Shown: in pieces, positions 1 through 64,000 of the stretch | Layout of the letters: every line of letters begins with the position of its first letter | Position numbering within the stretch: position 1 is the stretch's first letter | NCBI GenBank assembly: GCA_938003985.1 | Contig: CALKWZ010000073.1 | Coordinates: 6,295-70,294 of the forward strand | From: an uncultured Verrucomicrobiota bacterium | GTDB taxonomy: Bacteria > Verrucomicrobiota > Kiritimatiellia > CAIQIC01 > Lenti-01 | Length of the DNA: 64,000 nt | Direction of reading: 5' to 3' | The notes under the pieces: model-generated | The model's input: only the letters and a program-made list of their open reading frames with translations | Told to the model about the DNA's origin: nothing | The model's database searches: none | Translations under genes and position numbers: made by a program

Positions 1-271
1 AGCCGATGAAGTCGCCCGTCGCGACCGCCCCGCCGGCCATGATGGCGCCGCCCTTGCCGATCGGCCGCGGCTCCACCAGAACGCGCAGCTGCGGATGGCG
101 CGCCTGCAGGTCGCGCACGACGTCGGCCGTGCGGTCGGTCGAGCCGTTGACGGCCACGACGATCTCGAAGTCGTTCCCGTAGCGCTCCGCGAAGTACGGC
201 AGGTAGGCGCCGAGCATCTTGCCGATGCGCGCCTCCTCGTTGTAGGCGGGCACGACGATCGAGAGCTTCAT
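1..271 (-). CDS. Glycosyltransferase family 2 (polyprenol-phosphate sugar synthase-like), partial; C-terminus lies beyond the window start
   Basis: Reverse-strand translation from the ATG at 271..269 gives MKLSIVVPAYNEEARIGKMLGAYLPYFAERYGNDFEIVVAVNGSTDRT..., a classic GT2/DPM1-like N-terminus. The start overlaps the upstream stop as ATGA. Confidence 0.7.
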   Translation of the reverse strand, partial: MKLSIVVPAYNEEARIGKMLGAYLPYFAERYGNDFEIVVAVNGSTDRTADVVRDLQARHPQLRVLVEPRPIGKGGAIMAGGAVATGDFIG

Positions 272-2001
272 TCCTCGGCCGTTTCCGCCGGCGGCGTCCA
301 CGTCGGCATTTCCTTCTTCAGCCGCCACAGCACGAGATCCGTGCCCGCCTGGCCGAAGCCCGGCACGACCTCCACGCGCTCGAAGCGCGTGGCCAGGATT
401 TCCGCGAACGCCAGCCCGTCTTCGCGCGAGACTTCGGCCACCTCGGGCGACCGGATGCTCAGGCTGTAGCCGCTCAGCGCGGCGATGGGCGCGTTGGTTT
501 CGGTCGCGAGCAGTTCGAGCAGCATGTCGCGGTTCAGCACGCCGATTTTTTCGGCTTTCGCGCCCTCCCAGTCGGGATAGTAGCTGAACGGGCCCATTTC
601 CAGGCCGTGCGGCACGGGCAGGTTCGCTTCCACGGCCAGATAGACGTCCTGGGTCAGCAGGTGCGTGCCGCCCTCGGCGACGGTCAGCTCGCGCACCCAC
701 TTGGCCATGTCGCGCAACTGGGCCACGGGGCTCTGCTCGCGCAGGCGCCACCAGATGCGGTCGCGGCCGGCCACGACCCAGCTCTGCGCCAGCGGCGAGG
801 AAAACGCGAAGAGCGCGCAGGTGAGCCACGCCACGGTCAGGATGGCCAGCCGCCGCGCGCTGCGCAGCTCGGGCGAACCGCCGTAGCGCCGGTGTTCCTC
901 GCGCAGCCACCAGCGCGCGCCCGTCGCGGCCAGCGCCGCGCCGAAGATCGGATAGACCGGCACCTGGTAGTCGTCGTAGGGAAACGGCGCGGCCAGATGC
1001 ACCAGCGCCAGCGCGCCGACGGTGAACCACAGGAAGGCGTTGAAGCGCGGCGCGATGTCGCCCGGACCCGGATATTCCGGAGACAGCTCGGTGGTCGGCT
1101 CGTCGGCGCCCGCGCGCAGCAGAACGTAGCGGACCGCCAGGATCAGCAGGAACAGCCCCGCCACCGCCGCCGGATAATAGGCCTGCGCCAGGCGCGACAG
1201 GCAGCCGATCTTGAAGGCGATCTGCGCGAACGCCGTGCCGGCTTCGCGCAGGGAATGGTACTCGATCACGCCGAAGCGGAAGCCGTCGCGGCCCAGCATC
1301 GCGAAGGGCAGGATCGTCAGGCCCAGGCCCAGCAGGCCGCCCAGCCCGAAGTCCAGCCAGGCCCACGGCCGCAGGCGGCGGCGGAACAGCAGCAGATAGA
1401 GCCCGCCCGTCGCCAGCGCCGCCCCGAGGGAAATCCGCGTCGCCGCCGCGCACGCCAGCAGGAAGCCCGCCGCCGTCGCCGCCCGGAAGCCCTTGCGCGG
1501 ACCCACGAACGAGAGCGCCAGCAGCCCCGCGCTCAGGAACAGGCTCGCCAGCGAATAGGTCTTCACCACGGTGGTGAAATAGGACTGGTAGACGTTCGTG
1601 GCGATCAGGATGAAGGCCAGCCCGCCCGTGAAGCGCTGCGCCGGCCGCGGTCCGGCGCGCATCGCCAGCCAAGTGGCGAACAGCAGCCCCAGCGTGCCGA
1701 AGGCCCAGGTGACGCCCCGGCCGCCCAGCAGCCCGAAGCGCCCCACCCACGGTTCGGCCCAGGAATAGACCAGCGGCAGCATCGGCGCCTGCGTGAAGGC
1801 GAAATCGCGGTACGGCACCAGCCCGGCCGCCATCTGCTTGGCCGCATAGAGGTACCAGCCCTCGTCCTGGTTCAGTTCCCCCATCCACACGTTGATGCCC
1901 GACAGGCCCAGCCAGGCGGCGATCACGACGGCCGCCAGCGCCAGATGCCCCCAGCGCCACGCGCGCCCCGCCGGTTCGGCCGCTTTGCTTGCTGCTTCCA
2001 T
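268..2001 (-). CDS. GT-C fold membrane glycosyltransferase, ArnT/PMT-like (GT39/GT83-type)
   Basis: The 577-aa product has an N-terminal TM helix followed by a loop carrying the DE..Y motif (ELNQDEGWYLYAAKQMAAGLVPYRDF) and many TM segments. The start is the ATG at 2001..1999 (MEAASK). The rest of the listed 1141-aa ORF is upstream read-through. Confidence 0.65.
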   Translation of the reverse strand: MEAASKAAEPAGRAWRWGHLALAAVVIAAWLGLSGINVWMGELNQDEGWYLYAAKQMAAGLVPYRDFAFTQAPMLPLVYSWAEPWVGRFGLLGGRGVTWAFGTLGLLFATWLAMRAGPRPAQRFTGGLAFILIATNVYQSYFTTVVKTYSLASLFLSAGLLALSFVGPRKGFRAATAAGFLLACAAATRISLGAALATGGLYLLLFRRRLRPWAWLDFGLGGLLGLGLTILPFAMLGRDGFRFGVIEYHSLREAGTAFAQIAFKIGCLSRLAQAYYPAAVAGLFLLILAVRYVLLRAGADEPTTELSPEYPGPGDIAPRFNAFLWFTVGALALVHLAAPFPYDDYQVPVYPIFGAALAATGARWWLREEHRRYGGSPELRSARRLAILTVAWLTCALFAFSSPLAQSWVVAGRDRIWWRLREQSPVAQLRDMAKWVRELTVAEGGTHLLTQDVYLAVEANLPVPHGLEMGPFSYYPDWEGAKAEKIGVLNRDMLLELLATETNAPIAALSGYSLSIRSPEVAEVSREDGLAFAEILATRFERVEVVPGFGQAGTDLVLWRLKKEMPTWTPPAETAEE

Positions 2002-2088
2002 ATGGCCGCCGATTGTTGCCCGAAGCCCCCGCCCGCCGCAACCCCAAAATGGTTGCCGGACAGCGGGCTCCGCGCTATCGTGAAGCCC

Positions 2089-3828
2089 ATGAACCCACCC
2101 TCTTTCGCCCCCGTCCCCGCCGCGCGCCTCGAGGAATACTCCTCCGCCTGCACGCTCTCGGACATGGAAATCTTCGTTTTTCCGTCCCTGCTCTATCCCC
2201 TCGTCCTCGCCAACCTGATGTCGCCCGCCATCTGGAAATGGCGCGACGACCCGTGGTTCGCCAACTTCGCCAAGCTCACGCCGTACCGCCGCATCTTGCG
2301 TCTGAAGCAGTACGTCATGGACCACTACGCCTTCAACCTCGACCTCGAGACCTGGGGCCTCACCACCCAGGAACGCGAGATGGCGCGCTTTTCCCCGTAC
2401 CTCGCGCCGGAGACCATCGCCCAAAGCAACGCCCTGTTCGGCTACGAAGGCGACAAGTTCTACTTCTCCCTCGACATCCGCCGGCACTTCGGCCTGGACA
2501 AGTACACCCGCGACGTCATCCCGTACTGGAAGACCGAAACCGTCGAAGCCATGGACGCCTTCCGCTACAAGCCCGGGCACCGGACCGGCGCCGGCGAATG
2601 CGTCTCCCTCTCCACCCTCTACGCCGCGGCGCTCTATATCCTCTGCGGCATTTCCCTCGACGACGTCTTTCTCGTCGCCACCCCGCTCCACTCCCAGAAC
2701 TTCGTCGACGTCCACGACGGCATCCTCACCAACAACCGCCGGCTCGTCACCAAGGCCATGTGGTTCAACGGCACCGAACTTTCCGCCAAGGCCCGGCGCG
2801 CGCTCGAACACGAGCAGGTGACCATCGTCGCCCACCGCACCGGCTGGGTCCACGCCGTCTATCCCGAGGCCTCCATCGACCACGCCGCCTACGAGCGCTT
2901 CCGGGCCAAGCTGGGCGCGTTCGTGCGCACGCCCGTCACCTCCGAAATCCTGTTCAATTTCCTGCGCCAGAATCCCGCGCGCCAGAAATGCTTCCAGATC
3001 GAACACGCCTGCTGCGGCAAGCGCCGCTGGATCCCCGCCGAACGCGCCTATGCCTTCGAGAACTCCTGTTCCTTCAAGGTCTCCGACCGCACCCGCGACA
3101 AGCTCCTCGCCGAAATGGACGAGGACGATTTTTTCGCCGAGCCCCTGCCCGACCGCATCCCCCTCAACAAGTTCGACGAATTCTTCAAGCAGGGCCAGGT
3201 CGATCTCGACAACGAAGAAGACCTCCAGCGCCTCGCGCGCGAAGTCGACTGCTACCACGCCGGCGCCTGCGAGATCATCAAGGAACTGCGCGCCTTCTGC
3301 CACCTCGAACCCCGCTGGCCCGACGCCGGCCAGCCGCGCCAATTCGTCCGCGGCCCCGCGATCGACCTGCCGCCCGGCCTGACCCGCGAAGAAATCATCG
3401 CGACCCTCGCAGCGCAGCGCGCCGCCAATCCCGTCGCCGATCTCGCGTTCTACGCTTTCCGCGATCTGGCCCGCACCGATCCGCGCCCGTTCCTCAAGGC
3501 CGCCATCGAACGCTCGCCCGTCTGCGTCGAAGCCGCCAAGACCATGGAACTGTCCATGATCCTCGCTTGCTTGCGCGAAATGGAAGACGAATCCATCTAC
3601 GACTCCACCCGCGCCGCGCAGCCCGACGAAGTCTGGAACGCCCACCGCGGCGACGGCTTCGAAAAAGCCCTCGTCCTCGCCGCCATCCTGCATGCCCGCG
3701 CCCCCGCCGCTTCCTTCACCCTCCGCGCCGCCGGCGAAACCGCCACCTTGGTCTTCGACGGCAAAGAATACCCCTTCGCCACCCGCAAAGGCCTGCAGCT
3801 CGACCTCGCCTGGCCCCTCGCCACTTGA
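2089..3828 (+). CDS. Transglutaminase-like (Cys-His-Asp core) domain protein, hypothetical
   Basis: Start MNPPSF at 2089. The core GAGECVSLSTLYAAALYILCGISLDDVFLVATPLHSQNFVDVHDG matches the transglutaminase-like cysteine protease arrangement C...H...D. It is divergent from the ArnT-like gene. Confidence 0.55.
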   Translation: MNPPSFAPVPAARLEEYSSACTLSDMEIFVFPSLLYPLVLANLMSPAIWKWRDDPWFANFAKLTPYRRILRLKQYVMDHYAFNLDLETWGLTTQEREMARFSPYLAPETIAQSNALFGYEGDKFYFSLDIRRHFGLDKYTRDVIPYWKTETVEAMDAFRYKPGHRTGAGECVSLSTLYAAALYILCGISLDDVFLVATPLHSQNFVDVHDGILTNNRRLVTKAMWFNGTELSAKARRALEHEQVTIVAHRTGWVHAVYPEASIDHAAYERFRAKLGAFVRTPVTSEILFNFLRQNPARQKCFQIEHACCGKRRWIPAERAYAFENSCSFKVSDRTRDKLLAEMDEDDFFAEPLPDRIPLNKFDEFFKQGQVDLDNEEDLQRLAREVDCYHAGACEIIKELRAFCHLEPRWPDAGQPRQFVRGPAIDLPPGLTREEIIATLAAQRAANPVADLAFYAFRDLARTDPRPFLKAAIERSPVCVEAAKTMELSMILACLREMEDESIYDSTRAAQPDEVWNAHRGDGFEKALVLAAILHARAPAASFTLRAAGETATLVFDGKEYPFATRKGLQLDLAWPLAT

Positions 3829-4400
3829 TCAGTTGAAAATCCCCTTTTTTGCCCGCCCAAGCCCGTTTGCGAGGCATTTTTTTTGGCGATTTATTGCCTC
3901 CGCAGGCCTCTCCGGACCCGCCAAGCGCCTGCCCAGCCCTAAAAACCCCCGATTAAGCAGGAAAACAGGAAACACACAGGAAAACAGGATCAAGCCCCCA
4001 TCCCTTCCTGTTTTCCTTCTAAAATTCCCCGTTTTCACGGGTTTAGGCCGATTTTCGGCCGTTTTCGTGGTTTGTGGCCCGTTTGGGACCTGTTTCGGGC
4101 CCGTTGCGAGCCATTTTCGGCCCTGAAAACGCCCTCCGCGGTCATTTTCGTCCGAAAAATGCCTCCCGAGAGCCTCCTTTTGCGAAGGAGGCATTGCGCG
4201 GCGCCCCGAAACCGGCATAAAGCCTCCTTCGCGCTCGGTTCACGCCCGCCCGCCCGCGCCCTATTCCCCAAGCCCGCAGCCCGTTGCGCCATTGACCCAC
4301 CCCCGCCTTTCCGCTATCCTTTTGCCACTCAGGAAGATTCACCCCGCCACGTAAAACCTCCTTGAAGGAGGGTGAATAAAACGGTTCTGCAAAAGGAAAT
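3829..4400. promoter_or_regulatory. Long repeat-rich noncoding leader (570 bp) upstream of the low-GC cassette
   Basis: No credible ORF. Direct repeats CAGGAAAACAGGA occur at 3958-3970 and 3977-3989. At least six (A/G)TTTTCG(G/T) motifs flanked by CC/GG lie between 4029 and 4153. Perfect 8-bp hairpin GCCTCCTT-ttgcg-AAGGAGGC at 4172-4192 and a 5-bp hairpin CCTCC-ttgaa-GGAGG at 4357-4371. Half-site CCACGTAAAA at 4347-4356. SD AAGGA lies 6 nt before the ATG at 4401. Confidence 0.4.
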
Positions 4401-4787
4401 ATGAAAAGCAACTTAATGATAGCACTCGGCGTAGTCGTTGTATTATCGCTTATGGGAGCAACGGTATTTATTGGTCTGCAATCCATGAGCGCTGCACATG
4501 CGGACATCCCCCCGCCGACAGTTAAGACCATTTCCGATTTTCGCTCCTGGCGCCCTACTTTTACCACTGCGCATCTCATTACTTTCGGCTGGTCTAGCAA
4601 CTACTACATTGACAATGACAATGCGCGATACAGCTCACGCGGGCCGCGCACATATGTTTTTAGTACATCGGGAAAATATCTTGAGACGTCGGACCTTACG
4701 GCCGATATGCGCAGCTTTGCATTTGCCGCCAGCAAAGGCGTAAACATTACTAGGGTTAATATTGACGATATACCAATACCGGAATGA
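4401..4787 (+). CDS. Hypothetical small secreted protein (low-GC islet, ORF-A)
   Basis: 128 aa with signal peptide MKSNLMIALGVVVVLSLMGATVFIGLQSMSAAHA and SD AAGGA upstream. Local GC is about 45% against about 70% background. No recognisable family. Confidence 0.55.
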   Translation: MKSNLMIALGVVVVLSLMGATVFIGLQSMSAAHADIPPPTVKTISDFRSWRPTFTTAHLITFGWSSNYYIDNDNARYSSRGPRTYVFSTSGKYLETSDLTADMRSFAFAASKGVNITRVNIDDIPIPE

Positions 4788-4798
4788 ATAATGCGCAG

Positions 4799-4862
4799 AA
4801 CAAGCGGGTCCAGGGTACCCGCCACAAGGTGTCGGATCCCCTGACCCGTGACGTTCGACGAA
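4799..4862 (+). repeat. 64-bp direct repeat, copy 1 (about 94% identical to 5491-5554)
   Basis: aacaagcgggtccagggtacccgccacaaggtgtcggatcccctgacccgtgacgttcgacgaa, located at the ORF-A/ORF-B junction. Imperfect internal dyad (cgggtccagggtaccc / ggatcccctgacccg). Confidence 0.85.
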
Positions 4863-4866
4863 TAAA

Positions 4867-5553
4867 ATGATTATGCGCACAATGGCACATCACCGATACG
4901 CGGCCATCATAGCTGGTGCATGCAACGCTATTATCGCCACTTCCGCCATGTCCGACGACATTCCTTGGATTACGCTTGAGAACATCAGCCTGAATCCAAC
5001 CAGCTTTTATGTGTCCATCAATGTAACCAATACCTGGTCACCATATTATTTCGCCCTGGAGGCATACGAAGGAGAACCTGTGGGGTCCACCGGCGGGGTT
5101 GAGCGAGCCATCGTATCCGATTGGGTGCAAGGAACGGGCTCGGCCTTGGTCTTGTATGACACCTCTGCCCCCTTGTCTCAATCAGGGCGTACATACAATG
5201 TCGCGGTCACTCCGGATATCGGAGGATTCTACATCCTTGGTCCAAACGAAATCTTTGCCCCTTATCCCTTCTTCAGATCGCCCGACATTTCTTCGATCAT
5301 CGTAACGCCAACAAATGCGGGCCAAGTCTTGGCCATCACATATGGCGAGGGCTTGTATACCAATACGGTCTATGTCTTGAGTGACGAAGCCTCGGGGTTC
5401 ATTCGAGTCAAGGGAACCAACAATATCCCGACAAATGCGGTCATCGAGCGCAGCACGGATCCCATTAGATGGGCCACAAAAAAAATGTCGAACAAGCGGG
5501 TCCAGGGTACCCTCCACAAGGTGTCGGGTCCCCTGACCCGTGACGTGCGATGA
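4867..5553 (+). CDS. Hypothetical secreted protein (low-GC islet, ORF-B); C-terminal 20 aa encoded by repeat copy 2
   Basis: 228 aa with signal-like N-terminus MIMRTMAHHRYAAIIAGACNAIIATSAMS and a beta-rich body. GC about 48%. Tail ...NKRVQGTLHKVSGPLTRDVR. The stop overlaps the next start as ATGA. Confidence 0.55.
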   Translation: MIMRTMAHHRYAAIIAGACNAIIATSAMSDDIPWITLENISLNPTSFYVSINVTNTWSPYYFALEAYEGEPVGSTGGVERAIVSDWVQGTGSALVLYDTSAPLSQSGRTYNVAVTPDIGGFYILGPNEIFAPYPFFRSPDISSIIVTPTNAGQVLAITYGEGLYTNTVYVLSDEASGFIRVKGTNNIPTNAVIERSTDPIRWATKKMSNKRVQGTLHKVSGPLTRDVR

Positions 5554-5554
5554 A
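5491..5554 (+). repeat. 64-bp direct repeat, copy 2
   Basis: aacaagcgggtccagggtaccctccacaaggtgtcgggtcccctgacccgtgacgtgcgatgaa has 4 mismatches to copy 1 and spans the ORF-B end and the ORF-C start. Confidence 0.85.
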
Positions 5555-5972
5555 GAACGACCGGAAACTGCTGCGAAAGGTTGGCGCGCTGGCCATCCTG
5601 CTGGGCGTTTATCCGGCGTTTGTTCTCGGCTACTCGTGGAGTTGCGTGCTGCGGTCGGATTTGCGCGGCGGCCGGCATGGCCCGCTCGATGCCTATCGCC
5701 ATGCTCTCGCCAGCGCGGTGGTGGCGTACACGTTGAACGAGTCGGCGGTTGACCTCATCACTGTCCTGTTTGAATCGAAGGGCAAGGACTCCAATCGCAT
5801 GGACGGCCACAACAACCGCATCGGGGCCCGCCTCGGCGCCCACGCCGATTCATTCCGCGACCTTGAACCCGCCGTGCGGCAACATGTTGGGAACGGCGCC
5901 GTCGCTGCGGTCGAACCGGATCAAATCACCTGGTTGCCGGAGAACAAATGGCGCGATGGTTGGATTTGGTGA
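5550..5972 (+). CDS. Hypothetical membrane-anchored protein (ORF-C)
   Basis: 140 aa with N-terminal TM (VGALAILLGVYPAFVLGY). The ATG is embedded in repeat copy 2. GC is intermediate (about 62%). No recognisable family. Confidence 0.45.
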   Translation: MKNDRKLLRKVGALAILLGVYPAFVLGYSWSCVLRSDLRGGRHGPLDAYRHALASAVVAYTLNESAVDLITVLFESKGKDSNRMDGHNNRIGARLGAHADSFRDLEPAVRQHVGNGAVAAVEPDQITWLPENKWRDGWIW

Positions 5973-6005
5973 CCGGTCCATGAAAATGCCATTCCCATAA
6001 TCGCC

Positions 6006-6389
6006 ATGCTCCGCCTCTACGTAGATCAGATCGCGCGGTTGTTTCCGGACGCTTCGAAGGCGGAGCTGCGGTTGCTGCTGGCGGCGCGGCGGGCGATTCT
6101 GAAGGCCGTTCCGGCCTGCCACGAGCACGTCAAATGGGGCGCGCTCTCCTACCAGAAGCCGGACCCGGACGGCGCGATCAAAGGCGGCATCTGCCAGCTT
6201 TATCATTGGCGCGGCCAAGTCCTGGTGGGCTTCGTCCACGGCGCGTTTCTGCCCGATCCCGCGCGGCTGCTGCAAGGCACCGCCAAGGCCAAGCGCACGC
6301 TCCCCATCCCCGCCGCCGCCTTCCTGAAAGACCGGCGTTTTCTCGATCTGCTCCGCGCTTCCGCCCGGTTCGATCCCTGCAAGCCGTAA
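6006..6389 (+). CDS. DUF1801 (YdhG-like) domain protein
   Basis: 127 aa containing HEHVKWGALSY, typical of DUF1801. Confidence 0.65.
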   Translation: MLRLYVDQIARLFPDASKAELRLLLAARRAILKAVPACHEHVKWGALSYQKPDPDGAIKGGICQLYHWRGQVLVGFVHGAFLPDPARLLQGTAKAKRTLPIPAAAFLKDRRFLDLLRASARFDPCKP

Positions 6390-6461
6390 AGCGGCGGAAT
6401 ATCGAAATTGACCTCGAACCGGCGCGGAAATTGCGCTACGAATCCGCGGTGAGGAATCCCG

Positions 6462-7604
6462 ATGGCGTTGCGCGTGTTGATCGTACCGGACAAGTTCAAG
6501 GGGACGCTGGCGGCCCCGGCGGCCGCGGCGGCGATCGCCCGCGGCTGGAGCGAAGCGCGGCCGCAGGATGTTCTTGAACTCGTGCCCATGTCCGACGGCG
6601 GCGAGGGCTTCGGCGAATTGCTGGGGACGCGGCTCGGCGCCGCGAGGCGGACCTGCGCCACCGTGGATGCCGCGGGCCGGCCTTGCCGCGCGGAATGGTG
6701 GGCTGCACCGGAGGCCGGCACGGCGATCTTCGAGACTGCGCAGGTGAACGGTCTGGCCCGGCTGCCGCCCGGGCAATTCCACCCCTACCAGCTCGACACG
6801 TTCGGCATCGGCGCGGTGCTGCGCGACGTCGAACAGGCCGGTCTCCGCCGGTTGATCCTCGGCCTGGGCGGCAGCGCGACGAACGACGGCGGCTTCGGCC
6901 TGGCGCGGGCCTTGGGTTGGATTTTCCGCGACGGCGCCGGGGCGGAAATCCGGTCCTGGACCGAGCTGGACCGGTTGGCTGCGGCGGAACCCCCGCCGCG
7001 TCCGCTCGGTTTTGAGCAGATCGTCGTCGCGGTGGACGTCGCAAATCCCCTGCTCGGTCCCACGGGCGCGACGCGGGTCTATGGTCCGCAAAAGGGCCTG
7101 AAGCCGGAAGACCTGGACCGGGCCGAACGCTGCCTCGCCCGGCTGGCCGCAACGCTCAAGCCGCAACAGGGCCCCGCCGCCGAACAGGAACCGGGCGCGG
7201 GCGCCGCCGGCGGACTGGGCTACGGCTTGAAGGCTTTTGTCGGCGGCGCATTCCGGCCCGGCGCGGCCATCTTCGCGGAACTGGCGGGACTGGATGAAAA
7301 GATCCGGCAAGCGGATCTGGTGATCACCGGCGAAGGCGCGCTGGACGAGCAATCGCGGATGGGCAAAGGCACGGGATTCGTCGCGGATCTGGCCGCGCGC
7401 GCAGGCAAGCGCTGCCTGTGCCTGGCGGGGCGGATTTCGCCGTCGTTCCGCGTTCCCTCCCCCGACGGGGTCGTCGGGGGCGCCAAGGACTTCGCGGCGT
7501 GGGCCATCGTGCCCGACGTCGCGACGGAGACCGAATCGCGCGCGCACCCGGCGGAATGTTTGCGGCGCCTGGCGGCCCGCGCGGCGGCGCAAGTTGTTGG
7601 ATAA
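6462..7604 (+). CDS. glxK: Glycerate kinase
   Basis: MALRVLIVPDKFKGTL..., GGEGFG, GGSATNDGGFG and ITGEGALDEQS are conserved glycerate kinase motifs. Confidence 0.85.
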   Translation: MALRVLIVPDKFKGTLAAPAAAAAIARGWSEARPQDVLELVPMSDGGEGFGELLGTRLGAARRTCATVDAAGRPCRAEWWAAPEAGTAIFETAQVNGLARLPPGQFHPYQLDTFGIGAVLRDVEQAGLRRLILGLGGSATNDGGFGLARALGWIFRDGAGAEIRSWTELDRLAAAEPPPRPLGFEQIVVAVDVANPLLGPTGATRVYGPQKGLKPEDLDRAERCLARLAATLKPQQGPAAEQEPGAGAAGGLGYGLKAFVGGAFRPGAAIFAELAGLDEKIRQADLVITGEGALDEQSRMGKGTGFVADLAARAGKRCLCLAGRISPSFRVPSPDGVVGGAKDFAAWAIVPDVATETESRAHPAECLRRLAARAAAQVVG

Positions 7605-7644
7605 GCCCCCCCGCGGCCTTGGCCGTGGGAGGCGAAGTTGGCTC

Positions 7645-7667
7645 CCCCATGGCGCGAGGCCATGGGG
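7645..7667. terminator. GC-rich hairpin between convergent genes (possible bidirectional terminator)
   Basis: Perfect 9-bp stem CCCCATGGC-gcgag-GCCATGGGG lying between the glxK stop (7604) and the giant gene stop (7693). No T-tract. Confidence 0.45.
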
Positions 7668-7692
7668 CCCGCCCGAACGGCTTTGCCGCGGA

Positions 7693-10600
7693 TCAGGGCG
7701 CGCGCTGGACGCCGATGCCGTAGAAGTAGGTGCCGAGTTCGGCGGGGGCGGCGTTGGTGTAGCCGTTGGTCGGGGCGGTGGCGCCGATGTTGCCGACGTG
7801 CTGGGTGAAGGGCCCGGCGACGTTGGTCGCGCGCCAGATCGAATAGACGCGGCCGGTCACGCTGGGCCAGCGGAAAACCAGGTTCGCCGTCGCGGTCTGG
7901 TTGGTGGCGTAGGGCGCCAGCGCCAGCACGGACGAATTGGTTTTCGGATTCGTGCCGGCGATGAATTCGTCGTAGTTGCTCCGGCCGTCGCCATCGTCGT
8001 CGCCCGCGGGCACGCCGTTGGTCGCGCCGCTGAAATAGGTGCTTTCGTACACGTCCGGCATGCCGTCGCCGTCGCTGTCGGCGTCCGGATCGGTCTGCAC
8101 GCCCGTCACGATCACGTCGTCGAGCGCGATGTTGCTCGTCACCTTGTTCCAGGTGAACCGCAGCTGCGTCGCGGATTCGGACAGATCGAAGGCGTAGGTC
8201 GTACCGACGTTCGACGGGTTGGTGACCACGCCCACCGTCGCCCAGTTCCCGCCGACGTACTGCGCCACCTCGAAGGTGCCCGTCCCCGCCGTCGTGACCG
8301 CCCGCATCCAGAACGAGACGTTCGTCGCGCCGAAGAACGTCGGACTGGCGATGGCGTCGCCGTCGCTGTCGAATTTGACCGACGGCGCCGCCCGGCCGTA
8401 GTAGGTGGCGGGATAGTTCGTGGTGACGCCGCTGAACGTCCAGCCCGCGGGCACGGCGGGCGTGACGTCGAAGGGCTCGTCGATCAGCGTGACGGAATTC
8501 GTGTCCGGCTCGGCCACGTAGGTCGCGGCGAAGGAGTTGGTCGTGCCGTTGGTCGTGGCCGTCGCGACGTCGGCCGGCGCGATCCAGCCCGTCGCCGCGC
8601 CGAACGACACCGTGTGCGCGCCGGCGGTCAGGCCGGTGGCGGCGGCGCCGCTGGCGCGCCACGCGCCGCCGTCCACGCGCCATTGCGCGCCGGCGGCGAC
8701 GGCCTCGGCGGGCTGCAGCGTGACGGACAGGGCGCCGGTCGTGGGCGGCGCCGCCCCCGCCTGCCCCTTGAGCTGGATCTCGTCCAGGTAGTAGAAATCG
8801 TTGGTGTTGTTGGCGCTCGCCGCGTCGAAGAAGACCACGCGCGCCATGATCTGCGTGCGGACGTCGGCGATGGCCAGCACGTACGGGGTGCCCTGCGGCT
8901 GCCGGTTGGTGTCGACCAGCGTCCCGTACTCCAGCTGCAGGTTGCTCAGGCCGTCCGCGATCTGCGTGCCGATGGCCGACGGCGACCACGTCGCGCCGCC
9001 GTCGTAGCTGACGGACACGTGCAGGTCGTCGCCGCTGTCCGGTCCGTTGGCCGCGAACGGGATCGTCAGCGTCACGTTCGTATAGCCGCTGATGTCCACG
9101 TTGCCCAGGACCACCGCCGGATTGACCGCCCCGTTCGTGGACCCGCGCAGGCGCACCGCGCTTGCGCCGGACAGCACCTTGTCCGCGTTCGTCGCCGCGG
9201 CCGCGCCGAAATCTTCGTTGGTCGCCAGCCCGCTGCCGTTCAGGGGCACGTAGCTCCAGCTCCAGGGATGCACGTCCGCGCCGTCGAAACCCTGCGACGC
9301 GATGCAATCCGCGCCGGCGGGCTGCAGGACGTAGGTCCGCGTCACGGTGCCCGTCGCGCCGGAGACGACCGTCACGTTGGTCGCGGCGGGCGTAGCGTAG
9401 CCCGCAACGGGGCCGAAGGTCACGGTATAGCCACCGGCGGCCAGATTGGTCGTGGCGCCCGCGGCGATCCAGCTCGCGCCGCCGTCGAGGCTCCACTGCG
9501 CGCTCGCCGGCGTCAGGTTCACCGTCAGCGCCCCGGGCAGGTCGGCGTAGGTCTTCGTGAAGGACGCCGCCTCGCCCGCGGACAACGCGTAGTTGGTCGC
9601 CGCCGGCGCGGCATAGCCGCTCACCGCCAGGAAGCTGATCGTGTGCGTCTTGACGGTCAGATCCTGGACGGTGGCCCCGCTCTCGTTCCAGTTGGTGCCG
9701 CCGTCCACGCTCCACGCGGCCCCGGCGGCCACGGCGCCGGCAGGAGCCAGCGCGACCGTGATCGAGCCGGGCAGCGCCGTGTAGCTGTAGGACCGGACCA
9801 CGTTGCTGTTGGCGTAGACGGTCGTGTAGCCCGTATCCGGCACCACGTAATTCGAGACGGTCTTGAAGGTGAAATACTGGCGGCCGGCGAGCAGATCATA
9901 GGCCGTGGCGCCGCTGTCGTACCAGGTGTTGCCGCCATCCACGCTCCACTGCGCGCCCGCGGACACGGCCGCCGCCGGACTCAGGTTCACCGTCAGGTCG
10001 CCCACCAGCGCGACGTAGGCGCCCGTGATGGAAACCGCGGCGCCGGCGATGGTCACGTTGGACGCGGCGGGCGTCGTATGGCTGTCGACGTCCTGGAACG
10101 TCACCGCGTAGGTGCCGTTGGTCAGGTTGGAGAGCGTGGTGCCGCTCGTGCGCCAGACGGCGCCGCCGTCCACGCTCCAGCGGCCGTCGGCCACGGCCGT
10201 GGCCGGCGTCAGCGTCACGGTCAGCGAGCCGGAGGCCGAGGCATAGACGGAGGTGAAGACGTTGGTCGCGCCCGCGGTCACCACGACGGACGTCGCGGCC
10301 GGCGTGAGATACCCGTCCACGGCGCCGAAGGAAACCTGGTAGGTGCCCGCATTGAGGCCCGTGCGCACGCTGCCGCTGACGTTCGTGGTGCCGGCGACGA
10401 TCCACCGCCCCGCGTTCGTCGCGGCCGCCGGCGAGAGCACGACGCGGATGGCGCCGGGCACGGCCGAATCGCCGAGGAACTGCATGGCCTTGGTCATCAC
10501 GGTCGCGCGGGTTTCCGCGTTGGTGATGGTTTCGAACGGGAAGCCCATCACGACGGTGCGGTAGGTGGCGTTGCTGTACTGGACGATCGCGCCGCTGGTG

Positions 10601-13600
10601 CCCGCGGCGCTCGCGCCGTACACCGCGGCGGTGACGCCGCCGCTGCCGACGCGCAGCACGTCGGGATAGTTCGCCGCGTAGACCTGCGGCAGCAGGTTCG
10701 TGTAGTTGAAGGCGATGGAGACGCCGTTGAGGAAGCCGCCGGCCGTGCCCGTGACCTGGCCGGTGGCGCCGCTGTCGGCCGAATAGACCGCGCGCAGCAC
10801 GTTGGTGAAGAAATTCACGTCCGCGGCCGAGGACACCCCCGCCCGGCCCAAATCCCAGCCGATTTCCGCGCCGGAAACGAACAGCCGGCCGCCGGCGTTC
10901 AGGTAGGCCGTCGCGGCGGTCTGTTCGGCGGAGCCGAAGGTCTCGTCCACCGTGGATTCCTCGCCCAGGATCCAGACGACCTTGGCGTAGTTCGTCAGCA
11001 GCGCCGACGAGACGAGCGCGGCGCCGACGTAGTCGAAGGTCTGCCCCGCCGCCGCCAGCGCGAGGCCGTGTTCCTTGACGTAGTCGAAGTGGTTGATCAT
11101 CCGCGGCCGCACCAGCGTCACGTTGCCGTTGAGGCCGTTGGCGAAGTAGCGCGTCGGCGCCAGGCCCGCGTCGTTGCGCGTGAAGCCGTCCACGACGAGC
11201 ACGCCCGCCTTGGCGCCGCCGGAAGTCACGCGCACGCCGGCCACGGCGGAATCGAACGACTCGCCGCCGGCGTTCGTCGCGCAGACCTTGAAGAAGATCG
11301 TCGCGCCCGCGTTCAGGTTGGTGACCACCTTGTTCGTGGCGCTCGCGCCGGAGACCGGGATGGGATTGCCGAAACCCTGGCCGTCCGTGGAGGTATAGAG
11401 GACGAAGCCCTGCGGCAAGCCGCCGCTGGCGGCGTCGCGCGCGGGCATGGCCCACGACACCGTGACCTGGCCGCTGCCGGAATTGACCGCCTTGAGGTCC
11501 GTCGGCCGATCGGGCGCGTTGGTGTTGACGATGCCGCTGGCGTAGTAGCCGGCCAGGTGCTTGATCAGGCCGCGCGCGGTCGCGCGCGCCAGCCATTCGC
11601 GGCCGGCGGGCAGCTTCAGCACCGCGCAGTCGTTGGAGTTGTCGTGGAACGCCACTTCGTTGATCGTGGTGTCCATCTTGAGGAACACGCTGGAATTGTA
11701 GATTTCGCCGTAGGTGCTGCCGTAGAGATAGCCGGTGCGCGTGCTCCAGCTGGGGATCACGCTGTTCGTGCCGGCGCGCAGGTCGACGTTGCACTGGCGG
11801 GCCAGCGCGGCGGCGAGGTTGGTCTGCGCGGCGTAAAGGGACGGATAGCCGGACTGGATGCGCGTGTCGTAGAGGCCGATGGCGCCGCGGCCGGTGCCGT
11901 CGCCGGCGTTGGAGTGGAAGCCCACGTAGACCCGCTGCCAGCGCGCCGCGTCGTTGGAGCGGCACATGTAGGCCGCCATGCGCGCGGGCTGGCCGATGTT
12001 GTCGCTGCGGTCGTCGTAGCCGGCCAGGTCGTAGAGCGTGGCGTCCATCCCCTGCCCCATGGACTTGATGGTCCAGAAGCGGCCGGATTCTAGTTCCGAT
12101 TCGAAGCCCGAGATCCCGGCCGTGCCGCGCGCGACGTTGCCGCGCCCGTTGCCGAAGCGGATGGCGTCGGCGAAGACGGACGAGCCCTCGGCGCCGCCGG
12201 GCGCGTAGTTGCCGATGTTCACGCAGCCGTTGGTGCCGGCTTCGAAGTGGTAGTTGCCCAGCCAGACCCAGCCGCAGCCGACGTCGCGGTGGTTCACGCG
12301 CACGTCCGTCACGCCGCCGGAATGGTACACGCGGTACAGCTGGTTGGCGCGGTCGGAACCGTGGCGGACCCAGGTGTAGACCGGATATTCGCCGGCTTCG
12401 GGCAGATTCGGCCGGTAGGAGGCCCACGACGTCGAGCCGTTGGTGCTGATCGCGGCGTAGCGGTACGGCACGGCGTCGCCGGCGTTGCCGTAATAGATGG
12501 ATTGCGTCGAGTTGTACCACGTGCCGCCGAAGGTGACCTTGCCGCGGGCCGTCTGGTTGGTGTCCATGTTGTCGAGCACCACTTCGTTCGTCTGGTAGCC
12601 CAGCGGCCGGATCGGGACGACCGTGCCGCCGGCCTTCCAAACCGCTTCCGCGAACCGGTTCATCTGGTCGACGTTGCCCATGTCCTCGTTCACGGCGAAC
12701 AGCAGCGGGCGTTCGGGGATCCACGCGGTCAAGGCCTCGTTCGCGCCGAAGCCGTGGCCGGCGCTGGTGTAGACCACCACGCCGGACAACGGACCGGTCG
12801 GCTGGGCCGCCGCGACCTGCGGCAGGCCGGTTTCGTCCGGCGTGCCCAGCGGTTCTTCGCCGCCGCCGGTTTCGCCTTCGCCCCCGCCCGTCTCGCCGCC
12901 GCCTTCTTCCGCCGCGGCGCCCATCGTGCCTTTGGTCAGGATCGTGCCGTTGTAGCCGACGGCCACGAACTGGTCTTCGGCATAGCTGATGCCGCGCAGG
13001 AGATTCGTCGTGCCGGAGGTTTCCGCCTCCCAGGTCAGGCCGTCGGTGGAACTCCAGATCGACCCGTTGGCGCCCGCCGCCTTGAACAGGCCCGAGCAGT
13101 AGGCCGAGCGGTAGAAATAGACGCTGTTGGTGGTGAAGCTCCAGGAAAGCCCGTCGGAGGAACGCAGGATCCGCTGGTTGCCCACGGACACGTAGTAGCC
13201 GTTGCCGTACGTCACGTCGGAAAGATACTGGGAGGTGCCGGACGTGCGCGGCGTCCAGCTCAGGCCGTTGCTCGACGTCAGGATCAGGCCGCTCTGGCCG
13301 ACGATGACGAAGAGCGGGGATTCCGCGGACGCTTCGTTCGTGTCGCCCGCGTTCACGAAGTCCATGCCGTAGCCCACGCCCTGCAGCGACGCGTTCGTGC
13401 CCGACGCCACCGCCGACCAGGTCGCGCCGTCGGTCGAGCGCACGATCGCGCCGCCGTCGCCGCAGGCCACGTACGTGCCGTTGCCGTAGGCCACGCCGCG
13501 GAACAGCGCGTTCGTCGGCGAGGTCCGCGACGTCCAGTCGAGGCCGTTGGTGGAGGTGACGATGGCGCCGCTTTCGCCGACGACCACCCACAGCGGGCCG

Positions 13601-15288
13601 TCGCCGTTCACGTTCATCAGCAGGCCGCTCTTGCCGCTGCTGCGGGCGGTCCAGTCGATGCCGTTGGTGGAGGTGTAGAGCGCCCCGCCGGCCCCGCTGG
13701 CCACGTGCAGGCCGGCGCGACTGCCCACGCCGTAGAAATTCGCCGTATGGGCGGACACGCGGTTCGTCCAGGGCGCGGTCGCCGAGGAACCGCCGGTCTC
13801 GCCGGGATCCGGATCGGGCGGCGGCGCCGCGCCCGCGCCGAACTTCTCGTCGATCAGCTGCCAGAGTTCCGTCTTGCCGGTGCCTTGCGTGAGGTTCCAG
13901 ATGCCGATGCCGCCCATCCCCTTCGTATTGGACAGGTCGTACTTCATCCCGAGGCTGGCGACGTCGTCGTAGAAGCACTGGTAGGCGGTGCTGTTGGAGA
14001 CGTAGACGTAGTACGGCACGCTGCCGTTGTTGTCCCATTTCTTGCCGTACTTGGCGGCTTCCGATTCGCAGGCGCCGTAGGTCAGCGCGGCGGAATAGGC
14101 GCTGCCGAGGCTGGCGGCGCCGAGGTTCGTGCTGGCGGCGGCCCAGCGGCGCCCGTAGTACGGCACGCCCAGCATCAGTTTGTTCGTCGCGATGCCCTTC
14201 CCCAAATAGTAGTTCATGGAGTAGTTCACCGAGCACCACGAGCTGGCGCCGATCCACTGCGCGCTGCTGGTCAGCGGCGCCACCGGGCCCGGCGTGCCGC
14301 TGCCGGAATAGTAGTAGTCGTAGCCCATGACGATCGCGTAATCCATGCCGAAGGCGGCGTAGTTGGACACCGCGAAGTTCGCGTACCAATCCACCGACGG
14401 CAGCGCGATCGAGATCTCGTAGTTCGGATTCGCCGCGTGGAACCGCGTCGTCAGGTTGCTCATGAAGGTCGTCAGCGCCGCCGTCGCGCCCGTCCACGAG
14501 CCCACGCCTTCGAAATCGATGTTCACCCCGTCGCCGTCGCCGGGCAGCGTGCGGTTGGTCATCGCGATCAGCAGCTGGGTGATCAGGTTGCTGCACGCGA
14601 CGGAATTCGTCAGGAACCGGTGCGTGGCGGCGTCGCCGAACAGCGTCGCCGTCAGCACGACCTTCACGCCGTTGCTGTGCGCCCACTCCACCACGGGCGA
14701 CGTGCCCCACGAGCCCATGCTGTCGGCGTTGCCGTTGGTGGAATTCACCGCATAGGAGAAGTAGGCGATGGTCGTCAGGTTCGTGTACTGGTAGTTCTGG
14801 ATATCCGTCATCGTCGCCCAGGACGGATGCCAGCCCAGCACGCGCTTGCCCGCGGCGATGGCCTTGGGCGCCGCCAGCGGCTGGACGGTCGGCTTGGGCT
14901 GCCGGGACGGCTTGGCGGTCGGATCGAAATCGGTCGGCGTTTCGCCTTGGTGTTCCTCGAAGGCGATCTGGAGCGGGCTCTTCCAGTCGGCCAAATATTC
15001 CGGCACGACGAAGGCGGCCTGCTCGGCCTCCTCTTCCGTGGCGCCCATTTCAAGCGCGGTCGCTTTCGCCAGGCTGCGCGCGCGCGCCACGGCGGGCGAC
15101 GTTTCGGCGACGTCCGGAATTTCCGGCAGAGCCACGTCCACGCCCGTTTCGTCCCAGGCATCTTGCCCCGCCACCTGGTTTTCGGTACCGGCCGGGACCG
15201 GTTCGTCCAGACCTTCCGCCCGCCCGCCGGCCAGCGTTAGACAAAAGAACAGCCCGCCCAATACGCCCACGTGAATGCGCCGATTCAT
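7693..15288 (-). CDS. Giant secreted multidomain protein (2531 aa) with GH18 chitinase-like domain
   Basis: Start MNRRIHVGVLGGLFFCLTLAGGRAEG (signal peptide) at 15288..15286. Domains in order: GH18-like (DGVNIDFEG); BNR/Ycf48-like beta-propeller (STNGLDWTSRTS, SSDGLSWSF, STDGLTWEAETSG); Amidase_3-like (VVVYTSAGHGFGANEA ... GFHSNAG ... AFHDNS); FN3; ThuA/GATase1-like; about eight Ig-like repeats (G..TV.LSPA.A..GA.WSVDGG..W); choice-of-anchor-like module; TSP3 Ca-binding repeats (DPDADSDGDGMPD, GDDDGDGRSNYDE); conserved C-terminal tail. The upstream in-frame extension to 15471 was rejected. Confidence 0.85.
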   Translation of the reverse strand: MNRRIHVGVLGGLFFCLTLAGGRAEGLDEPVPAGTENQVAGQDAWDETGVDVALPEIPDVAETSPAVARARSLAKATALEMGATEEEAEQAAFVVPEYLADWKSPLQIAFEEHQGETPTDFDPTAKPSRQPKPTVQPLAAPKAIAAGKRVLGWHPSWATMTDIQNYQYTNLTTIAYFSYAVNSTNGNADSMGSWGTSPVVEWAHSNGVKVVLTATLFGDAATHRFLTNSVACSNLITQLLIAMTNRTLPGDGDGVNIDFEGVGSWTGATAALTTFMSNLTTRFHAANPNYEISIALPSVDWYANFAVSNYAAFGMDYAIVMGYDYYYSGSGTPGPVAPLTSSAQWIGASSWCSVNYSMNYYLGKGIATNKLMLGVPYYGRRWAAASTNLGAASLGSAYSAALTYGACESEAAKYGKKWDNNGSVPYYVYVSNSTAYQCFYDDVASLGMKYDLSNTKGMGGIGIWNLTQGTGKTELWQLIDEKFGAGAAPPPDPDPGETGGSSATAPWTNRVSAHTANFYGVGSRAGLHVASGAGGALYTSTNGIDWTARSSGKSGLLMNVNGDGPLWVVVGESGAIVTSTNGLDWTSRTSPTNALFRGVAYGNGTYVACGDGGAIVRSTDGATWSAVASGTNASLQGVGYGMDFVNAGDTNEASAESPLFVIVGQSGLILTSSNGLSWTPRTSGTSQYLSDVTYGNGYYVSVGNQRILRSSDGLSWSFTTNSVYFYRSAYCSGLFKAAGANGSIWSSTDGLTWEAETSGTTNLLRGISYAEDQFVAVGYNGTILTKGTMGAAAEEGGGETGGGEGETGGGEEPLGTPDETGLPQVAAAQPTGPLSGVVVYTSAGHGFGANEALTAWIPERPLLFAVNEDMGNVDQMNRFAEAVWKAGGTVVPIRPLGYQTNEVVLDNMDTNQTARGKVTFGGTWYNSTQSIYYGNAGDAVPYRYAAISTNGSTSWASYRPNLPEAGEYPVYTWVRHGSDRANQLYRVYHSGGVTDVRVNHRDVGCGWVWLGNYHFEAGTNGCVNIGNYAPGGAEGSSVFADAIRFGNGRGNVARGTAGISGFESELESGRFWTIKSMGQGMDATLYDLAGYDDRSDNIGQPARMAAYMCRSNDAARWQRVYVGFHSNAGDGTGRGAIGLYDTRIQSGYPSLYAAQTNLAAALARQCNVDLRAGTNSVIPSWSTRTGYLYGSTYGEIYNSSVFLKMDTTINEVAFHDNSNDCAVLKLPAGREWLARATARGLIKHLAGYYASGIVNTNAPDRPTDLKAVNSGSGQVTVSWAMPARDAASGGLPQGFVLYTSTDGQGFGNPIPVSGASATNKVVTNLNAGATIFFKVCATNAGGESFDSAVAGVRVTSGGAKAGVLVVDGFTRNDAGLAPTRYFANGLNGNVTLVRPRMINHFDYVKEHGLALAAAGQTFDYVGAALVSSALLTNYAKVVWILGEESTVDETFGSAEQTAATAYLNAGGRLFVSGAEIGWDLGRAGVSSAADVNFFTNVLRAVYSADSGATGQVTGTAGGFLNGVSIAFNYTNLLPQVYAANYPDVLRVGSGGVTAAVYGASAAGTSGAIVQYSNATYRTVVMGFPFETITNAETRATVMTKAMQFLGDSAVPGAIRVVLSPAAATNAGRWIVAGTTNVSGSVRTGLNAGTYQVSFGAVDGYLTPAATSVVVTAGATNVFTSVYASASGSLTVTLTPATAVADGRWSVDGGAVWRTSGTTLSNLTNGTYAVTFQDVDSHTTPAASNVTIAGAAVSITGAYVALVGDLTVNLSPAAAVSAGAQWSVDGGNTWYDSGATAYDLLAGRQYFTFKTVSNYVVPDTGYTTVYANSNVVRSYSYTALPGSITVALAPAGAVAAGAAWSVDGGTNWNESGATVQDLTVKTHTISFLAVSGYAAPAATNYALSAGEAASFTKTYADLPGALTVNLTPASAQWSLDGGASWIAAGATTNLAAGGYTVTFGPVAGYATPAATNVTVVSGATGTVTRTYVLQPAGADCIASQGFDGADVHPWSWSYVPLNGSGLATNEDFGAAAATNADKVLSGASAVRLRGSTNGAVNPAVVLGNVDISGYTNVTLTIPFAANGPDSGDDLHVSVSYDGGATWSPSAIGTQIADGLSNLQLEYGTLVDTNRQPQGTPYVLAIADVRTQIMARVVFFDAASANNTNDFYYLDEIQLKGQAGAAPPTTGALSVTLQPAEAVAAGAQWRVDGGAWRASGAAATGLTAGAHTVSFGAATGWIAPADVATATTNGTTNSFAATYVAEPDTNSVTLIDEPFDVTPAVPAGWTFSGVTTNYPATYYGRAAPSVKFDSDGDAIASPTFFGATNVSFWMRAVTTAGTGTFEVAQYVGGNWATVGVVTNPSNVGTTYAFDLSESATQLRFTWNKVTSNIALDDVIVTGVQTDPDADSDGDGMPDVYESTYFSGATNGVPAGDDDGDGRSNYDEFIAGTNPKTNSSVLALAPYATNQTATANLVFRWPSVTGRVYSIWRATNVAGPFTQHVGNIGATAPTNGYTNAAPAELGTYFYGIGVQRAP

Positions 15289-15506
15289 AGTAACGAGAAT
15301 CGTCACAAAGCCCGGTTGCGGCGTCAAGCGCGGGGTGTCCTGAAATCGACATTTGGTTTTTGTTAAATCTGGGCCAGAAGCCCATTTTATGTTTGCCAAC
15401 CGGCGGCGTGCAGAGCGAGGATTTCCCGCGTGATGGCGGCACGCCAGGTCGGGATCGGGTTTCCCGGCCATTCACGGCGAGCCGGCATTGCCCTAACGGA
15501 GGTCGC
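15289..15506. promoter_or_regulatory. Divergent intergenic control region between the two giant genes
   Basis: 218-bp AT-richer spacer (tttggtttttgttaaatctgggcc...). GGAGG SD lies 6 nt before the ATG at 15507. A weak sigma54-like GGCACG-N4-GTCG element was not pursued. Confidence 0.3.
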
Positions 15507-18500
15507 ATGAGTGCTCGGTGGGTTCGCTCGTTGCTGGTGCTGTTCGTTCTCTTCTCCTTCGGTCTTTCTTCGGCCTTCGCGGCCAAGAGCAAAGCCAAAC
15601 CCAAGGCCCAGGAAGCTCCGCCTCCGGCCGCCGTCGAAACGGAAACCGCCGGCCTGCCTCCGGCCGAATTGACCGTGGGCTTCCAGGTCCGCGATTCCGA
15701 AACGGAAGGCATCGGCGACCTGCTCGTGCCGGTTTGGAATCCCGGCGGCACCGGTCTGCTGTTCCTCAATCCCCGCACGGCCATCGTCGACCACGACGAA
15801 CAGGAAGGCAACCTCGGCCTCGGCTATCGCCAACTCCTGCCCAAGCTGAACACGATCCTCGGCGCCAACCTTTACTACGACTACCGCGACACCGGCTCGT
15901 TCAACTACGACCAGTGGGGCTTCGGCCTGGAACTGCTCAGCCCCTGGGTCGACGCGCGCGCGAACTACTACGATCCCGACGACAAGCGCAACGTGGTCGC
16001 CAGCGAAACCCAGACCACCGTCAGCCAGACCGTCCGCACGTCGTCCGCATGGCGCGATCCGTACGCCGAAGACCACTACGTCCTCCAGGACTTCGTCACG
16101 ACCCGCACCCTGACCACGTCCACCAGCACCAAGACCTTCGAGCAATACGAGCAGGCCCTCGGCGGCTACGACTGGGAAATCGGCCTGCGCCTGCCCATCC
16201 GGTCCGACCACGTCGAAGCCCGGCTGTTCGGCGGCTACTACGACTTCGACCGCGATTTCGGCGACGATGCCCGCGGCTGGAAAACCCGCGCCGAACTGCG
16301 CGTGCGCAACAGCCTCTTCCTGGATGCCGGTCTGTACGAGAACGAAGACCTGACCGGCAGCGACTGGTTCGCCGGCGCGCGCTGGTCCACCCCGCTGGAT
16401 CTCGGCCAACTGGCCCGCGGCCGCAATCCGTTCGGATCCGCCAAGGCGCGCCTGCGCGGCGAACCCCGCGCCGCTTCCGCCCGCTTGACCGAAATGGTCC
16501 TGCGCGATCCGCAGGTCCGCCTCGAGCAGTCCAAGTTCCTCGAAAACAAAGCCCTCCAGCAGGACGGCTCCAGCTCCAGCCAAAGTTCCTCCGGCCAAAC
16601 CTTCGTGCTGCTGCCCGACGTGCAGTTCGTGCACGGCGATGCCGGCGTGTCCGGCGACGGCACCGCGGAGCGGCCCTTCACGACCATCCAGCAGGGCGCC
16701 AACGCCGTCTACGGCTCGCGCAACGTCTACGTCTACAACGCGTCCGGCCCCTACAACGAGAACGTCGTCCTGCTGCCGGACACCACCCTCTGGGGCAGCG
16801 GCAGCCTGATCCTCGGCTACGGCGGCAAGACGTTCGGCAGCGGCATCCACCCCATCGTCGACGGCCTCAGCCGCGGCCCCGCCATCACCATGGCCGACCG
16901 CACCACCGTCCGCGGCATGGGCGTCCGCAACACGGAGCAAGGCGGTCCCGACCAAATGGTCATCCTCCCCGGCCTCCCCACCTACAACGTCCGCCGCGTC
17001 GGCATCTACGGCGCCGACGCCACCGACCTGACCATCCTCGACAGCATCGCCATGGGCAACGAGATCGGCGTCCTGCTGGGCCGGGTCGGCGATTTCCGCC
17101 TGACCTACCGCAATAACCAGGCCTCGCAAAACGACGTCGACGGCTTGCAGATCTGGGCCGATGGCGCCGGCGGCGGCCTCTTCGACGCGGACGTTTCCGG
17201 CAGTTCCTTCGATCAAAACGGCAATTCCGGCCTGTTGCTTTCCGCCAACGGCTATGGCGGTTCCTTCGTCCGCATCCGCGATTCGCAGGCCTTGGACAAC
17301 CCCGGCGCCGGCTTTCAATCGATCCAGCAGAACTCGTCGTTCGCCATGGCCCTGCTGTCCGGCCTGAACGCCCACGGCAACACCATCGGCATCCAGAGCG
17401 TGCAGGACAACGTCGATTTCGCCCTCGCCAACATTTCCGACAGCGCCGCGAACGACAATCTGGCGTTCGGCATCCAGAACGTCCAGAATGCCGGCTTCGT
17501 TTCCGTCGGCGTCATCGGCATGCCGAACGGGCTGGACACGCTGGCGTCGAGCCTGGCTTCGCTGATCGGGTTCCCGCTCCCGCCCGAAGTCGGCATGTTC
17601 TTGGCCCCCTCCGGCCCCGTCACGGCCAACGGCAACGGCGTCTTCGGCGTGCAGTCCATCATCACGGCCGATTCCGGCCTGGCGTTGGGAGCGCTCTTCG
17701 ACATCACCGCCAACAACAACGGCGTCTTCGGCATCCAGGCGATCAACCAGAGCCCCAACGGCGTCGCCGTCGGCCTGGCCGGTTCGTCCCAGAACCTGCG
17801 GGAAATCCTGCGGCTCGGCGACAGCGTCGCCGGACTCTTCGGCCTCGATCTGCCGCTGACCATCCCCGGCGGCGGTCACATGGAAGCGAACGGCAACGGC
17901 GCCGGCGGCTTCATGATGCAGACCATCGGCGACAGCGCCGCCATCAATGCCGTGGTCGGCCTGGAAACCCTCGGCAACGGCGGCTTCGGCACGATGCTGG
18001 GTACGTATTCCGACAGCCTCTCCATCGCCGCCCTGGCCCGCCTGTACACGGCGGAAAACGTCGGCGCCGGCCTCCTGTTCGACGTCTACGGCCTCGACGT
18101 CGGGGCCATCGGCCTCCTGGCCGACGTCTTCGCCGACGTCAACGGCGACAGCGGCATCACCGCCTCCGTCGACAGCCCCAACGGCTTCGCCGTCCTCGCG
18201 TCCCTCTCCACCGACGTCCTGCGCCCCCTGGGCGATTCCCTGGGCGAGATGTTCCTCGGCGCGCCGCTCGACGTCCCCGGCGCCCCCTTCGGTCCCGTGG
18301 TGGCGTCCGGCAACCTCGGCAACGGCTTCACCGCCAACGTCACCGGCAACGACTTCGCGGCCGCCGTCCTGCTCGACACCTGGGCCGACGGCAACTCCAA
18401 CAACGGGTTCGATCTCACCGTCGCCTCCGCCAACGGTCCCTCGATCGCCGCCATCCTCTCCAGCGACGTCGTGCTGAACCTGGTCAACGACATGGGCGTG

Positions 18501-19733
18501 CTGCCCGAGCCCATCGTCTTCGATCCGCTCGGCTACGTCTCGGCTTCCGGCAACGGCGCCAACGGCATCGTGCTCAACCAGAACGGCAACGACGGCGCCT
18601 ACGCCATTCTCGCCGGCATCCGCGCCGACAACAACGTCCTCGGCGACGGCATCCAGGCCTCGCTGACCTCCGCGGCCGGCGACGCCTACGCCATCCTGGT
18701 CGACGCCGACGCGGCCGGCAACGGCGACGACGGCATCGATCTGAGCCTCGCCGCCGACGGCTACGCCATCAGCGCTCTCCTGTTCTCCGACGTGGACGAC
18801 AACGTCGACGACGGCCTCCACCTCGTCCAGAACAGCGCCAACGCCGATGCGTTTTCCTTGTTGGCCAACACCGAGGCTTGGAGCAACGGCGGCGTCGGCT
18901 TCTGGGCCGACGTGACGGCGCCCAACGGCGACGCGGCCATTTGCGCCACCGAAGTCGAAGCCAACTACAACGACGGCCGCGGCGCCCGCTTCACCCTCGC
19001 GGCCGGCGACGAAGCCGCCCTGCTGGTCGGCACCAACGCCCTGCCGCTGTTCGACATGGAATTCAGCGGGTTCCTCGGCGCCAGCATCCTCGATACCTTC
19101 TGGGACGTGATTCCGCAGGGCTCGGCCGAGTTCAACAACAACGGCGGCGGCGGCCTGTACGCCGACCTGACCAGCACCGGCGGCAACGTCTGGCTGGACG
19201 TCGACGGCGCCGAAGCCTCGATCAACGCGAACAACGGGTTCAACGTCACGCTGAACGCCTTGGCCGGCGAAATCGCCAGCTTCTTCGGCCAAACCACGGC
19301 CGACAACAACGGCAACAGCGGCGTCAACCTGACGCTCAACGGCGCCGGCCCCATGGCCTCGGCCTGGTTCGACGCGGTCGGCACCAGCGGCAACGGCGGC
19401 AACGGCATCACCGTGGACGACACCTACAACGGCACGGTGCACGTCGGCGGCCAGTACCTGGTTTCGCAGAACAACGTCGGCAACGGCGTGCGGCTGGTCC
19501 TCTCGGGCCTGGGCGGCGTGCCGGTGATCGACTTCGGCGGCGGCCTCCTGGGCAGCGTCGGCCAGAGCTCGATCTTCGGCAACGGCAACCGCGACTTCCG
19601 CTACAACAACGGCGGCGGTGCCACGGCCATGGCCGAAAACAACTGGTGGGGCACGGTCGCCCCCGTCGCCGGCCAGTTCGCGGGCAGCGTCGACCGCACG
19701 CCTTGGCTGCTGACCGATCCGAACGCGCCGTAA
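15507..19733 (+). CDS. Inverse-autotransporter-like outer-membrane protein with parallel beta-helix passenger (1408 aa)
   Basis: Signal peptide MSARWVRSLLVLFVLFSFGLSSAFA. The N-terminal about 350 aa resembles the intimin/invasin beta-barrel (LGANLYYDYRDTGSFNYDQWGFGLELLSPWVDARANYYDP; ARLFGGYYDFDRDF). The remainder is Gly/Asn-rich PbH1-type beta-helix repeats (ANGNGVFGVQSI, ANNNGVFGIQAI, NNNGNSGVNL). Confidence 0.7.
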   Translation: MSARWVRSLLVLFVLFSFGLSSAFAAKSKAKPKAQEAPPPAAVETETAGLPPAELTVGFQVRDSETEGIGDLLVPVWNPGGTGLLFLNPRTAIVDHDEQEGNLGLGYRQLLPKLNTILGANLYYDYRDTGSFNYDQWGFGLELLSPWVDARANYYDPDDKRNVVASETQTTVSQTVRTSSAWRDPYAEDHYVLQDFVTTRTLTTSTSTKTFEQYEQALGGYDWEIGLRLPIRSDHVEARLFGGYYDFDRDFGDDARGWKTRAELRVRNSLFLDAGLYENEDLTGSDWFAGARWSTPLDLGQLARGRNPFGSAKARLRGEPRAASARLTEMVLRDPQVRLEQSKFLENKALQQDGSSSSQSSSGQTFVLLPDVQFVHGDAGVSGDGTAERPFTTIQQGANAVYGSRNVYVYNASGPYNENVVLLPDTTLWGSGSLILGYGGKTFGSGIHPIVDGLSRGPAITMADRTTVRGMGVRNTEQGGPDQMVILPGLPTYNVRRVGIYGADATDLTILDSIAMGNEIGVLLGRVGDFRLTYRNNQASQNDVDGLQIWADGAGGGLFDADVSGSSFDQNGNSGLLLSANGYGGSFVRIRDSQALDNPGAGFQSIQQNSSFAMALLSGLNAHGNTIGIQSVQDNVDFALANISDSAANDNLAFGIQNVQNAGFVSVGVIGMPNGLDTLASSLASLIGFPLPPEVGMFLAPSGPVTANGNGVFGVQSIITADSGLALGALFDITANNNGVFGIQAINQSPNGVAVGLAGSSQNLREILRLGDSVAGLFGLDLPLTIPGGGHMEANGNGAGGFMMQTIGDSAAINAVVGLETLGNGGFGTMLGTYSDSLSIAALARLYTAENVGAGLLFDVYGLDVGAIGLLADVFADVNGDSGITASVDSPNGFAVLASLSTDVLRPLGDSLGEMFLGAPLDVPGAPFGPVVASGNLGNGFTANVTGNDFAAAVLLDTWADGNSNNGFDLTVASANGPSIAAILSSDVVLNLVNDMGVLPEPIVFDPLGYVSASGNGANGIVLNQNGNDGAYAILAGIRADNNVLGDGIQASLTSAAGDAYAILVDADAAGNGDDGIDLSLAADGYAISALLFSDVDDNVDDGLHLVQNSANADAFSLLANTEAWSNGGVGFWADVTAPNGDAAICATEVEANYNDGRGARFTLAAGDEAALLVGTNALPLFDMEFSGFLGASILDTFWDVIPQGSAEFNNNGGGGLYADLTSTGGNVWLDVDGAEASINANNGFNVTLNALAGEIASFFGQTTADNNGNSGVNLTLNGAGPMASAWFDAVGTSGNGGNGITVDDTYNGTVHVGGQYLVSQNNVGNGVRLVLSGLGGVPVIDFGGGLLGSVGQSSIFGNGNRDFRYNNGGGATAMAENNWWGTVAPVAGQFAGSVDRTPWLLTDPNAP

Positions 19734-19761
19734 GGCCGCGCAACGCGCACCCGCAACGAAC

Positions 19762-19794
19762 GGGGCCGGGCAATCGCCCGGCCCCTTTCTTGTT
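19762..19794 (+). terminator. Rho-independent terminator of the beta-helix gene
   Basis: GGGGCCGGGC-aatc-GCCCGGCCCC (10-bp perfect stem) followed by TTTCTTGTT. Confidence 0.6.
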
Positions 19795-19812
19795 CCGCTG
19801 CGCGCCGAAATC

Positions 19813-20700
19813 TCAGCCGGCCGCCGTCCCGATCTTGGAGCCCAGCGCCGCCTCGGCGATGCTGCGCCCGTCGCGCAGGCGCGGCGTCACGCGCGGCACC
19901 CACATCATGCGCCGCTTGGCCCGCAGCACCATGTGGTGGTCCGGCAGGAAAAAGAAAATCCCGTCGAGCACCCCGGCCAGCCAGAACACCGGCGCGAACG
20001 CGGCGAAAACGGCCGCGGCGCGCTTCAGCCGCCGCACGTCCAGCGCCGCCGGTTCGCAGGAGGCCGGAATCAGCCCCGCGAACAGTTCCGCCAGCAGGTT
20101 CGCGAATTCGGTGAAGAACCGGCCGTAGCCGCTCGTTTCCTGCACGTCGAACCCGTCCTTGAGCACGTCGAAGAGTTCCGCCGGCGTGAAGCCCGGCCGG
20201 ACCAGCGGCCGCGTGGGATCCGTCAGGCCCGCCCATTTCCGGAACAGCTCCACCAGCGTGCGCCGCTTGCGCCGCACGTGCAGGATCAGCCGCGTCCGCG
20301 ACCGCATGACCCGATGCAGTTCGGCCATCAGCTCGGCGGGTTTCTCGACGTATTCGAGCAGATCGCTGGCCACGATGGCGTCGAAGGCGGCATCTTCGAA
20401 GGGCAACTGCGGCAGATCCGCCAAATGGATGCGCCCCACGCCCGCTTCCGCCAGCAGCTCCGCGTGCGTCTCCCCCGCCGCCAGGCTGCTCCAGGATGCC
20501 CCGCCGCCGCCGCCCGCGTTCTGCATGGCCACGCCCAAGGCGTCGTCCGCCGTCGTCTCCAGCACTTCCTGGCCGTTGATTTTGTCCAGCAGGCGCATCG
20601 ACCGCGCCAGCAGCTTGCGGCGCAAAGGCGACCGCAGGAAAATCTTCATCCGCAACTGGACGACGTCCGCGGTGACGGCACTGGTGGCTTCGGCGCTCAT
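19813..20700 (-). CDS. Class I SAM-dependent methyltransferase domain protein
   Basis: Start MSAEATS at 20700. Motifs FDAIVASDLLEYVEKP and ...TRLILHV match MTase type 11/12 motifs II/III. Motif I is degenerate. Confidence 0.55.
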   Translation of the reverse strand: MSAEATSAVTADVVQLRMKIFLRSPLRRKLLARSMRLLDKINGQEVLETTADDALGVAMQNAGGGGGASWSSLAAGETHAELLAEAGVGRIHLADLPQLPFEDAAFDAIVASDLLEYVEKPAELMAELHRVMRSRTRLILHVRRKRRTLVELFRKWAGLTDPTRPLVRPGFTPAELFDVLKDGFDVQETSGYGRFFTEFANLLAELFAGLIPASCEPAALDVRRLKRAAAVFAAFAPVFWLAGVLDGIFFFLPDHHMVLRAKRRMMWVPRVTPRLRDGRSIAEAALGSKIGTAAG

Positions 20701-20834
20701 TACGCCCCGGAATATGCCATCGCCGCCCCCGGTTTGTCCAGCCCGCGCCGCGCGGCGCCGCGCCAACGACCCAACTTCGGCCTTGTTTTCCCCCCGGCCT
20801 TGCCGCATGCTTTCGATCCAAATTCGGTGAGCGC

Positions 20835-22199
20835 ATGATTCTCCGCCACTTGCTGTTGCCCGACATCCTCGATCTCGTCGAATCCGGCCGTCTCAACGAC
20901 GTCCGCGAGTTCCTGGCCATGCAGCCGGCGCCGGAGATCGCCGAATTGCTCACCGCCCTCGAAGACAAGGACCGCGTCCTGCTGTTCCGCCTCCTGCCGC
21001 GCCATCTGGCCGACGAAGTCTTTTCCCTCCTCGAACTGCCGTTCCAGGACCTGCTGCTGAAAAACATGGCGCAGGAAGAAGTCCGCCAGGTGCTTTCGGG
21101 CCTGTCGCCCGACGACCGCACCGCGCTGTTCGAGGAGCTGCCCGCCCGCGTCACCAAAGGCCTGCTCGGCCTGCTGGACGACCAGGACCGCAAGCAAACC
21201 CTGACCCTGCTCAGCTATCCCGAAGGCAGCGTCGGCCGCCTGATGACCGACCGCTACGTCACGGTCGAGCCCGGCTGGACCGCCGCCCAGGCCCTGGCGC
21301 ATCTGCGCCGGGTCGGCACCGATTCCGAAACCATGACGATGATCTACATCGTCGACGAGAAGGGCCGCCTGACCGACGACCTGCGCCTGCGCAAGATCAT
21401 CCTCGCGCCGCCGGAAACGCCCGTCGCCGATTTGCTGGACGGCCACTATGCCTCGCTCCACTCCCTCCAGGACCGCGAGGAAGCCGTCCAGGTGTTCCGC
21501 AAATACGACCTCTACGCCCTGCCCGTCGTCGACGCCGACGGCGTGCTCCTCGGCATCGTCACCGTGGACGACATCCTCGACGTCGCCGAACAGGAGGCCA
21601 CGGAAGACTTCCACAAGCTGGCCACGGTCAGTCCGCTGCAGATCAGCTTCAAGGACGCCACGCTCGGCCTGCTGTTCCGCAAGCGCATCGGCTGGCTGAT
21701 CGGGCTGGTGGTCGTCAACATCTTCACCGGCATGGGCATCAAGATGTTCGAGGAAACCATCGTGGCCGTCGCCGCCCTGGTCGCCCTCATGCCGCTCTTG
21801 ATCGGCAGCGGCGGCAACGCCGGCGCCCAGGCGGCCACCCTCGTCGTCCGCGCCATCGCCACCGGCGAAATCGGTTCGGGCGACTGGTGGAAACTGCTGC
21901 TGCGGGAAATCGGCGTCAGCACCGCCATCGGCCTGGCCATGTCCTGCGCCGCGTTCTTCCTGGGCTGGGCGCTCGGCGATCTGCGCGTCGCGCTCGTGGT
22001 CGCCATCAGCATGACCACCGTCGTGATCGCCGGCAGCCTCATGGGCACCGTCTTGCCGATGGTCCTCAACCGGCTCAAGCTCGATCCCGCCACCGCCAGC
22101 GTGCCGCTGATCACCTCCATGGCCGACATCCTCGGCGTGCTGATCTATTTTTCCATCGCCAACGCCGTGCTGCGGTTCGTGCACCTGCCCGCGACCTGA
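20835..22199 (+). CDS. mgtE: Magnesium transporter MgtE
   Basis: 454 aa with CBS pair plus C-terminal TM domain (LIGSGGNAGAQAATLVVRA; PLITSMADILGVLIYFSIA). Confidence 0.9.
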   Translation: MILRHLLLPDILDLVESGRLNDVREFLAMQPAPEIAELLTALEDKDRVLLFRLLPRHLADEVFSLLELPFQDLLLKNMAQEEVRQVLSGLSPDDRTALFEELPARVTKGLLGLLDDQDRKQTLTLLSYPEGSVGRLMTDRYVTVEPGWTAAQALAHLRRVGTDSETMTMIYIVDEKGRLTDDLRLRKIILAPPETPVADLLDGHYASLHSLQDREEAVQVFRKYDLYALPVVDADGVLLGIVTVDDILDVAEQEATEDFHKLATVSPLQISFKDATLGLLFRKRIGWLIGLVVVNIFTGMGIKMFEETIVAVAALVALMPLLIGSGGNAGAQAATLVVRAIATGEIGSGDWWKLLLREIGVSTAIGLAMSCAAFFLGWALGDLRVALVVAISMTTVVIAGSLMGTVLPMVLNRLKLDPATASVPLITSMADILGVLIYFSIANAVLRFVHLPAT

Positions 22200-22216
22200 T
22201 CCGAAAGGAATCCCCC

Positions 22217-23056
22217 ATGCAGATCCGACTGACCTCCGGTACCGTTTTCCTCCTCGCCGCGCTCTTCGCCGCCGGCGCCGCCGCCCAGCAACGCATCGAA
22301 TTCCAGCGCCAGAAATTCGACCGTTCCCGGTTCGAGCGGGCCGGACAATCCGCCGAGCCGGCACCGGCGCCCGCCGCGCCGGCCGCCGAACCCGTCGGCA
22401 CGTGGCCCCCGCCGGTTGCCGCCGGGACTCCGGCCCCCATGGCCACGGAAACGCCCGCCCCGGCGCCGACGTCCGAATTCGGAACCCCGGCGCCGGCATC
22501 CGAGTTCGGCGCCCCGGCCGCGCCGGCCGCCGGCGCCGCTCCCGGCGGCGCGTTCCCAGCCGGCCCGCCGCCGTCCTATCCCGCCGGCGCCACGCCCGAG
22601 GAACGGGCCGCCATCGACGCGCCGCTGTTCGACCAAGTGCCCAGCAAATGGTTCAACAACGCCAAGGACTACCCCGAACTGCGCGAACTGCAGAAAAAAA
22701 CCGGCGCCTGCATGCTCGTCTATTTCAAGAATCCGTCCGTGCCCAACGAAAAGGGCCTGTGCAGCTGGTTCGAGAAAAGCATCACCACCGACATCGACTG
22801 GCGCAAGGCGATGAAGTACTTCATCAAACTGGAGATCACCCTGCCCGGGCCTTCCGCGGTGCGGGATTTGGTCGACCAGTTCCGGGTGATGCGCACGCCG
22901 TCCATCTTCGTGGTCAAACCCGGCGAGACGATGCCGTTTCGCCTGATGGTGTTCGAGTATCCCGAAGGCGGCGGCCGGCCCAAGCCCGTCGAAGTGCCGG
23001 TCGTGCTCGAGGCGCTCAAGGGGCGCTGCACGCCGGCCTACCAGACGCTCTTCTAG
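22217..23056 (+). CDS. Hypothetical secreted protein, Pro/Ala-rich linker plus thioredoxin-like C-terminal region
   Basis: Signal peptide MQIRLTSGTVFLLAALFAAGAAAQ with AGGA SD. PAPAPAAPAAEP low-complexity linker. C-terminal about 140 aa is globular. Confidence 0.6.
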   Translation: MQIRLTSGTVFLLAALFAAGAAAQQRIEFQRQKFDRSRFERAGQSAEPAPAPAAPAAEPVGTWPPPVAAGTPAPMATETPAPAPTSEFGTPAPASEFGAPAAPAAGAAPGGAFPAGPPPSYPAGATPEERAAIDAPLFDQVPSKWFNNAKDYPELRELQKKTGACMLVYFKNPSVPNEKGLCSWFEKSITTDIDWRKAMKYFIKLEITLPGPSAVRDLVDQFRVMRTPSIFVVKPGETMPFRLMVFEYPEGGGRPKPVEVPVVLEALKGRCTPAYQTLF

Positions 23057-23061
23057 GCCGC

Positions 23062-24027
23062 ATGGGCGGCGCCGTCCAGTTCCGGGCCATCGCCCGCCTC
23101 GCCGCGCTCGAGGCCATCCGCCGGCCCGTCTTCCTGCTCGTCAGCCTGTCCGTGCTCGTCGGCATCGTCGCGCTGCCGCTGCTGCTCAACTACACCCTGG
23201 GCGATTCCGCCCGCATGGTACGCGACAGCGCCCTCGCGCTCTATTTCGCCGGCGGCCTGCTGCTGGCCGCCCATGCCGCCGGCGAGGCGCTTGCGCGCGA
23301 ACTGCGCCGCGGCACCGCCGCCGCCGTGCTGGCCAAGCCCGTTTCGCGCGCCACGTTTTTCCTCGCCAAGACCGCCGGCGTCGCCGGCGCGCTGTTCCTG
23401 TATTCCCTCGCCGCCTGGGCCGCCGCGCTGCTGGCCGCGCGCGCCGGCGCCGACGACCTGCGGCTCGACTGGGCCGCCGAGGGCCCCGCGCTGCTGGCCG
23501 TGACGCTCGCGCCGGCCGTCGCCGGCGCCTGGAACCACCGCACCGGCCGGCCGTTCGCCTCCGCGGCGTTCTTCCTGCTGCTGGCGTTCCTGCTCGCCGC
23601 GCTGGCCGTCGCCGCGTTCTTCCCGACGCCCCTCGAACGCCTCGCGTTTCCGGCCAACTTCGCCTGGCCGCTGCTCGGCGTCGGCCTGCTGCTGTACTTC
23701 GCCCTCGGCATGGCCGTCGCGCTGGCCGCCGCGCTGGCCACGCGCCTGCCGGTCACGCCCGTGCTGCTGCTCTGCGCGGGGCTGTTCCTGTTCGGCCTGA
23801 TGGCCGACTACTTCCTCGGCCCGCACCTGGCCGATTCCTGCGCCGCGCGCGCCGCCTACGCCCTCCTGCCCAACGTCCAGGCCTTCTGGCTGCTCGACGC
23901 CCTCGACGGCGGCGCGCACGTCCCGGCCGACTACCTCGCCGCGGCCGCCGCCTACGCCGCCGCCTGGGCCGCCGCCGCCCTCGCCCTCGGCTGCGCGTCT
24001 TTCCGCCGCCTGGAGATCGCCGGATGA
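23062..24027 (+). CDS. ABC-2 type transporter permease
   Basis: 321 aa with six hydrophobic segments, directly upstream of an ABC ATPase gene. Confidence 0.7.
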   Translation: MGGAVQFRAIARLAALEAIRRPVFLLVSLSVLVGIVALPLLLNYTLGDSARMVRDSALALYFAGGLLLAAHAAGEALARELRRGTAAAVLAKPVSRATFFLAKTAGVAGALFLYSLAAWAAALLAARAGADDLRLDWAAEGPALLAVTLAPAVAGAWNHRTGRPFASAAFFLLLAFLLAALAVAAFFPTPLERLAFPANFAWPLLGVGLLLYFALGMAVALAAALATRLPVTPVLLLCAGLFLFGLMADYFLGPHLADSCAARAAYALLPNVQAFWLLDALDGGAHVPADYLAAAAAYAAAWAAAALALGCASFRRLEIAG

Positions 24028-24030
24028 GCC

Positions 24031-24144
24031 TTTTTACGTGCTACGTAAATCCCGCCGAACGTTTTTACGTACTACGTAAAACCCGACCCAAAGTTTTTAC
24101 GTTCTACGTAAAATTTCCCCAAAGTTTTTACGTTCCACGTAAAA
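24031..24144. repeat. Array of four tandem 8-3-8 palindromes TTTTACGT-N3-ACGTAAAA (about 31-bp period)
   Basis: Copies at 24031-24049, 24062-24081, 24094-24113 and 24125-24144 are each perfect inverted repeats, AT-rich in a 70% GC genome. They lie between the permease stop and the ATPase start. Confidence 0.9.
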
Positions 24145-24158
24145 TCCGCTAAAACCCT

Positions 24159-25082
24159 TTGCGTGCCATGGAAAACCCGCCCGCCATCCAAGCGACCGAC
24201 CTCCGGAAAACGTTCCGCGACTTCTGGCGCCGGCCGCGCGTCGAAGCCGTCCGCGGCATTTCCTTCGCCGTGCCCGCCGGCCAGGTCTTCGGGCTGCTGG
24301 GCCCCAACGGCTCCGGCAAATCCACCACCATCAAGATGATCCTCGGCCTGCTGTTCCCCACGGCCGGCCGGCTGGACGTCCTCGGCGACGCGCCGCGGGC
24401 CGTGGCCGTCAAGAGCCGCATCGGCTACCTGCCCGAGGAATCCTATCTCTATCCCCACCTCACGCCGGCCGAAACCCTGGCGTTCTACGCCCGGCTGTTC
24501 CGCCTGCCGCGCGCCGTCGCGCGCGACCGCATCGAGCAACTGCTCGAGATGATCGGCCTGGCCCACGCGCGCAACCGCCCCGTCGGCGAATTCTCCAAGG
24601 GCATGGCCCGCCGCATCGGCCTCGCCCAGGCCCTGCTCAACGATCCGGACCTGGTCATCCTCGACGAACCCACCGCCGGCCTCGACCCGCAGGGCACGCG
24701 CCAGGTCAAGGACCTGATCCTCGCCCTCGCCGCGCGCGGCAAGACCGTGCTGCTGACGTCGCACCTGCTGGCCGACGTCGAGGACGTCTGCGCGCAGGTG
24801 GCCATCCTCTTCAACGGCCGGCTCCTCGCGCAGGGCACGCTCGATGCGCTCCTCGCGCAGAAGGACAAGACCACGCTGACGTTCCCGACTCCGGCCGATC
24901 CGGCCACGCTGCGCCAGGTGCTCGCCGCCGCGCGCGCCGCGCTCGGCGCCGACCCGGACGTCGACCATCCGCGCCAGGCCCTCGAACCTTTTTTCCTGCA
25001 CGTCGTGGCAACCGCCGCGCGCGACGGCGCCGCTTCGGGCGCGGTCCCCGCCGCCCCGCTGGCGCCGTTTCTCCAGAAATAG
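24159..25082 (+). CDS. ABC transporter ATP-binding protein (ABC-2 family)
   Basis: Walker A GLLGPNGSGKSTT, signature-like FSKGMARRIGLAQAL, Walker B LVILDEPTAGLD. The start is either TTG at 24159 or ATG at 24168. Confidence 0.85.
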   Translation: MRAMENPPAIQATDLRKTFRDFWRRPRVEAVRGISFAVPAGQVFGLLGPNGSGKSTTIKMILGLLFPTAGRLDVLGDAPRAVAVKSRIGYLPEESYLYPHLTPAETLAFYARLFRLPRAVARDRIEQLLEMIGLAHARNRPVGEFSKGMARRIGLAQALLNDPDLVILDEPTAGLDPQGTRQVKDLILALAARGKTVLLTSHLLADVEDVCAQVAILFNGRLLAQGTLDALLAQKDKTTLTFPTPADPATLRQVLAAARAALGADPDVDHPRQALEPFFLHVVATAARDGAASGAVPAAPLAPFLQK

Positions 25083-25154
25083 GCTTGCCTCGCCTGCGCA
25101 AGAGTCCTATTGTCCCTCGTTTGTTTTCAAAAGCACAAGAAGGAGCAATGAATC

Positions 25155-26246
25155 ATGGCCAAGATTGATTTTGGCGGGACGAAGGAAAACGTCGTCACGC
25201 GCGCGGAATTCCCCCTGAAGAAGGCCCAGCAGGTCCTGAAGGACGAAGTCATCGCCGTCATCGGCTACGGCGTGCAGGGCCCGGCCCAGTCGCTGAACAT
25301 GCGCGACAACGGCGTCAAGGTCATCATCGGCCAGGACCCCCGCTTCAAGGGCGATTGGGCCCGCGCCATCAAGGACGGCTTCAAGCCCGGCGTCAGCCTG
25401 TTCGACGTGGAAGAAGCCTGCGACAAGGCCACCATCGTCATGATGCTGGTCAACGACGGCGCGCTGAAGTACGTCTTCCCGCGCGTGAAGCCCTACCTGA
25501 CCAAGGGCAAGGCCCTGTACTTCTCGCACGGCTTCGGCTGGGTCTACCGCAAGCTGACCGGCGTCGATGCTCCGAAGGGCGTGGACGTCATCATGGTCGC
25601 CCCCAAGGGTTCCGGCACCTCCGTGCGCCGCAACTTCCTGGCCGGCGTCGGCATCAATTCCAGCTTCGCCGTCGAACGCGACGCCACCAAGCGCGCCCGC
25701 GAGCGCACCTTGGCCGTCGGCATCGCCGTCGGTTCGGGCTACCTGTTCCCGACGACGTTCGAGCACGAAGTGACCTCCGACCTCGTCGGCGAGCGCGGCG
25801 TGCTGATGGGCGCCCTGGCCGGCATCATGGAAGCCCAGTACGACGTGCTGCGCAAGAACGGCCACAGCCCCTCCGAAGCCTTCAACGAGACCGTCGAGGA
25901 ACTCACCCAGAGCCTCATCCGCCTCGTGGACGAAAACGGCATGGACTGGATGTACTCCAATTGCTCCGCCACCGCCCAGCGCGGCGCGCTCGATTGGAAG
26001 CCCCGCTTCAAGAAGGCCGTCCTGCCCGTCTTCAACGCCCTGTACAAGGCCGTGAAGAGCCAGGCGGAAGCCAAGCGCGTCATCAAGGTCTGCGGCGCCG
26101 CCGACTACAAGAAGAAGCTCGACGCCGAACTGGCCGTCATGGGCAACTCCGAGATGTGGCGCGCTGGCGCGGCCGTCCGCTCCCTGCGCCCGCACGAGAA
26201 GGCCAAGACCAGCACGGTCGGCATCAAGGGCCGCGGCAAGAACTAA
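25155..26246 (+). CDS. ilvC: Ketol-acid reductoisomerase
   Basis: VIGYGVQGPAQSLNMRDNGV and full-length KARI similarity. AAGGAG SD upstream. Confidence 0.95.
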   Translation: MAKIDFGGTKENVVTRAEFPLKKAQQVLKDEVIAVIGYGVQGPAQSLNMRDNGVKVIIGQDPRFKGDWARAIKDGFKPGVSLFDVEEACDKATIVMMLVNDGALKYVFPRVKPYLTKGKALYFSHGFGWVYRKLTGVDAPKGVDVIMVAPKGSGTSVRRNFLAGVGINSSFAVERDATKRARERTLAVGIAVGSGYLFPTTFEHEVTSDLVGERGVLMGALAGIMEAQYDVLRKNGHSPSEAFNETVEELTQSLIRLVDENGMDWMYSNCSATAQRGALDWKPRFKKAVLPVFNALYKAVKSQAEAKRVIKVCGAADYKKKLDAELAVMGNSEMWRAGAAVRSLRPHEKAKTSTVGIKGRGKN

Positions 26247-26265
26247 GGTTCCCCCGCCCCCTCCG

Positions 26266-26293
26266 CCCGCCGGGTTTTCCCGGCGGGTTTTTT
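26266..26293 (+). terminator. Rho-independent terminator of ilvC
   Basis: CCCGCCGGG-tttt-CCCGGCGGG followed by TTTTTT. Confidence 0.65.
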
Positions 26294-26326
26294 CATGCCC
26301 CGCCGCGGCCGGCGCAAGTCGGCGGA

Positions 26327-26905
26327 CTACTTCGCGGCGCGGCCGGCCCGGATCGCCGCCACCACGCCTTCGGCCATTTGCTTGCGGACGTCGGCCGGCA
26401 CGCCGGCCACGTCGGCCGCCAGCGTCCCGTCGCGCGCGACGGCGAACATCCGCGGCAGCTTGCCCACCCCGAACGCCACGGCGGCCTTGTGGCGGGGATC
26501 CAGCAGCACGTCGATCGGCAAGGCCCGGTCCTGCTGTTCCAGGAACCGCGCCAAGGCGAAGCCCGCATTCTTCGGACAAACCAGCACCAGATAGAAACGG
26601 ATTTGCCCGCGCAGCGCCGGCCGGTCCGCCACCTTCCGGGCCACTTCCACGAAGGCCGCCACGGCCGGATCGCCGGTTTCGGCTTCCGGATCCACGAACA
26701 GCAGCGCGGCCGCCGACCGGCGCGCGTCGGGATATTGCGGATCGGTGCCGTAGACTTCGGCCAGGAATTTGTAGCTGTCGCCGGCCGAGGTCAGCAACGT
26801 CGGGGCGGGCGCCGGTGCGCCGATCCGCACCGGGGGCGCCGCGACCGCCGCGCCGGCGACGAAAACCAATCCCCATCCGATCCACCGCGCCAGTTTGCTT
26901 TTCAT
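26327..26905 (-). CDS. Hypothetical periplasmic protein, thioredoxin-like fold (no CxxC)
   Basis: Signal peptide MKSKLARWIGWGLVFVAGAAVAA. ATGA-coupled to the upstream gene. Confidence 0.5.
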   Translation of the reverse strand: MKSKLARWIGWGLVFVAGAAVAAPPVRIGAPAPAPTLLTSAGDSYKFLAEVYGTDPQYPDARRSAAALLFVDPEAETGDPAVAAFVEVARKVADRPALRGQIRFYLVLVCPKNAGFALARFLEQQDRALPIDVLLDPRHKAAVAFGVGKLPRMFAVARDGTLAADVAGVPADVRKQMAEGVVAAIRAGRAAK

Positions 26906-29196
26906 GATGCCCTCGGCCTTTCTTCTTCTTCATCATCGCACGCGCCGCCGGCCGCGGCAAGCATGGGCCGCGCCGCGATCGCCGCCGCCGCCAGATTCAA
27001 CCCGGCCACCAATCCCAGCGTCGTTTGCGTGCCCAGGACCGGAATGGCCCACAACCCCGCCAGCAAAGCCGCCGCGCACGAGCCGGCCAGATCCACGGCA
27101 TAGACGATGCCGACGGAATGCCGGCCCGCCGGCCGCCCGGCCAGATAGATCCGGTTGGCGACGGGAAATTCGTAGCCCGCCAGGCCGCCCAGCATCGCGG
27201 CCCACGCCAAAAACGCGATTTGCAGGCCGGTCCCCGCTCCGGCGCCCGCCGTTTCGATCCCGCGCAGGAACGGAATCGCCGCCGCGCCGCCAACGGCCAC
27301 GAGCAAATGGATCGCCGCCAGCGTGCCCGGCCCGGCGCGCGCGAGGCGGCGCGTGGCCAGCGCCGCGCCCGCGGCCATGCCGGCCATCAGCGCGGCCAGG
27401 ATCCGCGCGAGCTTGTAGTAGAGAAAACCGCACTGGGCCTGGAACGCGATCAGCAGCGCGAGTTCCCCGGCCATGAGCGAGAAGCTGCCGAGGCCCATGC
27501 CCCACGCGCCGAGGCGCGGCGTCCGCCGGCCGCGCACGGAAAACGCCATGGCCAGCGCGACGGCGACCGCCGCGGCCGCGCCCCAGGGCCACGTCGTTTC
27601 GCCGAGGCGAGTCGCCGCGGCCGCCGCGCGCGGATGGAACGAGCGCAGCCAGTAGGCCAACTGGTACTGGCACGCGATCGGCCGGCCGTCGCGGTTGATC
27701 TGCGCGGCGGTCTGGGACTCGAACGCCGCGCGCACCTTTTCGATGCGGTCGGTTTCCAGCCGCAACCGGATCGCCGGCGGGATCGCGAAGTCGTTGTCCA
27801 ACCCGCGCTGCTCGTAGCGCGCGAGCCATTCGTCCGCGGCCGGCGGCGGCGCGGGTTCGGCCGTCGCCAAATAGAGGATCTCGTAGTCGGGCAGCAGCGC
27901 CACCGCCGCGAATTCCGCGCTCAACGTCCGGTAGATCGAAGCCCCCAGCCGTTCCAGTTCCGGGCCGAGATAGTCCGGCGCGAACGCCAAGCGCACCGCC
28001 AGCACCCCGCCCGGCGCCAGATGCCGGCGGACGTCGCGGAAGAATTCCCGGACGTAGTAGCGGTTGATCAGCGTCGTGGCCGGATTGGGCAGGTTGACGA
28101 GCACGACGTCGACGTTGCCCGGCGCCGCGCGTTTCAGGAAATGCCGGCCGTCGTCGAACGCGACGTGCACGCGCGGATCGGCCAGCGCCGCGCGGCGCGC
28201 GGCGCCGCCGTGTTTTTGCGCCAGCGCGATCCAGGCCGGATCGAGTTCGACGTAATCCACCCGTTCCGGCGCGTGCTTCAGGATCTCGCCCAGGACGCCG
28301 TTGAAGCCGCCGCCGATCAACAGGACGCGGCGCGGCGCCGGATGCGCGAGCAACGCCAGGTGGGCCAGGTTTTCGCTGGCCTGCGGCTCGTTTTCGGCCC
28401 CCAGCAGCAGCCCGTTTTCGTGGTAGTTGAGCTGGCGGTCCAGCGCCGTGACCGCCAGATGGCCGTAGATGGATTGCCGCGACTCCACGAGGACCTGCCC
28501 CGGAAAGCGCCAGGCCTCCAGCCGGCGGCCGATCCGCTCGCCGCGGAGCGCCGCGGGGGCCAGCGCCAGCAACGCCGCCACCAGCGCCAGGCGCAGCCCG
28601 ATGCCGCGCCGCCCGCCGACGGCGCACAAGACGTAGCCGGCCGCCACGTTCAGGAATCCCAGCCATCCCACCACCCGGACGGGATCGAGAACCACCCCAA
28701 TCCAACTGAAGAGCAGCCCGCCCAGCACGAAGCCGGCCGTTTCGAAGGCGTAGCCGCAACCCGCCGAACGGCCCGGCTCCGGCGAATGCCCGGCCTCCCA
28801 CGCGCGGACCCCGACGGCGAATTGCCGGCCCAACCCGAAACACAGCGGCGCCAGCGCAACGAACGAAAACGCCATGGCCGGCAACAAATCCGGCACGGCT
28901 CCCGGCAGCGTGCCCAGCAGGCTCCGGCTGGCCCGGATCAGCAAGAACACGGCGGGCAACGCCGCCGCCGCCCAGAGATGGGCCAGCGCCAATGAACGCG
29001 GCGCTTTCTCCGCCCGGCCGATCCGCCCCCCGAACCCGGCGCCCAGCGCGCTCCAGAACAGCCAGCCGAACAAGGTCCAGCCGATGAAAAACTCGTTGCC
29101 CGAAAAGACGAACGCCAACTCCCGCACCAGCAGCACCTGGCCGACCAGCGCGGAAACGCCCAGCGTCACGAACGATCCTGCCACGGCCCGGTTCAT
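26902..29196 (-). CDS. Fused polytopic membrane domain plus spermidine synthase-like (aminopropyltransferase fold) protein
   Basis: 764 aa. N-terminal about 250 aa are TM-rich. The central region carries VLLIGGGFNGVLGEILKH...VDYVELDP (SpeE-like SAM/dcSAM fold). A second TM block sits at the C-terminus. Confidence 0.7.
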   Translation of the reverse strand: MNRAVAGSFVTLGVSALVGQVLLVRELAFVFSGNEFFIGWTLFGWLFWSALGAGFGGRIGRAEKAPRSLALAHLWAAAALPAVFLLIRASRSLLGTLPGAVPDLLPAMAFSFVALAPLCFGLGRQFAVGVRAWEAGHSPEPGRSAGCGYAFETAGFVLGGLLFSWIGVVLDPVRVVGWLGFLNVAAGYVLCAVGGRRGIGLRLALVAALLALAPAALRGERIGRRLEAWRFPGQVLVESRQSIYGHLAVTALDRQLNYHENGLLLGAENEPQASENLAHLALLAHPAPRRVLLIGGGFNGVLGEILKHAPERVDYVELDPAWIALAQKHGGAARRAALADPRVHVAFDDGRHFLKRAAPGNVDVVLVNLPNPATTLINRYYVREFFRDVRRHLAPGGVLAVRLAFAPDYLGPELERLGASIYRTLSAEFAAVALLPDYEILYLATAEPAPPPAADEWLARYEQRGLDNDFAIPPAIRLRLETDRIEKVRAAFESQTAAQINRDGRPIACQYQLAYWLRSFHPRAAAAATRLGETTWPWGAAAAVAVALAMAFSVRGRRTPRLGAWGMGLGSFSLMAGELALLIAFQAQCGFLYYKLARILAALMAGMAAGAALATRRLARAGPGTLAAIHLLVAVGGAAAIPFLRGIETAGAGAGTGLQIAFLAWAAMLGGLAGYEFPVANRIYLAGRPAGRHSVGIVYAVDLAGSCAAALLAGLWAIPVLGTQTTLGLVAGLNLAAAAIAARPMLAAAGGACDDEEEERPRAS

Positions 29197-29324
29197 GGCA
29201 TCATCCTACCCCCGCCGCGGACGCAGGCCAACCCGAAACGAAACGGTTGACCAGAATCCCCTTTTTTCGGTCGCAGAGGCTTTAATCAAATCGTTATCTT
29301 CTTCCTTACCCCGCGAGGCATTCC

Positions 29325-32300
29325 ATGAATCACCATAACTCTCCACGCTCCCTTTTCCGCGCGCTTTTCGTCTATGCGTGGACGGTTTTCAGCGCCACCG
29401 GCGCTTGGGCCGCGGACATCCTCGCCGAGGATTTCGCCACGCTGACGGACACGGCCCTTCCCGCGGGCTGGACCAGCAGCAAGCCGTCCGACTTGGATTA
29501 CACGGGCGAACCCTTCGTTGGCGTCGCCGCGCCGGCGTTCAAATTTTCGGCCACCGGCAACACCCTCACCAGCCCCGCGTTCGCCACGGGCGCGGCCAGC
29601 GTCCAGTTCTGGGCCTACGGCAACGGCGGCGCCGGCAGCACGATCGCCGTCGAGGGTTTCTCCGGCGGATCCTGGGCGACGCTCGACTCCGTGTCCATCG
29701 CCCAGAACGACGGCACCTACACCGTGACCGTGCCGGCGGCGACCACCCAGTTGCGCTTCACCTTCACGAAAGTCGTCAATTGCGCTTTCGACGACGTCGT
29801 GGTCCAAGGCGCCGGCGAAGACCCCAACCTGTCCGCGCCGGCCACGCTGGTCTTCGGATCCCTCGCCCCCGGCACCGCGGCCACGCAGACGCTGGCCCTC
29901 GCGAACACCGGCGCGTCGAACGTCCTGAACCTGACTTCGTTCAGCCCCGCCAGCGGCGACACCGCGAAGTTTTCGGTCGGCGCCCTGCCCGCGTCGCTTG
30001 CGCCCGGCGTTTCGACGAACATCCGCGTGGTCTACACCCCCGGTGCCGTCACCGGCGTCGCGCATTCCGCAACCTTCAACCTGATTTCCAGCGATCCTTC
30101 CACGCCCACGAATCCGATCGTTTTCTCCGGTTCCACCGTCGGCGCGTCGCTCACCATCTCGAACATCCAATACAGCGTTTCCGGCGCTTCCCCCCAGGCC
30201 GGCAACCGCGTGACCATTTCCGGCATCGCCACCTATGCCGATCCCAGCGGCTACGCCCTCGCCGATGCCGGCGGCGGACCGTGGAGCGGCATCTACGTGA
30301 ACGACCTCTACCACCGGCCCAATCCCGGCGACCACGTCCGGCTCAACGCCCTCGTGCAGGAATCCAGCGGGCTGACCCAGCTGACCACCGTCTCGAACTA
30401 CGTCGTGCTCGCCACGAACCAGTCCGTGCCCGTGACGACCATCCGCGGCAACCAGCTCGCCACCGAGGCTTATGAAGGCGTGCTCGTCCGGATCACCAAT
30501 ACCGTCGTCCAAAACACCAATTACAGCGGCGGCAAAACCTATTGGCAGGTCTCCGACGGCTCCGCCAGTTTCCTCGTCGGCACCCGCGCGCCCTACCGCT
30601 ACGTCTGGACCAACAACGCCCGGCTGACCGCCATCCGGGGCCTGTCCTTCACCAACTTCATCTCGCCGCGCTTCGACGCCGATTTCGAAGGCCGCCCCGT
30701 TTTCGAATACGCCCTGCGCGGCCTCGTCATGACCCCCGAGGGCCCCCGCACCAACTGGACCGTCCACGTGCGCGACGACGAAATCCTCGCCGTCACCAAC
30801 GCCGCCATCCCCGGCGTCACCAACCTCGATACGGGCGGCATCATCTATCCCGGCCTCTTCGACGTCCACAACCACCCCGCCTACAACTCGTTTCCCACCC
30901 TCATGTTCAACAACTTCCCCTACGGCCACCGCGACGAATGGGGCGAGTCGGACAGCGAATACGACGCCTGGAAATCCGTGCGCACGTCCCTGCGCACCGC
31001 GGCCAGCGACAGCACCACGGACAGCATCACCAAATACGGCGAAATCCTCGAACTCATCGCCGGCTGCGTCGCCATCCAGGGCCAGAGCAATGCGGACACG
31101 GAACATACCCATCCCGACGTCCTCCTGTTCAACGTCGAGCAATTCCCCGCCCGGACCTGGAACGACATTTTCCCGTGGACCAGCACGGTGGCCGAGCGCA
31201 CCAACCTCCTCGCCAAAATCGAAGGCGGCGCCGTCAATGCCAGCATCATCCATTTGTGCGAAGGCACCGACACCGTCGCGCGCGCCCAGTTCGCCACCTG
31301 GCGCGATTGGGGCATGTTGAACGAAACCGTCGCCATCATCCACGGCGCCGCCCTGCAGGCCGCCGATTTCGCCCAGATGGGCGCCGTCGGCGCCAAGCTC
31401 ATCTGGTCGCCCATGTCGAACATGAAGCTCTATGCCGGCACCGCCAACGTCAAGGCCGCCAAGCAGGCCGGCGTGACCATCGCCATTTCCCCCGACTGGA
31501 CGCCCAGCGGCTGCTACAACATCCTCGAGGAACTCGGCTATGCCTGGCAATTGAACCAGACCGTCTTTTCGAACGCCTTCACGGCGCGCGAGATGACCGA
31601 CATGGTCACGATCAACGGCGCCAAATGCGCCGGTCTCGACCACCGCTACGGCAAGATCGCCGTCGGCTACAACGCCGGGCTCTGCGTGATCGAAGGCGAC
31701 GTCGCCGATCCCTACCTGTCCCTCATCCAGGCCCGCCCGCCCCAGGTCCTGCTGACCGTCGTGGACGGCACCCCCCGCTACGGCGAGCCCGCCCTCATGT
31801 CCGCTCTCGGCGTGGCGGGCGAAAGCGTCACCGTCAAGGGCCGGGCCAAGAAACTCAATATCGCCGTCGTCCATCCCTTCCTCGAATACAGCCAGCACAC
31901 CTTCGCCACCATCCGCACCAACCTGATCGCCGCCCACGGCACGCTCGCCCCCACCGGCGAGCTCGACCGCGACGAACTCCAGTTCCTCGACTTCGCCCTC
32001 CTCCAAGGCGGCCACGAAGACGACGTCCCGCCTTTCCGCGCCGACAGCCCCTTCTCGTCCGCCCCGTCCGCCACCGTCACCAACGACGTCGGCGGCAACC
32101 TGTCCCTCGCCTTCCGCTACCAGGATTTCTGGGACAACGACACGTTCATCACCAACCTGACCCACACCATCTTCATCGCCCCCGCGCGCTACTCGAACCT
32201 GTTCGTCCAGACCATCGCCACCAACCGCGCCAACACCCCCGCCAACCAGACCGTGCCGTTCACCGTCGGCTTCCGGGACATGCACACCAACTACGTCTTC

Positions 32301-32780
32301 GTCTTCGAAACCCGCGACGCCCAGGGCAACGTGCGCACCACCGTTGCGACCAACGTCTTCAAGGTCAAAACCTACACCGGCGGCGATACCGACGGCGACG
32401 GCCTGCCCAACGAGTGGGAAATCGCCTATTTCGGGGGCTTTTCCAACGCCAACCCCATCGCCAACCTCGACGGCGACTGGCTGAACAACCTCCAGGAATA
32501 CGTCGCCAACACCCTGCCGAACAGCTCCGGTTCCGCCTTGTCGGAAGACGTCCCGGAACCGATGCCGCTCGGCAACGACGTCTGGGAAATCCAGTCCCCC
32601 GTGCCCACGTTCACCAACCGCATCTACGACGTGTGGCGCACCACGAATTTGCTGGGCCAGATCGTCTGGACGCCGCTCAACCTCGGCCGCCCCGGCACCG
32701 CGGCCGGCACCGCCGTCGTTTTCCGCGTCACGAACGCCCTGGACGCCGCCACGTACCGCACCGGCGTCCGGATGCCCTGA
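29325..32780 (+). CDS. Large secreted protein with metal-dependent amidohydrolase domain and adhesin-like modules (1151 aa)
   Basis: Signal peptide MNHHNSPRSLFRALFVYAWTVFSATGAWA. N-terminal module AEDFATLTDTALPAGWTSS...DDVVVQG is homologous to a module in the giant protein. Amidohydrolase HxH motif GLFDVHNHP. TSP3-like GGDTDGDGLPNEWE and a C-terminal tail shared with the giant protein. Confidence 0.75.
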   Translation: MNHHNSPRSLFRALFVYAWTVFSATGAWAADILAEDFATLTDTALPAGWTSSKPSDLDYTGEPFVGVAAPAFKFSATGNTLTSPAFATGAASVQFWAYGNGGAGSTIAVEGFSGGSWATLDSVSIAQNDGTYTVTVPAATTQLRFTFTKVVNCAFDDVVVQGAGEDPNLSAPATLVFGSLAPGTAATQTLALANTGASNVLNLTSFSPASGDTAKFSVGALPASLAPGVSTNIRVVYTPGAVTGVAHSATFNLISSDPSTPTNPIVFSGSTVGASLTISNIQYSVSGASPQAGNRVTISGIATYADPSGYALADAGGGPWSGIYVNDLYHRPNPGDHVRLNALVQESSGLTQLTTVSNYVVLATNQSVPVTTIRGNQLATEAYEGVLVRITNTVVQNTNYSGGKTYWQVSDGSASFLVGTRAPYRYVWTNNARLTAIRGLSFTNFISPRFDADFEGRPVFEYALRGLVMTPEGPRTNWTVHVRDDEILAVTNAAIPGVTNLDTGGIIYPGLFDVHNHPAYNSFPTLMFNNFPYGHRDEWGESDSEYDAWKSVRTSLRTAASDSTTDSITKYGEILELIAGCVAIQGQSNADTEHTHPDVLLFNVEQFPARTWNDIFPWTSTVAERTNLLAKIEGGAVNASIIHLCEGTDTVARAQFATWRDWGMLNETVAIIHGAALQAADFAQMGAVGAKLIWSPMSNMKLYAGTANVKAAKQAGVTIAISPDWTPSGCYNILEELGYAWQLNQTVFSNAFTAREMTDMVTINGAKCAGLDHRYGKIAVGYNAGLCVIEGDVADPYLSLIQARPPQVLLTVVDGTPRYGEPALMSALGVAGESVTVKGRAKKLNIAVVHPFLEYSQHTFATIRTNLIAAHGTLAPTGELDRDELQFLDFALLQGGHEDDVPPFRADSPFSSAPSATVTNDVGGNLSLAFRYQDFWDNDTFITNLTHTIFIAPARYSNLFVQTIATNRANTPANQTVPFTVGFRDMHTNYVFVFETRDAQGNVRTTVATNVFKVKTYTGGDTDGDGLPNEWEIAYFGGFSNANPIANLDGDWLNNLQEYVANTLPNSSGSALSEDVPEPMPLGNDVWEIQSPVPTFTNRIYDVWRTTNLLGQIVWTPLNLGRPGTAAGTAVVFRVTNALDAATYRTGVRMP

Positions 32781-32831
32781 CCGCCGCCGAAAGGCTTTGA
32801 CGCCGGCGCCGGCCGCCGCGAGAATGGCCGC

Positions 32832-33593
32832 ATGAAACCCTGGTACGAAGCGCTGTTCGCGAACTACGCCCGGAAATACGACGCGGAGTCGTTCACCCAA
32901 GGCACCGCGGGCGAATGCGACTTCATCGAAACGGAAATCGGGGGCGACCGGTCCGTTCGGATTCTCGATATCGGCTGCGGCACCGGCCGGCATGCCATCG
33001 AACTGGCCGCCCGCGGCTATGCCGTCGTCGGCGTGGATCTGTCCACGGCGCAACTGGCCCGCGCCCGCGCCAAGGCCGCCGAGCGCGGCCTGACCGTCGA
33101 TTTCCGTCCGGCCGACGCCCGCGAACTGCCGTTCGCCGCGGAATTCGATCTGGCGCTCATGCTGTGCGAAGGCGCCTTCCCGCTGATGGAGACGGACGAC
33201 ATGAATTTCCGGATCCTGCAAGGCGCCGCCCGCGCCCTGCGCCCCGGCGGCAAGCTGATCTTCACCACCCTGAACGGCCTCTTCCCCTTGTTCCATTCGG
33301 TGAAGGATTTCCTGGACGCGGCGGCCCGGCCCGGCCAGGCCGCCACCCTCCGCAGCACCTTCGACCTGATGACCTTCCGCGACCGCAACGTCACCGCGAT
33401 CGAAGACGACGACGGCCATCGGACGGAATTGGCCTGCGACGAACGCTACTACGTCCCCTCCGAAATCGCCTGGCTGGTCAAAACGGCCGGTTTCGCCGCC
33501 CCGGAGATCTTCGGCGCCAGGTTGGGGGCCTACAGCCGCAACGATCCGCTGACGCCGGACGACTTCGAAATGCTGGTGATCGCCCGCAAATAG
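32832..33593 (+). CDS. Class I SAM-dependent methyltransferase
   Basis: Motif I ILDIGCGTGRHAIELA, motif II FDLALMLCEGAF, motif III LRPGGKLIFT. Confidence 0.85.
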   Translation: MKPWYEALFANYARKYDAESFTQGTAGECDFIETEIGGDRSVRILDIGCGTGRHAIELAARGYAVVGVDLSTAQLARARAKAAERGLTVDFRPADARELPFAAEFDLALMLCEGAFPLMETDDMNFRILQGAARALRPGGKLIFTTLNGLFPLFHSVKDFLDAAARPGQAATLRSTFDLMTFRDRNVTAIEDDDGHRTELACDERYYVPSEIAWLVKTAGFAAPEIFGARLGAYSRNDPLTPDDFEMLVIARK

Positions 33594-33623
33594 CCGGCGC
33601 TGCCGGAACCGGTCGCCGTCGAC

Positions 33624-34058
33624 CTACGCCTTGCGGGCAAGGAGCTGGGCCAGGATCCGCGCGAAGCGCGGGTCCTGCTTGATGGGCGCGAAGTCGTCGT
33701 CGTCCTGCATCCATTCGGCGTCGTCGTAGCCGAGGGCGACGGCCTTTTCCAGCGCGGCGAAGGCGGCCTCGGCCTGCCCGGTCAGCGACAGGCTGCAGGC
33801 GAGATTGTACCACGCGGTCGGCGACGCGGGATCCATCTGGACCATCTGGCGGTCGGCGGCCAGGCCGTCCTGGTAGCGGCCCATTTCGGTGTAGAGGCAG
33901 CCGAGGCTTTCCACCACCGCGGGATGGTCGGGCAGGCGCGCGCGCACGCCTTCGAGGAATTCCACCTCGAGCCGGCGCGCGCGTTCCTCCGCCGCCGCGC
34001 GGGCGGCGGCGGCTTCGGCGGATTCGCCGGGCGTTTCGTCTGGACGGGTCTCCCGCAT
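33624..34058 (-). CDS. TPR repeat protein
   Basis: WYNLACSLSLTGQAEAAFAALEKAVALGYDD and other TPR-like helices. Confidence 0.55.
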   Translation of the reverse strand: MRETRPDETPGESAEAAAARAAAEERARRLEVEFLEGVRARLPDHPAVVESLGCLYTEMGRYQDGLAADRQMVQMDPASPTAWYNLACSLSLTGQAEAAFAALEKAVALGYDDAEWMQDDDDFAPIKQDPRFARILAQLLARKA

Positions 34059-34068
34059 CGGCGGCCGG

Positions 34069-35373
<1,305 letters not shown>

Positions 35374-35489
35374 GGGTTTGTTCCCTTCCTGTTTTGGCTG
35401 GAAAGCAAAACACCTCGTCGCGCATGCGCGGCGGGGTGTTTGCGGGGAGCCTGGCCGGCTCCGCTGGGCGGCGCGAGTCTCCGCGCGCC

Positions 35490-35738
35490 CTACGCCTTCT
35501 TGGTGGCCTTGCCCGCCTTCTTGACCTTGCCGGCCTTGATGCAGGACGTGCACACCGTCAGCGTCTTCACCCCGCCGCCGACCTGCGCGCGCAGTTTCTG
35601 CAGGTTGGGTTTGAACACGCGTTTCGTGACGGCCGTCGTGTGCAACCCGATGCCGCCTTTCTTCTTGGCCAAGCCGTGGCGCACGATCCGCGACCCCGAG
35701 GCCGCACCTTTTCCGCAAATCTGGCATACTGTGGACAT
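35490..35738 (-). CDS. rpmB: 50S ribosomal protein L28
   Basis: MSTVCQICGKGAASGSRIVRHG...KRVFKPNLQK...LTVCTSCIKAGKV. Confidence 0.9.
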   Translation of the reverse strand: MSTVCQICGKGAASGSRIVRHGLAKKKGGIGLHTTAVTKRVFKPNLQKLRAQVGGGVKTLTVCTSCIKAGKVKKAGKATKKA

Positions 35739-35946
35739 TCTTCTCTCCTCGTAAAAAGTGCGCGAACTATAGCCCCCGCCCCCGCCCCGCGCAAGCGAAA
35801 AGCGCGCGCCTCCGGCACAAAGCCGCCCGCGGCCCGCGCGACCCCCGCCGCGGACCGCGCCGGCGGGCCCGCCGCGAGATTGACCCCGCCGCGGCCCGTG
35901 CCGTATGATGCGCGCGTTTTCCAGATCTATTGCAGCGAGGTTTCAG

Positions 35947-36687
35947 ATGGGTTTGCTTTTCATGGCCGGAAGCCTGCCGGTGGCGGGCGTCTTCTATTCC
36001 TTCCAGATTTCCGACAACGTCGGCAAGGGCATCGTGGTCTTCCTGATCCTCGCCTCCGTCTGGGTCTGGACCATCATGCTCGCCAAGCATCTCGAACTGC
36101 TGCGGGCGGAACGGGTCGATCGGGATTTCAGCCGCGCCTTCGATCGGCAGATCAATCCGCTGGAGATCTTCGTGCGCGGACCGGCCCATCCCAACAGCCC
36201 GATGGCCAAGGTGTACGCCGCGGCCTGCGTCGCCGTGAAACGCGAGTTCGAAGCCCAGGCCAGCAAGCAGAACCGGGCCCTGAGCCAGATCGACCTGTCG
36301 CAGGAGCGGCTGACGGCCCTCCAGATCGACGCGATCCGCAAGGTGGCCGAATGCGCCGCCGCCGACCAGATCCTGCTGCTGGAAGACCAGATGGCCTGGC
36401 TCGGTTCCGCCTACACGGTCGCGCCCATGCTGGGGCTCTTCGGCACCGTCTGGGGCGTCATGGTCGCGTTCGAGGCCATGGGCCAGCAGGGCGGCGCCGA
36501 CATCACGGCCGTGGCGCCCGGCATCGCCAGCGCCCTGCTGACCACCGTCGTCGGCCTGATCGTCGCCATCCCCTCCGCCATCGGCAACAACAAGCTCAAC
36601 GAGAAGATCCGGTTCCTCGGCATCCAGATGGAGAACTTCGCCGACAAGTTCGCCACGAGCCTCCAGCAAGCCTTCCTCTACGAATAA
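35947..36687 (+). CDS. exbB: MotA/TolQ/ExbB proton channel protein
   Basis: TM regions and LGLFGTVWGVMVAFEAM motif. GAGG SD 7 nt upstream. Confidence 0.8.
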   Translation: MGLLFMAGSLPVAGVFYSFQISDNVGKGIVVFLILASVWVWTIMLAKHLELLRAERVDRDFSRAFDRQINPLEIFVRGPAHPNSPMAKVYAAACVAVKREFEAQASKQNRALSQIDLSQERLTALQIDAIRKVAECAAADQILLLEDQMAWLGSAYTVAPMLGLFGTVWGVMVAFEAMGQQGGADITAVAPGIASALLTTVVGLIVAIPSAIGNNKLNEKIRFLGIQMENFADKFATSLQQAFLYE

Positions 36688-36696
36688 GGAGCCGCC

Positions 36697-37101
36697 GTGG
36701 CCCGCCGCACCGCCCTCAACCGCAGCCGGCTCATCAGCGAGCTCAACATGACGCCGCTGATCGACCTGACGTTCCTGCTGCTCATCACCTTCATGATCAC
36801 GATCCCGCTCGTCGAGCAGGGCATCCGCGTCCGCTTGCCGAAGGGCAAAACCAGCGAGCTGGACACGGCGCGCACGTTCTCCATCGCGCTCAACGACAAG
36901 GCCGAGCTGTTCTTCGACAATCTGCCCACCACGCCGGAACTGCTGGCGAACGACCTGAAAGCCAAGGCCGAGGCCGATCCGGACGTGACCATCCTCGTGC
37001 GCGCCGACGAGGCGATTCCCTACGGCAAGGTGGTCGCCGTCCTGCGCCTGATGCACGAGGCGAACATCACCCGCATGGCGCTCGTCACCGATCCCCGGTA
37101 G
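36697..37101 (+). CDS. exbD: Biopolymer transport protein ExbD/TolR
   Basis: GTG start with AAGGAG SD. MTPLIDLTFLLLITFM. Confidence 0.85.
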   Translation: MARRTALNRSRLISELNMTPLIDLTFLLLITFMITIPLVEQGIRVRLPKGKTSELDTARTFSIALNDKAELFFDNLPTTPELLANDLKAKAEADPDVTILVRADEAIPYGKVVAVLRLMHEANITRMALVTDPR

Positions 37102-37104
37102 GCC

Positions 37105-37806
37105 ATGACGCGGGACTTCCAGCGCGCCGGCTTGCGGGTCAGCCTCGTTCTCCACGGCATCGCGCTGGTCCTGATGCTCGTCTTGCCGTGGATCCTTCGC
37201 GCCTGCGAGCGCCGCCGGCCCAACGAGAAGCTGATGTTCGTCGAATTCACCGTTTCCGTCCCCCCGCCGCCCGCGCCGGAAGCGCCGTCCCCCGAACCGC
37301 CCAAGCCCGAACCCAAGGACGACATTCCGGTGCCCGACCAAGTCGCAAAGAAGCCGGAACCGGAAAAGCCCAAGGATATCCGCCAGACCAACCGCATCGT
37401 CCGCAAGGATTTCCCCCCGGCGCCGAAACCCAAGGACAAGCCGCTGTCCGAGGCCGAAATCGCCCGCCTGCTCAAGATGGGCGCGCGCATCGGCGACACC
37501 ACGTCGATTCCCGATGCCGGCCAGCTTGCGCTCGGGGCCTACTACAACCACGTCCACGAGCGCATGTACGCCGTCTGGCAGCAACCGGCGCAGCTGAAAT
37601 CCCTGCCGGGCCTCAGCGCCGAAGTGCGCATCACCGTCGCGCCCGATGGCCGCATCTCGGACCGCGCCAAGATCCGCGGATCCGGCAATGAACTCATGGA
37701 CGACTCCGTCATGAAAGCCGTGAATTCCGTCAAGGCGCTGCGGGCGCTGCCGCTCGGGCACAAGAAACCCGTGGACATCCACGTCGTCTTCGAAATCGGC
37801 GATTAG
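37105..37806 (+). CDS. tonB: TonB family protein
   Basis: N-terminal TM, Pro-rich spacer (PPPPAPEAPSPEPPKPEPK), C-terminal TonB domain. Confidence 0.7.
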   Translation: MTRDFQRAGLRVSLVLHGIALVLMLVLPWILRACERRRPNEKLMFVEFTVSVPPPPAPEAPSPEPPKPEPKDDIPVPDQVAKKPEPEKPKDIRQTNRIVRKDFPPAPKPKDKPLSEAEIARLLKMGARIGDTTSIPDAGQLALGAYYNHVHERMYAVWQQPAQLKSLPGLSAEVRITVAPDGRISDRAKIRGSGNELMDDSVMKAVNSVKALRALPLGHKKPVDIHVVFEIGD

Positions 37807-37826
37807 CCCGCCCCCCCCCGCCGGCG

Positions 37827-38552
37827 CTACTCGTCGTAGTATTCCACGTCTTCCTCGGCGGCCGGAAGCACCTCGTAGCCTTCCTCGTCGACGGGCGGCA
37901 ACACGCCCTCCTCGACCAGCTTGGCGTCGTTTTCCGGCGACAGCTGCACCGGCAGCGGCGGCATGGTGCCGCCGCGGAGGATTTCCATCTGGTATTCCTG
38001 CAAATGCTTTTCGAGCGCCTCGCCCGTGTAGACCGGCTTGGGCACCTCGACCGGCTTCTGGCGTTCCAGCATCCGCATGCGCCGGCGCTCGGCGTAGGAC
38101 AGGCGCCGCTCTTCGGCTTGCTTCTTCCGTTCCTCCATCGCGCTGGGAGGAATCACTTCGCTGCCCGCCACGTCGTTCATCGACAGCTCCACCGCCTGGC
38201 CGTCCTTCTGGAGCACGGCTTTTTCCTGGTCGTAATCGACGTCGAGCAGTTCGATGCCCCGTTCCGGCCCGCCGCCCAGCACCAGCGTGAAATAGCTGTT
38301 GTCCTTCTTGTCGGTGATGGCCACGCGCAGGTTGCCGTCTTCCAGCTCGTAGATGCCCGAGAGCTGGAGACTGGCCGCGAAGGATTCGCCCACCGGAATG
38401 ACCCGCTCCGGCTCCGCCGGCGCATCCGGCGGCGTCCCGAACGGCTGGCGGTCGAGAATGACCTGATAGTCCGCGAACGGACGCACGGCCGGTTCCGCCC
38501 CCCAGGCGGTCGCGCCAGCCAACACGGACCAGATTACCATCCACCGTTTCAT
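37827..38552 (-). CDS. Hypothetical periplasmic protein
   Basis: Start MKRWMVIWSVLAGATAWGAEP (signal peptide) at 38552. Glu-rich C-terminus. Confidence 0.55.
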   Translation of the reverse strand: MKRWMVIWSVLAGATAWGAEPAVRPFADYQVILDRQPFGTPPDAPAEPERVIPVGESFAASLQLSGIYELEDGNLRVAITDKKDNSYFTLVLGGGPERGIELLDVDYDQEKAVLQKDGQAVELSMNDVAGSEVIPPSAMEERKKQAEERRLSYAERRRMRMLERQKPVEVPKPVYTGEALEKHLQEYQMEILRGGTMPPLPVQLSPENDAKLVEEGVLPPVDEEGYEVLPAAEEDVEYYDE

Positions 38553-38591
38553 GCCCGGCATCCTATCCATCGGGGGGGCGTTCGACAAGGG

Positions 38592-39833
38592 CTATCGCGC
38601 CGGCCCGACCAGCTCGAACGCTTCCTGGAACAGCCGGCGCACGTGGCCCGGCACGAGCACCAGATGGTTGCCCAGCGGCGCCTCCAGCAATTGTCCGGCG
38701 GACGCCGGCGGAATCCGCACCCGGACCTGCGTCCGGCACAGATCGCCCGCGTGGCGGTTTTCCAGCAGCGTGCCTTCGGCGCCCCACCAGCGGTCCAGTT
38801 CCGCGCCGCCCAGCCGCAGCAACGTGACCGGCCCCGGCGGAAACGTGCCGTCGATCCCGACGCCCAGCCCCGATTCGAAATGCGTTTTCAGGCGGTGTTC
38901 CCCGACCAATCCCAGCGGCACCGTGCAGTGCGCCAGCAGGAGCTCGCCTTTGCGCGCGTCCAAATCCGAGGGATTGGCCATCCAGCCCGCCTTGCCCGTC
39001 AGGTGCCACAGCCAGCGCAGCAGGATCGCCGAGGGCACGTCGCCCTCGCAGCCCGCCGTGATGCCTTCGTCGGCCAGCCGCGCCAACGCCAGGCAGCCCG
39101 TCGTGCCGTCTTGCGTCACGAGATCGAAGCAGCGCACCGTCACCGCGCCCAATCGGTAGCTTTCCGCCAACGCCTTGAGGCCGCGGTAGACGCCGACGGC
39201 GCGGGCAAACGCCTCGCGGGTGACGCCTTCGCGAGCTTGGGCGCGTTCCCACGCCGCGTATTCCGGTCCGGCGACCGGCGTCGGATCCCGCGCGACGTGC
39301 GCGCGCAGCTCCTCGACCGCCAGCGGCACGATTTTCAGGCCGAAGCGCCCGGCCACCGTCTCGGGCCGATGCGCACTGGCCACCAGCCAGTCCGAGCTGG
39401 CTCCGACCAGGCCGAGCCGATCGTCCGCCAGCCGGCGATTCGCCTCCAGGCAGCGGGCGGTTTGCTGGATGTCCTCCAAGGTCGCGACGTCGTCGGGCGC
39501 GCGCAACAAATAGATCCGGCCCGTTCCGTTTTCCTGCTGGACCTGGGCGAGGATTTCCAGCGACGCCGGCAAGGAATTGTGGGCCGCGTGGGCGATCAGC
39601 AGCAGCGGTCCCGTCTTGCCCTGCTGGCGCCGCGAGCGGTAGCGCCGAATCACTTCGCTTTCGACGCCGCCGGTCTGCACGAAGACGAACGCCAGTTCCT
39701 CGCCGTCCGCCACCGCGCCGTCGATCCGTTTGCCGCCGGCTTCCGCCAAAGCCCGTTCATGCCCCGCCAACGCGTTCGACAGACTGTGCCGGTCGTGCAG
39801 TTTCGACGCCACCGCGAGATATTTGAAGCTCAT
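38592..39833 (-). CDS. Putative sugar isomerase, L-fucose/L-arabinose isomerase-like family (weak)
   Basis: 413 aa. GCEGDV and the surrounding region resemble the isomerase C-terminal domain. Low certainty. Confidence 0.45.
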   Translation of the reverse strand: MSFKYLAVASKLHDRHSLSNALAGHERALAEAGGKRIDGAVADGEELAFVFVQTGGVESEVIRRYRSRRQQGKTGPLLLIAHAAHNSLPASLEILAQVQQENGTGRIYLLRAPDDVATLEDIQQTARCLEANRRLADDRLGLVGASSDWLVASAHRPETVAGRFGLKIVPLAVEELRAHVARDPTPVAGPEYAAWERAQAREGVTREAFARAVGVYRGLKALAESYRLGAVTVRCFDLVTQDGTTGCLALARLADEGITAGCEGDVPSAILLRWLWHLTGKAGWMANPSDLDARKGELLLAHCTVPLGLVGEHRLKTHFESGLGVGIDGTFPPGPVTLLRLGGAELDRWWGAEGTLLENRHAGDLCRTQVRVRIPPASAGQLLEAPLGNHLVLVPGHVRRLFQEAFELVGPAR

Positions 39834-39937
39834 GCGCGTTCCTTGGTTTGAAGTCCGAATCTACCGTCCGGCCGCCGTTCCGGCAACAGCGGACTTGAAC
39901 GCCCCCGCGTTTTGTGGTTGAAGCAGAGCCGACCCAT

Positions 39938-40011
39938 GCCCCGGTAGCTCAGTTGGACAGAGCGGCGGTTTCCTAAACCGTAGGTCGGAGGTTCGATCCC
40001 TCTCCGGGGTG
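39938..40011 (+). tRNA. tRNA-Arg (anticodon CCT)
   Basis: Cloverleaf folded by hand: acceptor GCCCCGG/CCGGGGT, D-arm GCTC/GAGC, anticodon stem GCGGT/ACCGT with loop TTCCTAA, T-arm GGAGG-TTCGATC-CCTCT. CCA is not encoded. Confidence 0.8.
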
Positions 40012-40030
40012 CCGCTTGCTCCGGCCGCCG

Positions 40031-41035
40031 TCACCACCGCAACGTGCGGTTGGTCTGGAAATCCCCGCAATAGATGCGCAGTTCGCTCGGCGGCACCAGC
40101 GGCACGACCAGTTCCATCTGCTCGCCCTTGGCGTGCGGCTGGATCTTGAATTTCTTTCCGCCGGCCAGCGCTTTCATTTTGGCGTCGTAGGGAATCGTCC
40201 GGATGAACAACAGTTGGTCGGTGCGGTTCTCGACGGTGAGGCTCACCTGGAATTCTTTGTTGGGCAGCTTGCGGGTCTTGACGCCGACGATGGCAAGGGG
40301 CTCGGCTACGCCGGTCGGCGCGCTTTGCGGATCGAACTTCTTGAGGGCCCGGCGCGTCGCCTCGTCTTCTTGCGCCTGCTTCTTGGCTTCCGCCTGGTCG
40401 CGCAGATACTTCTTTTCGGCCGCGGGATCGAAGCCGTACCGCTTCCGCACGTCCTCCGGCAACGACACGAACCGCCGCTTGGTCACGCCGCCGGCGTGGC
40501 GGAAGGTCAGCCCGTCCGGCTCCGTCTGCAGCACTTCCACCTTGCGGAAAATCTGGCCGTCCACGGTGATGATGTCGTCGGGGCCCGGCGGCTCGATCGG
40601 CACGGGCGTGGCCGTCCGCACCCGGTCGCGCGCTTCTTTGTCGGGAATGTCCGTGAAATACACTTTGACCGAGCCGCCGTCGTGGTCGAGTTGGACCGCG
40701 TAGGATTCGACTTTCCGGACCACGACGTTCCGGTAAATCCGCCCACCCCGGACTTCCAAATCATCCGGCCCCGCCGGCGGTTCGGGCGCGGATGCCTCCT
40801 TGGCCGGCGTCAGGTCGCTGGCCATGCGTTTGTAGTATTCCCGCAACTCGGGCAGGACGGCGCTGAACGGGATCGTGGCTTCGCCCCCGTCGTGCCGGAT
40901 GAACAGCCCTTGCCGGTCGTGGCGCAGGACCTTGACGTTGGTGTAGGTGGCGTTCTGCAACGTCGTCAGGTCTTCCCCCCGGGCCGCCAGCGTCCCCAGC
41001 GCGATCGCCATCCACAGGACTTTGCGCAGATCCAT
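40031..41035 (-). CDS. Hypothetical secreted protein with internally duplicated module
   Basis: Start MDLRKVLWMAIALGTLAARG at 41035. Two similar about 100-aa segments (…FSAVLPELREYYKRM… / …FVSLPEDVRKRYGFD…). Confidence 0.6.
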   Translation of the reverse strand: MDLRKVLWMAIALGTLAARGEDLTTLQNATYTNVKVLRHDRQGLFIRHDGGEATIPFSAVLPELREYYKRMASDLTPAKEASAPEPPAGPDDLEVRGGRIYRNVVVRKVESYAVQLDHDGGSVKVYFTDIPDKEARDRVRTATPVPIEPPGPDDIITVDGQIFRKVEVLQTEPDGLTFRHAGGVTKRRFVSLPEDVRKRYGFDPAAEKKYLRDQAEAKKQAQEDEATRRALKKFDPQSAPTGVAEPLAIVGVKTRKLPNKEFQVSLTVENRTDQLLFIRTIPYDAKMKALAGGKKFKIQPHAKGEQMELVVPLVPPSELRIYCGDFQTNRTLRW

Positions 41036-41153
41036 GGCCGCTCCTTTCGCTTGTGGGAAGAATACACCGGAAACGCTCCGCGCGAAAGCCCAAATCGGAA
41101 AAGGATTCGACCGCGCGATTCCCACCGCGCCGGCCTTCTGCTAGGATGCCGCC

Positions 41154-42227
41154 ATGGTGGAAACTCAGTCCATGCGTCCCGGTCTCGAAGCGCTCGATCC
41201 CGCCTGGTTGGCCGGGCGGCGCGTCGGCCTCGTGGCCCATCCCGCCAGCCGGGTTGCCGACGGCCGCCATGCGGCCGAATACCTCCGCGGATTGGGGGTG
41301 CGGCTGACCGCCCTTTTCGGCCCTGAACACGGCTTTTTCGGCCGCGGCGGCGCGGGCGAAGCTATCGCCGACGCCGCCCACGCCGATTGGCAAATCCCGA
41401 TTTTCTCGCTTTACGGCGCATCCCGGGCACCCACGCCGGCGATGCTCGATCTCGTGGACGTGTTCGTGTTCGACGTCCAGACCATCGCCTGCCGCGCCTA
41501 CACCTACGTGTCCACCCTGCGCCTGCTGATGGAGGCCTGCGCGGCCGCCGGCAAGACCCTCGTCGTCGCCGACCGGCCGGATCCCCTCATGCGGACCCCG
41601 CCCGACGGCCCCCGACTCGATCCGGCGTGCGCTTCGTTCGTTGGCCTGGTGCCGACCCCATTTTGCTACGGCATGACGCCCGGCGAAACGGCCCTGTTCT
41701 TGCGCGCCGCGCTCGCGCTCGAAACCCTCGATCTGCGCGTCGCGCCCTGCCCGGGGCTGTCGCGAACGCTCGCGCTCCGCCAAATCTATCCGACGTGGCT
41801 GGCGACCTCGCCCGCCATCGTTTCCCTCGAAAACGCGTTGTGCTTCCCGCTGACGGTCTTCTTCGAGGCGCTGCCCATGATCGACCACGCCCGCGGCACG
41901 CCGCTGGCGTTCCAGCGCATCGGCTCGGCCCACGTCGACCTGTCCGGCCTGGTCTTGCCGCCGCTGCCCGGCGTGCGCGCCGCACCGTGCGAATATCCCG
42001 ACAAGCACGGCCAGACGTTGCGTGGCTTCGCCTTCGAGGTCGTCGACCCCGCCGCCTACCGGCCCGCCGCCGCCGCTTTCGCGCTGATCTCCGCGGTGGA
42101 AAACCACGTGGGTCCCGCGCTCTGGGAGTTTCCCGGCAGCCGGCCGGAATTCTATGCCCAGCTCTGGGGCACCCGCACCCCCGCCCCGCCTTGGACGCGC
42201 TTCGATATCCCCCATCTTCTATACTGA
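41154..42227 (+). CDS. DUF1343 family protein (NamZ-like exo-beta-N-acetylmuramidase family)
   Basis: GLVAHPASR...LFGPEHGFFG, typical of the DUF1343 N-terminus. Confidence 0.7.
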   Translation: MVETQSMRPGLEALDPAWLAGRRVGLVAHPASRVADGRHAAEYLRGLGVRLTALFGPEHGFFGRGGAGEAIADAAHADWQIPIFSLYGASRAPTPAMLDLVDVFVFDVQTIACRAYTYVSTLRLLMEACAAAGKTLVVADRPDPLMRTPPDGPRLDPACASFVGLVPTPFCYGMTPGETALFLRAALALETLDLRVAPCPGLSRTLALRQIYPTWLATSPAIVSLENALCFPLTVFFEALPMIDHARGTPLAFQRIGSAHVDLSGLVLPPLPGVRAAPCEYPDKHGQTLRGFAFEVVDPAAYRPAAAAFALISAVENHVGPALWEFPGSRPEFYAQLWGTRTPAPPWTRFDIPHLLY

Positions 42228-42265
42228 TTTTTGCGGATCGGGGGTCCGTGGGGTAGCTTGCGGAC

Positions 42266-42865
42266 ATGAAATCGCTGGCGCTTACCATGGTCGTGCTCGC
42301 GGCGCTGGCCGCGCCGGCCCAATCCGGAGACGACATGAATCCTTCCGCCCCGACCGAAACCGCCACGTTCGCCGGCGGGTGTTTCTGGTGCATCGAGGAA
42401 ATCTTCCGCCAGCAGCCCGGCGTTTTGAAAGTCGTTTCCGGCTACACGGGCGGCGAAACGAAGAATCCCACCTACCGCGAGGTGTGCGCCGGCGACACCG
42501 GCCATGCCGAAGCCATCCAGATTGCGTTCGATCCCCAACGGATCGCCTATGCCGATCTGCTCGCGGTTTTCTGGAAAGCCCACGATCCCACTCAACTCAA
42601 CCGCCAGGGCGCCGACGTCGGCACGCAGTATCGGTCGGCCATATTCACGCATTCCGAGGCGCAGGCGTCCGCGGCGCAGGCCGCCAAGAGCGCCGAAAAC
42701 GCTTCCGGCCGCCATGCGCGGCCCCTCGTGACGGAAATCGTGCCCGCCGCGGAATTCTATCCCGCCGAAGATTACCACCAGGAATACTACCGCAACAACC
42801 GCCGCGCCCCCTACTGCCGCGCCGTCATCCAGCCCAAGTTGAAGAAACTCGGGCTGGATGACTAA
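42266..42865 (+). CDS. msrA: Peptide methionine sulfoxide reductase MsrA (secreted form)
   Basis: Signal peptide followed by catalytic GGCFWC. Confidence 0.9.
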   Translation: MKSLALTMVVLAALAAPAQSGDDMNPSAPTETATFAGGCFWCIEEIFRQQPGVLKVVSGYTGGETKNPTYREVCAGDTGHAEAIQIAFDPQRIAYADLLAVFWKAHDPTQLNRQGADVGTQYRSAIFTHSEAQASAAQAAKSAENASGRHARPLVTEIVPAAEFYPAEDYHQEYYRNNRRAPYCRAVIQPKLKKLGLDD

Positions 42866-42912
42866 GACCCAACTGCGGAAAACGCGAAACCCGCGGTTGA
42901 ACGCATCGGGTT

Positions 42913-44727
42913 CTATTCCGGCGCGGGGGCTTGGCCGTTGTTGAGAGCCAGATAGCGGTAGAGGCGGCGGTAGTAGCCGTCCTGCCGCAGGAGTTCCTCG
43001 TGGGTGCCCTGAGCGACCAGCTTACCCTGGTACAGCACCAGGATCCGGTGGGCATGGCGGATGGTGGAGAGCCGGTGGGCGATGATGATCCCGGTGCGGT
43101 TCTGCATGACGCGGCGGATGGCGTCCTGGATCAAGGCCTCGGTTTCGCTGTCCACGTTGGCGGTGGCTTCGTCGAGGATGAGGAGGGCGTCGCGGTTCTG
43201 GGCCATGGCGCGCGCGAGCGCCAGCAGCTGCTTCTGGCCGGCGGCGAGCCCCCCGCCCCGCTCGTTGAGCACCGTGTCGTAGCCGCGGGGCAGCTTGCGG
43301 ATGAAGCCGTCCGCGTTCACGTAGCGCGCAGCTTCTTCGATGGTTTTCCTTGAAATGGCGGGATCCAGCAGCCCGATATTGTCGGCGACGGACGCCGAGA
43401 AGATGAACGGCTCCTGCATGACGGCCCCGATCCGGCGGCGCAGGTCGTGGCGCCGGACGGAACGGACGTCGGTTCCGCCGATGGAAATGCGGCCCTGCTG
43501 GACGTCGTAGAACCGCAGGAGCAGGTTGATGAGCGTGGTCTTGCCCGAGCCGGTGGCGCCGACGATGGCGACGGTCTCGCCGGGCTCGATCCGGAACGAG
43601 ACGTCGCGGAGCACCCAGTTTTCATCCACGTAGGCAAACTGCACGTGGTCGAACGCGATCGGGCCCGCCGCCGGGAGCGGGACGGGCGCGGGGGGATCGG
43701 GAATCCGCTGCGGTTCCTCGAGCAGCTCGAAGATCCGTTCGCTGGCGGCAAGCGCCTGCTGCAACGTGCCGGCGCGGTTGGACAGGCCGTCCAGAGGCCG
43801 GAAGAAGTCGCGGACGTAGGTCAGGAAGGCGATTAGCACGCCGAGGGTGACCGCCCCGGATCCGGAGAGGATGCACGCGCCGCCGACGCCCAGCACCAGG
43901 ATGGTGGCGACGGCCTGGGCGAAGTCGAGAACGGGGAAATAGAAGCTGAACCAGCGGACTTCGAGAAAACACGCATCCCGCATGATCCCGTTGATGCGGG
44001 CAAACCGCTCGCGGATGGTCGGTTCGCGGCCGAAAAGCTGGATGGTGGCCATCCCCGCGAGGGCTTCCTGGGCGTTGGCGTTGAGGGCCGATTGCGCCCG
44101 CCGGATCGCGCGGTTGGCCATCCGCACGCGCGTGTTCGAAAACAGGAACGCCGCCACCATGAACGGAAGGATCAGGAAAAGCGCCAGCGACAGGACGGGG
44201 CTGACGTAGATCATGAAGGCGAACACGCCGAGAATCTGGAACACGTCCGCCACGGCCCCCACGACGCCGTCCGAAACGAACCGCTGCAGGGTATCCACGT
44301 CGGACGTCACCCGCGTCATCAGGCGGCCGACGGGCGTCCGGTCGAAGTACTGGAGATGCAAGTCCAGCGCCCGGCGGAAGACGTCGTGACGGACGTCGCG
44401 GACGACTCCCTGCCCCATCTTGGCGGCGACGATCGCGTGGAGATAGCGCAGAACGATGCCGGCCAGGCTGATGCCGAATATGAGCGCGCCCGTCCGCAGG
44501 AGGCCGTTCCAGCGGACGTCCAGGGCCAAGGTCGCGTCGCCGATCCAGCGGTCGACGGCGTTCCGGATGAGGACCGGCGGAACGTTCATGCCCACGCTGC
44601 CCAGGATGGTCAGGACCAGAATCCCCCCCATGGCGCCGCGGTAGGGTCGGGTATAGACCAGCAGCCGGCGAAGCAGACGGACGGTTTCGCGCGCGCTCGG
44701 GATCTTGGTTTCCGGGGTGGGGTTCAT
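42913..44727 (-). CDS. ABC exporter, fused permease/ATPase (heterodimer partner B)
   Basis: 6-TM domain plus Walker A GATGSGKTT and signature LSGGQKQLLALARAM. Confidence 0.85.
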   Translation of the reverse strand: MNPTPETKIPSARETVRLLRRLLVYTRPYRGAMGGILVLTILGSVGMNVPPVLIRNAVDRWIGDATLALDVRWNGLLRTGALIFGISLAGIVLRYLHAIVAAKMGQGVVRDVRHDVFRRALDLHLQYFDRTPVGRLMTRVTSDVDTLQRFVSDGVVGAVADVFQILGVFAFMIYVSPVLSLALFLILPFMVAAFLFSNTRVRMANRAIRRAQSALNANAQEALAGMATIQLFGREPTIRERFARINGIMRDACFLEVRWFSFYFPVLDFAQAVATILVLGVGGACILSGSGAVTLGVLIAFLTYVRDFFRPLDGLSNRAGTLQQALAASERIFELLEEPQRIPDPPAPVPLPAAGPIAFDHVQFAYVDENWVLRDVSFRIEPGETVAIVGATGSGKTTLINLLLRFYDVQQGRISIGGTDVRSVRRHDLRRRIGAVMQEPFIFSASVADNIGLLDPAISRKTIEEAARYVNADGFIRKLPRGYDTVLNERGGGLAAGQKQLLALARAMAQNRDALLILDEATANVDSETEALIQDAIRRVMQNRTGIIIAHRLSTIRHAHRILVLYQGKLVAQGTHEELLRQDGYYRRLYRYLALNNGQAPAPE

Positions 44728-44731
44728 CGCA

Positions 44732-46477
44732 TCAGAGAACGGCGGCCAGTTGCTGCATCTCGTGCAGGCGGCGGTAGTAGCCGGGCTGCCGGATCAATTC
44801 CGCGTGGGTGCCCTGCTGGGTGACGCGTCCGTTTTCCAGCACCCAGATCACGTCCATGGCCACCAGGGTGCTCACCCGGTGGCTGACCAGCAGCGTGGTG
44901 CGGGTCGAAAAGACCGGCTGCAGCTTGCGGAGGATGGCCGCCTCCGTTTCGGTGTCCACCGCCGCCAGCACGTCGTCGAGGATGAGCAGATCCGGATTGC
45001 GCGCGAGCGCGCGGCCGATGGAGGTGCGCTGGCGCTGGCCGCCGGACAGGGAGACGCCCCGCTCGCCCACCAGCGTCTCGTACTGCCGGGGCAGCTGCTC
45101 CACGTCGGCATGGAGATGGGCGACGTCCGCCGCCGCCAGAATGGTTGCCTCGGTCGGGTCCGGCGTCCCAAACGCGATGTTGTTGGCCATCGAATCGGAG
45201 AACAGCATGGGTTCCTGCTCGGCCATGCCGATCCGGCCCCGGAGGTCCGCCAGCGGGACCTCGCGCACGTCGCGCCCGCCGATGCGGACCGCGCCGGACG
45301 AGACGTCCCACAGGCGCGGCAGCAGGGAGACCAGCACGGTTTTGCCGCTGCCGGTCGGCCCGGTGATGCCCACGCGGGTTCCCTCCGGAACGGCCAGGCA
45401 CACGTCGTCCAGCAGGGTTGCCGCCCCCGCCTTCACGGTGACGTGGTCGAACGCGACGTCGCCGCCGGCGGGCGCGGCCTGCCCGCGTAGCGGCGCCGGA
45501 TCGGCGATGGCCGGTTCGCGCTCCAAAACCTCGCGGATGCGCTCCCAGCTCGCCCACGAGCGCTGGAGGAGACTGATCACCCAGCCCAGCGAAAGCAAGG
45601 GCCACTGCATGTAGAGGAGATATTGGTTGAACTGCACGAATTCGCCCAGCGTGAGGCGCCCCTGGATGACCAGGCGCCCCCCCGCCAGCAAGACCAGCAC
45701 CGAACTCAGGGTGAACCAAAACGCGGCAAACGGATGGGTGCCTTCATGGACGTAGGCCAAGCGCAGGTTTTCCGTCCTGAGCCGTTCGTTCTTGTTCCGG
45801 AACAGATCGAGCCAGCGCGGCTCCACCGCGAACGCTTTCAGCGTCTGGATCCCCGTGAAGGTTTCCTGGTTGAAGCTCGCCATCTCCGAGAGCTGATCCT
45901 GAACGGCGAGATGCCCCTTTTTGATCCGCCGCGCGAACCACGTGAAACTCCCGATCATCAGGGGCACCAGGATCAGGACCATTCCGGCCAGCGGAGCGTT
46001 GAGGGAAAACATGACGCCGAAGGTCAGGAGAAACACGAAAACCATGCGGGCGTTCTGCATCAGCCCCTGGCCAATGCCCATGCCCACGGAACGGACGTCC
46101 GAGGACAAGCGGTTCATCAGGTCGCCGGTATGCTGTGCGCGGTAGAAGCCGCGGTCCAGCCGGGTCAGGTGGTCGAACAAATCGCCGCGGATGCTGGTTT
46201 CCACGGCATGGCCCACGCGGAGCGGAAGCTGGCGCATCCAGAACGAAAGCGCCGACGAAACAAGCGTGGCCCCGCCGTAAGCGGCCAGCCAGGCCCAAAG
46301 TTCCCGGCGCGCCAGCGTGCCCGCCGTCAGGCCGTCGATCACGACGCGCGAGATGAAGGGGATTCCGACGCTGAACGCCACCGTGAACAGCGACAGGAAA
46401 ACGCCCCCGAAGATCGAACGACCGTGCGGGATCACGTAGTTTCGCAAGCGGCGAGGATGGGTTGGCGCGTCCGGCAT
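44732..46477 (-). CDS. ABC exporter, fused permease/ATPase (heterodimer partner A)
   Basis: GPTGSGKT, LSGGQRQRTSIGRAL. The start MPDAPTHP at 46477 is preferred. An alternative upstream ATG lies at 46531. Confidence 0.8.
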   Translation of the reverse strand: MPDAPTHPRRLRNYVIPHGRSIFGGVFLSLFTVAFSVGIPFISRVVIDGLTAGTLARRELWAWLAAYGGATLVSSALSFWMRQLPLRVGHAVETSIRGDLFDHLTRLDRGFYRAQHTGDLMNRLSSDVRSVGMGIGQGLMQNARMVFVFLLTFGVMFSLNAPLAGMVLILVPLMIGSFTWFARRIKKGHLAVQDQLSEMASFNQETFTGIQTLKAFAVEPRWLDLFRNKNERLRTENLRLAYVHEGTHPFAAFWFTLSSVLVLLAGGRLVIQGRLTLGEFVQFNQYLLYMQWPLLSLGWVISLLQRSWASWERIREVLEREPAIADPAPLRGQAAPAGGDVAFDHVTVKAGAATLLDDVCLAVPEGTRVGITGPTGSGKTVLVSLLPRLWDVSSGAVRIGGRDVREVPLADLRGRIGMAEQEPMLFSDSMANNIAFGTPDPTEATILAAADVAHLHADVEQLPRQYETLVGERGVSLSGGQRQRTSIGRALARNPDLLILDDVLAAVDTETEAAILRKLQPVFSTRTTLLVSHRVSTLVAMDVIWVLENGRVTQQGTHAELIRQPGYYRRLHEMQQLAAVL

Positions 46478-46555
46478 GGTGGAACGAATCGATCTCCGGC
46501 GATTCTTAAGGCCGCATTCCGGCGGAGTCAAGCGGCGGCCCCGCCGGAAGACGGT

Positions 46556-47678
46556 TTACTGCGCCGCTTCGCCGCGGTTCTGCTTGAGCCACGCCTCGAT
46601 GAACAATTCGAGGTCGCCGTCGAGCACGGCGTCCACCTGGCCGGTTTCGGCCTCGGTGCGGTGGTCTTTCACCATCGTGTAGGGCTGCAGGACGTACGAA
46701 CGGATCTGGTGGCCCCAGGCGATTTCGCCTTTCTCGCCGTAGAATTTGTCCATCTCGCGCTTCTTCTTGTCCTGCTCGAGTTCGTAGATCTTGGCGCGCA
46801 GGATCTTCATGGCGCGCGCGCGGTTCGAATGCTGGCTGCGCTCGGCCTGGCAGGCCACCACGATGCCCGTCGGCAGGTGGGTCAGGCGAATGGCGCTGTC
46901 GGTCTTGTTGACGTGCTGGCCGCCCGCGCCGCCGGACCGGAACGTGTCCACGCGCAGGTCTTTCTCGTCGATTTCCACTTCGACGTCGTCGCTGATTTCC
47001 GCCACGACGTCGAGCGAGGCAAAGGACGTGTGCCGCCGCTTGGCCGCGTCGAACGGGCTGATGCGCACCAGCCGGTGCACGCCGCGTTCGGCCTTGAGGA
47101 AGCCGTAGGCCCACGGTCCGCTCACCATCAACGTCGCGCTCTTCACGCCGGCTTCGTCGCCGGGCTGGTAATCCACCGTGGAGACCTCGAAACCCTGTTT
47201 CTGGCAATAGCGGTCGTACATGCGCAGCAGCATGGCCGCCCAGTCGCACGATTCGGTCCCGCCGGCCCCCGCGTGCAGCGTCAGGAACGCATTGTTGGCG
47301 TCGAACTTGCCCGTCATCAGGGACTGCAGTTCGACGTGCTCGTACTGCTTTTCCAGCCCGGCGACCTGCTTGGCCATCTCGACCACGTCGGGATGGTCTT
47401 CGGCCACGTGGCCTTCGTCCGCCAGCAGGCCGGCCATCAATTCCAGCTCTTCCTGGTGGGCGACGAGCCGGTCGTACGGCCCCGTCACCGCCTCCAGCGC
47501 GTTCTTGCGGTCGATCGTCGCCCGCGCCGCGCTCTGGTCGTTCCAGAAATCGGGCGCGGCCATCCGCTGCGTCAGTTCCTCGATGATCCGTTTTTTGCCG
47601 TCGACGTCAAAGATAGCCTCGCATTCCTGCGAGGTGTTCTTTCACGAACGCGATGCGCGTGGAAAGCTCGTCTAACAT
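46556..47678 (-). CDS. prfB: Peptide chain release factor 2, with programmed +1 ribosomal frameshift (join 47678..47610 and 47608..46556)
   Basis: Frame 0 reads MLDELSTRIAFVKEHLAGMRGYL then TGA (CTT TGA C). The +1 frame continues DVDGKKRIIEELTQRMAAPDFW... through SGGAGGQHVNKTDSAIR. SD-like GAGG lies 3 nt upstream of the CUU. Confidence 0.9.
47606..47612 (-). other. RF2 autoregulatory +1 frameshift site CUU UGA C
   Basis: On the minus strand: CTT (47612..47610), TGA (47609..47607), then C. Confidence 0.85.
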
Positions 47679-49249
47679 GGTACCCTTTGCGTTGTCCGCC
47701 GCTTGCGAAGCGCCGCCGCCAGCCACAAAACCGTCGCGACGGCGCAAGCGACGCCGTAGATATCTCCATAACGGGCGTAGAACGTCAAGGACGCCGCGTC
47801 CTCGGGCACCGGGACCGTCGCCCACAGCACGCCCGGCCCGTCCGTCCCGCCCGCGCCGTCGGACAGGAACGCCGCGACGCGCCCCGACGGTTCGATCACG
47901 CAGGTCACGCCCGTGTTGCACGCGCGGACCAGCGGCACGCGGTTTTCCACGGCCCGGAGGATCGCGTTGCGCATGTGCTGGCGCGGCTGCACGCGGGCAT
48001 CGAACCAGGCGTCGTTCGTCACGTTCACCAGCATCCGCGCGCCGGCGCGCACGTCGGCCCGCGCCAAATCCGGCAGGATGTCTTCGAAGCAGACCAGCGG
48101 CGCCAGCGGCACGTCGCCCTTCCCCGCCCGGAAAACGGCGCTCTCCGTGCCGGCGGTGATGGTGGCGGGCCAGCCCCAGGCCACCTGCCAGGCCGCCGGC
48201 ACGAGTCCCGCCAGCGGGATGAACTCCCCGCCGATCACCAGATGCCGCTTGTCGTATTCCCCGGCGATGCGCCCGTCTACGTCGAACAAGAACGCGCTGT
48301 TGAAGTATTCCGGTTCGCCGGATTCCCGCACGGCGGTGTCCAGCGACCCGGTCAGGATCGGCGTGCCGTTGGTGCACAGGCTCCACACCAGGTCGTAGCT
48401 GTTCGAGCTGTTGCGCACGTCGTCCGGCAAGGCCGTTTCCGGCCAAATCACCAGCTCCACCGCCGGATCGGCCTGCGCCTTGCGGGTCAAATCCGCCAGC
48501 CGCTCGTAGATCATGAGGATTTTCGCCCGCACCCATTTTTCGTCCTGCGGAATCGAGGGCTGGACCAGCGCCACGCGGATCGACCGGCCCGACCCCATTT
48601 TCACGATGCGGTCCGCTTCCTCCACCCCGCGGGCCGTCCACGCCCCCCAGCCCAAAGCCAAGGCCACCAGCCCGGCGCCGGCCGCCAGCGCGCGCCAGCC
48701 GCGCCGCTCCGCCAGCGCCCAGGCCAGCAGGGCGTTGGCGAACGCCGCCAGGCCCGTGACCAGCCACACGCCGCCGAATTCCGCGAGTTGGACCGCCGGC
48801 AACCAGGGCGTCAACGCCGCGCCCAGCGTGTTCCACGGAAATCCCCCGAAGATCCAGCCGCGCAGGAATTCGCTACCGGTCCAAATGATCGTCGTCGCCG
48901 CCGCGAACCCGGCCGCGCCTCCGCGCCAGCGATTCGCGGCCAGCGTGGCCGGCAGGAAATAGATCGCACAATAGGCGCACACGGCCAGCCAGCCCAGCAC
49001 CGTCACGTTGGTCAACCAACTCATGCTCAACAGCCAGAACAAGAGACCGGCCGCGAACCCCATTTTCAGCGCGAGGCGGGCCGGCACCTGCCGCGCCATG
49101 ATCCACAGCGGCACCAGCGCCACCCACGCGGCCCAGGTCCATTCCAACGGCGGAAACGCCGCAAAAAACAGCAGGCCGGACGCGGCGGCGCAGGCCGCCG
49201 CCGTCCATTCGGCCGAAGTGGAGCGTTGGATCTTCATCGGGCCGCCCAT
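47672..49249 (-). CDS. lnt: Apolipoprotein N-acyltransferase
   Basis: N-terminal multi-TM region plus C-terminal CN-hydrolase domain (VALVQPSIPQDEKW, LVCFEDILPD). Alternative start at 49237 (MKIQRS). Confidence 0.85.
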   Translation of the reverse strand: MGGPMKIQRSTSAEWTAAACAAASGLLFFAAFPPLEWTWAAWVALVPLWIMARQVPARLALKMGFAAGLLFWLLSMSWLTNVTVLGWLAVCAYCAIYFLPATLAANRWRGGAAGFAAATTIIWTGSEFLRGWIFGGFPWNTLGAALTPWLPAVQLAEFGGVWLVTGLAAFANALLAWALAERRGWRALAAGAGLVALALGWGAWTARGVEEADRIVKMGSGRSIRVALVQPSIPQDEKWVRAKILMIYERLADLTRKAQADPAVELVIWPETALPDDVRNSSNSYDLVWSLCTNGTPILTGSLDTAVRESGEPEYFNSAFLFDVDGRIAGEYDKRHLVIGGEFIPLAGLVPAAWQVAWGWPATITAGTESAVFRAGKGDVPLAPLVCFEDILPDLARADVRAGARMLVNVTNDAWFDARVQPRQHMRNAILRAVENRVPLVRACNTGVTCVIEPSGRVAAFLSDGAGGTDGPGVLWATVPVPEDAASLTFYARYGDIYGVACAVATVLWLAAALRKRRTTQRVPC

Positions 49250-49309
49250 TCTGCCACGTCGCGCCCGCCCCGCAACCTTCGATTTCCCACGGCCGCGCCG
49301 GCGGCGAAC

Positions 49310-51343
49310 TCAAGGATCCGGCACGGGGGCCAAGACGGCCCGATCGAATTGCAGCGCGCCGGAAGCGCTCGCTCCGCTGACGTTCACGACGAACCGCGCC
49401 CAGGAAGAACCCGCCGGCGCGGTCGCCCGGACGGTTTTCTGCGTCCAGATCTCCACCACGTCGCTCAAATCCACGCGGAGGGAATCGAGCAAGGAAAACG
49501 AGCCGTTGTAGAATTCGATTTTCAGTTCCTGGACGGCGGCGGTCCAATTGTTATCGACGTGGTCGGCCCAGAACCAGGCCGAAGCCTGATAGGTCTGGCC
49601 GGGCTGGGCCGCGCCTTCCTGCCACCAGCCCCCGAAATCGTCGCCGGACCAGGAACCGCGGACGGCGGCAGCGACGGCCCCTTGGCGGCAACGCCAGTCC
49701 ACCCGCGCCGCGCTGCCCCAAGCATCGCCATGGACGTCTTCGCCGGTGGACTCCCAATGCCGCGCGCGCGAATCGGACGACCCCGACACTTCGAAGCTCG
49801 CGTTGCCGAGCAAGTTGCTCGGTTCGTTTTCCATTCGGGCCACGGCATAGAACGCCGCGGAATCCGCGGGATCGCCGTCCACGAAAGACGGAGCGTAGTT
49901 CGTCGCTGCGAATTCGCCGCTGACGCTGGTCCAATTCGCTGAATCCAGGGAGTCGGTACGGCGCACCTCGTACCGATCGCCTTGCTGGGCGTTGAACCGG
50001 ATTGAAAACGCCCCCCCCGCGCCCGGCTCCAAACGCACCACCGGTTGGGTCGAACTGAAGCGCAGGGACCCGTCGCCGAGAATGACCATGCCGTACCACC
50101 ACGGCGGCGCGTAGGTCGGATACAGCGCCTGGACGGCGTTGAACCAGGCCACGAATGCCTCGCCGATGGATTGGCCCAGCGCAAGCGGCTCGTAGAAATG
50201 GCGATCTTCCCAGATCCCGCCTGTTTTCGTGCTGCCCCAGGCCACCAAGCCCGAATCGCCGGGGTTGTGCACGACCAAAGCGCCCAAATTGTTGGTTTCC
50301 GTGTAATCGCACCCTGAACAGACGTAGAACGAGTAGAACAAGGCCGGAGGCATCCAGGCCAGGTAGTTGGAGGCATAAAGGTACCTGAATTCATTCCGGT
50401 TGTCTTGGTAGAACCCATGGCCCTGGGAATATCCATGCGAACGGACGAAGATCAGTTCGTAGACATTGGTCAGCTGCTGCCGGTAATCGTTCGCCGTGGT
50501 GTTCTCCGCGTCCTGCACCACCCGGAGATGGTCGGCGCCGTAATTCAACCCGATCGTCTCCGCATCGTCGGCCATCATGTAGGACCAATCGTCGTCGTTG
50601 TAAAGCAGCGCCCGCTTGGCCGGCAGGAGCTGGAACGTCCGATAGCGATGGTTTTTGCCGAAATAGGCGTTCAGCAAGGCGCTTTCCGCACCCGCCAACG
50701 GCAAATCGTCCGCTTTGAGCCGCGACACCCAGATTTCCAGATCGAGGTTGCCGCCGCGCGTATCGTACTTGCCGGCGGCGAAGGGCGGCGTTTGGTTGGT
50801 ATCCGCCCAGGTACCGTCCAAATCCATGTAGAAGAGGTCGCACGGAAAATCCTCGAATTCCAGCCCCCAGCCCCAATCTTGGTACATTTCATAGACGACG
50901 TGAGGCAGATCTCCGATCAGGATCGCGCCGTTCAACGACGCCGGCTCCGCGTAGAGAGCGGCCAAGAGCTGGCGCAGGTCTGCCGCGCTGCCGCCGGAGT
51001 AGGCGTACAAAAGCGGGTCGTATCCATCCGCCTCCAGATCGGCCAGAAAATGGGTCGTTGCGGCGCCGACGCCGGCCAACGCGTTGGAATGGACGATCAC
51101 GCATAGGCGGTTGGTTGCGGCATCGCGCGGCGTCGCCCGTACGCCGGCAACGGGAACAAGTTTCGACAAATCCCGCGGCCCCTTGCCGTCCGCAACGGCG
51201 TGGAGCGACTTCGGCCTTCCCTGCGGTTCCATCCAGCGCGTGACGGCTGGCGCCTGGGCAAACCCGCCGATCGACAGCGCCAGCCAGCCAAGCGCGATAC
51301 CCGGAAAGAGGGCGCGGCGGAAAGTTGGGATGGAGCATTTCAT
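49310..51343 (-). CDS. Hypothetical secreted protein with putative clan CD (C25/caspase-like) cysteine peptidase core
   Basis: Start MKCSIPTFRRALFPGIALGWLALSIGGFAQA at 51343 with GAGGG SD. His-Gly ... Cys dyad candidates at VRSHGYSQGHG and FYVCSGC, about 40 aa apart. Contains a copy of the tail module shared with the giant proteins. Confidence 0.55.
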   Translation of the reverse strand: MKCSIPTFRRALFPGIALGWLALSIGGFAQAPAVTRWMEPQGRPKSLHAVADGKGPRDLSKLVPVAGVRATPRDAATNRLCVIVHSNALAGVGAATTHFLADLEADGYDPLLYAYSGGSAADLRQLLAALYAEPASLNGAILIGDLPHVVYEMYQDWGWGLEFEDFPCDLFYMDLDGTWADTNQTPPFAAGKYDTRGGNLDLEIWVSRLKADDLPLAGAESALLNAYFGKNHRYRTFQLLPAKRALLYNDDDWSYMMADDAETIGLNYGADHLRVVQDAENTTANDYRQQLTNVYELIFVRSHGYSQGHGFYQDNRNEFRYLYASNYLAWMPPALFYSFYVCSGCDYTETNNLGALVVHNPGDSGLVAWGSTKTGGIWEDRHFYEPLALGQSIGEAFVAWFNAVQALYPTYAPPWWYGMVILGDGSLRFSSTQPVVRLEPGAGGAFSIRFNAQQGDRYEVRRTDSLDSANWTSVSGEFAATNYAPSFVDGDPADSAAFYAVARMENEPSNLLGNASFEVSGSSDSRARHWESTGEDVHGDAWGSAARVDWRCRQGAVAAAVRGSWSGDDFGGWWQEGAAQPGQTYQASAWFWADHVDNNWTAAVQELKIEFYNGSFSLLDSLRVDLSDVVEIWTQKTVRATAPAGSSWARFVVNVSGASASGALQFDRAVLAPVPDP

Positions 51344-51506
51344 CGTTCCCTCGGGCTCGTTTTCGCCTGGGGCTTCGCAGCCCAAATCGAAAGGATAGGA
51401 GGGCGGATCGGCAAAACCAAGCCTAATCCGGCCGGCGGGCAGCCGGGACGGAGTTTTCCGAACCTAGACCTATGCGCCCTGCGGCAATCATGCTAGTTTT
51501 CCCGCC

Positions 51507-52064
51507 ATGGCACTTGCGCCTTGCCATTCCATTTTCTGGAGTTTTCTCCGGATCGGTGCCGGCGCTTTCGGCGGCGGCATGGCCGCGTTGCCCGTGTTCG
51601 AGGCGGAATTGGCGACCCGCCGCGGCTGGTTGACGCCGCACGACGTCGCCGAGGCCTACGCCATCTCCCAGTCCGTGCCCGGCGTCATCATCGTCAATTT
51701 CGCGGTCCTGACCGGCCTGCGCCTGGGCGGCAAGCGCGGGGCGCTGCTCGCCGCGCTCGCCGTCGCCCTGCCCGCCTATTTCATCATTTTGGCCCTCGCC
51801 GCCCTGTTCGCCGGCCGCTGGGAAAACCGCTGGGTCGCGGCGGCTCTGGCCGGCCTGCGTCCGGCCGTCGTCGCCGTGGTCGCCGGCGCGGCGATCCGGC
51901 TCGGGCGCGGCCAGTTGCGCTCGCCGCTGCCGTGGCTGGCCGCCGCCGGCGGCGCCGCGCTGATGCTCGCGAAAATCCTGCCGCCCATCCCGTTGATCCT
52001 GCTCGGCGCGGCGGCGGGGCTGATTGGGCATGTCGCGCGCCGGAAGGATGCGGTGTCGCCATGA
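51507..52064 (+). CDS. chrA: Chromate transporter family protein, short-chain (half 1)
   Basis: FLRIGAGAFGGGMAALPVF and other CHR-family signatures. Confidence 0.8.
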   Translation: MALAPCHSIFWSFLRIGAGAFGGGMAALPVFEAELATRRGWLTPHDVAEAYAISQSVPGVIIVNFAVLTGLRLGGKRGALLAALAVALPAYFIILALAALFAGRWENRWVAAALAGLRPAVVAVVAGAAIRLGRGQLRSPLPWLAAAGGAALMLAKILPPIPLILLGAAAGLIGHVARRKDAVSP

Positions 52065-52603
52065 ACGCGCTGCTTCTGCTGTTCTGGACGTTTTTCCGCA
52101 TCAGCCTCTTCAGCATCGGCGGCGGCTACAACATGATTCCCTTGATGCAGCACGAAGTGGCCGCCCGCGGCTGGTTGACTCCCGAGCGGTTTCTCGACGT
52201 GCTGGCGGTATCGGAAATCACGCCGGGACCCATCGCGGTCAACCTGGCGACGTTCGCCGGCTACCAGGTCGCCGGCCTGCCGGGTTCGATCGCCGCGACG
52301 GTGGGCGTGTGCCTGCCCGGTGCGTTGTTGCTGCTGGCGCTGGGGGTCCTGGCCCTGCATCTGCGCGAGCGGCCGGCGTTCCGGGCCGCCATGCGCGGCC
52401 TGATGCCCGCCCTCGTCGGACTGCTCGCCGCCACCGCCATCCGGTTGGCGCTCGCGCTCGTCCCCGCCGGTGCGGCGCAACCCGGATTCCCCGCGCTCGC
52501 GATTTTCGCCGGCGCTTTCGGGCTTGTCCTGTGGAAAAACCCCCACCCGGCTTTCTTGATGCTGGGCGCGGCGACCGCCGGCGTGGCGTTTTCGTTTTTC
52601 TGA
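52061..52603 (+). CDS. chrA: Chromate transporter family protein, short-chain (half 2)
   Basis: FFRISLFSIGGGYNMIPLM. ATGA overlap with half 1. Confidence 0.8.
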   Translation: MNALLLLFWTFFRISLFSIGGGYNMIPLMQHEVAARGWLTPERFLDVLAVSEITPGPIAVNLATFAGYQVAGLPGSIAATVGVCLPGALLLLALGVLALHLRERPAFRAAMRGLMPALVGLLAATAIRLALALVPAGAAQPGFPALAIFAGAFGLVLWKNPHPAFLMLGAATAGVAFSFF

Positions 52604-52622
52604 GCGCGCGGGCTGCCGGGGC

Positions 52623-53980
<1,358 letters not shown>

Positions 53981-53984
<4 letters not shown>

Positions 53985-55327
53985 GTCGGTTCCTTCTCGG
54001 CAAGGGGAAATTCCAGGCGAAAGCACGCGCCGGAGCCGGCGGGCTCGATGGCGGCCAGCGTGCCGCCGTTCTGTTCGACGGCGGTGCGGGCCAGGAACAG
54101 GCCCAGCCCGGTCCCCTGCGGGCGCGTGGTGTAGAACATCTCGAAAATCCGTTCCCGGTCCGCCTTCGGGATGCCCGGGCCGGTATCGCGCACGTCGAGC
54201 CGCGCGCGCTGGCCGTCCCGAACGACCTCCACGGCCACCCGGCCGCCGGTTCCGGCGTGCTGGGTGGCATTGAGCAGGACGTTCAGGACGGCGCGCTTGA
54301 CCGCCGCGGCGGAAACGCGGACGAACACCGGTTCCGCCGGCCGGCGGACGTCGGCACCCACGCCGGAGGCCTCGAAGCGCGGCGCCAGCATCTCGATGCA
54401 CTCCTGCGCGCACGCGCCCAGATCCAACCGTTCAGGCGCGGCGGTCGCCGGCCGCGCCAAGGCCAGGAATTCCTGGAACACCTTCTCCATGCGGTCGAGG
54501 GTGTGCCGCATGCGGCCGGCCAGTTCGGCGATCCGCGCCGACCGTGCTTCCGCGCCGCGGGCGGTTTCTTTTTCCAGCATCTGCGCGTCCAGCCGGAGGC
54601 TGGACATGGGATTGCGGAAATCGTGCACGATGCCGTTGGCCAAGACGCCGGAAAACGCCAGATGTTCCTCCTGGCGGCGGGCCCGCTCGCGCCGTTCCTC
54701 GCGCCGCACCATGCCCGCCACCAGCGCGAGACATACCGCGAAGCAGCCGGCGATGGTCGCCAGGCTCAGGCGATAGAAGGAATCGATCGCGCGGCGCGCG
54801 GGCCATTCTTCCCATTCCACCGCGCCGCGGCGCAGGCCCAGTTCCAGCGCGATGGATTCGGCGCGCGGGTTGGTGACCGCCACCGTGAACGTCACCACCG
54901 GCACCGCGCCGGCGCCCGTCGCCAGCAGTTGCCGGCCGATGGCCACCGGGCCGTCGAAATGCATGTCCTCCGGATCCGCCGCGGCGCCGATCGCATCGGC
55001 GTGTTCCTGGAACAGCGTGACGCCGCTGCGGCGGACGGCCACGTATTCGAGGTCGTTTTCCACCTCCCGCACGGTGCGCAACTGGGCCGAGAAATCCCGC
55101 CAGGCGTCCGCGGCGCCGGCTTCGGCCGCCGCGGCCGCCCGCAATGCGAGGCTCATCGCCAACCACTGGCCGCGTTCACCCACGGCCAGCGCCGCGGCTT
55201 GGTGCACCGCGCGGCCGTGCCAGAGCCGCAGCGCGAAAAGCCCGCCGCCGGCCAGCAGGGCGATCAGCGCGACCCAAGCCGCCGCCTTCCAGGCGTACGA
55301 AAAGCGTCTGTGCGGTTGCGGTTCCAT
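53981..55327 (-). CDS. Sensor histidine kinase
   Basis: Start MEPQPHRR at 55327. Two TM segments, HisKA (GIVHDFRNPMSSL), HATPase (DTGPGIP, GTGLGL). ATGA-coupled to the response regulator. Confidence 0.8.
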
Positions 55328-55410
55328 TGAGCGGCATTCTAGCGCGGGGCGCCCGCCCCGCAAGTTTTTCCAGTTGTTTTCGCCGTTTGCTGCGGTATGT
55401 TGGGAAATCC

Positions 55411-55980
55411 ATGAGCCACGTGCTGCCCATCCGAACCTACGGCGATCCCGTCTTGCGGGAGCCCGCCCGGCCCGTCGCGAAATTGACGCCGGAAATCCAG
55501 ACGTTGATCGACGACCTGTTCGCGACGATGCGCGCGGCGCAGGGCGTGGGCCTGGCCGCCCAGCAGGTCGGGCGCACGGAATCCATTTGCGTCGTCGAAT
55601 TGCCCGAGGCCTACGACCGCGAAGACGAGGAAGGCCCCCGGCTCAATCCGGACGTGCCCCTCGCCCTGGTCCTGATCAATCCCAAGATCGTCGAGGAATC
55701 GGACGAGACCTGTTCCATGGAGGAAGGGTGCCTCAGTTTTCCCGACGTCCGCGGCAACGTCGAGCGCGCCTGGAGCGTCGTGGTGGAGCACCTGGATCGC
55801 GAGGGTCGTCCGCGACAAACGAAACTAAACGGATTTTTCGCCCGGGCGGCGCAGCACGAGATCGACCACTTGGCCGGCGAACTCTTCGTCGATCGCTTCA
55901 GCTACGTCAAGAAACTCGCGGTGAAAACCAAACTCCGGCAGCTCCGGGATGAGACGCTGGAGAAAATGCACGGGGCTTGA
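55411..55980 (+). CDS. def: Peptide deformylase
   Basis: GVGLAAQQVG, EGCLSFP, HEIDHL. Confidence 0.9.
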   Translation: MSHVLPIRTYGDPVLREPARPVAKLTPEIQTLIDDLFATMRAAQGVGLAAQQVGRTESICVVELPEAYDREDEEGPRLNPDVPLALVLINPKIVEESDETCSMEEGCLSFPDVRGNVERAWSVVVEHLDREGRPRQTKLNGFFARAAQHEIDHLAGELFVDRFSYVKKLAVKTKLRQLRDETLEKMHGA

Positions 55981-55993
55981 TTCCGGGCGGCGC

Positions 55994-56511
55994 ATGAATC
56001 CCCGTCTCGATCCGCTTTTCGCCCGCCGCAGCGTCCGCCAGTCCAGCCCCGTCCCGTTCCCGCGAACTTGATCCAGGACGTGCTGGAAGCCGCCATGGCC
56101 GCGCCATCGGCGAACGCCAAAGACCCATGGGAAATCATCGTCGTCCAGGAGCCCGCCACCCTCGCGAAGATGGCGGCCGGCTTGCCGTATGGCCGCATGT
56201 TGGCCGAAGCCGCCGTCGGGTTCGTCGTCTGCGGCGACTTGCGGCGCGCCAACGGCCAACAGCTATCCTATCTGCTGCAAGACGGCTCCGCCTGCATCGA
56301 AAACCTGCTGGTGGCGCTCTCGCTGTTGGGACTGGGCGGAGTTTGGCTCGGGGTGCATCCGCGCGCAGACCGTTTGGAACACGTGCGCCGGTTGTTCCAA
56401 CTCCCGGAAGGCATCGTGCCCGTCGGCGTGGTAGCCGCCGGCTATCCGGCCGAAACGCCGCCGCCCCGCACGCGTTTCGCGTCCGAACGGGTCCACCGCG
56501 AAACCTGGTAG
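55994..56511 (+). pseudogene. Nitroreductase family gene interrupted by a frameshift (N-terminal 25 codons in one frame, body in another)
   Basis: Frame A reads MNPRLDPLFARRSVRQSSPVPFPRT then TGA at 56069-56071. The body LIQDVLEAAMAAPSANAKDPWEIIVV... is in a different frame, starting at the TTG at 56068. Confidence 0.55.
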
Positions 56512-56515
56512 CCGG

Positions 56516-56866
56516 CTAGAACCCCCGCTGGATCGACAGCGTCGCGCGCGGATCTTCGCCCTCCATCGACGTTTCGTAGCCCATCCAGATGCCGGTCTGC
56601 GGCAAGCGGAATTCCACCCCCCGCACGCGCGGATCGGCATCCCACGTCGACAGTTCCGCCAGCGTGGGCCGTTCGATTTTCAGGCGCATGTCGGGCGCCT
56701 GGGCCGGATAGAGCCAAGCCAGGCTCAGGCGCTCCATGCCGGCGCGCAACGCGGGCGTGCTCAGGGTCAACAGCGGCGGCGGCGCGGCCGCCGGTTCGGT
56801 CGCCAGCGCCGCCGCGGCCAGGAACAACGCTCCGCCCCAGGTCCAGATGGCCCGATTGCCGATCAT
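56516..56866 (-). CDS. Hypothetical small secreted protein
   Basis: 116 aa with signal peptide MIGNRAIWTWGGALFLAAAALA. Confidence 0.4.
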   Translation of the reverse strand: MIGNRAIWTWGGALFLAAAALATEPAAAPPPLLTLSTPALRAGMERLSLAWLYPAQAPDMRLKIERPTLAELSTWDADPRVRGVEFRLPQTGIWMGYETSMEGEDPRATLSIQRGF

Positions 56867-56966
56867 GCGGCGATCCTATTCGATCCCTCGCGGCGGCGCC
56901 ACCCCAAACGCATGGCCATCTTCGCGCTTGCCATCGCCCCCCGGATTGGCCCAACATCCGCGCATC

Positions 56967-58034
56967 ATGGCGAGGATTCTCATCACGGGCGGCTGCGGCT
57001 TCATCGGCTCGAATCTGGCCGTGGCGTTCCGGCAGCAGGGCGCTCGCGTCGTGGTCTTCGACAATCTTTCGCGGCGCGGTTCGGAGATCCTGCTCCGGCG
57101 CGTCCAGGAAGCCGGCGCCGAATTCGTCCGCGGCGACATCCGGCATCCGGCCGATCTCGAACAGGTGGCTGGCCCCGTCGATTTGCTGATCGAATGCAGC
57201 GCCGAACCGTCCGTCTTGGTCGGCGTCAACGGCGACGACGCCGAATTCATGGTCCAGAACAATCTGGTGGGCTCGCTGCACTGCTTCGAGTTCGCGCGGA
57301 AGCGCCGGGCGCCGGTGATCTTCCTCTCCACGTCCCGCGTGTATCCCTACGACGCCCTCAACCGGCAGGAATACCGGGAAGAAGCCACCCGGTTCGTGCC
57401 CGCGCGGGAAAGCGCGGGCTTCGGCCCCGCCGGCGTCGGCGTCGATTTTCCCCTCCAGGGCGCGCGGTCGCTGTACGGCGCAACAAAACTGGCCTCGGAA
57501 ATCATGCTGCAGGAATACAGCCACCAATACGATTTGCCGGCGGTCATCGACCGCTGCGGCGTCGTGGCCGGCCCGTGGCAGCTCGGCAAGCAGGACCAAG
57601 GCGTGTTCACGCATTGGCTGGTCAGCCACCGCCTGAACCGCCCGCTGGCCTATATCGGGTTCGGCGGCCAGGGCAAGCAGGTGCGGGATCTCCTGCATAT
57701 CGACGATCTCGTCGAGCTCGTCCTGCTGCAAAGCCGGCGGATCGCGGAATTCCGCGGCGACGTCTTTCCGGCCGGCGGCTCGACGTTCTCCAACCTTTCC
57801 TTGCGGGAAGCCACCGAGCTTTGCCAGGCCATCACCGGCCGGCGCCTGCCGATGACCGCGCAGCCCGAAAACCGTCCGGCCGACGTGGCCTGGTTCATCA
57901 CCGACAACCGGCCCACGACGGCGCGGCTGGGTTGGCGCCCGACCCGCTCGGCAGAAACCATCCTCCGGGATATCCACGCCTGGCTCGAGGCCCACCCCGA
58001 TCTCGAAGCCGCCCTGTTCGGAAAACCCGCATGA
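56967..58034 (+). CDS. NAD-dependent epimerase/dehydratase (SDR family)
   Basis: Start MARILITGGCGFIGSNL. YGATK catalytic motif. Confidence 0.85.
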   Translation: MARILITGGCGFIGSNLAVAFRQQGARVVVFDNLSRRGSEILLRRVQEAGAEFVRGDIRHPADLEQVAGPVDLLIECSAEPSVLVGVNGDDAEFMVQNNLVGSLHCFEFARKRRAPVIFLSTSRVYPYDALNRQEYREEATRFVPARESAGFGPAGVGVDFPLQGARSLYGATKLASEIMLQEYSHQYDLPAVIDRCGVVAGPWQLGKQDQGVFTHWLVSHRLNRPLAYIGFGGQGKQVRDLLHIDDLVELVLLQSRRIAEFRGDVFPAGGSTFSNLSLREATELCQAITGRRLPMTAQPENRPADVAWFITDNRPTTARLGWRPTRSAETILRDIHAWLEAHPDLEAALFGKPA

Positions 58035-58780
58035 CCGCGCCTGCTCCGTTTTTCTCGATCGTCATCCCGGCCCACAACGAAGAAGGCGGCATCGCGGCGA
58101 CCTGCGAAGCCATCGCGGCGCGGTTCGCCCGCGAGGGCATCGCCGACTATGAAATCTGCGTGGTCAACGACAACAGCCGCGACCGCACCGAGGCGATCTT
58201 GCAGGAACTCTCCGCGCGGCTGCCCGCGGTGCGCTACGTGAACAACGCGCCGCCCAACGGATTCGGGTTCGCCATCCGCAAGGGGCTCGAGTCCTTCGCC
58301 GGCGATTGCGCCTGCATCGTCATGGGCGACCTGTCCGATTCGCCCGACGACATCCTCGCCTATTACCGCGAAATGAGGGCCGGCGCCGAGTGCGTGTTCG
58401 GCTCGCGCTTCATCAAGGGCTCCCGGGTGACCGATTATCCGCCCCACAAGCTGTGGCTCAACCGCCTGGCCAACACGTTCATCAAATTGCTGTTCCACCT
58501 GGACTACAACGACGTCACCAACGCCTTCAAGTGCTATCGGCGCGAGGTGATCGCGGGCATCCAGCCGCTGTTGTCGGCGCATTTCAACCTGACGGTGGAA
58601 ATGCCCCTGAAGGCCATCGTCCGGGGCTATTCCTACAAGATCCTGCCCATTTCCTGGACCAACCGCACGACGGGCGAGTCCAAACTCAAGATCAAGGAAA
58701 TGGGCAGCCGCTACCTGTTCATCGTGCTGTACGCCTGGCTGGAACGCACGCTTGCGCGCGGCGACTACCGCCGGCATTGA
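58031..58780 (+). CDS. Glycosyltransferase family 2 (polyprenol-phosphate sugar synthase, ArnC/DPM1-like)
   Basis: MTAPAPFFSIVIPAHNEEGGI...VVNDNSRDRT. ATGA overlap with the epimerase. Confidence 0.85.
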   Translation: MTAPAPFFSIVIPAHNEEGGIAATCEAIAARFAREGIADYEICVVNDNSRDRTEAILQELSARLPAVRYVNNAPPNGFGFAIRKGLESFAGDCACIVMGDLSDSPDDILAYYREMRAGAECVFGSRFIKGSRVTDYPPHKLWLNRLANTFIKLLFHLDYNDVTNAFKCYRREVIAGIQPLLSAHFNLTVEMPLKAIVRGYSYKILPISWTNRTTGESKLKIKEMGSRYLFIVLYAWLERTLARGDYRRH

Positions 58781-58788
58781 GCCCGGGG

Positions 58789-60294
58789 CTATTTCTTCTT
58801 CTCGAACACGACCTTCTTGTAGCGCAGGTCGTAGGCCGTGGGGAATTTCGTCGCGGCGGGGATTTCGTACAGCGGCCGATAGGCCTGCTCCAAACGCTCG
58901 TAGAGGGCGTACGAATTGTCTTCCAGCGGAATGTCGATGATCACGATGTCCCACGGATCTCGCGCCAGGAAGTTGCGCCGCTCCTGCGAGAGCATGTTGC
59001 GATCGAACCGCTTCTTGTTCCAGGAATCCTCGCCGGCTTGCGGCCAGGCTTTCTGGCCGGCCAGGAAACTCATGAAGCCCCGGTTGACCAGATAGCTGCT
59101 CTTGCCCGGCGTGGAAAGGATGCCCATGAGTTGCCGGTAACGGCCGACGTCTTCGTCGTTGATGAAATGCGGCCGCGGATCGTCGATCAGCGCGAGACCT
59201 TGCAGCGCGACGAGGGCGCCCAACACCGGCGCCGCCAGGCGGCCGTCGCGGAAAAAGCGATGGGCGTAGCCCAAGCCGACGACCAGCATGGCCATGTAGA
59301 AAAACCACATTTGCGACGAACCGGAACCGTATTTGCCGTTCGCGAAGCCGCCGGCGACGGCGGCCGCGCCCAACAGCAGCAGTTCCGGCCGGAACAGTCC
59401 TTTCCACGACCGCTCGTAGGCCAGCAGGCCCGCGGCGATGAACGCCACCGAGACCGCGTATTTCCGCGTCAGGATTTCGGTGAAGACCACCGTCCAGAGG
59501 CGCGACCAGATGATCGGCTGGTTCCGGTTCATTTCGAACACCCAATACAGGAATTGGGCATCCGCCCGGCTCTCGAAATAGACGATGCCCGCCAAGGTCA
59601 AAACGGCGAGGCCGGCGCCCAGCGCCGCCCCCTTGCGCCAGTCCTTCGCCAGCACGTAGACCGTGCCGGCCACCATGTAGGCCAGGCCGAGCTGCTTGCT
59701 CCAGAACGACGCGAAGAGCGCCAAGCCCGCCAGCACCACCGTCTTCCAGGACAGTTGCGGATCGCGCAGGAACAGGTAGAGCGCGAGAATGGAAAACGTC
59801 GCATGGACCGTATTGGGCCCGACGTCCACGAACCATTTCACCTCCAACCCGGCGGCCAGCGCCGCGGCGATGAATCCGAGAAACCGGCTGCCCGTCAGCC
59901 GGAATGCGCACCCGCCGACCAGCGCCATGCCGGCCAAGCCGAACAGACTGGCGACCATTCGCACCGCACGGATGTCCGGACCGAACAACCGAATGGTCCA
60001 ACCGAAAATCTGCGACGCCAGCGGCGTGTAGCCGTCCGTCACGTGCTCCACGTCGCCGCGGGGATAATAGCTGTGCCCGCCTTGCGAAAACTGATGGAAG
60101 TAGTGCATGTGCCAGGCGTCCGAGCCCGCCACGATCTCGGAATGGCGCACGTGGTTGGCCATCAGCGTCAACGCGATCGCCAGATGGATCGAAACGATCG
60201 CGCCCACCACCCACGCCCAGCCGCGGCTCCAGCCGGGCGCGGCGGCAACGGCCGCGGACGCGGGTTCCAAGTTCTTGACGGTACTGGATTTCAT
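58789..60294 (-). CDS. Polytopic membrane protein, putative GT-C type glycosyltransferase
   Basis: Start MKSSTVKNLEP at 60294 with AGGAG SD. More than 10 hydrophobic segments. Context next to a GT2 gene. Confidence 0.55.
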   Translation of the reverse strand: MKSSTVKNLEPASAAVAAAPGWSRGWAWVVGAIVSIHLAIALTLMANHVRHSEIVAGSDAWHMHYFHQFSQGGHSYYPRGDVEHVTDGYTPLASQIFGWTIRLFGPDIRAVRMVASLFGLAGMALVGGCAFRLTGSRFLGFIAAALAAGLEVKWFVDVGPNTVHATFSILALYLFLRDPQLSWKTVVLAGLALFASFWSKQLGLAYMVAGTVYVLAKDWRKGAALGAGLAVLTLAGIVYFESRADAQFLYWVFEMNRNQPIIWSRLWTVVFTEILTRKYAVSVAFIAAGLLAYERSWKGLFRPELLLLGAAAVAGGFANGKYGSGSSQMWFFYMAMLVVGLGYAHRFFRDGRLAAPVLGALVALQGLALIDDPRPHFINDEDVGRYRQLMGILSTPGKSSYLVNRGFMSFLAGQKAWPQAGEDSWNKKRFDRNMLSQERRNFLARDPWDIVIIDIPLEDNSYALYERLEQAYRPLYEIPAATKFPTAYDLRYKKVVFEKKK

Positions 60295-60457
60295 GCTTGC
60301 TCCTGCCGACAATGCCATCTGCTCCAAGGTCTGGATTTCTCGCGGAGTTGGCAAGCCCTTTTCCGCGGGAGACCGGGGTTCCGCGCGGATTTCGCTTCCC
60401 CCGCGCCGGCCGGCCCGCTACAGTTCGGGCCCATTCGTTCGACAGGAGAACCAGATC

Positions 60458-61780
60458 ATGGCAGGCATTTTCAAGGCATACGACATCCGCGGCATCTACG
60501 GCGAAACCCTCACCGACGACCTGGCCTTCAAGATCGGGCGGGCCATCTTCGCGTTCCTCGGCTGCAAGAAGGTCGTCGTCGGCCGCGACATGCGCCCCCA
60601 TTCGAAGCCGTTGTTCGAGGCCTTGGCCCGGGGTCTGGCCCTGCACGGGGCCGACGTCGTGGACCTCGGCATGTGCTCCACGCCCATGTCCTACTACGCC
60701 AACAAGGTGCTGGGCGCCGACGCGTCGGTCATGATCACGGCTTCGCACAATCCCGGCCCTTGGAACGGCTTCAAGATCTGCCGCGCGAACGCCATCCCGC
60801 TGTCCGGCGCCACCGGCATCCTGGACATCGAGCGCATCGTCCAAACCGAAGATTTCGCGCCCGAAGCCCCGGCGAAGGGCAAAATCTACGCTTTCGACGT
60901 CCTGCCGGAATACGCCGAGCACTTCCGCGCCTTCGCCGACGTCCGCCGGCCGCTGCGCGTGCTCGTGGATTACGCCAACGCCATGGGCATTCTCGAGGCC
61001 AAGACCTTCGACGGCTTGTTCGAGATCACCCCTCTCTTCGACGAACTCGACGGCACGTTCCCGAACCACGAGGCCAATCCGCTGGACACCCATACCCTCG
61101 CGGCCGCCCAAAAGGCCGTCCGCGCCGGGAAGTACGATTTCGCGGCCTGCTTCGACGGCGACGCCGATCGCGTCGGATTCCTCGACGAGAAGGGCGACAT
61201 CATTCCGATGGACATGATCACCGCCCTGATCGCCAAGACGATCCTCGCGCGGAATCCGGGCGCCAACATTTTCTACGATCTGCGCTCGTCGTGGGCGGTC
61301 AAGGAGGTCATCCTCGAAAACGGCGGCGTGCCCAACCGCAGCCGCGTGGGCCATGCGTTCATCAAGGCGCAGATGCGCGAAAAAGACGCCCTGTTCGCCG
61401 GCGAACTGTCCGGGCACTACTATTTCAAGGAAAACTCCTTCGCGGAGTCGTCCGCCCTGGCCGTGCTGCTCATCGCGAACCTCGTGTCGCAGTCGGACCA
61501 GCCCTTGTCGCAGCTCATCGCGCCCATCCAGCGCTATTTCGCCAGCGGCGAGATCAATTCCACCGTGGCCGACGCCCCCGCCGTCCTCGCCAAGCTGCGC
61601 GCGAAATACGCGGACGCCGACGTCCTCGAACTCGACGGGCTCAGCTTCGAATACCCCACCTGGTGGTTCAACGTCCGCTGTTCCAACACCGAGCCGCTCG
61701 TCCGCCTCAATCTCGAAGCCAAGACGAAGGCCGAAATGGAAGCCCGGCGCGACGAAGTGCTCGCGCGGATCCGGGGCTGA
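60458..61780 (+). CDS. manB: Phosphomannomutase/phosphoglucomutase
   Basis: TASHNP, DGDADR, GELSGH. AGGAG SD. Confidence 0.9.
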   Translation: MAGIFKAYDIRGIYGETLTDDLAFKIGRAIFAFLGCKKVVVGRDMRPHSKPLFEALARGLALHGADVVDLGMCSTPMSYYANKVLGADASVMITASHNPGPWNGFKICRANAIPLSGATGILDIERIVQTEDFAPEAPAKGKIYAFDVLPEYAEHFRAFADVRRPLRVLVDYANAMGILEAKTFDGLFEITPLFDELDGTFPNHEANPLDTHTLAAAQKAVRAGKYDFAACFDGDADRVGFLDEKGDIIPMDMITALIAKTILARNPGANIFYDLRSSWAVKEVILENGGVPNRSRVGHAFIKAQMREKDALFAGELSGHYYFKENSFAESSALAVLLIANLVSQSDQPLSQLIAPIQRYFASGEINSTVADAPAVLAKLRAKYADADVLELDGLSFEYPTWWFNVRCSNTEPLVRLNLEAKTKAEMEARRDEVLARIRG

Positions 61781-62665
61781 TCAGACCGCGCCCCAAAACC
61801 GGACTTCCGGTTCCAGATCGAAACCGAATTTCTCCCGCACGGCGGCCGCCATGCGCCCGGCCAGCGCCGCCACGTCGCGCGCCGTCGCGCCGGGACCGGC
61901 GATGAGGATGTTGGCGTGCTTGGCGAACACGTAGGCGGCGCCCGCGCGCATGCCCTTGGCGCCCACCTGCTCCAGATATTTTCCCGCCGCGCGGCGGGGT
62001 TCGCCGGGATGCGCCGGCGGCAGGTTCTTGAAGAAGCTTCCGGCCGTCGGATCCGTGCGCCAATCGGGATGCTTCTCGCGGCGCAGGGCGAGAATTTCCT
62101 CCCGCTCCGCGCGAAGCTTCGCGCGGTCGCCCGCCTCCGTGCGGAACCAAGCCCGCACGACGACGGCGCCCAGTTGCGGCAGCGACGACGCGCGATAGGC
62201 GAAGTCCAAGGCGGAACGCGGCAGTTGACGCGATTCGCCCGCGCGCGTCAGGATTTCCACGCGGTCCAAGACGTCGCCCAGTTGACGGCCGAAAGCCCCC
62301 GCATTGCCGCACAGACCCCCGCCGACCGTGCCCGGAATGCCGGATGCGAAACCCACCCCGCCCCGGCCGGTCGCCGCGGCGAATTCGGCCAGCGCGTCCA
62401 GCGGCGCCGCGGCGGACGTTTCGAGCGTGCCGTCGGCCGCCAGACGGCAATCCGGAGACTCCGCGGCGATCCGCAGCACGCATTCGGGAATTCCCGCGTC
62501 GGCTACGAGCAGGTTCGAGCCGCCGCCCATGACGCGCCACGCCCGCCCGGCGGCGTTCCAGTCCCGGAGGGCGTCCGCCGCCGCGGCCGCATCGGCAACC
62601 GTGGCGAGTTCGCGGCAAGGGCCGCCGAGGCGGAAGGTCGTGAATTGGGACAGCCGGGTTTCCAT
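61781..62665 (-). CDS. murB: UDP-N-acetylenolpyruvoylglucosamine reductase
   Basis: FAD-binding and MurB C-terminal similarity (TFRLGGP, GGGSNLL). Confidence 0.85.
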   Translation of the reverse strand: METRLSQFTTFRLGGPCRELATVADAAAAADALRDWNAAGRAWRVMGGGSNLLVADAGIPECVLRIAAESPDCRLAADGTLETSAAAPLDALAEFAAATGRGGVGFASGIPGTVGGGLCGNAGAFGRQLGDVLDRVEILTRAGESRQLPRSALDFAYRASSLPQLGAVVVRAWFRTEAGDRAKLRAEREEILALRREKHPDWRTDPTAGSFFKNLPPAHPGEPRRAAGKYLEQVGAKGMRAGAAYVFAKHANILIAGPGATARDVAALAGRMAAAVREKFGFDLEPEVRFWGAV

Positions 62666-62708
62666 TGCTCGGGACGCATCCTACGGCCGCCGCCGGCCCG
62701 GCGCCAAG

Positions 62709-63098
62709 CTATTCGTCGTCGTCGAGCGGCAGTTGCGCTTCGTAGGCGTCCGCGTCGAGCAGCTCGTCGAGATCGGCCGGATCGGCGGGCTTGAGTTTGA
62801 ACAGCCAGCCCTTGCCGAAGGGATCCTGGTTGACCAGTTCCGGCTGTTCGAGCAGGGCATCGTTGACCGCGACGACGGTCCCGGCGACGGGCGCGAAGAC
62901 GTCGTTGGCGGCCTTGACCGATTCGACCACGGCGACTTCGTCTTCCGCCTCGACCTCTTCCCCCACTTCGGGCAGCTCGACGAACGTCAGTTCCGACATC
63001 TGTTCCTGGGCATAGTCGGTGATGCCCACGACCGCCTGGCCCCCCTCGAGGCGGACCCAGCAGTGGGCACGCGTGAATCGCATTTCGCTCGTCGACAT
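62709..63098 (-). CDS. gcvH: Glycine cleavage system H protein
   Basis: Start MSTSEMRFTRAHCW. Lipoyl-lysine motif ESVKAANDVFAPV. Confidence 0.85.
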   Translation of the reverse strand: MSTSEMRFTRAHCWVRLEGGQAVVGITDYAQEQMSELTFVELPEVGEEVEAEDEVAVVESVKAANDVFAPVAGTVVAVNDALLEQPELVNQDPFGKGWLFKLKPADPADLDELLDADAYEAQLPLDDDE

Positions 63099-63228
63099 AA
63101 ATCGGACCTCCACACCTGAAACGGCCCGCTTTGTACCGTCCGGCCCGCGGCGGATCAAGCCTTGATTTCGCCGGAACGGAAAAAAACGCGCCCGGCCGGG
63201 GCCGGGCGCGCGGGAACCGCCGCGGGGA

Positions 63229-64000
63229 CTACCCGCTGAGACCGCCGATGATCGATACCAGCGGCATGAACAGCGCGATGACGATCGTGCCGACGACCAG
63301 GGCCAGGAAGATGATCAGCAGGGGCTCGATGATCGACGTCATGGCGGCGACGGCGTTGTCCACGTCGTCGTCGTAGGAATCGGCGATCTTCATCAGCATG
63401 TCCGGCAGCGCGCCGGTTTCCTCGCCGACTTCCACCATGCTGACGACCATCGGCGGGAAGACCTTCGAGGAGGCGATCGGCGGCGCCATGTTTTCGCCTT
63501 CCTTGACGGCGTCGTGGATGGTCGTGACCGCCTTGGCGATGACCTCGTTGCCGACGGTTTCCTTGACGATGTTGAGCGCCTGCAGGACGGGCACGCCGGC
63601 GGACATCAGCGTGCCGAGGGTGCGGGTGAAGCGGGAGATCGAGTTCTTGCTGATCAGCGTGCCGAACACCGGCGCGTGCAGCTTGAACTGGTCGATGCCC
63701 AGGCGGCCCTTTTCGGTCTTGGCCAGCAGCTTGAGGACGACCACGATCACCACGAGGACGATCAGGACCAGCGGGAACCGGTTGACCATCGTATCGCTGG
63801 CGTTCATGACGAACTGGGTCAGCGCGGGCATGCCCTTGCCGCCCATCAGGTCGCCGAAGATGTCGGCGAACTTGGGCACGATGTAGGTCATCAGGAAGCC
63901 GAGGATGGACAGGGCCATGACGAGCACGACGATCGGATAGGTCATGGCGCTCTTGACCTTGCCCTTGATCTTTTCGGCCTTTTCCTGGAATTCGGCGAGG
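63229..64000 (-). CDS. pilC: Type II secretion / type IV pilus assembly platform protein (GspF/PilC), partial; N-terminus beyond the window end
   Basis: C-terminal GspF domain (PKFADIFGDL, ...LLIIFLALVVG). Confidence 0.8.
   Translation of the reverse strand, partial: LAEFQEKAEKIKGKVKSAMTYPIVVLVMALSILGFLMTYIVPKFADIFGDLMGGKGMPALTQFVMNASDTMVNRFPLVLIVLVVIVVVLKLLAKTEKGRLGIDQFKLHAPVFGTLISKNSISRFTRTLGTLMSAGVPVLQALNIVKETVGNEVIAKAVTTIHDAVKEGENMAPPIASSKVFPPMVVSMVEVGEETGALPDMLMKIADSYDDDVDNAVAAMTSIIEPLLIIFLALVVGTIVIALFMPLVSIIGGLSG

Follow-up and report, generated by a model that had tools for sequence, protein, structure and literature searches.

Clusters of attC sites lacking an integron integrase, termed CALINs, were described by Cury et al. 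2016 (PMC4889954); in the passages of that paper used here, most CALINs have no intI pseudogene nearby. The attC sites of integrons have a total length of 57-141 bp, usually with a spacer of 5-6 nt per arm, and their bottom strand presents extrahelical bases on the L'' arm: a G inside L'' and, six base pairs beyond it, a T (PMC5027507). We analysed a window, the whole stretch of 64,000 nucleotides (64 kb) of a Kiritimatiellia chromosome, in which an islet of low GC content is very probably a short integron cassette array without a neighbouring integrase, that is, a CALIN. Like the CALINs of those passages, it has at least two co-oriented attC sites, no nearby intI and no detected intI pseudogene; its cassettes carry neither resistance genes nor genes of assigned function, and complete integrons occur elsewhere in the clade. 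It differs in that the array opens with a conserved non-coding head, a feature that does not appear in the passages of PMC4889954 used here.

The superintegron of Vibrio cholerae, a sedentary chromosomal integron whose attC sites are the VCRs, offers a second parallel, being chromosomal, held at a fixed locus across species, made of small ORFs with turnover of content and built on highly homogeneous attC sites (about 88-93% identity). In contrast, the window array has no adjacent intI and only two cassettes, sits in a high-GC Kiritimatiellia host about 16-18 GC points above its cassettes, and uses short attC sites (65 nt) with a 3/4-nt spacer. With the class 1 integron platform (intI1, attI1, Pc) the locus shares the logic of a promoter, here a candidate, upstream of a GTT crossover and promoterless cassettes, whereas intI is missing, no sequence homology to attI1 is found and the attI role of the head is putative. 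The islet is an element of a known kind, and the recurrent head is a mildly new point.

The original prediction was a low-GC islet in a chromosome of about 70% GC. The GC content of positions 4380-5560 is 0.510, compared with a mean of 0.676 (sd 0.025, minimum 0.603) over all other 1181-nt windows of the stretch, which corresponds to z = -6.7; the islet is thus real, and the chromosome is GC-rich as stated, with a value nearer 67%. Codon usage is atypical, as had also been claimed: GC3 is 0.48 in ORF-A (4401-4787, + strand, 128 aa) and 0.61 in ORF-B (4867-5553, + strand, 228 aa), versus 0.84-0.95 in the other genes of the window. Both ORFs exist as predicted, and they are real genes rather than spurious frames, with nine homologues at 64-99% identity for ORF-A and 45 at 41-100% for ORF-B. 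Comparison with related loci (numbered L001 onwards) recovered the islet junctions in independent assemblies, four for the left one (L001-L004) and two for the right (L004, L005), which shows that the islet is not an assembly artefact. Its flanks are a conserved core gene and a DUF1801 gene. No tRNA gene lies at its edge, the only one in the window being at 39938, 34 kb off.

The 64-bp repeats had been noticed, and are indeed present as two copies (4798-4865 and 5490-5557, 68 nt aligned, 93% identical), but their identity as integron attC sites, which define two separate cassettes, had been missed. attC1 (4795-4859, + strand) has R'' GCAGAAC (4795-4801) and R' GTTCGAC (4853-4859); attC2 (5487-5551, + strand), the final attC of the array in the window strain, has R'' GTCGAAC (5487-5493) and R' GTGCGAT (5545-5551), with GTG in place of GTT. 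They score 85.7 and 89.4 bits, respectively, with a covariance model of this repeat family, which is distinct from the attC model of IntegronFinder. Among the 57 attC sites tabulated, R'' carries AAC in 50 and R' carries GTT in 47. Each site has four parts: the R box (AAC/GTT), a short spacer that stays unpaired, the L box, in which a bulged G is invariant, and a terminal stem-loop. The length of 65 nt is inside the 57-141 bp range; the spacer, 3 nt (AAG) against 4 nt (TGAC), is asymmetric and shorter than the usual 5-6 nt.

Covariation supports the attC hairpin: 94.9% of cells are paired, versus 28-44% when the partners are slid, compensatory changes are seen in 13 of 20 pairs, and none of 500 shuffles reached the observed values. 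The bottom strand folds more stably than the top strand (-19.2 versus -14.8 kcal/mol for attC1, -17.3 versus -15.7 kcal/mol for attC2), and bottom-strand folding z-scores of the attC sites range from -2.9 to -4.2. In the bottom strand, the bulged G (invariant as C19 in the top strand) is predicted to lie in the 3' arm, L''. It is the only clear extrahelical base predicted, the second unpaired position being a 1x1 G/A mismatch four base pairs off and not a bulged T. Rfam at gathering thresholds returned the tRNA at 39938 for the whole window and no match to the attC sites, and a search by E-value on 3780-5600 gave chance-level matches only.

Each low-GC gene is a separate mobile cassette, in which an ORF without its own promoter precedes a 65-nt attC. 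Cassette 1 (4385-4853, + strand, 469 nt, about 49% GC) contains ORF-A and attC1, and cassette 2 (4854-5545, + strand, 692 nt, about 52% GC) contains ORF-B and attC2. Their boundaries obey a simple rule. At the junction GTTCTGC (4384-4390, + strand), where the GC drop begins and the crossover falls after G4384, the sequence pairs with the attC1 R'' box GCAGAAC, the first six bases of cassette 1 (TTCTGC) being the exact reverse complement of GCAGAA. Likewise, GTTCGAC (4853) pairs with the attC2 R'' box GTCGAAC, and cassette 2 starts with TTCGAC, the reverse complement of GTCGAA. Judged from the sequence, IntI crossover at G|TT has left this footprint, a six-base complement of a cassette's own attC R'' at its start. 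L001 cassette 3 and the first cassettes of L013, L020, L036 and L009 follow the same rule. Across 14 loci, complementarity between the R' of one attC and the R'' of the next is perfect (4/4) in 23 of 43 consecutive pairs, while it reaches 2.9% for random pairs and 2 of 43 for the R' and R'' of the same site. The arrival of foreign genes is thus explained, since the islet genes are integron cassettes: the compositional anomaly is turned into a defined mechanism, in which the limits and orientation of the cassettes are known, as is the way they are gained and lost.

An exact-pattern scan found the repeat confined to Kiritimatiellia/Verrucomicrobiota MAGs, at 20 loci, and a covariance-model search revealed co-oriented arrays of up to eight attC sites. 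This attC family accompanies integron integrases in related genomes: L013 and L020 each encode, divergently to the array, a TIGR02249 integron integrase (462.9 and 389.9 bits against a cutoff of 265), and the attC sites of these arrays score 87-92 bits. A very homogeneous attC family and its integrases are hereby documented in Kiritimatiellia, and our literature search found no paper combining integron attC analysis with this group. The GC content of the array is below that of the flanks in 7 of the 9 other MAG loci compared, clearly so in L009, L016 and L022, and the cassette pool lies 10-20 GC points below several hosts. The cargo of the window may come from such a lower-GC pool, common to Kiritimatiellia.

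We searched the 64 kb for intI or an intI pseudogene by tblastn with the integrases of L013 and L020 and with an IntI1 sequence; nothing was detected, the best E value being 3.4. Ten candidate ORFs of the window include no recombinase, having other Pfam domains or no domain. The earlier claim that no integrase or transposase is adjacent holds for the whole window. The locus is therefore neither a complete integron, in which intI would lie within a few kb of the array, nor a genomic island borne by an integrase or transposase. With two + strand attC sites 692 nt apart and intI absent from 64 kb, it corresponds to a CALIN.

A conserved core gene (579 aa) is separated from the first cassette by a non-coding leader (3829-4384, + strand). 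The 5' part of this leader (about 3950-4225), which contains CCTGTTTTCC-type repeats, is shared with the cassette-less locus L037. A degraded intI is ruled out for this leader, which shows no tblastn similarity and is too short. Its 3' part forms the array head (4143-4384, + strand), a candidate attI and cassette promoter. The head is about 80% identical to that of L027/L036, the identity ending at the GTT junction, and a more diverged copy precedes the array of L009 in a different gene context, which makes it less likely that the leader is simply intergenic DNA of this locus. A candidate Pc (4292-4320, + strand), sigma-70-like with the sequence TTGACC-N17-TATCCT, is kept in all three heads. 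Just upstream of AATAAAACG|GTT, a hairpin CCTCC-TTGAA-GGAGG (4357-4371, + strand) is found, whose stem is kept with other sequences in L036 (4/5 pairs) and L009 (GCCGAC...GTCGGC). The head motif can be written TTGACN-N17-TATYCT-N3-GCCACTCA...AATAAAACNGTT. A conserved head made of a promoter-like site, a hairpin and AATAAAAC|GTT thus recurs before three independent arrays that lack an integrase, spread over at least two gene contexts. No similarity was detected between the window head and the attI regions beside IntI in L013 and L020, and a metagenome scan with a 19-mer of the leader returned only the L027 contig again and two unrelated loci. The window junction AAAAC-N-G|TT looks similar to that of attI1 (...CCCTAAAACAAAG|TTAGGC). 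These features suggest a scheme in which an IntI encoded elsewhere in the genome, or formerly in the lineage, would have inserted cassettes at the head-terminal GTT, the head serving as an attI-like site and its conserved TTGACC-N17-TATCCT promoter driving transcription of the array. If the head works as an attI-Pc module, it bears on the origin and activity of CALINs.

Locus content differs by whole cassettes between strains and species. L001 is 99.5% identical to the window over 3955-5546 and then has two extra cassettes, which begin exactly after the crossover G and each obey the boundary rule. The closest syntenic relative, L037 (88% nucleotide identity), is without attC sites, ORF-A, ORF-B and ORF-C. 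In L036 (84%), the same head precedes an array of at least seven other cassettes. The window and L036 thus have different first cassettes at orthologous loci, which implies exchange at the head junction. Sequence comparison indicates that G|TT is where cassettes of this attC family are cut and joined. The natural polymorphism of cassettes, which falls exactly on the crossover point, gives indirect support to bottom-strand recombination by IntI. The islet had been predicted to be horizontally acquired, and its status as acquired, dispensable cargo is supported by its absence from the closest syntenic relative and by the difference in content between near-identical strains.

The same head before three integrase-less arrays, together with exchange at the head junction, leads us to raise the possibility, less likely than not, that the head is a functional orphan attI-Pc platform, integrase-less arrays being kept at fixed chromosomal loci and served in trans by an IntI encoded elsewhere. 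The Kiritimatiellia arrays would then be 'satellite' integron platforms and not decayed integrons. Alternatively, the array could be the inert relic of an integron that was once complete but has since lost its intI or become separated from it, with no IntI acting now, a history that we consider possible but rather doubtful; the strain differences would then stem from homologous recombination between the approximately 90%-identical attC sites and heads and not from site-specific recombination. Such a relic would fit the absence of intI from 64 kb, the GTG of the final attC, the loss of the ORF-B stop codon, so that the frame reads into attC, and the loss from L037 of the entire array together with a portion of the head. 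The lack of a nearby intI pseudogene in most CALINs, according to the same passages of PMC4889954, is compatible with it as well. However, L001, though 99.5% identical, differs by whole rule-obeying cassettes that start at the crossover G; the different first cassette at the orthologous L036 locus requires exchange at the head junction; and the clade includes complete integrons that use this attC family. Cassettes may still be mobile today, the search for IntI having covered the 64-kb window.

It is very unlikely that the repeats are terminators or REP-like hairpins and that the genes came via phage, ICE or transformation. GC-rich hairpins do stand directly after the ORFs and no recombinase is adjacent, but the hairpin is not followed by a T-run, no terminator is listed there and Rfam gives no match. 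The AAC...GTT flanks and the complementarity across cassettes would be meaningless for a terminator, and this complementarity rule, the association with TIGR02249 integrases and the strain differences exactly at G|TT already disfavour such an origin. We regard as barely credible a repeat conserved as protein, as a shared C-terminal sorting or processing tag: the repeat encodes the final 24 residues of ORF-B, and in tblastn searches this tail recurs behind many ORFs, but the ORF-A stop lies 8 nt before the repeat, ORFs enter it in different frames (KRVQGTLHKVSGPLTRDVR, SRVPVTRCRVP, GPGYPPQGVGSPDP), most ORF-B homologues end ahead of it and its substitutions are compensatory for base pairing.

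Within the integron cassettes, ORF-A and ORF-B are best described, from their homologues, as conserved, unnamed cassette proteins. No recognisable family had been claimed for them, and searches of Pfam, NCBIfam and PADLOC indeed gave no match. The AlphaFold model of ORF-A shows an N-terminal hydrophobic helix (residues 2-33) and a small alpha/beta domain, for which a structural match was searched and none was found; a possible A-H-A cleavage motif is present. That of ORF-B has an N-terminal hydrophobic helix (residues 3-24) followed by two generic Ig-like beta-sandwich domains. The cargo would consist of putative exported or membrane-anchored proteins, for which a part as toxin, effector or adhesin, suggested earlier, is conceivable. 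Most ORF-B homologues terminate in ...DPITWTSE, whereas the last 24 codons of the window ORF-B run into attC2; public gene calls for ORF-B (201 aa) begin too late. Elsewhere, homologues of both ORFs occupy other positions and orders. An attC of another subtype comes after the ORF-B homologue of L031, and no attC is detectable for that of L035. A functional link between ORF-A and ORF-B is not borne out: in L031 the two homologues share one array, but some 4 kb separates them and their order is reversed.

ORF-C (5550-5972, + strand, 140 aa, GC3 0.75) has a weak Pfam match to DUF6973 (28.1 bits, cutoff 27). It is missing from L037 and therefore belongs to the variable segment (about 4225-6003). 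No attC follows it, and a covariance-model search for a third attC in 3000-8000, run with filters off, gave no score higher than 7.5 bits, so that ORF-C and the DUF1801 gene are not recognisable cassettes. The suggestion that ORF-C is a partner or immunity gene finds no support, as DUF6973 is missing from the neighbourhood of the ORF-B homologue in all three other contexts retrieved.

The wider cassette pool holds candidate defence genes (PDC-S11/NucS-like, GmrSD with a methylase) and many exported proteins of no assigned role. L016 and L025 each have an attC whose R'' side has been replaced, at one and the same position, by an identical foreign sequence. This arrangement, absent from the window itself, recalls the IS1111-attC group of IS110-family insertion sequences, which Tetu and Holmes reportedly described in 2008. 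In L025, the foreign sequence is followed by the start of an ORF with a weak match to DEDD_Tnp_IS110, which stays below the Pfam cutoff because the contig contains just 59 residues of it.

The islet at 4380-5560 has a GC content of 0.510, corresponding to z = -6.7 against all other 1181-nt windows of the 64 kb, which range from 0.603 to about 0.75 (mean 0.676, s.d. 0.025). GC3 is 0.48 in ORF-A (4401-4787, 128 aa) and 0.61 in ORF-B (4867-5553, 228 aa), while the other genes of the window lie at 0.84-0.95. The compositional anomaly noticed in the original prediction is thus borne out. Contig DAINOP010000033.1 of GCA_036743915.1 is 99.99% identical to the window, and the islet junctions also appear in L001-L005, from several independent metagenome assemblies, which excludes a chimeric assembly.

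The islet contains a direct repeat in exactly two copies (4798-4865 and 5490-5557, 93% identical). Taken a few bases further out, each becomes a 65-nt element xxxxAAC-AAG-[stem]-TGAC-GTTxxxx, hereafter attC1 (4795-4859) and attC2 (5487-5551), with outer boxes R'' and R'. The R' of attC1 (GTTCGAC, 4853-4859) is not complementary to its own R'' (GCAGAAC), and is the exact reverse complement of the R'' of attC2 (GTCGAAC, 5487-5493). The reverse complement of GCAGAAC, GTTCTGC, is found at 4384-4390, the exact point where the GC content drops. This behaviour of the four variable bases is the footprint of integron cassettes. By the definitions in PMC5027507, the integron integrase IntI cuts between G and TT, so that within a linear array each attC ends in six bases that already form part of the following cassette. 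The islet therefore splits into cassette 1 (4385-4853, ORF-A and attC1) and cassette 2 (4854-5545, ORF-B and attC2). Horizontal acquisition had been rightly predicted, and its mechanism can now be specified as integron cassettes. Of 43 consecutive attC pairs, 23 show perfect complementarity between the R' of the first site and the R'' of the second, compared with 2.9% of random pairs and 2/43 for the two ends of the same site. Most failing pairs are more than 1 kb apart, a divergent site between them having probably been missed.

An exact-pattern scan for the repeat core, over one genome per GTDB species, retrieved 20 loci, all from Kiritimatiellia or 'Verrucomicrobiota' MAGs; many are located at contig ends, as expected of repeats. 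A covariance model built from 18 attC copies revealed co-oriented arrays of 3-8 sites, spaced by 150-2500 nt, in many of these loci, and detected no attC in the window beyond attC1 and attC2, even when its filters were turned off (3000-8000). The proposed hairpin is 94.9% paired on 53 sites, falling to 28-44% when partners are slid. Compensatory changes occur in 13 of its 20 pairs, and 0/500 shuffles reach the observed values. Folding is more stable for the bottom strand than for the top one, with a bulged G predicted on the 3' (L'') arm of the bottom strand; the matching top-strand C is invariant. The window sites depart from canonical attC in their unpaired spacer (3/4 nt instead of 5-6 nt), in having only one clear extrahelical base (predicted) and in the 3' end of attC2, GTG rather than GTT, which would be either a mutation or the right half that the insertion site originally had. 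The ORF-B homologue of comparison locus L031 is flanked by attC sites of a second sub-family, …AACAAKGG.TTCCTGGCTATCGGCGCCAA…CTGAC|G.. (7200-7268 and 8615-8690), with the same R/L-box style and another terminal stem. In two MAGs, L016 (1-60) and L025 (3530-3832, minus strand), an identical foreign sequence (...GGGGCTTTAGAGGAGATTCAAT) replaces the R'' side of an attC at the same position, followed in L025 by the beginning of an ORF, of which 59 aa weakly match DEDD_Tnp_IS110 (E = 0.002). It resembles an insertion sequence of the IS1111-attC type, one that targets attC sites.

Integron integrases were searched by tblastn with an IntI1 query, whose hits were treated only as leads until checked with NCBIfam. 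Full-length homologues were found in L013 and L020, and TIGR02249 identifies both as integron integrases (462.9 and 389.9 bits, cutoff 265). The two genes diverge from arrays of the same attC family as in the window, which is the canonical integron layout; intI is fragmented in L022 and partial in L008. Within the 64-kb window, neither this IntI1 query nor the IntI of L013 or L020 gave a match (best E = 3.4), and the ten integrase-sized ORFs have other domains or none. Since the attC sites are accompanied by no intI in 64 kb, the locus is a CALIN, a cluster of attC sites lacking the integron integrase as defined by Cury et al. 2016 (PMC4889954), and not a complete integron. The element, integron cassettes in a CALIN, is of a known kind, and the class that carries it is little studied.

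Another metagenome supplied locus L001, which matches window 3955-5546 at 99.5% identity and departs from it right after the attC2 crossover G, where two further cassettes are found. An extra cassette contains a lipoprotein-like ORF, its attC start CTCCAAC matching its own start GTTGGAG; the fourth cassette (L001:2128-2484) encodes a NucS_C protein with a match of 96.9 bits to PDC-S11, a candidate defence family in PADLOC. Upstream of the leader lies a 579-aa gene that belongs to the conserved core of Kiritimatiellia, and three syntenic relatives were compared. The closest, L037 (88% nucleotide identity), shares the neighbours of the window (leucyl-tRNA synthetase, cupin, RRM protein, glycosyltransferase, the 579-aa gene and, past it, DUF1801, glycerate kinase and the GH18 giant). 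It lacks attC, ORF-A, ORF-B and ORF-C, the segment present only in the window being about 4225-6003. In L036 (84%; L027 is the same contig), at least seven different cassettes come after the leader, among them a long, defence-like two-gene cassette with EcoRI_methylase-like and GmrSD_N genes (15779-18309). L038 has no array. The locus is thus a long-standing array site where cassettes turn over rapidly, and one lineage has lost the array. An IS110-family transposase (Transposase_20) is inserted between DUF1801 and glycerate kinase in L037 (12930-14057).

The non-coding leader (3829-4384) ends with a conserved head (4143-4384). Window 4143-4390 and the sequence preceding the L036 array are about 80% identical, up to the common GTTCTGC. 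The copy in front of the L009 array has diverged further; this array lies downstream of unrelated housekeeping genes, with no IntI in the 5.3 kb upstream or elsewhere in the 8-kb stretch fetched. The three heads share TTGAC(C/A)-N17-TAT(C/T)CT, a promoter candidate by consensus match only, then GCCACTCA, a hairpin in which different sequences preserve the stem, and AATAAAAC-N-GTT. Its position, together with the different first cassette in the orthologous window and L036 loci, suggests that the head would play the role of attI. A second head type, TTTCCCCGGSAAATG...CTATWGRAC|GTT, is common to the integrase-less arrays of L011 (~5160-5229) and L031 (~6640-6710). The heads beside IntI in L013 and L020 differ from both types. 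The recurrent integrase-less head may be the sole novelty of the system. The 5' part of the leader, containing CCTGTTTTCC repeats, is also present in cassette-less L037 and is thus probably unrelated to the array. Its region 3950-4140 shows direct and inverted CAGGAAAACAGGA / TCCTGTTTTCC repeats, without Rfam match, and several small hairpins with T-runs, such as GGCCGATTTTCGGCC at 4046-4060; L036 and L037 have kept similar repeats.

Homologues of ORF-B (45, 41-100% identity) and ORF-A (9, 64-99%) are all unnamed proteins, from Kiritimatiellia wherever the source names the organism. In their alignments, the cores and the hydrophobic N-termini are both conserved. The gene calls listed for L004, an NCBI-derived contig, miss ORF-A and start ORF-B at Met28 (201 aa), which, given the conserved N-terminus, is too late. 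AlphaFold models of moderate confidence (pLDDT 70.8 and 71.8) predict an N-terminal helix followed by two beta-sandwich domains in ORF-B, matching only generic Ig-like folds in the PDB, and by a small alpha/beta domain in ORF-A, which gave no structural match. Both are presumably exported or surface proteins. ORF-B homologues usually end in ...DPITWTSE; the window copy has lost this stop and continues for 24 codons within attC2. Some other homologues enter attC in different frames, which argues against attC as a coded C-terminal tag. ORF-A and ORF-B homologues are unlinked units: in one large array of L031 they lie about 4 kb apart in reversed order, and in the stretches fetched for L033 and L035 ORF-B homologues occur without ORF-A homologues. 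ORF-C (5550-5972, 140 aa) directly follows attC2, its ATG overlapping the ORF-B stop, and has an intermediate GC3 of 0.75 and a weak Pfam match to DUF6973. Having no attC, it cannot be called a cassette, though it lies inside the variable segment. Its proposed role as partner or immunity gene is not supported, as ORF-B homologues in the stretches fetched for L031, L033 and L035 have no DUF6973 neighbour, and toxin, effector and immunity roles of the cargo find no support.

Elsewhere, a 72-nt stretch lying between glycerate kinase and the gene for the GH18 giant (7607-7678) has an inverted copy, 84% identical, about 9.4 kb upstream on the source contig, outside the window (L004:1682-1753). The giant gene itself (7693-15471, minus strand) encodes a 2592-aa secreted protein with a GH18 chitinase-like domain, from Pfam matches at the identical locus L004; it is overlapped by a long spurious antisense ORF, typical of high-GC DNA. 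A local GC peak of 0.76 with strong T-over-A skew (23000-24030) falls on an ORF that encodes an Ala/Leu-rich multi-pass membrane protein and lies just upstream of an ABC ATPase gene; the peak looks ordinary.

Follow-up and report, generated by a model that had tools for sequence, protein, structure and literature searches.

The analyzed stretch of DNA, 64,000 nucleotides long and hereafter referred to as the window, contains two direct repeats, located by a repeat search of the 64 kb at positions 4798–4865 and 5490–5557. The repeats are 68 nt long and 93% identical, with a start-to-start spacing of 692 nt. They were initially annotated as 64-bp repeats with 94% identity, and over those 64 nt we counted four mismatches (93.75% identity). 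Searches with each repeat half, allowing up to three mismatches, returned only these two places in the 64 kb, where 0.01 and 0.00 matches are expected by chance. Copy 1 lies between ORF-A (4401–4787, plus strand), which encodes 128 aa with an N-terminal hydrophobic segment and has its stop codon 11 nt before the copy, and ORF-B (4867–5553). ORF-B takes its last 20 codons from copy 2, in which the ATG of ORF-C (position 5550) also lies, the two reading frames overlapping as ATGA. These coordinates agree with the initial annotation, which had placed the repeats at two cistron junctions with an ATGA overlap and a 20-codon end of ORF-B, and which correctly described the peptide encoded by copy 1 (the NKRVQ... 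frame) as out of phase with ORF-A. The low-GC gene of 692 bp that it had seen between the repeats is part of an island at ~4350–5550 that holds both copies and has 49–53% GC, compared with 65–73% on either side and a genome average of 67%. Pfam contains no family for ORF-A, for ORF-B, or for the flanking proteins of 580 and 590 aa. Downstream of copy 2, the DUF6973 protein encoded by ORF-C (5550–5972) is followed by a DUF1801 gene (6006–6389), both on the plus strand, and by a glycerate kinase gene.

Sequence, shape, and context of the repeats are those of integron attC sites. Copy 1 (4795–4859, plus strand; 80.1 bits with the covariance model described below, and also delimited by the folds and the repeat search) starts with the R″ box GCAGAAC (4795–4801). 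This is followed by a 2-nt spacer AA, an L″ arm (4804–4815) with one bulge, a C at 4810/4811, a terminal stem-loop of 23 nt (4816–4838), an L′ arm (4839–4849), a 3-nt spacer GAC, and the R′ box GTTCGAC (4853–4859), with the predicted crossover between 4853 and 4854. Copy 2 (5487–5551, plus strand; 81.9 bits, and the same three lines of evidence) has the same order of parts, with GTCGAAC as R″ (5487–5493), an atypical R′ of GTGCGAT (5545–5551), and the predicted crossover between 5545 and 5546. The box triplets are AAC at 4799–4801 and 5491–5493, GTT at 4853–4855, and, in copy 2, GTG at 5545–5547. From AAC to the G of GTT, a block of 55 nt, the two sites differ at only two positions; the other two mismatches are beyond the recombination point and are therefore part of the next segment.

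The internal dyad initially described in each repeat was extended by folding, in which the entire repeat forms one imperfect hairpin. The DNA fold of copy 1 has −19.2 kcal/mol (z = −4.2) on the minus strand, a value not reached by any of 200 shuffled sequences, and is weaker on the plus strand (z = −2.1). The bulged C of the top strand is a bottom-strand G in both copies of the window, and canonical attC sites have G as their extra-helical base on that strand. A second extra-helical base (T) was not identified in the folds of the window copies.

Two sequence types of the element were distinguished: the W type, which is the variant found in the window, and the L type, recognized by its core GGCTATCGGCGCCAAAGCGCGCC. 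The limits of either type are ...AAC-AA... and ...TGAC-GTT.... The 3′ half of the W type served as query for one exact-pattern scan of 185,579 species genomes. It gave 53 loci, of which ~38 contain full-length W elements with unrelated AT-rich flanks, almost all of them in metagenome-assembled genomes (MAGs) of Kiritimatiellae/Verrucomicrobiota and often on several contigs of the same genome. About a third of the scan matches (in Nocardia, Streptomyces, Rhodococcus, and others) were 20-mer chance matches inside coding DNA and were discarded. The plasmid collection contained no match to the element. The attC sites were called by a covariance model that was made in this analysis from 13 sites, with the shared helices set by hand. 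RNAalifold recovered the hairpin only partly from the 13-site alignment, because the W and L types pair in different registers of the terminal stem. With filters off, the model found only the two sites in the window, at 82 and 80 bits, the next match having 9.9 bits (E = 0.75). Elsewhere it identified 148 sites in 42 other loci, again from Kiritimatiellia/Verrucomicrobiota MAGs. These sites are ~65 nt long, lie on the same strand, and separate small, unrelated, co-oriented ORFs (loci L001, L005, L007, L042, L044, L064, and more); in L042, as many as 16 of them share one strand within 8 kb. An attC is typically placed at the 3′ end of a mostly promoterless ORF in a co-oriented array, and the sites of the window and of these loci have this context.

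In the family alignment, which was fitted to our own model so that pairing is somewhat inflated, 83% of the cells were paired compared with 66% in shuffles, and double changes were seen in 15 of 15 pairs (for example CG 62/GC 47, GC 60/UA 48, and GC 74/CG 37). The covariation score was 0.344 against 0.093 in shuffles, of which none out of 500 reached the observed value, and it fell to 0.02–0.09 when the 3′ partner was slid by one to three columns. Conservation runs as a block from AAC to GTT and the flanks are variable: among ~135 distinct sites, the three bases of the first triplet are A, A, and C in 122, 125, and 125 sites, and those of the second are G, T, and T in 133, 130, and 123 sites. 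The four bases outside each triplet vary, giving a family consensus of R-Y-C-S-AAC for R″ and GTT-S-G-R-Y for R′, which is close to the textbook attC consensus RYYYAAC/GTTRRRY. A G at the third position of R′, as in copy 2, is rare (2 of ~135 family sites), and judged from this substitution copy 2 may be weakened or crippled, which would leave the second cassette partly frozen. Against the attC reading stand the GTG of copy 2 and the bulged base of the top strand, which across the family is C or G about equally often, unlike the canonical G of the bottom strand. Cury et al. (2016; PMC4889954) describe attC sites by a conserved triplet, R and L boxes, an unpaired central spacer, extra-helical bases, and a variable terminal structure. 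The terminal loop of the present family (CACAAGGTG / CCAAAG) is conserved among its members, more so than the variable terminal structure of a textbook attC would imply, and this also speaks against the attC reading.

A crossover at G|TT (the bar marking the cut) leaves the TT and the four bases after it with the next cassette, and these bases, TTnnnn, should therefore pair with the R″ of the attC that the next cassette itself carries. This signature was found throughout the family. Of 91 cassettes flanked by two sites, 62 showed complementarity at all four positions between their start, TTnnnn, and their own attC, nnnnAAC. The mean complementarity was 3.34 with the cassette's own attC, compared with 1.74 between R″ and R′ of the same site as it stands in the array; random pairing gave 1.75 ± 0.10, with a maximum of 2.05 in 2000 trials. 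The misses are probably for the most part long intervals in which an intermediate site was undetected. Both cassettes of the window have 4/4 complementarity, and each attC-like site is chimeric in its organization. Cassette 2 (4854–5545, plus strand, 692 nt) starts with TTCGAC (4854–4859) and has GTCGAAC (5487–5493) as the R″ of its own attC, so that its start is complementary to the box at 7 of 7 positions once the G is added. For cassette 1, the R″ of copy 1 (GCAGAAC) predicts a start of TTCTGC, and G|TTCTGC is present at 4384–4390, 11 nt before the start codon of ORF-A. Cassette 1 accordingly spans 4385–4853 (plus strand, 469 nt, 49% GC), bounded by this junction and copy 1.

Upstream of cassette 1 is a leader, or platform, of 556 nt (3829–4384, plus strand), in which no ORF with coding-like composition was found. 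Its part at 4143–4384 is conserved in front of other arrays. The match to L064 has 80% identity over 248 nt (4143–4390), partial matches were seen in L036, L001, L066, and L068, and the homology ends at the G|TT junction. The stretch in L064 likewise ends in ...AATAAAACTG|TTCTGC, and the cassette that follows it has an attC with GCAGAAC as R″. A promoter scan identified a candidate Pc, a sigma-70-like promoter at 4292–4320 (plus strand; TTGACC, 17 nt, TATCCT), which points into the cassettes and, judged from its position and sequence, would transcribe them. Both hexamers and their spacing are kept in the leader copies of L001, L036, L064, L066, and L068, and L019 has TTGACA...TATCCT. In order, the leader motifs are the promoter, a short hairpin flanked by two TAAA(A/G)C direct repeats, and AAAAC-N-G|TT. 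The last of these forms an attI-like insertion junction (4376–4390, plus strand; AATAAAACGG|TTCTGC) with a predicted crossover between 4384 and 4385. Seven more leader copies (L014, L019, L036, L051, L064, L066, and L068) end in AAAC(T/G)(G/T)|TTnnnn, and in each of them nnnn is an exact complement to the attC that follows. The window leader ends in AAAACGG|TT, bringing to eight the junctions of this kind that obey the cassette-complement rule.

Integron integrases were searched for by tblastn, with IntI1, XerD, and the IntI of L017 as queries. No integron integrase or remnant of one was found in the 64-kb window, which covers 4.8 kb upstream and 58 kb downstream, and none was found in the leader. 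In L017, IntI1 matched a protein with 49.5% identity over 317 aa. This protein scores 463 bits (cut-off 265) on NCBIfam TIGR02249, "integron integrase", over its full length (1–315 of 315), and it also contains PF00589 and PF13495. As in the classical layout of an integron, the L017 integrase gene stands divergently beside the first cassette, at the end of which is a W-type element. L019 contains an IntI-like gene, then the same leader at a distance of ~300 nt from it, and then attC sites; the product of the IntI-like gene, which is cut by the edge of the locus, is 40% identical to the L017 protein across its N-terminal half. An intI gene with the IntI-specific extra domain beside the array, the mark of a complete integron, is accordingly present in L017, represented by the IntI-like gene in L019, and absent from the window.

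On this evidence, together with the low GC of the cassettes and the comparison of syntenic loci given below, we conclude, with a probability of about 0.93, that the two repeats are integron attC sites (59-base elements) bounding mobile gene cassettes. The window holds two such sites on the plus strand, 692 bp apart where the limit is 4 kb, and no integrase, and its array is therefore a two-cassette CALIN in the sense of Cury et al. (2016). Read from left to right, the proposed array would consist of the leader with its promoter, the attI-like G|TT (4384|4385), ORF-A, attC1, ORF-B, attC2, ORF-C with the DUF1801 gene, and the glycerate kinase gene. The single-stranded bottom strand of an attC would fold into the hairpin, the shape of which IntI would recognize. 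Cutting between the G and the TT of R′ would then either excise a circle of an ORF plus its attC or insert such a circle at the attI/leader junction or at another attC. An IntI acting in trans, from another place in the genome or from an incoming element, presumably built the array and may still be able to mobilize it. Recombination by IntI and present-day mobility of the two cassettes are deduced here from sequence features, and ORF-A and ORF-B would accordingly be mobile cargo rather than core genes. An odd pair of repeats is in this way given a precise and known mechanism. Among the readings first proposed for it, that of a cassette boundary or recombination site is retained, and that of a mobile intergenic element was loosely right, because the mobile unit would be an ORF together with its attC.

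Syntenic loci were found through close homologues of the neighboring glycerate kinase. The shared chromosomal locus runs from a 578-aa gene to the DUF1801 gene, the glycerate kinase gene, and a gene for a giant GH18 protein. In L066, the leader is followed by a 253-aa ORF, an attC, an ORF, an attC, a 127-aa ORF, an attC, the DUF1801 gene, and the glycerate kinase gene. In L068, it is followed by a gene for a TM protein, an attC, a gene for a UPF0259 protein, an attC relic, the DUF1801 gene, and the glycerate kinase gene, the attC after the TM protein being of the W type and 91% identical to copy 1. In L070/L071, only 275 nt separate the 578-aa gene from the glycerate kinase gene; leader, cassette, and DUF1801 gene are missing, and window positions 3817–6401 have no counterpart. 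Comparison of these loci thus shows one chromosomal site that holds different cassettes in relatives and is empty in a more distant one, the variation being by whole cassettes. The cassette genes themselves recur elsewhere: an ORF-A homologue with 64% identity is part of the L001 array, and homologues of ORF-B were seen in at least five different neighbor sets.

The distal end of the array, the block formed by ORF-C and the DUF1801 gene (5550–6389), was also compared. An attC comes immediately before the DUF1801 gene in L066; in L068 the gene follows the attC relic. A W-type attC abuts the ATG of an ORF-C homologue in L074, as in the window, and the ORF-C/DUF1801 pair follows an attC array at a different chromosomal place in L072. 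No intact attC was found after ORF-C or the DUF1801 gene in the window, where only a relic of an attC 3′ end is present at ~5968–5990. With lower confidence than for the two cassettes, and judging from these arrangements, we regard ORF-C and the DUF1801 gene as probably old cassettes with decayed attC sites, or as hitch-hikers. ORF-C had at first been considered as plain chromosomal backbone; the comparative data instead suggest that this gene and its DUF1801 neighbor are part of the variable block.

The element could instead act at the RNA level, as a generic repetitive hairpin of the REP/BIME or MITE kind that stabilizes or processes a polycistronic mRNA without any site-specific recombination. 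It folds well as sense-strand RNA (−32.6 and −33.7 kcal/mol, z about −3.1 to −3.6), it always has the same orientation between cistrons, and the sequence of its loop is unusually conserved. However, a hairpin acting in RNA gives no account of the four bases after GTT, which complement the next downstream R″ and not the R″ of the same site, nor of the AAC and GTT ends, the linkage to a TIGR02249 integrase, and the varying gene content at one locus. An Rfam scan of positions 3500–6500 gave no family match, only two sub-threshold chance hits; the element has no T-run and so is not an intrinsic terminator, and no RAYT-type transposase was seen. We therefore consider an RNA function in place of recombination very unlikely, and a side effect of the attC hairpins on the mRNA could exist.

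Refuted by the use of all three frames is a conserved C-terminal peptide tag, a sorting or secretion signal of small secreted proteins that ORF-A would have lost by frameshift. In favor of this reading, which the initial annotation listed, are the repeat-derived last 20 codons of ORF-B and the almost identical peptide that copy 1 would give in a different frame. We found 45 homologues of ORF-B in metagenomes and Kiritimatiellia MAGs, and most of them end in ...WTSE*, at ~203 aa, just before the element. Some others run on into SRTSGSRVPSTRCRVP, where this DNA element is translated in another frame; SRTSGSRVPSTRCRVP and QQAGPGYPPQGVGSPDP are both other-frame tails from this DNA, and the ending ...AGPGYPPQGVGSPDP of unrelated ORFs (in L017, L024, and L037) comes from its third frame. 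When other genes were checked for the ...KRVQGT.HKVS.PLTRDVR tail, either the element was read in other frames or the stop codon preceded it. The AlphaFold (AF2) model of ORF-B has a confident beta-sandwich core, for which a fold search returned generic Ig-like beta-sandwich matches only (E > 0.002, TM about 0.3), and a tail, residues 204–228, that is predicted to be disordered (pLDDT <50). Conservation begins at the DNA triplet AAC whatever the frame, and all three frames are used, bearing out the initial statement that it is the DNA and not the protein that is conserved. In ORF-B the reading frame runs through its own attC to a stop codon 8 nt past the crossover, and the last 20 codons are incidental read-through after loss of a stop codon, with no functional tail, which sets the gene boundaries at the locus. 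Also refuted is the reading that the 3′ end of one gene was recently duplicated in tandem at this place and that the repeat means nothing more, the outcome which the initial annotation had named as refuting its own reading. It would fit two 93% identical copies that are close together and the only ones in the window, but the DNA between and beside the copies is unrelated, ~38 near-identical full copies stand between unrelated flanks in other genomes, and the family has 148 members elsewhere.

With the repeats read as attC sites, the leader raises a further point. The recurring G|TT junction that obeys the complement rule, together with the linkage to an IntI-like gene in L019, suggests that the leader behaves as an attI/Pc module, in the window without intI. 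Leader copies are not restricted to the vicinity of an integrase gene. L014, from the same genome as L019 (CAYMTY01), has a nearly identical leader and no integrase in the 5 kb upstream, and L064 and L051 contain two leader copies each. Tentatively, and at somewhat less than even odds, the leader may be a self-standing attI/Pc module that is present several times in a genome, mostly with no integrase beside it, in what could be termed a distributed integron. If this is true, one IntI acting in trans would supply many acquisition platforms, each with its promoter, at scattered places on Kiritimatiellia/Verrucomicrobiota chromosomes, and the glycerate-kinase hot spot in the window would be one such platform.

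Integrons, attC sites, and CALINs are already well known, and the host group in which they are found here is a little-studied one. Verrucomicrobia are mentioned in one line among the clades with integrons (Cury et al. 2016; PMC4889954). For Kiritimatiellia, full-text searches returned no account of integrons, and the IntegronFinder 2.0 paper does not mention these groups. New on record is an attC family of Kiritimatiellia/Verrucomicrobiota with ~150 sites, supported by covariation and by the cassette signature, and with a cognate IntI.

Sedentary chromosomal integron arrays are exemplified by the superintegron of Vibrio cholerae, the VCR repeats of which are ~120–130 nt long. The arrays described here resemble those of the V. 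cholerae type in having attC sites that are highly alike within the lineage, many small co-oriented ORFs with no known function and an atypical composition, and a cassette content that varies between close relatives. They differ from the V. cholerae superintegron in that the sites are ~65 nt long, the window has only two sites and no intI, and the sites in these MAGs are spread over several loci and not collected in one large array. The attC of aadA7 in mobile class 1 integrons is short, ~60 bp, and attC sites of this type share with the present family their length, the AAC/GTT triplets, R boxes and L boxes, a central spacer that is unpaired, a bottom-strand base that is extra-helical, and the G|TT crossover. 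Unlike these, the present sites have S (C or G) beside the triplet instead of Y/R and a conserved loop, they show no similarity to plasmid records, and their hosts are Verrucomicrobiota/Kiritimatiellia, not Proteobacteria.

The window array agrees with the CALINs of Cury et al. (2016) in its cluster of two or more same-strand attC sites over no more than 4 kb, with no intI nearby, and in its cassettes of unknown functions with no resistance genes; moreover, other contigs of related genomes contain complete integrons and further CALINs. It differs in that a conserved leader, containing a promoter and an attI-like junction, stands in front of it, a feature with which CALINs are not usually described. 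A recurrent leader of this kind, lacking an integrase, exceeds the usual CALIN description and may represent a plausible, though unproven, variant. Cassettes may also be inserted by IntI outside of att sites, at attG sites (Loot et al., bioRxiv 10.1101/2022.09.11.507474), and the window shares with that situation chromosomal cassettes that lie away from intI and could be expressed from a nearby promoter. In contrast to attG, the insertion point described here recurs in many loci and genomes, is conserved, and is integrase-proximal in L019, and it is therefore attI-like rather than attG-like.

At the attI-like end of the leader (window 4340-4390), we identified two copies of the direct repeat (A)TAAA(A/G)C with a short hairpin between them, the second copy being followed by N-G|TT. 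The same repeat-hairpin-repeat architecture was found at the platform ends of seven other loci (L019, L014, L051, L064, L066, L068, and L036). The sequence of the hairpin varies among these copies while its pairing is preserved, the arms being CCTCC...GGAGG in the window, CCGAC...GTCGG in L019, CGTACG...CGTACG in L051, and GACC...GGTC in L068. This architecture could represent integrase binding sites.

The upstream end of the leader carries an inverted repeat of reiterated short motifs, CAGGAAAACAGGAA ... TTCCTGTTTTCC (window 3953-4023), which was found again near the arrays of other loci, namely at L001 8043-8121, L036 1039-1101, L066 4576-4637 and 4892-4974, and L068 5753-5830. Comparable inverted repeats built from different motifs are present at the empty site of L070, past the array of L072 (CACAGAG.../...CTCCGTG), and in L068 (CATTTGCG...). 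Between the inverted repeat and the conserved promoter of the leader, the stretch at window 4030-4170 is dense in reiterated 'CATTTTCG / GTTTTCG / TTTCGGCC' motifs, and the leader of L068 contains similar ones. Another promoter-like match (CTGACC, 16 nt, TAAAAT; window 4841-4868) extends from the 3' arm of attC copy 1 into the first bases of cassette 2. No equivalent of this match is present at attC copy 2, and the match at copy 1 is probably due to chance.

At the position of window 5470-5490, homologues of ORF-B, the gene of cassette 2, have ...ACATCGGAATAG, which places a stop codon immediately 5' of the attC. Here ORF-B has GCCACAAAAAAAATG instead, with a run of eight A residues that abolishes the stop. 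The metagenome protein P0001 is 100% identical to ORF-B apart from its end, ...HKVSGPDP, and this implies a 1-nt length difference within the attC stem, which may reflect real variation or an assembly error.

Members of the attC family of ~122-134 nt, with the usual R and L boxes and a much longer terminal structure, were observed at L014 5943-6064, L053 3284-3407, L044 4279-4402 and 4639-4762, L061 2713-2835, L040 713-835, and L034 4448-4581. Short and long attC classes thus share arrays. Full elements of the W-type, the variant found in the window, were also detected by the genome scan on short contigs of Bacteroidales, Lachnospiraceae, Bacteroidota, and Bacilli MAGs (L015, L025, L040, L035, L061, and L045) from the same source studies as the Kiritimatiellae MAGs; mis-binned cassette arrays would be a more likely explanation than sharing across phyla.

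Downstream of the array, just beyond the glycerate kinase, the minus strand encodes a GH18-domain protein of 2592 aa (window 7693-15471). It is kept at the same position in relatives, with homologues of 2527-2537 aa containing GH18 and Golvesin_C in L065-L069; at the syntenic, cassette-free locus L070/L071 the homologue is 2039 aa long and has an fn3 domain in addition.

In L037 (279-1350 and 2505-3743), an integrase-like protein, whose gene starts 16 nt from an attC, scores 196 bits on the integron integrase profile TIGR02249, under the cut-off of 265, and apparently lacks the IntI-specific insertion; directly upstream of another attC on the same contig is an IS110-family transposase. In the Kiritimatiellae MAG FR_21, a W-type attC at L024 (3566-5573) precedes, by no more than ~100 nt, genes for a tyrosine recombinase and for an IS91-family transposase (Zn_Tnp_IS91 and Y2_Tnp), and L056 is an identical copy of this unit on the opposite strand. 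Since the unit is thus present on two large contigs, it may represent an IS91-type element for which attC sites are either target or cargo. Its tyrosine recombinase contains PF00589 and PF13495 and shares 28% identity with IntI1.

Follow-up and report, generated by a model that had tools for sequence, protein, structure and literature searches.

The window (the whole analysed stretch of 64,000 nucleotides), from a Kiritimatiellia-type bacterium, carries on its minus strand a genuine gene at positions 7693–15288 coding for a secreted protein of 2531 amino acids, the features of which are collected in Table 1. The minus-strand frame was free of stops from 7693 to 15471; the ATG at 15288 gives the 2531-aa product with the N-terminus MNRRIHVGVLGGLFFCLTLAGGRAEG, and the 61 codons upstream of it would enter the AT-richer divergent intergenic region. 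Both the n-region and the h-region typical of a Sec signal peptide are recognizable in this N-terminus, as the original prediction of a secreted protein implied, and the mature protein has a mass of ~260 kDa and a pI of 4.7. The GC content at third codon positions (GC3) was 0.92, as usual for genuine genes in this window with 68% GC, against 0.55–0.59 at codon positions 1 and 2, and the dN/dS ratios calculated against six orthologues were in the range of 0.09–0.30 in each module tested. A terminator and promoter scan of the region 3' of the gene (7400–7900) found none.

A look-up of the exact protein sequence found no recorded copy, and the closest genome match was at 92% (UBA2281). The GH18 module, the propeller and the 790-aa cassette described below were found together in one stop-free frame in ~35 species-level genomes with 45–92% identity, and, since the one-frame fusion recurs in this way, the three-part fusion is no assembly accident. 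An artefact, be it through chimeric assembly or through the fusion or mis-calling of ORFs that high-GC DNA invites (several long spurious ORFs overlap the gene, and some metagenomic orthologues were called as several proteins, namely P0001/P0249 and P0122/P0022/P0006), is effectively refuted by the identical colinear single frame in these independent genomes and by dN/dS far under 1, with the codon-position contrast and the existence of homologues for every module pointing the same way. A Pfam scan of the whole protein recognized only GH18, Golvesin_C, a marginal fn3 and DUF6242, NCBIfam gave no useful match, and rescanning with Pfam segment by segment added marginal matches only.

Table 1. 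Position of the 2531-aa protein gene, its modules and the adjacent intergenic region in the window
Feature	Position	Strand	Evidence
Whole gene, 2531 codons + stop	7693..15288	-	GC3 0.92; dN/dS 0.09–0.30
Divergent intergenic region, 218 bp, AT-richer, between the gene and the IAT-like gene	15289..15506		
Signal peptide, aa 1–26 (MNRRIHVGVLGGLFFCLTLAGGRAEG), Sec type, without lipobox	15211..15288	-	By inspection of sequence
N-terminal linker, aa 27–145, acidic, Pro-rich	14854..15210	-	Without Pfam match
GH18 catalytic module, aa 146–485; D253-G-V-N256-I-D258-F-E260, M321-G-Y323-D324, W464	13834..14853	-	Pfam, PDB sequence matches, residue conservation
Putative beta-propeller region, aa 506–790, six Asp-box-like motifs	12919..13773	-	DUF6242, motif positions
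Amidase_3 fold, N-terminal half, aa 828–905; putative Zn ligands H845 (GHG), E868 (NED)	12574..12807	-	Profile, AF2 model, conservation
Golvesin_C/CBM6-35-like beta-sandwich, aa 906–1050, within the amidase	12139..12573	-	Pfam 82 bits; 6f2p match; Foldseek
Amidase_3 fold, C-terminal half, aa 1051–1255; putative Zn ligand H1125 (FHSNA), putative catalytic E1211 (INEVAFHDN)	11524..12138	-	Profile, AF2 model, conservation
FN3, aa 1258–1354	11227..11517	-	Pfam 23.7 bits
GATase1-fold domain without triad, aa 1355–1607, GH42 middle-domain-like	10468..11226	-	AF2 pLDDT 82, Foldseek, weak homologue matches
Five tandem Ig-like repeats, ~76 aa each, aa 1612–1987	9328..10455	-	Self-HMM, 85–109 bits each
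Module X1, aa 1988–2175, unclassified	8764..9327	-	Without Pfam or PDB sequence match
Sixth Ig-like repeat, aa 2185–2259	8512..8736	-	Self-HMM, 96.9 bits
Module X2, aa 2262–2395, unclassified	8104..8505	-	Without Pfam or PDB sequence match
Two TSP3-type Asp-rich Ca-binding-like motifs, aa 2396–2447 (DSDGDGMPD, DDDGDGRSN)	7948..8103	-	TSP3_bac
C-terminal ~84-aa domain, end ...GTYFYGIGVQRAP	7696..7947	-	Comparison of family C-termini

The predicted GH18 module was upheld by the PF00704 model, which covered aa 152–468 with 102 bits against a gathering score of 29.6 (profile positions 4–316 of 317), and by the presence of the catalytic Glu (E260). Together with D258, which completes the catalytic Asp-x-Glu pair, it was invariant in 114 homologues, in which Tyr and Asp of the MxYD motif (Y323, D324) and W464 were invariant or nearly so; both sets of residues were retained in all 35 of the 35 fused loci. 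The middle Asp of the classical chitinase motif DxxDxDxE is missing, its place at position 256 being taken by Asn. The same residue occupies this position in 107 of the 114 subfamily members, and in the fused loci it is either Asn or Cys, never Asp; judging from this conservation, the replacement is characteristic of the subfamily, 4wiw included, and not a local loss. Because of this substitution (Asn here, Cys in relatives), the activity of the module may deviate from that of classical chitinases. By sequence comparison it is placed in the YaaH/SleL/YdhD-like subfamily: the PDB sequences matched included 4wiw, chitinases, chitotriosidase, YdhD 3cz8 and SleL 4s3j, and the closest named relatives are called YaaH/YdhD in the source databases, the nearest relatives overall being uncharacterised T9SS-secreted proteins of Bacteroidota and Ignavibacteria.

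The second hydrolase module was less accessible to standard annotation. PF01520 (Amidase_3) failed to match the intact sequence and, after excision of the insert, reached 14.5 bits against a gathering score of 27; the amidase is overlooked by Pfam because a Golvesin_C domain of ~145 aa splits its catalytic domain. Among the relatives, 25 of 29 matched the same model at E ≤ 0.01 (best 2.3e-7). The AF2 model of the module had a pLDDT of 91.5 and a pTM of 0.92, and its strong Foldseek matches, counted after setting aside those to the insert (CBMs), were mainly Amidase_3 enzymes (Ami1/Rv3717, CwlD, AmiB, AmiC2, CwlV, LytH, PlyPSA and AmiA; E 6e-7 to 4e-4, probability 1.0). Two family profiles searched against PDB sequences likewise found only Amidase_3 amidases, plus 6f2p for the insert. 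Residue pairing with 7agm, 7agl and 1jwq equated H845 with the His of GHG, H1125 with the His of SIHAN and E1211 with the Glu of LVE(L/V)G, and aligned E868 with the motif Glu of the same three structures; the reference residues are those which we take to be the metal ligands of this family. None of the four residues varied, either among 117 proteins or in the complete genome loci (77 of 77), and H1215 and D1220 in the C-terminal half are family-invariant as well. These data support a Zn-dependent Amidase_3-fold amidase with a complete putative active site. The Amidase_3-like domain of the original prediction thus fell below the Pfam threshold in this protein, but fold, profiles, relatives and intact putative Zn and catalytic residues agree on it. 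The outcomes named beforehand as refuting the prediction, missing HMM support for GH18 or Amidase_3 and substituted catalytic residues, were looked for, and the prediction passed.

The domain nested in the amidase was absent from the original description. It matched PF25275 (Golvesin_C) with 82 bits and the C-terminal module of xanthan lyase 6f2p (residues 906–1035) with 31% identity at 3e-16, and Foldseek placed it with 6f2p, the xanthan-binding MiXBM (7ehg), CBM6 and CBM35, its closest relatives being xanthan binders and not peptidoglycan binders. Carbohydrate binding is documented for proteins with a Golvesin_C-type/xanthan-binding domain (PMC10049358), and Bacteroides proteins with a CBM6-CBM35-CBM36_like_2 domain, the type present in xanthan lyase and golvesin, are lectins (Cbeg4/5; PMC9166713). 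The label CBM84 was considered for the insert and dropped, as CBM84 belongs to the GH9 xanthanase PspXan9 (6fhj) and not to 6f2p (PMC10049358).

The amidase is followed by FN3, which scored 23.7 bits with PF00041 against a gathering score of 25 (31–44 bits in homologues at the same position, up to 43.7), and by a domain predicted as GATase1/ThuA-like, for which the fold was recovered and the catalytic triad was not. Its AF2 model (pLDDT 82) was closest in Foldseek to the middle domain of GH42, with further matches to STM3548, the N-terminal domain of IFT52 and genuine GATases, PabA 8rp0 among them. The Cys-His-Glu triad is missing: no invariant Cys or His was present among 117 and 24 relatives, and the nucleophile-elbow position, judged on the module sequences, is Ser or Thr. 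The module has 14 invariant polar and aromatic residues of its own. No Pfam model was significant on the window sequence, the ThuA model (PF06283) included, which matched 4 of 24 relatives (best E 0.0015); the homologues gave weak matches to ThuA, DMFA2_C, DUF4350, GLMA_2nd and DUF4159, and a profile of the module found nothing among PDB sequences.

The remaining modules were mostly of the repeat type. The propeller, like FN3 and the TSP3 motifs, was detectable as had been predicted, but all three matches were marginal. In the propeller segment, six motifs of the form S-[ST]-[DN]-G-x-x-W, shorter than the Asp-box S-x-D-x-G-x-T-W, are spaced by 37–54 aa between aa 540 and 753, and DUF6242 reached 30.9 bits (gathering score 29, E 3e-7) when the segment was scanned alone; it had no BNR or BNR_2 match in Pfam and matched no sequence of a solved structure, and a precomputed BNR_2 match was present in one relative (P0138). 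Instead of the about eight Ig-like repeats first proposed, the self-HMM detected six, five in tandem and one separate, none of which matched a Pfam family. Modules X1 and X2 showed no similarity to each other, and the C-terminal 547 aa had nothing meaningful among PDB sequences, with one chance match at E 0.28. TSP3_bac (PF18884) scored 21.3 bits against a gathering score of 25 (E 2.5e-4) over two D-x-D-x-D-G motifs, and 33.6 bits in the homologue P0016. The ~84-aa C-terminal domain, which gave a weak match to Amuc_1099_fam (E 0.028), is of a kind that ends many proteins of the cassette family. This domain, X1 and X2 were not in the module list of the original prediction.

A surface-tethered protein had also been proposed, and this part found no support: a lipobox, a transmembrane segment, PEP-CTERM and a T9SS sorting domain were all looked for and none was found. 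Signal peptides occur across the cassette family, the N-termini being hydrophobic in 81 of 111 proteins and having a lipobox in only four. The divergently transcribed neighbor is indeed inverse-autotransporter-like (IAT_beta, 40 bits), but a functional link to it found no backing, the neighbor being missing in the single orthologue for which the upstream genes were inspected. Since no conserved neighbors were present around five relatives or within the window, operon-based inference, including this link, was abandoned. The gene neighborhood gave no pathway context for the 2531-aa protein.

The new point of the analysis is the combination of the amidase with its CBM-like insert, FN3 and the GATase1-like domain, which forms a conserved cassette of 790 aa. 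It was present in at least 464 species genomes of Verrucomicrobiota, Kiritimatiellia, Lentisphaerae, Planctomycetota and Sumerlaeota, and the matches at E ≤ 1e-30 formed 680 clusters at 50% identity. Relatives of 2000–3400 aa occur, some genomes hold two GH18-propeller-cassette copies, and in other neighborhoods the cassette lies as a stand-alone gene amid housekeeping genes. P0001 (89% identical) was rejected as an example of a stand-alone cassette; it is probably a fragmented orthologue, because the C-terminal fragment P0249 is apparently located on the same contig. Literature searches (golvesin and amidase; Kiritimatiellia peptidoglycan amidase; Kiritimatiellota GH18) returned no paper on the family. 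In spite of its wide distribution, the protein family formed by the cassette core is unstudied.

Taken together, the protein has two hydrolase modules with complete predicted catalytic residues, a YaaH/SleL/YdhD-type GH18 and a Zn-dependent Amidase_3-fold module, and the polysaccharide or cell-wall targeting multi-enzyme of the original prediction is still the best reading. By analogy with what the related families do, we suggest, with a probability of roughly 50%, a Sec-exported modular enzyme that degrades a peptide-substituted GlcNAc-containing glycan extracellularly, the likeliest substrate being the peptidoglycan of other bacteria or cell-wall debris. The amidase would strip MurNAc of its stem peptides, so that a bare chitin-like glycan is left, and GH18 would then cut the peptide-free chain. 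The inserted CBM, the propeller, the six Ig-like repeats, X1/X2 and the TSP3 Ca-binding motifs might attach the enzyme to an insoluble substrate or space it there, and the GATase1-like domain might serve in oligomerisation or ligand binding by analogy with GH42, GH164 and GlmA.

Kiritimatiellia are polysaccharide degraders, and a non-peptidoglycan glycan would therefore fit equally well. In that case GH18 would act as a chitinase or endo-beta-N-acetylglucosaminidase on chitin, glycoproteins or exopolysaccharide, the amidase on another amide (an acyl or peptide group on an amino sugar), and the insert would target an acidic heteropolysaccharide. The insert with its xanthan-binding relatives points in this direction, as do the GATase1-like domain, whose nearest counterparts are accessory glycosidase domains (GH42, GH164, Op5Man5 and the exo-beta-D-glucosaminidase GlmA), the chitinases and chitotriosidase among the top PDB sequence matches of GH18, and the T9SS-secreted GH18 homologues of non-sporulating Bacteroidota. 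However, all solved or named relatives of the amidase module are MurNAc-L-Ala amidases, and GH18 belongs with the YaaH/YdhD-named DGxNxDxE proteins and not with the classical DGxDxDxE chitinases, which leaves this substrate rather unlikely.

A housekeeping role is more doubtful still. The cassette could be a cell-separation or wall-remodelling amidase of the PVC group acting on its own peptidoglycan, the window protein being an elaborated paralogue, and its wide distribution (the 464 or more genomes and 680 representatives), stand-alone occurrence amid housekeeping genes, strong purifying selection and invariant catalytic residues are all consistent with this. Features known from regulated division amidases are an AMIN or SPOR-type targeting domain and an auto-inhibitory helix. 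General Pfam scans of the present protein turned up none of these, and with its ~260 kDa, its lectin-type insert, its TSP3 motifs and its six Ig-like repeats it looks more like an enzyme of the cell surface or the outside medium than like a division amidase of the periplasm; the two copies in some genomes fit substrate diversification better than a core division role. Very improbable is an adhesin with pseudo-enzyme modules that merely bind their targets: the many repeat and binding-type modules, the adjoining inverse-autotransporter-like gene and the Asn in the GH18 motif would suit it, but the predicted catalytic and metal-binding residues are all present and invariant in hundreds of relatives, position 256 is normally Asn or Cys in the subfamily, and the neighbor was missing in the single orthologue inspected upstream.

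If extracellular degradation of peptidoglycan is indeed the function, Kiritimatiellia and related PVC bacteria, which are common in digesters, sediments and guts, would own a single secreted machine to dismantle peptidoglycan-like material and with it a route for recycling bacterial necromass, a process of which, to our knowledge, very little has been characterised apart from Firmicutes and predatory bacteria. If the substrate were ordinary chitin or peptidoglycan without special features, the protein would be merely another large modular hydrolase. Recognition of the cassette provides a concrete, testable assignment for a large unannotated family: because the split catalytic domain is missed by standard annotation, hundreds of proteins called "hypothetical" or "FN3 domain-containing" probably hide a complete Zn-amidase site. 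As a natural example of a binding domain nested inside a cell-wall hydrolase it is also of interest for lysin engineering. A wider proposal, tentative and in our estimate somewhat doubtful, is that the cassette constitutes an enzyme family, so far undescribed, that has its own role in the PVC superphylum and Sumerlaeota, either as the main peptidoglycan amidase of these bacteria or as an amidase for another glycoconjugate with the GATase1-like domain as a second ligand-binding or catalytic site; the GH18 fusions of Kiritimatiellia would then be a self-contained system that strips peptides and then cuts the glycan.

Among known systems, the proposed pair of activities would find its parallel in Bacillus spores, with the Amidase_3 enzyme CwlD and the GH18 enzyme SleL/YaaH. 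CwlD takes the peptides off cortex muramic acid. According to Table 1 of PMC10653849 (citing Lambert & Popham 2008), SleL (YaaH) is an N-acetylglucosaminidase acting on spore cortex fragments. The GH18 module resembles the YaaH/SleL/YdhD-type enzymes in sequence family, in Asp-x-Glu, in MxYD and in the C-terminal Trp, albeit with low identity to the solved structures (E 1e-6 to 1e-17), and the middle Asp is replaced both in this module (DGVNIDFE) and in the D. hafniense GH18 4wiw (DGVVIDFE). Unlike these enzymes, the window protein has neither LysM domains nor a sporulation context, and its host belongs to the PVC group. Staphylococcal Atl/AtlE also combines, in one secreted polypeptide, a peptide-stripping amidase, an N-acetylglucosaminidase-type module and wall-binding repeats, but it consists of Amidase_2 and GH73 in the reversed domain order relative to Amidase_3-fold and GH18, and it differs in its binding repeats and phylum; the window protein gave no sign of an Atl/AtlE-style proteolytic processing or own-wall role.

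The fold of the GATase1-like domain is common to ThuA, DUF4350, DUF4159 and IFT52-GIFT, and is that of the GH42 middle/trimerisation domain (5xb7, 4ucf), GH164 6t5o and the second domain of GlmA 6jow (E 8e-10 to 1e-4, query TM ~0.5–0.58); in the glycosidases such a domain accompanies a TIM-barrel glycosidase, whereas here it accompanies an amidase. The Golvesin_C-type domains of 6f2p, MiXBM 7ehg and Cbeg4/5 are appended, in contrast to the insert, which is nested inside a catalytic domain. With the Amidase_3 enzymes (CwlV 1jwq, CwlD 7rag, Ami1/Rv3717 4m6g/7agl, AmiB 3ne8/8c0j) the amidase module shares the fold, the His-Glu-His Zn site and the catalytic Glu in the motifs GHG, NE(D), (F/I)H(S/A)N and (I/L)xE(V/L)(A/G). 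It differs from them in being split after the second strand by ~190 aa, made up of the Golvesin_C/CBM-like sandwich and a conserved segment of ~45 aa, and in being always followed by FN3 and then by the GATase1-fold domain.

The minus-strand frame without stops spans 7693-15471 in the ORF analysis of the window, and a Sec-type signal peptide (MNRRIHVGVLGGLFFCLTLAGGRAEG), read from the sequence and lacking a lipobox, begins at ATG 15288. The 61 codons 5' of this ATG were not protein-like and would run into the AT-richer stretch between this gene and its divergent neighbour, whose signal peptide has its own ATG near 15507; therefore, the coordinates of the original prediction, 7693-15288 (minus strand) for 2531 aa, represent the best gene model. 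The mature protein would be acidic (computed pI 4.7) with a mass of ~260 kDa. GC content at codon positions 1, 2 and 3 was 0.59, 0.55 and 0.92, as is typical of real genes in this window (65-72% GC), and dN/dS against six orthologous loci was 0.09-0.30, alike in the GH18 plus propeller, amidase and FN3 plus GATase-like parts, demonstrating that purifying selection acts on all modules. The Pfam scan of the whole protein recognized GH18 (102 bits), Golvesin_C (82 bits), fn3 slightly below its gathering score (23.7 bits) and, weakly, DUF6242, which rose to 30.9 bits (gathering score 29) when its segment was scanned alone; TSP3_bac reached 21.3 bits in the segment-wise scan, and the NCBIfam scan of the whole protein gave nothing useful. 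The "about eight" Ig-like repeats counted initially proved to be too many, since a self-built HMM found exactly six, at 85-109 bits each.

Module map of the 2531-aa protein (residues numbered from ATG 15288)
Feature	Residues (aa)	Position in window
Signal peptide	1-26	
Acidic, Pro-rich linker	27-145	
GH18	146-485	
Asp-box-like propeller region	506-790	
Amidase_3 fold, N-terminal half	828-905	
Golvesin_C insert	906-1050	
Amidase_3 fold, C-terminal half	1051-1255	
FN3	1258-1354	
GATase1-fold domain	1355-1607	10468-11226
Five Ig-like repeats, ~76 aa each	1612-1987	
Unclassified module X1	1988-2175	
Sixth Ig-like repeat	2185-2259	
Unclassified module X2	2262-2395	
Two TSP3-type motifs	2396-2447	
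C-terminal domain	2448-2531	7696-7947 (-)

The core of the protein is a cassette of ~790 aa, in which an Amidase_3 fold split by the Golvesin_C insert is followed by FN3 and a GATase1-like domain. A search with aa 825-1612 collected 604 homologues, nearly all colinear with the full 788-aa query at ~42% identity, and 99 positions were at least 97% conserved in an alignment of 117 cassette sequences, including H845 (GHG), E868 (NED), H1125 (FHSNA), E1211 (INEVAFHDN), H1215 and D1220. Apart from xanthan lyase 6f2p, matched through the insert (3e-16), the amidase family profile (A1) found only N-acetylmuramoyl-L-alanine amidases among all PDB sequences (Ami1 7agl/7agm, CwlD 7rag, AmiB 3ne8, AmiA 8c2o and CwlV 1jwq), as did the insert-free profile of the same family (A3), whose alignment paired GHG with the GH of CwlV and Ami1, FHSNA with SIHAN/SIHAD, and IIEVAFHDN..D with LLEVGYLSN/LVELGNMKN..D. 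The AlphaFold2 model of aa 828-1255 was confident (pLDDT 91.5, pTM 0.92), and its Foldseek matches in the PDB fell into two sets: the insert matched 6f2p (1e-9, 31% identity), the xanthan-binding module MiXBM 7ehg, CBM6 and CBM35, while most of the remaining strong matches were Amidase_3 enzymes with a probability of 1.0 (Ami1/Rv3717, CwlD, AmiB, AmiC2, CwlV, LytH, PlyPSA, AmiA and Cwp6). The TM-scores were 0.41-0.52 relative to the targets and only 0.2-0.26 relative to the query, because the latter has two domains. Thus, the Amidase_3 assignment of the original prediction held for fold, profile matches and residues, but the Pfam HMM itself gave only 14.5 bits in this protein, and only with the insert cut out; 25 of the 29 A1 members matched it at E ≤ 0.01 (best 2.3e-7). 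Pfam misses the domain because ~190 residues are inserted after the second strand; they comprise the Golvesin_C sandwich and a 45-aa conserved segment with invariant S1060, E1067 and W1072. The six amidase positions, which include the Zn-site residues that had been left to be checked, were kept as H-E-H-E-H-D in all 77 complete genome loci recovered (the other three being truncated), and the module is predicted to be a Zn amidase of the Amidase_3 fold with a full catalytic set.

The GATase1-like module was matched by no Pfam model in the segment-wise scan, and its relatives gave weak matches only to same-fold families (ThuA, DMFA2_C, DUF4350, GLMA_2nd, DUF4159). The model of aa 1352-1612 (pLDDT 82, loop aa 1372-1401 poorly modelled) matched in Foldseek the middle domain of GH42 enzymes, which serves trimerisation (5xb7, 8e-10; also 4ucf, 5e9a and 3tts), and its counterparts in a beta-1,2-glucosyltransferase, Op5Man5, GH164 and the exo-beta-D-glucosaminidase GlmA; STM3548 and the IFT52 N-terminal domain came next, and true glutamine amidotransferases were weaker. 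Among aligned relatives there was no invariant Cys or His, and the nucleophile-elbow position, judged from the module sequences, is Ser or Thr. "GATase1/ThuA-like" was correct as a fold class, and the domain is predicted not to be a glutamine amidotransferase. It has 14 invariant polar and aromatic residues, among them R1371, N1399, Y1403, D1419, Y1434, W1439, D1543, Y1557 and E1586; beside this set stand the three invariant residues of the 45-aa segment (aa 1051-1096, window 12001-12138).

In the PDB search, solved GH18 proteins could be aligned to ~275 residues of the GH18 module, with the D. hafniense protein 4wiw ranking ahead of chitinases, chitotriosidase, B. subtilis YdhD (3cz8) and SleL (4s3j), a cortex-lytic enzyme. 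The great majority of homologues with 40-50% identity came from Bacteroidota, Ignavibacteria and Chlorobi, were secreted and had T9SS sorting domains; they were named "spore germination protein YaaH" or "YdhD" at source. In 114 aligned homologues G254, D258, E260, M321, G322, Y323 and W464 were invariant and D324 nearly so, while position 256, where the classical DxxDxDxE has its middle Asp, was Asn in 107; D258, E260, Y323, D324 and W464 were kept in 35 of 35 loci with GH18 fused to the cassette, where position 256 was Asn or Cys, never Asp. This conservation, which includes the catalytic Glu in question (E260), indicates that the acid/base machinery is intact and that Asn256 marks the subfamily and is no sign of decay. 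In Table 1 of PMC10653849 (its references 34-36), SleL/YaaH is given as an N-acetylglucosaminidase acting on spore-cortex fragments.

Of 1.84 billion representatives at 50% identity that were scored with the cassette, 680 reached E ≤ 1e-30 and 2110 reached E ≤ 1e-10; several relatives were 2000-3400 aa long. According to a pattern scan with one genome per species, at least 464 genomes of Kiritimatiellia, Verrucomicrobiota (Opitutia, Limisphaerales, Pedosphaera, Luteolibacter and an Akkermansia sp. MAG), Lentisphaerae, Planctomycetota and Sumerlaeota carry a relative; the closest among the matches listed was 92% identical (UBA2281). Module-wise tblastn placed GH18 and the propeller immediately upstream of the cassette in loci L007-L045, L050 and L051 (45-92% identity) and found the cassette alone in more distant genomes. 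In most of the fused loci all modules lay in a single frame, 1700 to more than 2400 codons long without a stop, so that the fusion is conserved across a lineage, with a differing C-terminal elaboration. Within a cassette family of wide distribution, the window protein thus represents the "giant" form of the Kiritimatiellia type. Two related genomes hold two fused genes each, L015 and L044 in CAYNSH01 (amidase-module identity to the window protein, 86 and 54%) and L043 and L045 in CAZAYP01. Typical stand-alone members had 850-1000 aa and a signal peptide; a lipobox was rare and a PEP-CTERM anchor absent. They often ended in a ~80-aa domain with a ...FYR... motif, similar to ...YFYGIGVQRAP in the window protein. 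This shared C-terminal domain, with ...(F/Y)(F/Y)(R/G)(V/I)... near the last residues, occurs in many stand-alone proteins among homologues P0003-P0046; it is neither a PEP-CTERM signal nor a T9SS domain and may serve for sorting or anchoring in this lineage specifically.

As read from the sequence and the models, the protein combines an export signal, two complete hydrolase active sites and a lectin-type domain nested in the amidase. Peptidoglycan hydrolases are the only characterised relatives of the two catalytic modules: MurNAc-L-Ala amidases for one and, besides chitinases, the SleL/YaaH N-acetylglucosaminidase for the other. The two chemistries are complementary: the amidase would strip the stem peptides, leaving a bare GlcNAc-MurNAc glycan that GH18 could cleave. 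In the Bacillus spore cortex, the Amidase_3 enzyme CwlD takes peptides off muramic acid, and cortex-lytic enzymes, including SleL, act on the glycan thus modified. These relatives, chemistries and the cortex parallel favour extracellular degradation of what is presumably peptidoglycan from other cells or debris, with a probability of roughly one half. The resemblance of the insert to xanthan lyase and the glycosidase type of the accessory domain speak for a non-peptidoglycan glycan or glycoconjugate as the substrate, which, set beside the relatives of the catalytic modules, appears rather doubtful. The same activities directed at the bacterium's own wall have a small chance. With both catalytic sets conserved, a binding-only adhesin is very improbable, and an artefact, given the codon pattern and selection on every module, is scarcely conceivable.

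The neighbours are housekeeping genes (a convergent glycerate kinase, methyltransferase, MgtE, ABC ATPase and ketol-acid reductoisomerase), with citrate synthase, Lnt, ABC exporters and a sigma-54 activator farther off. The divergent gene was indeed inverse-autotransporter-like, with a partial IAT_beta match of 40 bits (profile positions 61-176 of 279); it encodes ~1408 aa at 15507-19733 (+) with the signal peptide MSARWVRSLLVLFVLFSF..., the rest has no Pfam match, and the start of the mechanically called ORF, TTG 15360, probably lies too far upstream. The neighbours differed at the orthologue in the Kiritimatiellia MAG GCA_050176815.1, and four other family members had no shared neighbourhood; hence, the gene context neither points to a function nor supports a partnership with the IAT-like gene. 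Elsewhere in the window, a low-GC islet at ~3700-5600 (GC 0.55 against 0.65-0.72 elsewhere), possibly acquired horizontally, contains the small ORFs 4401-4787 (+) and 4867-5553 (+) with GC3 of only 0.5-0.6, the second without a Pfam match. At 268-3828, ORFs of more than 1000 codons each overlap on opposite strands, 268-3693 (-) with GC3 0.78 and no Pfam match and 607-3828 (+) with GC3 0.80. Another large modular hydrolase, of 1164 aa, is encoded at 29286-32780 (+), with HYDIN/ASH-type Ig-like domains and an Amidohydro_1/3 metal-dependent hydrolase domain, and a 717-aa protein at 49310-51463 (-), adjoining the apolipoprotein N-acyltransferase gene 47672-49309, weakly matches the gingipain-type Peptidase_C25 (22.1 bits, slightly below the gathering score). 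The sole RNA gene found by ARAGORN and Rfam was tRNA-Arg(CCT) at 39938-40013 (+).

Every fold in the protein is already known. A full-text literature search found no description of the cassette, i.e., Amidase_3 split by a CBM6/35-like domain, FN3 and a triad-less GATase1-fold domain, nor of its fusion to a YaaH-like GH18 and propeller, and in databases the relatives are named "hypothetical protein", "fibronectin type III domain-containing protein" or "glycosyl hydrolase family 18 protein". The outcome is a testable annotation for a large, overlooked PVC protein family rather than a new principle. The nearest functional analogue would be a bifunctional autolysin such as staphylococcal Atl, which joins an amidase to a glucosaminidase, although the enzyme families of Atl are unrelated to those of the window protein.

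What the first reader, a model, noticed from the sequence alone, without database searches (positions are those of the whole stretch)
15507..19733. Inverse-autotransporter-like N-terminal barrel fused to a long parallel beta-helix passenger instead of Big/Ig repeats
The first 350 aa carry hallmark intimin/invasin beta-domain strings (LGANLYYDYRDTGSFNYDQWGFGLELLSPWVDARANYYDP). The remaining about 1000 aa are Gly/Asn-rich PbH1-like beta-helix repeats. Known inverse autotransporters typically export Ig-like/Big passengers, so a beta-helix passenger would be an atypical architecture. Divergent pairing with the giant hydrolase gene suggests a functional surface module.
Basis: inference. Interest (0 to 1): 0.55.

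Follow-up and report, generated by a model that had tools for sequence, protein, structure and literature searches.

The report
Inverse autotransporter with beta-helix passenger
This gene from an uncultured Kiritimatiellia bacterium encodes an outer-membrane protein with an intimin/invasin-type barrel at its front end and a roughly 1000-residue beta-helix rod behind it; the design is real and unstudied, but it was already noted in 2016 and is common in this bacterial group.

Summary
Window 15507-19733 (+) is one intact, monocistronic gene of 1408 aa. It encodes a Sec signal peptide and a short disordered spacer with no LysM. Next comes an IAT_beta barrel (Pfam 40.2 bits against a cutoff of 22.3). 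The AlphaFold2 model has pLDDT 87.7, and its best Foldseek matches in the PDB are the intimin and invasin beta-domains (TM 0.70 and 0.69). After a highly conserved linker, about 1035 aa form a right-handed parallel beta-helix (pLDDT 91.9, pTM 0.83). No Big/Ig, type Va or TPS domain is present.

The architecture is not new. Heinz et al. 2016 reported invasin_beta proteins with a pectin-lyase-fold C-terminal domain. The barrel has 2608 cluster representatives in metagenomes. In 42 sampled distant relatives, the only non-barrel families were beta-helix ones.

Conserved passenger residues are almost all Gly, Asn and Ala, with no catalytic constellation. A structural or adhesive surface rod is therefore more likely than an enzyme.

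Two further points emerged. Relatives share near-identical barrels and C-terminal tips but have swapped central shafts, which indicates recombination. The divergent GH18 neighbour is kept within one clade only, so a functional module is unproven.

Verdict: a new member of a known, uncharacterised kind, of modest interest.

The parts
15286..15506 (.). Divergent intergenic region between the GH18 giant gene and the IAT gene. It contains the Shine-Dalgarno GGAGG at 15498-15502 and short conserved AT-rich boxes (GTTAAA..ATG; CATTTT..TTG), most clearly conserved among the closer relatives.
   Evidence: Sequence. Alignment of the same region from 8 related loci. No sigma-70 consensus promoter was found.
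15507..15581 (+). Sec signal peptide, aa 1-25 (MSARWVRSLLVLFVLFSFGLSSAFA|A). There is no lipobox Cys.
   Evidence: Translation. Helix at aa 3-20 in the model. The cleavage site is inferred from the AFA|A motif.
15582..15662 (+). Short Lys/Pro/Ala-rich, predicted disordered periplasmic spacer, aa 26-52. No LysM or other periplasmic domain.
   Evidence: pLDDT below 50. No Pfam hit.
15663..16397 (+). Inverse-autotransporter beta-barrel, aa 53-297. It reads as 12 strands if 161-182 and 191-217 are extensions of beta7 and beta8.
   Evidence: Pfam IAT_beta 40.2 bits. AF2 pLDDT about 81-97 by 10-residue block across the barrel. Foldseek top hits are intimin 5g26 and invasin 4e1t, TM 0.70/0.69. Profile against invasin E=7.2e-5. 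Identity among orthologues is 60-95%.
15987..16157 (+). Long Thr/Ser-rich beta-hairpin, aa 161-217. It includes an insertion of about 45 aa relative to invasin and the Pfam model, and is read as an extension of extracellular loop L4 between beta7 and beta8.
   Evidence: DSSP strands 161-182 and 191-217. 165 residues are matched to 116 Pfam profile positions. Spacing of the ANGY and D.R.N.YLP-type motifs in invasin compared with this protein. The extracellular placement is inferred from strand parity.
16398..16541 (+). Post-barrel linker, aa 298-345. It has three short helices and then an extended segment. The motifs GRNPF (305-309) and RLTEMV.RDP (326-335) are at least 90% conserved. This is the presumed pore-traversing segment.
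   Evidence: Model secondary structure. Conservation across 72 sequences. Threading through the lumen is inferred, because model coordinates could not be inspected.
16542..16622 (+). Ser/Gln-rich variable spacer, aa 346-372, between the linker and the passenger.
   Evidence: Composition. Low conservation, 18-77%.
16623..16856 (+). Conserved N-terminal cap and first coils of the beta-helix, aa 373-450 (FVHGDAG..GDGTAERPFTTIQ..YVYNASGPYNENVVL). It stays conserved together with the barrel when the shaft diverges.
   Evidence: Block identities. Conserved columns. Weak Pfam similarity to DUF1565/Beta_helix starts in relatives.
16857..19406 (+). Variable beta-helix shaft, aa 451-1300. Coils are about 27 aa long with an A..N...G ladder, interrupted by helical insertions at about aa 676-699, 761-777, 902-917, 986-996 and 1178-1201.
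   Evidence: AF2 pLDDT 91.9, pTM 0.83. Foldseek hits are all right-handed beta-helices. Conserved residues are G/N/A. Mosaic divergence.
19407..19733 (+). Conserved C-terminal tip or cap of the beta-helix, aa 1301-1408 (..ENNWWG..TPWLLTDPNAP), plus the stop codon.
   Evidence: 78-100% identity in relatives whose shaft is 30-55% identical. Weak NCBIfam LIC10774 surface-protein match at aa 1318-1387.
19762..19795 (+). Intrinsic-terminator-like hairpin (10 G-C pairs, GGGGCCGGGC-AATC-GCCCGGCCCC, then a T-rich tail). It lies 29 nt after the stop, between the IAT gene and the convergent methyltransferase gene.
7693..15285 (-). Divergent neighbour: a 2530-aa secreted GH18 + Golvesin_C + fn3 multidomain protein. 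It is context only and is not shown to belong to the same system.
   Evidence: Pfam. Signal-peptide-like N-terminus from the start at 15285. Synteny.

Best explanation
The gene encodes a type Ve (inverse) autotransporter of an uncultured Kiritimatiellia (PVC group) bacterium.

**Proposed mechanism.**
1. The protein crosses the inner membrane through Sec.
2. [quoted passage not shown] 3. The conserved linker occupies the barrel pore.
4. The C-terminal ~1035 aa are threaded out from the barrel-proximal end (N to C). They fold coil by coil into a right-handed parallel beta-helix that stays anchored to the cell.

**Product.** The rod has roughly 30 coils and is on the order of 15 nm long.

**Role.** The rod is most likely a non-enzymatic surface structure: an adhesin, a glycan- or surface-binding fibre, or a coat protein. 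Its exposed shaft diversifies by recombination, while the export module (barrel, linker and first coils) and the distal tip are kept.

**Shown here:** gene integrity, barrel family and fold, beta-helix fold, conservation pattern, and mosaicism.

**Inferred:** membrane topology, the N-to-C export mechanism, BAM dependence, surface exposure, and the adhesive or structural role.
For: **Gene.** One ORF with a Shine-Dalgarno sequence, a signal peptide and its own terminator.

**Barrel.**
- IAT_beta is above the Pfam gathering score.
- The family profile hits the invasin beta-domain at E=7.2e-5.
- The AF2 model of aa 1-700 has pLDDT 87.7, with beta strands spanning aa 53-297.
- The best PDB fold matches are intimin 5g26 and invasin 4e1t, with TM 0.70/0.69 over the whole target.

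**Linker.** The motifs GRNPF and RLTEMV.RDP are at least 90% conserved in 72 sequences.

**Passenger.**
- The model has pLDDT 91.9 and pTM 0.83 and is a continuous beta-helix.
- All fold matches are beta-helix proteins, including tailspikes, AlgE4, Ag43, pertactin and PfbA.
- Of 87 passenger columns (aa 373 onward) conserved at 90% or more, 40 are Gly, 24 Asn and 5 Ala. Only 3 are Asp and 1 is Glu. No conserved catalytic set is seen.

**Family.**
- 125 full-length relatives occur in Kiritimatiellia, Opitutae, Lentisphaerae and Verrucomicrobia MAGs. Of the 120 listed, 45 are recorded with both PF11924 and PF13229.
- The barrel has 2608 representatives.
- 42 sampled distant members carry only beta-helix families besides IAT_beta.

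**Signs of surface exposure.**
- The barrel is 60-95% identical among orthologues, the shaft 25-60%.
- P0029 has a barrel 100% identical to that of P0003, but a passenger at most 81% identical to any relative.
- The P0004 segment 951-1300 is closest to P0018 and P0014, while the rest of P0004 is closest to P0002.

**Literature.** Type Ve topology and secretion are reviewed in PMC6555100. Invasin_beta plus pectin-lyase-fold proteins are reported in PMC4943183.
Against: - No experiment exists for any member of this subfamily.
- Pfam matches only the first ~60% of the IAT_beta profile (positions 61-176 of 279). The second half of the barrel and the linker rest on the AF2 model and Foldseek.
- Model coordinates could not be inspected. 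The strand count of 12 and the passage of the linker through the pore are my reading of the DSSP string, not measurements.
- Foldseek matches of the first beta-helix domain include enzymes (GH87 glucanase, AlgE4 epimerase), so an enzymatic role is not excluded.
- Lack of conserved acidic residues across paralogues does not rule out lineage-specific active sites.
Confidence: 0.78

Rival explanations
1. The passenger is a cell-surface carbohydrate-active enzyme (polysaccharide lyase, hydrolase or epimerase of the pectin-lyase fold). It is displayed by the IAT barrel and works alongside the neighbouring GH18 enzyme in glycan degradation.
For: The first beta-helix domain gives Foldseek matches to GH87 alpha-1,3-glucanase and the AlgE4 epimerase. 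The full passenger also matches PL6 lyases and tailspike depolymerases. Glycoside hydrolase genes sit next to the gene: GH18 here and in L001-L004, L007, L013-L015, and an alpha-amylase in L005 and L012.
Against: These fold matches are weak (TM normalised to query 0.09-0.26, 6-16% identity) and are generic for any beta-helix. There is no Pfam or NCBIfam hit to a CAZyme or lyase family. Conserved passenger residues are almost only G/N/A. The shaft is swapped and diverges quickly, which is unusual for a catalytic domain.
Confidence: 0.13
2. The IAT and the divergent GH18 giant form one functional surface module. The beta-helix rod might anchor, present or help export the GH18 protein, by analogy with ZirT-type inverse autotransporters that have co-encoded substrates.
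For: The divergent pairing is kept in L001-L004, L007, L009, L014 and L015. It is also kept in L013, where the other flanking genes differ. The shared ~220-bp intergenic region has conserved boxes. Heinz et al. 2016 describe IATs with co-encoded substrates.
Against: Most of the conserved pairing lies within one collinear block (GlyK-GH18-IAT-MT-MgtE), which can reflect shared ancestry alone. The pairing is absent in L010 (HMG-CoA reductase upstream) and in L005 and L012 (alpha-amylase upstream). In L008 the upstream giant gene has no GH18 domain. The ZirT-type proteins have short C-terminal extensions, not 1000-aa passengers. The genes are divergent, not co-transcribed.
Confidence: 0.08
3. The N-terminal region is not an inverse-autotransporter barrel. 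It would instead be a generic porin-like barrel, or the protein would belong to a conventional (type Va) or two-partner (type Vb) family.
For: Pfam covers only part of the IAT_beta profile. Lower-ranked Foldseek hits include CdiB, FapF, EspP and porins.
Against: IAT_beta is the only barrel family detected and is above its cutoff. The two best fold matches are the intimin and invasin beta-domains, with E-values about 200-fold or more better than any other barrel. The family profile hits invasin by sequence. The barrel is N-terminal and there is no C-terminal autotransporter domain, TPS domain or POTRA.
Confidence: 0.02

Closest known systems
Intimin (EaeA) and invasin (InvA), the type Ve inverse autotransporters of E. 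coli and Yersinia
   Same: Both have a signal peptide and an N-terminal barrel of the Pfam IAT_beta family. The predicted fold superposes on the intimin and invasin barrels (TM 0.70/0.69). The passenger lies C-terminal to the barrel and a conserved linker follows the last strand.
   Different: There is no LysM periplasmic domain. The passenger is a ~1035-aa beta-helix rather than Big/Ig repeats with a lectin tip. An insertion of about 45 aa makes a long hairpin between beta7 and beta8. Sequence identity to invasin is low (15-16% in the Foldseek alignment). The host is an environmental, wastewater-associated PVC bacterium, not an enteric pathogen.
The 'invasin_beta + pectin lyase fold (IPR011050)' group noted by Heinz et al. 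2016 (PMC4943183)
   Same: The domain architecture is the same: an inverse-autotransporter barrel followed by a pectin-lyase-fold (right-handed beta-helix) C-terminal domain.
   Different: That paper reports the architecture only as a network cluster, without structure, taxonomy detail or function. I could not check whether its sequences are direct relatives of this Kiritimatiellia subfamily.
Classical type Va autotransporters with beta-helix passengers (pertactin, Ag43, Hbp; chlamydial Pmps within the PVC group)
   Same: A ~12-strand outer-membrane barrel is covalently linked to a long right-handed beta-helix displayed on the surface. Passenger length varies through the number of coils. Ag43 and pertactin appear among the fold matches.
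   Different: The domain order is inverted and the barrel family is unrelated (no PF03797). Export and folding would therefore run N to C from the barrel-proximal N-cap. In type Va, folding runs C to N from the autochaperone region.
PbH1/NosD/DUF1565-type beta-helix proteins and phage tailspikes
   Same: They share the coil period of about 27 aa with an Asn/Gly ladder, the typical N-terminal start (GDGT..PF.TIQ.A) and the C-terminal NNWWG motif. Relatives hit Pfam Beta_helix, NosD and DUF1565.
   Different: No recognisable catalytic or metal-binding signature is present, and the protein is fused to an outer-membrane export barrel.

Membership tests
Inverse autotransporter (type Ve secretion; Pfam IAT_beta PF11924) | Match to the IAT_beta family model above its curated threshold | tested here: met
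   40.2 bits against a cutoff of 22.3, E=3.8e-10, aa 66-230. Only profile positions 61-176 of 279 are covered. 37 of 42 distant relatives also match.
Inverse autotransporter (type Ve secretion; Pfam IAT_beta PF11924) | Inverted domain order: N-terminal signal peptide, then the barrel, then the passenger C-terminal to it | tested here: met
   Signal peptide aa 1-25, barrel aa 53-297, passenger aa 373-1408. The barrel is at an N-terminal position in nearly all of the 150 listed relatives.
Inverse autotransporter (type Ve secretion; Pfam IAT_beta PF11924) | 12-stranded beta-barrel with the intimin/invasin fold | tested here: met
   AF2 model pLDDT 87.7. Best PDB matches are the intimin 5g26 and invasin 4e1t beta-domains, TM 0.70/0.69 normalised to the target. 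The count of 12 strands is my parsing of the DSSP string, not a measurement on coordinates.
Inverse autotransporter (type Ve secretion; Pfam IAT_beta PF11924) | Linker after the last strand that runs through the barrel lumen from periplasm to surface | tested here: inconclusive
   A strongly conserved segment (aa 305-335) with short helices followed by an extended stretch follows the barrel.
Inverse autotransporter (type Ve secretion; Pfam IAT_beta PF11924) | Passenger exposed on the cell surface, exported N to C via a hairpin, and dependent on BAM | not testable with these tools
   Needs protease shaving, immunolabelling and BamA depletion. Fast, mosaic evolution of the shaft is only indirect support for exposure.
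Intimin/invasin sensu stricto | Passenger built of Big_1/Big_2 Ig-like domains with a C-type-lectin-like tip. LysM is present in intimin. | tested here: not met
   No Big, Intimin_C or LysM hit at E up to 1, and none in 42 relatives. The protein is therefore an IAT superfamily member, not an intimin or invasin.
Right-handed parallel beta-helix (pectin lyase fold; Pfam Beta_helix PF13229 / PbH1) | Match to a beta-helix family model above threshold | tested here: not met
   PF13229 scores 14.3 bits against a cutoff of 25.9 in this protein. It is met in relatives: PF13229 is precomputed for many homologues, with best E=6.2e-13 among the distant ones.
Right-handed parallel beta-helix (pectin lyase fold; Pfam Beta_helix PF13229 / PbH1) | Three-dimensional beta-helix fold | tested here: met
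   AF2 pLDDT 91.9, pTM 0.83, with periodic strands of ~27 aa. Every listed Foldseek PDB match I could identify is a beta-helix protein.
Classical autotransporter (type Va) / two-partner secretion (type Vb) | C-terminal Autotransporter beta-domain (PF03797), or an N-terminal TPS domain with a TpsB partner | tested here: not met
   No such Pfam hit at E up to 1. The C-terminus is a beta-helix cap. No Omp85/POTRA gene was seen among the neighbours scanned.

The most novel reading that the evidence does not exclude
This Kiritimatiellia/PVC subfamily may be a distinct, very large subclass of type Ve secretion with three properties.

1. A beta-helix is exported and folded in the opposite polarity to classical autotransporters, that is, N to C.
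2. Folding is nucleated by the conserved barrel-proximal N-cap (aa ~373-450), which would act as an autochaperone analogue.
3. The conserved export module (barrel, linker and N-cap) serves as a platform behind which shaft cassettes are exchanged by recombination. The selective pressure could come from phage or other antagonists.

A functional partnership with the adjacent giant glycoside hydrolase is also possible.
Probability: 0.25. Interest if true: 0.6.

Novelty: new member of a known kind. Interest (0 to 1): 0.35.

Why it matters
All experimentally studied inverse autotransporters carry Ig-like passengers. Current secretion models invoke sequential folding of those small domains as the driving force. 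A natural IAT with a 1000-aa beta-helix offers a direct comparison with classical autotransporters. It has the same passenger fold and a barrel of similar size, but the opposite direction of export. That comparison could test whether vectorial beta-helix folding works from the N-terminal end.

The family is also abundant in polysaccharide-degrading PVC bacteria from wastewater and digesters, whose surface biology is almost unknown. The recombining shaft suggests it is a target of strong selection. For this particular gene, however, the result is mainly a correct annotation rather than a discovery.

Tried and rejected
- **PDB sequence search with the single protein.** It found nothing at E up to 1. 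Only the family profile reached invasin.
- **Self-BLAST of the passenger.** It found no internal repeat at E=1e-3. The coil repeats are too degenerate, and the periodicity shows only in the family alignment.
- **First alignment attempt.** Aligning 91 sequences failed, so I repeated it with 41.
- **Word-indexed homologue search with the barrel alone.** It returned only 20 mostly short or fragmentary proteins and did not help with passenger types. The exhaustive HMMER search plus Pfam on 42 hits answered that question.
- **Literature searches.** Two timed out. Later searches found no paper on beta-helix IATs beyond Heinz 2016.
- **Paralogue in the window.** None was found.
- **Sigma-70 promoter scan of the intergenic region.** No consensus match.
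- **Rejected hypotheses.** Conventional autotransporter, TPS or porin (rival 3). Intimin or invasin proper (no Big or LysM). Pseudogene or gene fusion (orthologues of 1394-1470 aa with the same layout).

Full report
**1. The observation**

The finding's coordinates match a real gene exactly. An ATG at 15507 follows GGAGG at 15498-15502, and the frame runs to a stop at 19731-19733, giving 1408 aa. The window has about 67% G+C, so many long spurious ORFs overlap the gene. This frame is the one with database homologues. A ten-G-C-pair hairpin with a T-rich tail lies 29 nt after the stop, at 19762-19785. The next gene is convergent. The upstream gene is divergent, and the gene therefore looks monocistronic.

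The C-terminal ~1000 aa contain 15% Gly and 7-10% Asn, with a single Cys.

**2. The N-terminal barrel**

- **Sequence.** Pfam finds IAT_beta (PF11924) at E=3.8e-10 and 40.2 bits, above the gathering score of 22.3. The match covers aa 66-230 and profile positions 61-176 of 279. The single sequence finds nothing in the PDB. A profile of 41 family members hits the invasin beta-domain 4e1t at E=7.2e-5.
- **Model.** An AlphaFold2 model of aa 1-700, built on that alignment, has mean pLDDT 87.7. It shows a signal-peptide helix and a disordered Lys/Pro/Ala-rich stretch (aa 26-52, pLDDT below 50). Beta strands follow from aa 53 to 297.
- **Fold match.** Foldseek against the PDB ranks 5g26 first. I recognise this entry as the intimin beta-domain used in an in-meso crystallisation study; that identification is my own knowledge. 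Invasin 4e1t ranks second. Both have E about 4e-7 and TM-scores of 0.70 and 0.69 normalised to the target. The next barrel, CdiB, is more than 400-fold weaker in E-value.
- **Strand count.** DSSP lists 14 strand elements. Two of them (161-182 and 191-217) are double length. Strand 191-217 runs on into 219-228 with a single-residue break. I read 161-182 and 191-217 as an extension of beta7 and beta8, which gives 12 barrel strands.
- **Insertion.** Pfam matches 165 residues to 116 profile positions. The spacing between the ANGY-type and D.R.N.YLP-type motifs is 23 residues in invasin and 66 here. Both figures indicate an insertion of about 45 aa at that point. Strand parity places it in an extracellular loop; this placement is an inference.
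- **Periplasmic domain.** No LysM or other periplasmic domain exists.
- **Linker.** After the last strand come three short helices and an extended segment (aa 298-345). Its motifs GRNPF and RLTEMV.RDP are at least 90% conserved across 72 sequences. That is what one expects of a linker packed inside the pore. I could not inspect coordinates to confirm it.

**3. The passenger**

A second model (aa 400-1408) has pLDDT 91.9 and pTM 0.83. It is a continuous beta-helix with a coil period of about 27 aa. Helical excursions interrupt it at about aa 676-699, 761-777, 902-917, 986-996 and 1178-1201.

Every PDB match I could identify is a right-handed beta-helix. These include the phage Andhra tail protein, tailspikes, the AlgE4 and AlgG epimerases, GH87, PL6 lyases, Ag43, pertactin and PfbA. 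All are weak, with query-normalised TM up to 0.26. The fold is clear, but no specific relative has a solved structure.

Pfam Beta_helix is below threshold in this protein. It is recorded together with PF11924 for 45 of the 120 listed homologues. No Big/Ig, type Va or TPS domain is found.

About 30 coils at 4.8 Å per coil would give a rod of about 15 nm. The rise per coil is a general property of the fold, and the length is an inference.

**4. Relatives and how common the design is**

- **Full-length relatives.** There are 125 hits. One is identical (P0001), and orthologues of 1394-1470 aa range from 87% down to about 40% identity. Source names include Kiritimatiellia, Opitutae, Lentisphaerae and Verrucomicrobia MAGs. 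Several are already named 'inverse autotransporter beta domain-containing protein'.
- **Genome loci.** Matching loci come from Kiritimatiellia and 'Verrucomicrobia' MAGs. The closest contigs come from sewage metagenomes.
- **Barrel alone.** Aa 40-345 has 2608 cluster representatives at E up to 1e-3, and 284 at E up to 1e-30, among 1.84 billion proteins. The barrel is almost always at the N-terminus of proteins of 300-3000 aa.
- **Passengers of distant members.** Pfam on 42 more distant members gave IAT_beta in 37, Beta_helix in 10, NosD in 6 and DUF1565 in 3. No Ig-like family appeared. Their consensus keeps the same passenger start, Asn/Gly ladder and C-terminal WG motif.
[quoted passage not shown] Heinz et al. 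2016 explicitly reported a group of invasin_beta proteins with a C-terminal 'pectin lyase' domain and compared them with pertactin (PMC4943183). I found no later study of such proteins.

The architecture is therefore atypical only relative to the characterised proteins. As a sequence class it is known and abundant.

**5. Likely function**

Across 72 aligned sequences the barrel and linker keep many charged and aromatic residues. In the passenger, 87 columns are conserved at 90% or more. Of these, 40 are Gly, 24 Asn and 5 Ala, with only 3 Asp and 1 Glu. That is the pattern of a structural ladder, not of an active site.

Barrel identity among orthologues is 60-95%. Shaft identity is 25-60%.

Block-wise comparison shows mosaics. 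In P0027, P0028 and P0029 the barrel and the last 60-100 aa stay 78-100% identical to the query. Most of the shaft, by contrast, is 30-55% identical. In P0004 only aa 951-1300 drops, to 36-54%.

Segment-wise best hits are incongruent. The P0029 barrel is 100% identical to that of P0003, yet its passenger is at most 81% identical to any relative over aa 374-500 and about 60% over aa 501-950. P0004 is closest to P0002 (86-97%) up to aa 950. Its segment 951-1300 is closest to P0018 and P0014 (88% and 86%). This indicates recombinational exchange of shaft segments behind a conserved export module. The module consists of the barrel, the linker and the first coils to about aa 450. The tip is also conserved.

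Flanking genes are more conserved than the IAT in two loci: L003 (GH18 85%, IAT 63%) and L004 (GH18 72%, methyltransferase 73%, IAT 44%).

All of this fits an exposed, non-enzymatic surface rod under diversifying pressure. An enzymatic role is the main alternative and is not excluded.

**6. The GH18 neighbour**

The divergent gene (7693-15285, minus strand) encodes a 2530-aa secreted protein with GH18, Golvesin_C and fn3 domains.

- **Pairing kept.** The pairing recurs in L001-L004, L007, L009, L014 and L015, mostly as part of one collinear block, GlyK-GH18-IAT-methyltransferase-MgtE. It also survives in L013, where the other flanks differ and a second, 923-aa IAT paralogue follows.
- **Pairing absent.** It is absent in L010 and in L005 and L012, where an alpha-amylase gene lies upstream on the same strand. 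In L008 the upstream giant gene has no GH18 hit.

Adjacency is thus conserved within a clade but is not a family trait. A functional link remains a hypothesis.

**7. Verdict**

The gene is a genuine type Ve inverse autotransporter with a beta-helix passenger and no periplasmic domain.

It is a new member of a sequence class already noted in 2016 and now seen to be very large in PVC bacteria. No member has been studied experimentally.

The parts worth following up are the reversed polarity of beta-helix export, the conserved N-cap and tip, and the recombining shaft. Interest is 0.35.

Noticed in passing
window 7693-15285 (-): A giant 2530-aa secreted protein. It has a GH18 domain (aa 213-529), then a run of repeats with motifs like 'TSTNGLDWT' that look like BNR/Asp-box propeller blades (aa ~520-790; my reading, not tested). 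Golvesin_C (aa 973-1107) and fn3 follow. Next are repeated ~90-aa 'WSVDGG..W' modules (aa ~1610-2260) and a thrombospondin-type-3-like DADSDGDGMPD motif near the C-terminus. It is more conserved than the IAT gene in loci L003, L004 and L007.
   Followed up: partly
L013 14433-17204 (+), next to L013 10001-13912: A relative's locus carries two IAT + beta-helix genes in tandem (1303 aa and 923 aa). Other contigs also appear to hold two family members (P0006/P0022, P0088/P0108). Paralogue pairs could supply donor sequence for the shaft recombination.
   Followed up: partly
P0029 vs P0003, P0004 vs P0002/P0018 (relatives of window 15507-19733): Segment-wise best hits disagree. The barrels are identical or near-identical while the passengers differ strongly. 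One 350-aa shaft segment of P0004 is closest to an otherwise distant relative. This is evidence of recombination within the gene.
   Followed up: yes
window 15286-15506 and the same region of L001-L004, L007, L009, L013, L014: The divergent intergenic region keeps short AT-rich boxes (GTTAAA..ATG and CATTTT..TTG, about 150-190 nt upstream of the IAT start) and a CGTCAAGC box near the GH18 start; they are clearest among the closer relatives. No sigma-70 consensus promoter was detected. These may be promoter or regulator sites of a non-canonical type.
   Followed up: partly
window 19762-19795: A very strong GC hairpin (10 G-C pairs) with a T-rich tail lies between the convergent IAT and methyltransferase genes. 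It may be a bidirectional terminator.
   Followed up: no
window ~3900-6000: A low-G+C stretch (55% against about 67-70% elsewhere) holds small ORFs (4401-4787, 4867-5553 and 5550-5972, all plus strand) that were not checked against any family library. In relatives L014 and L015 the corresponding position, upstream of DUF1801-GlyK, differs (a transposase in L014). It may be an acquired island.
   Followed up: no
L008 164-6940 region: In this relative the gene upstream of the IAT is again very large. It has no GH18 or other Pfam hit, though an adjacent upstream stretch of the locus (about 2-2626, minus strand) resembles the C-terminal repeat modules of the window's GH18 giant. The 'head' of the neighbouring giant protein may be variable.
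   Followed up: partly
window 39938-40013 (+): The only tRNA gene in the window is tRNA-Arg (CCT).
   Followed up: no
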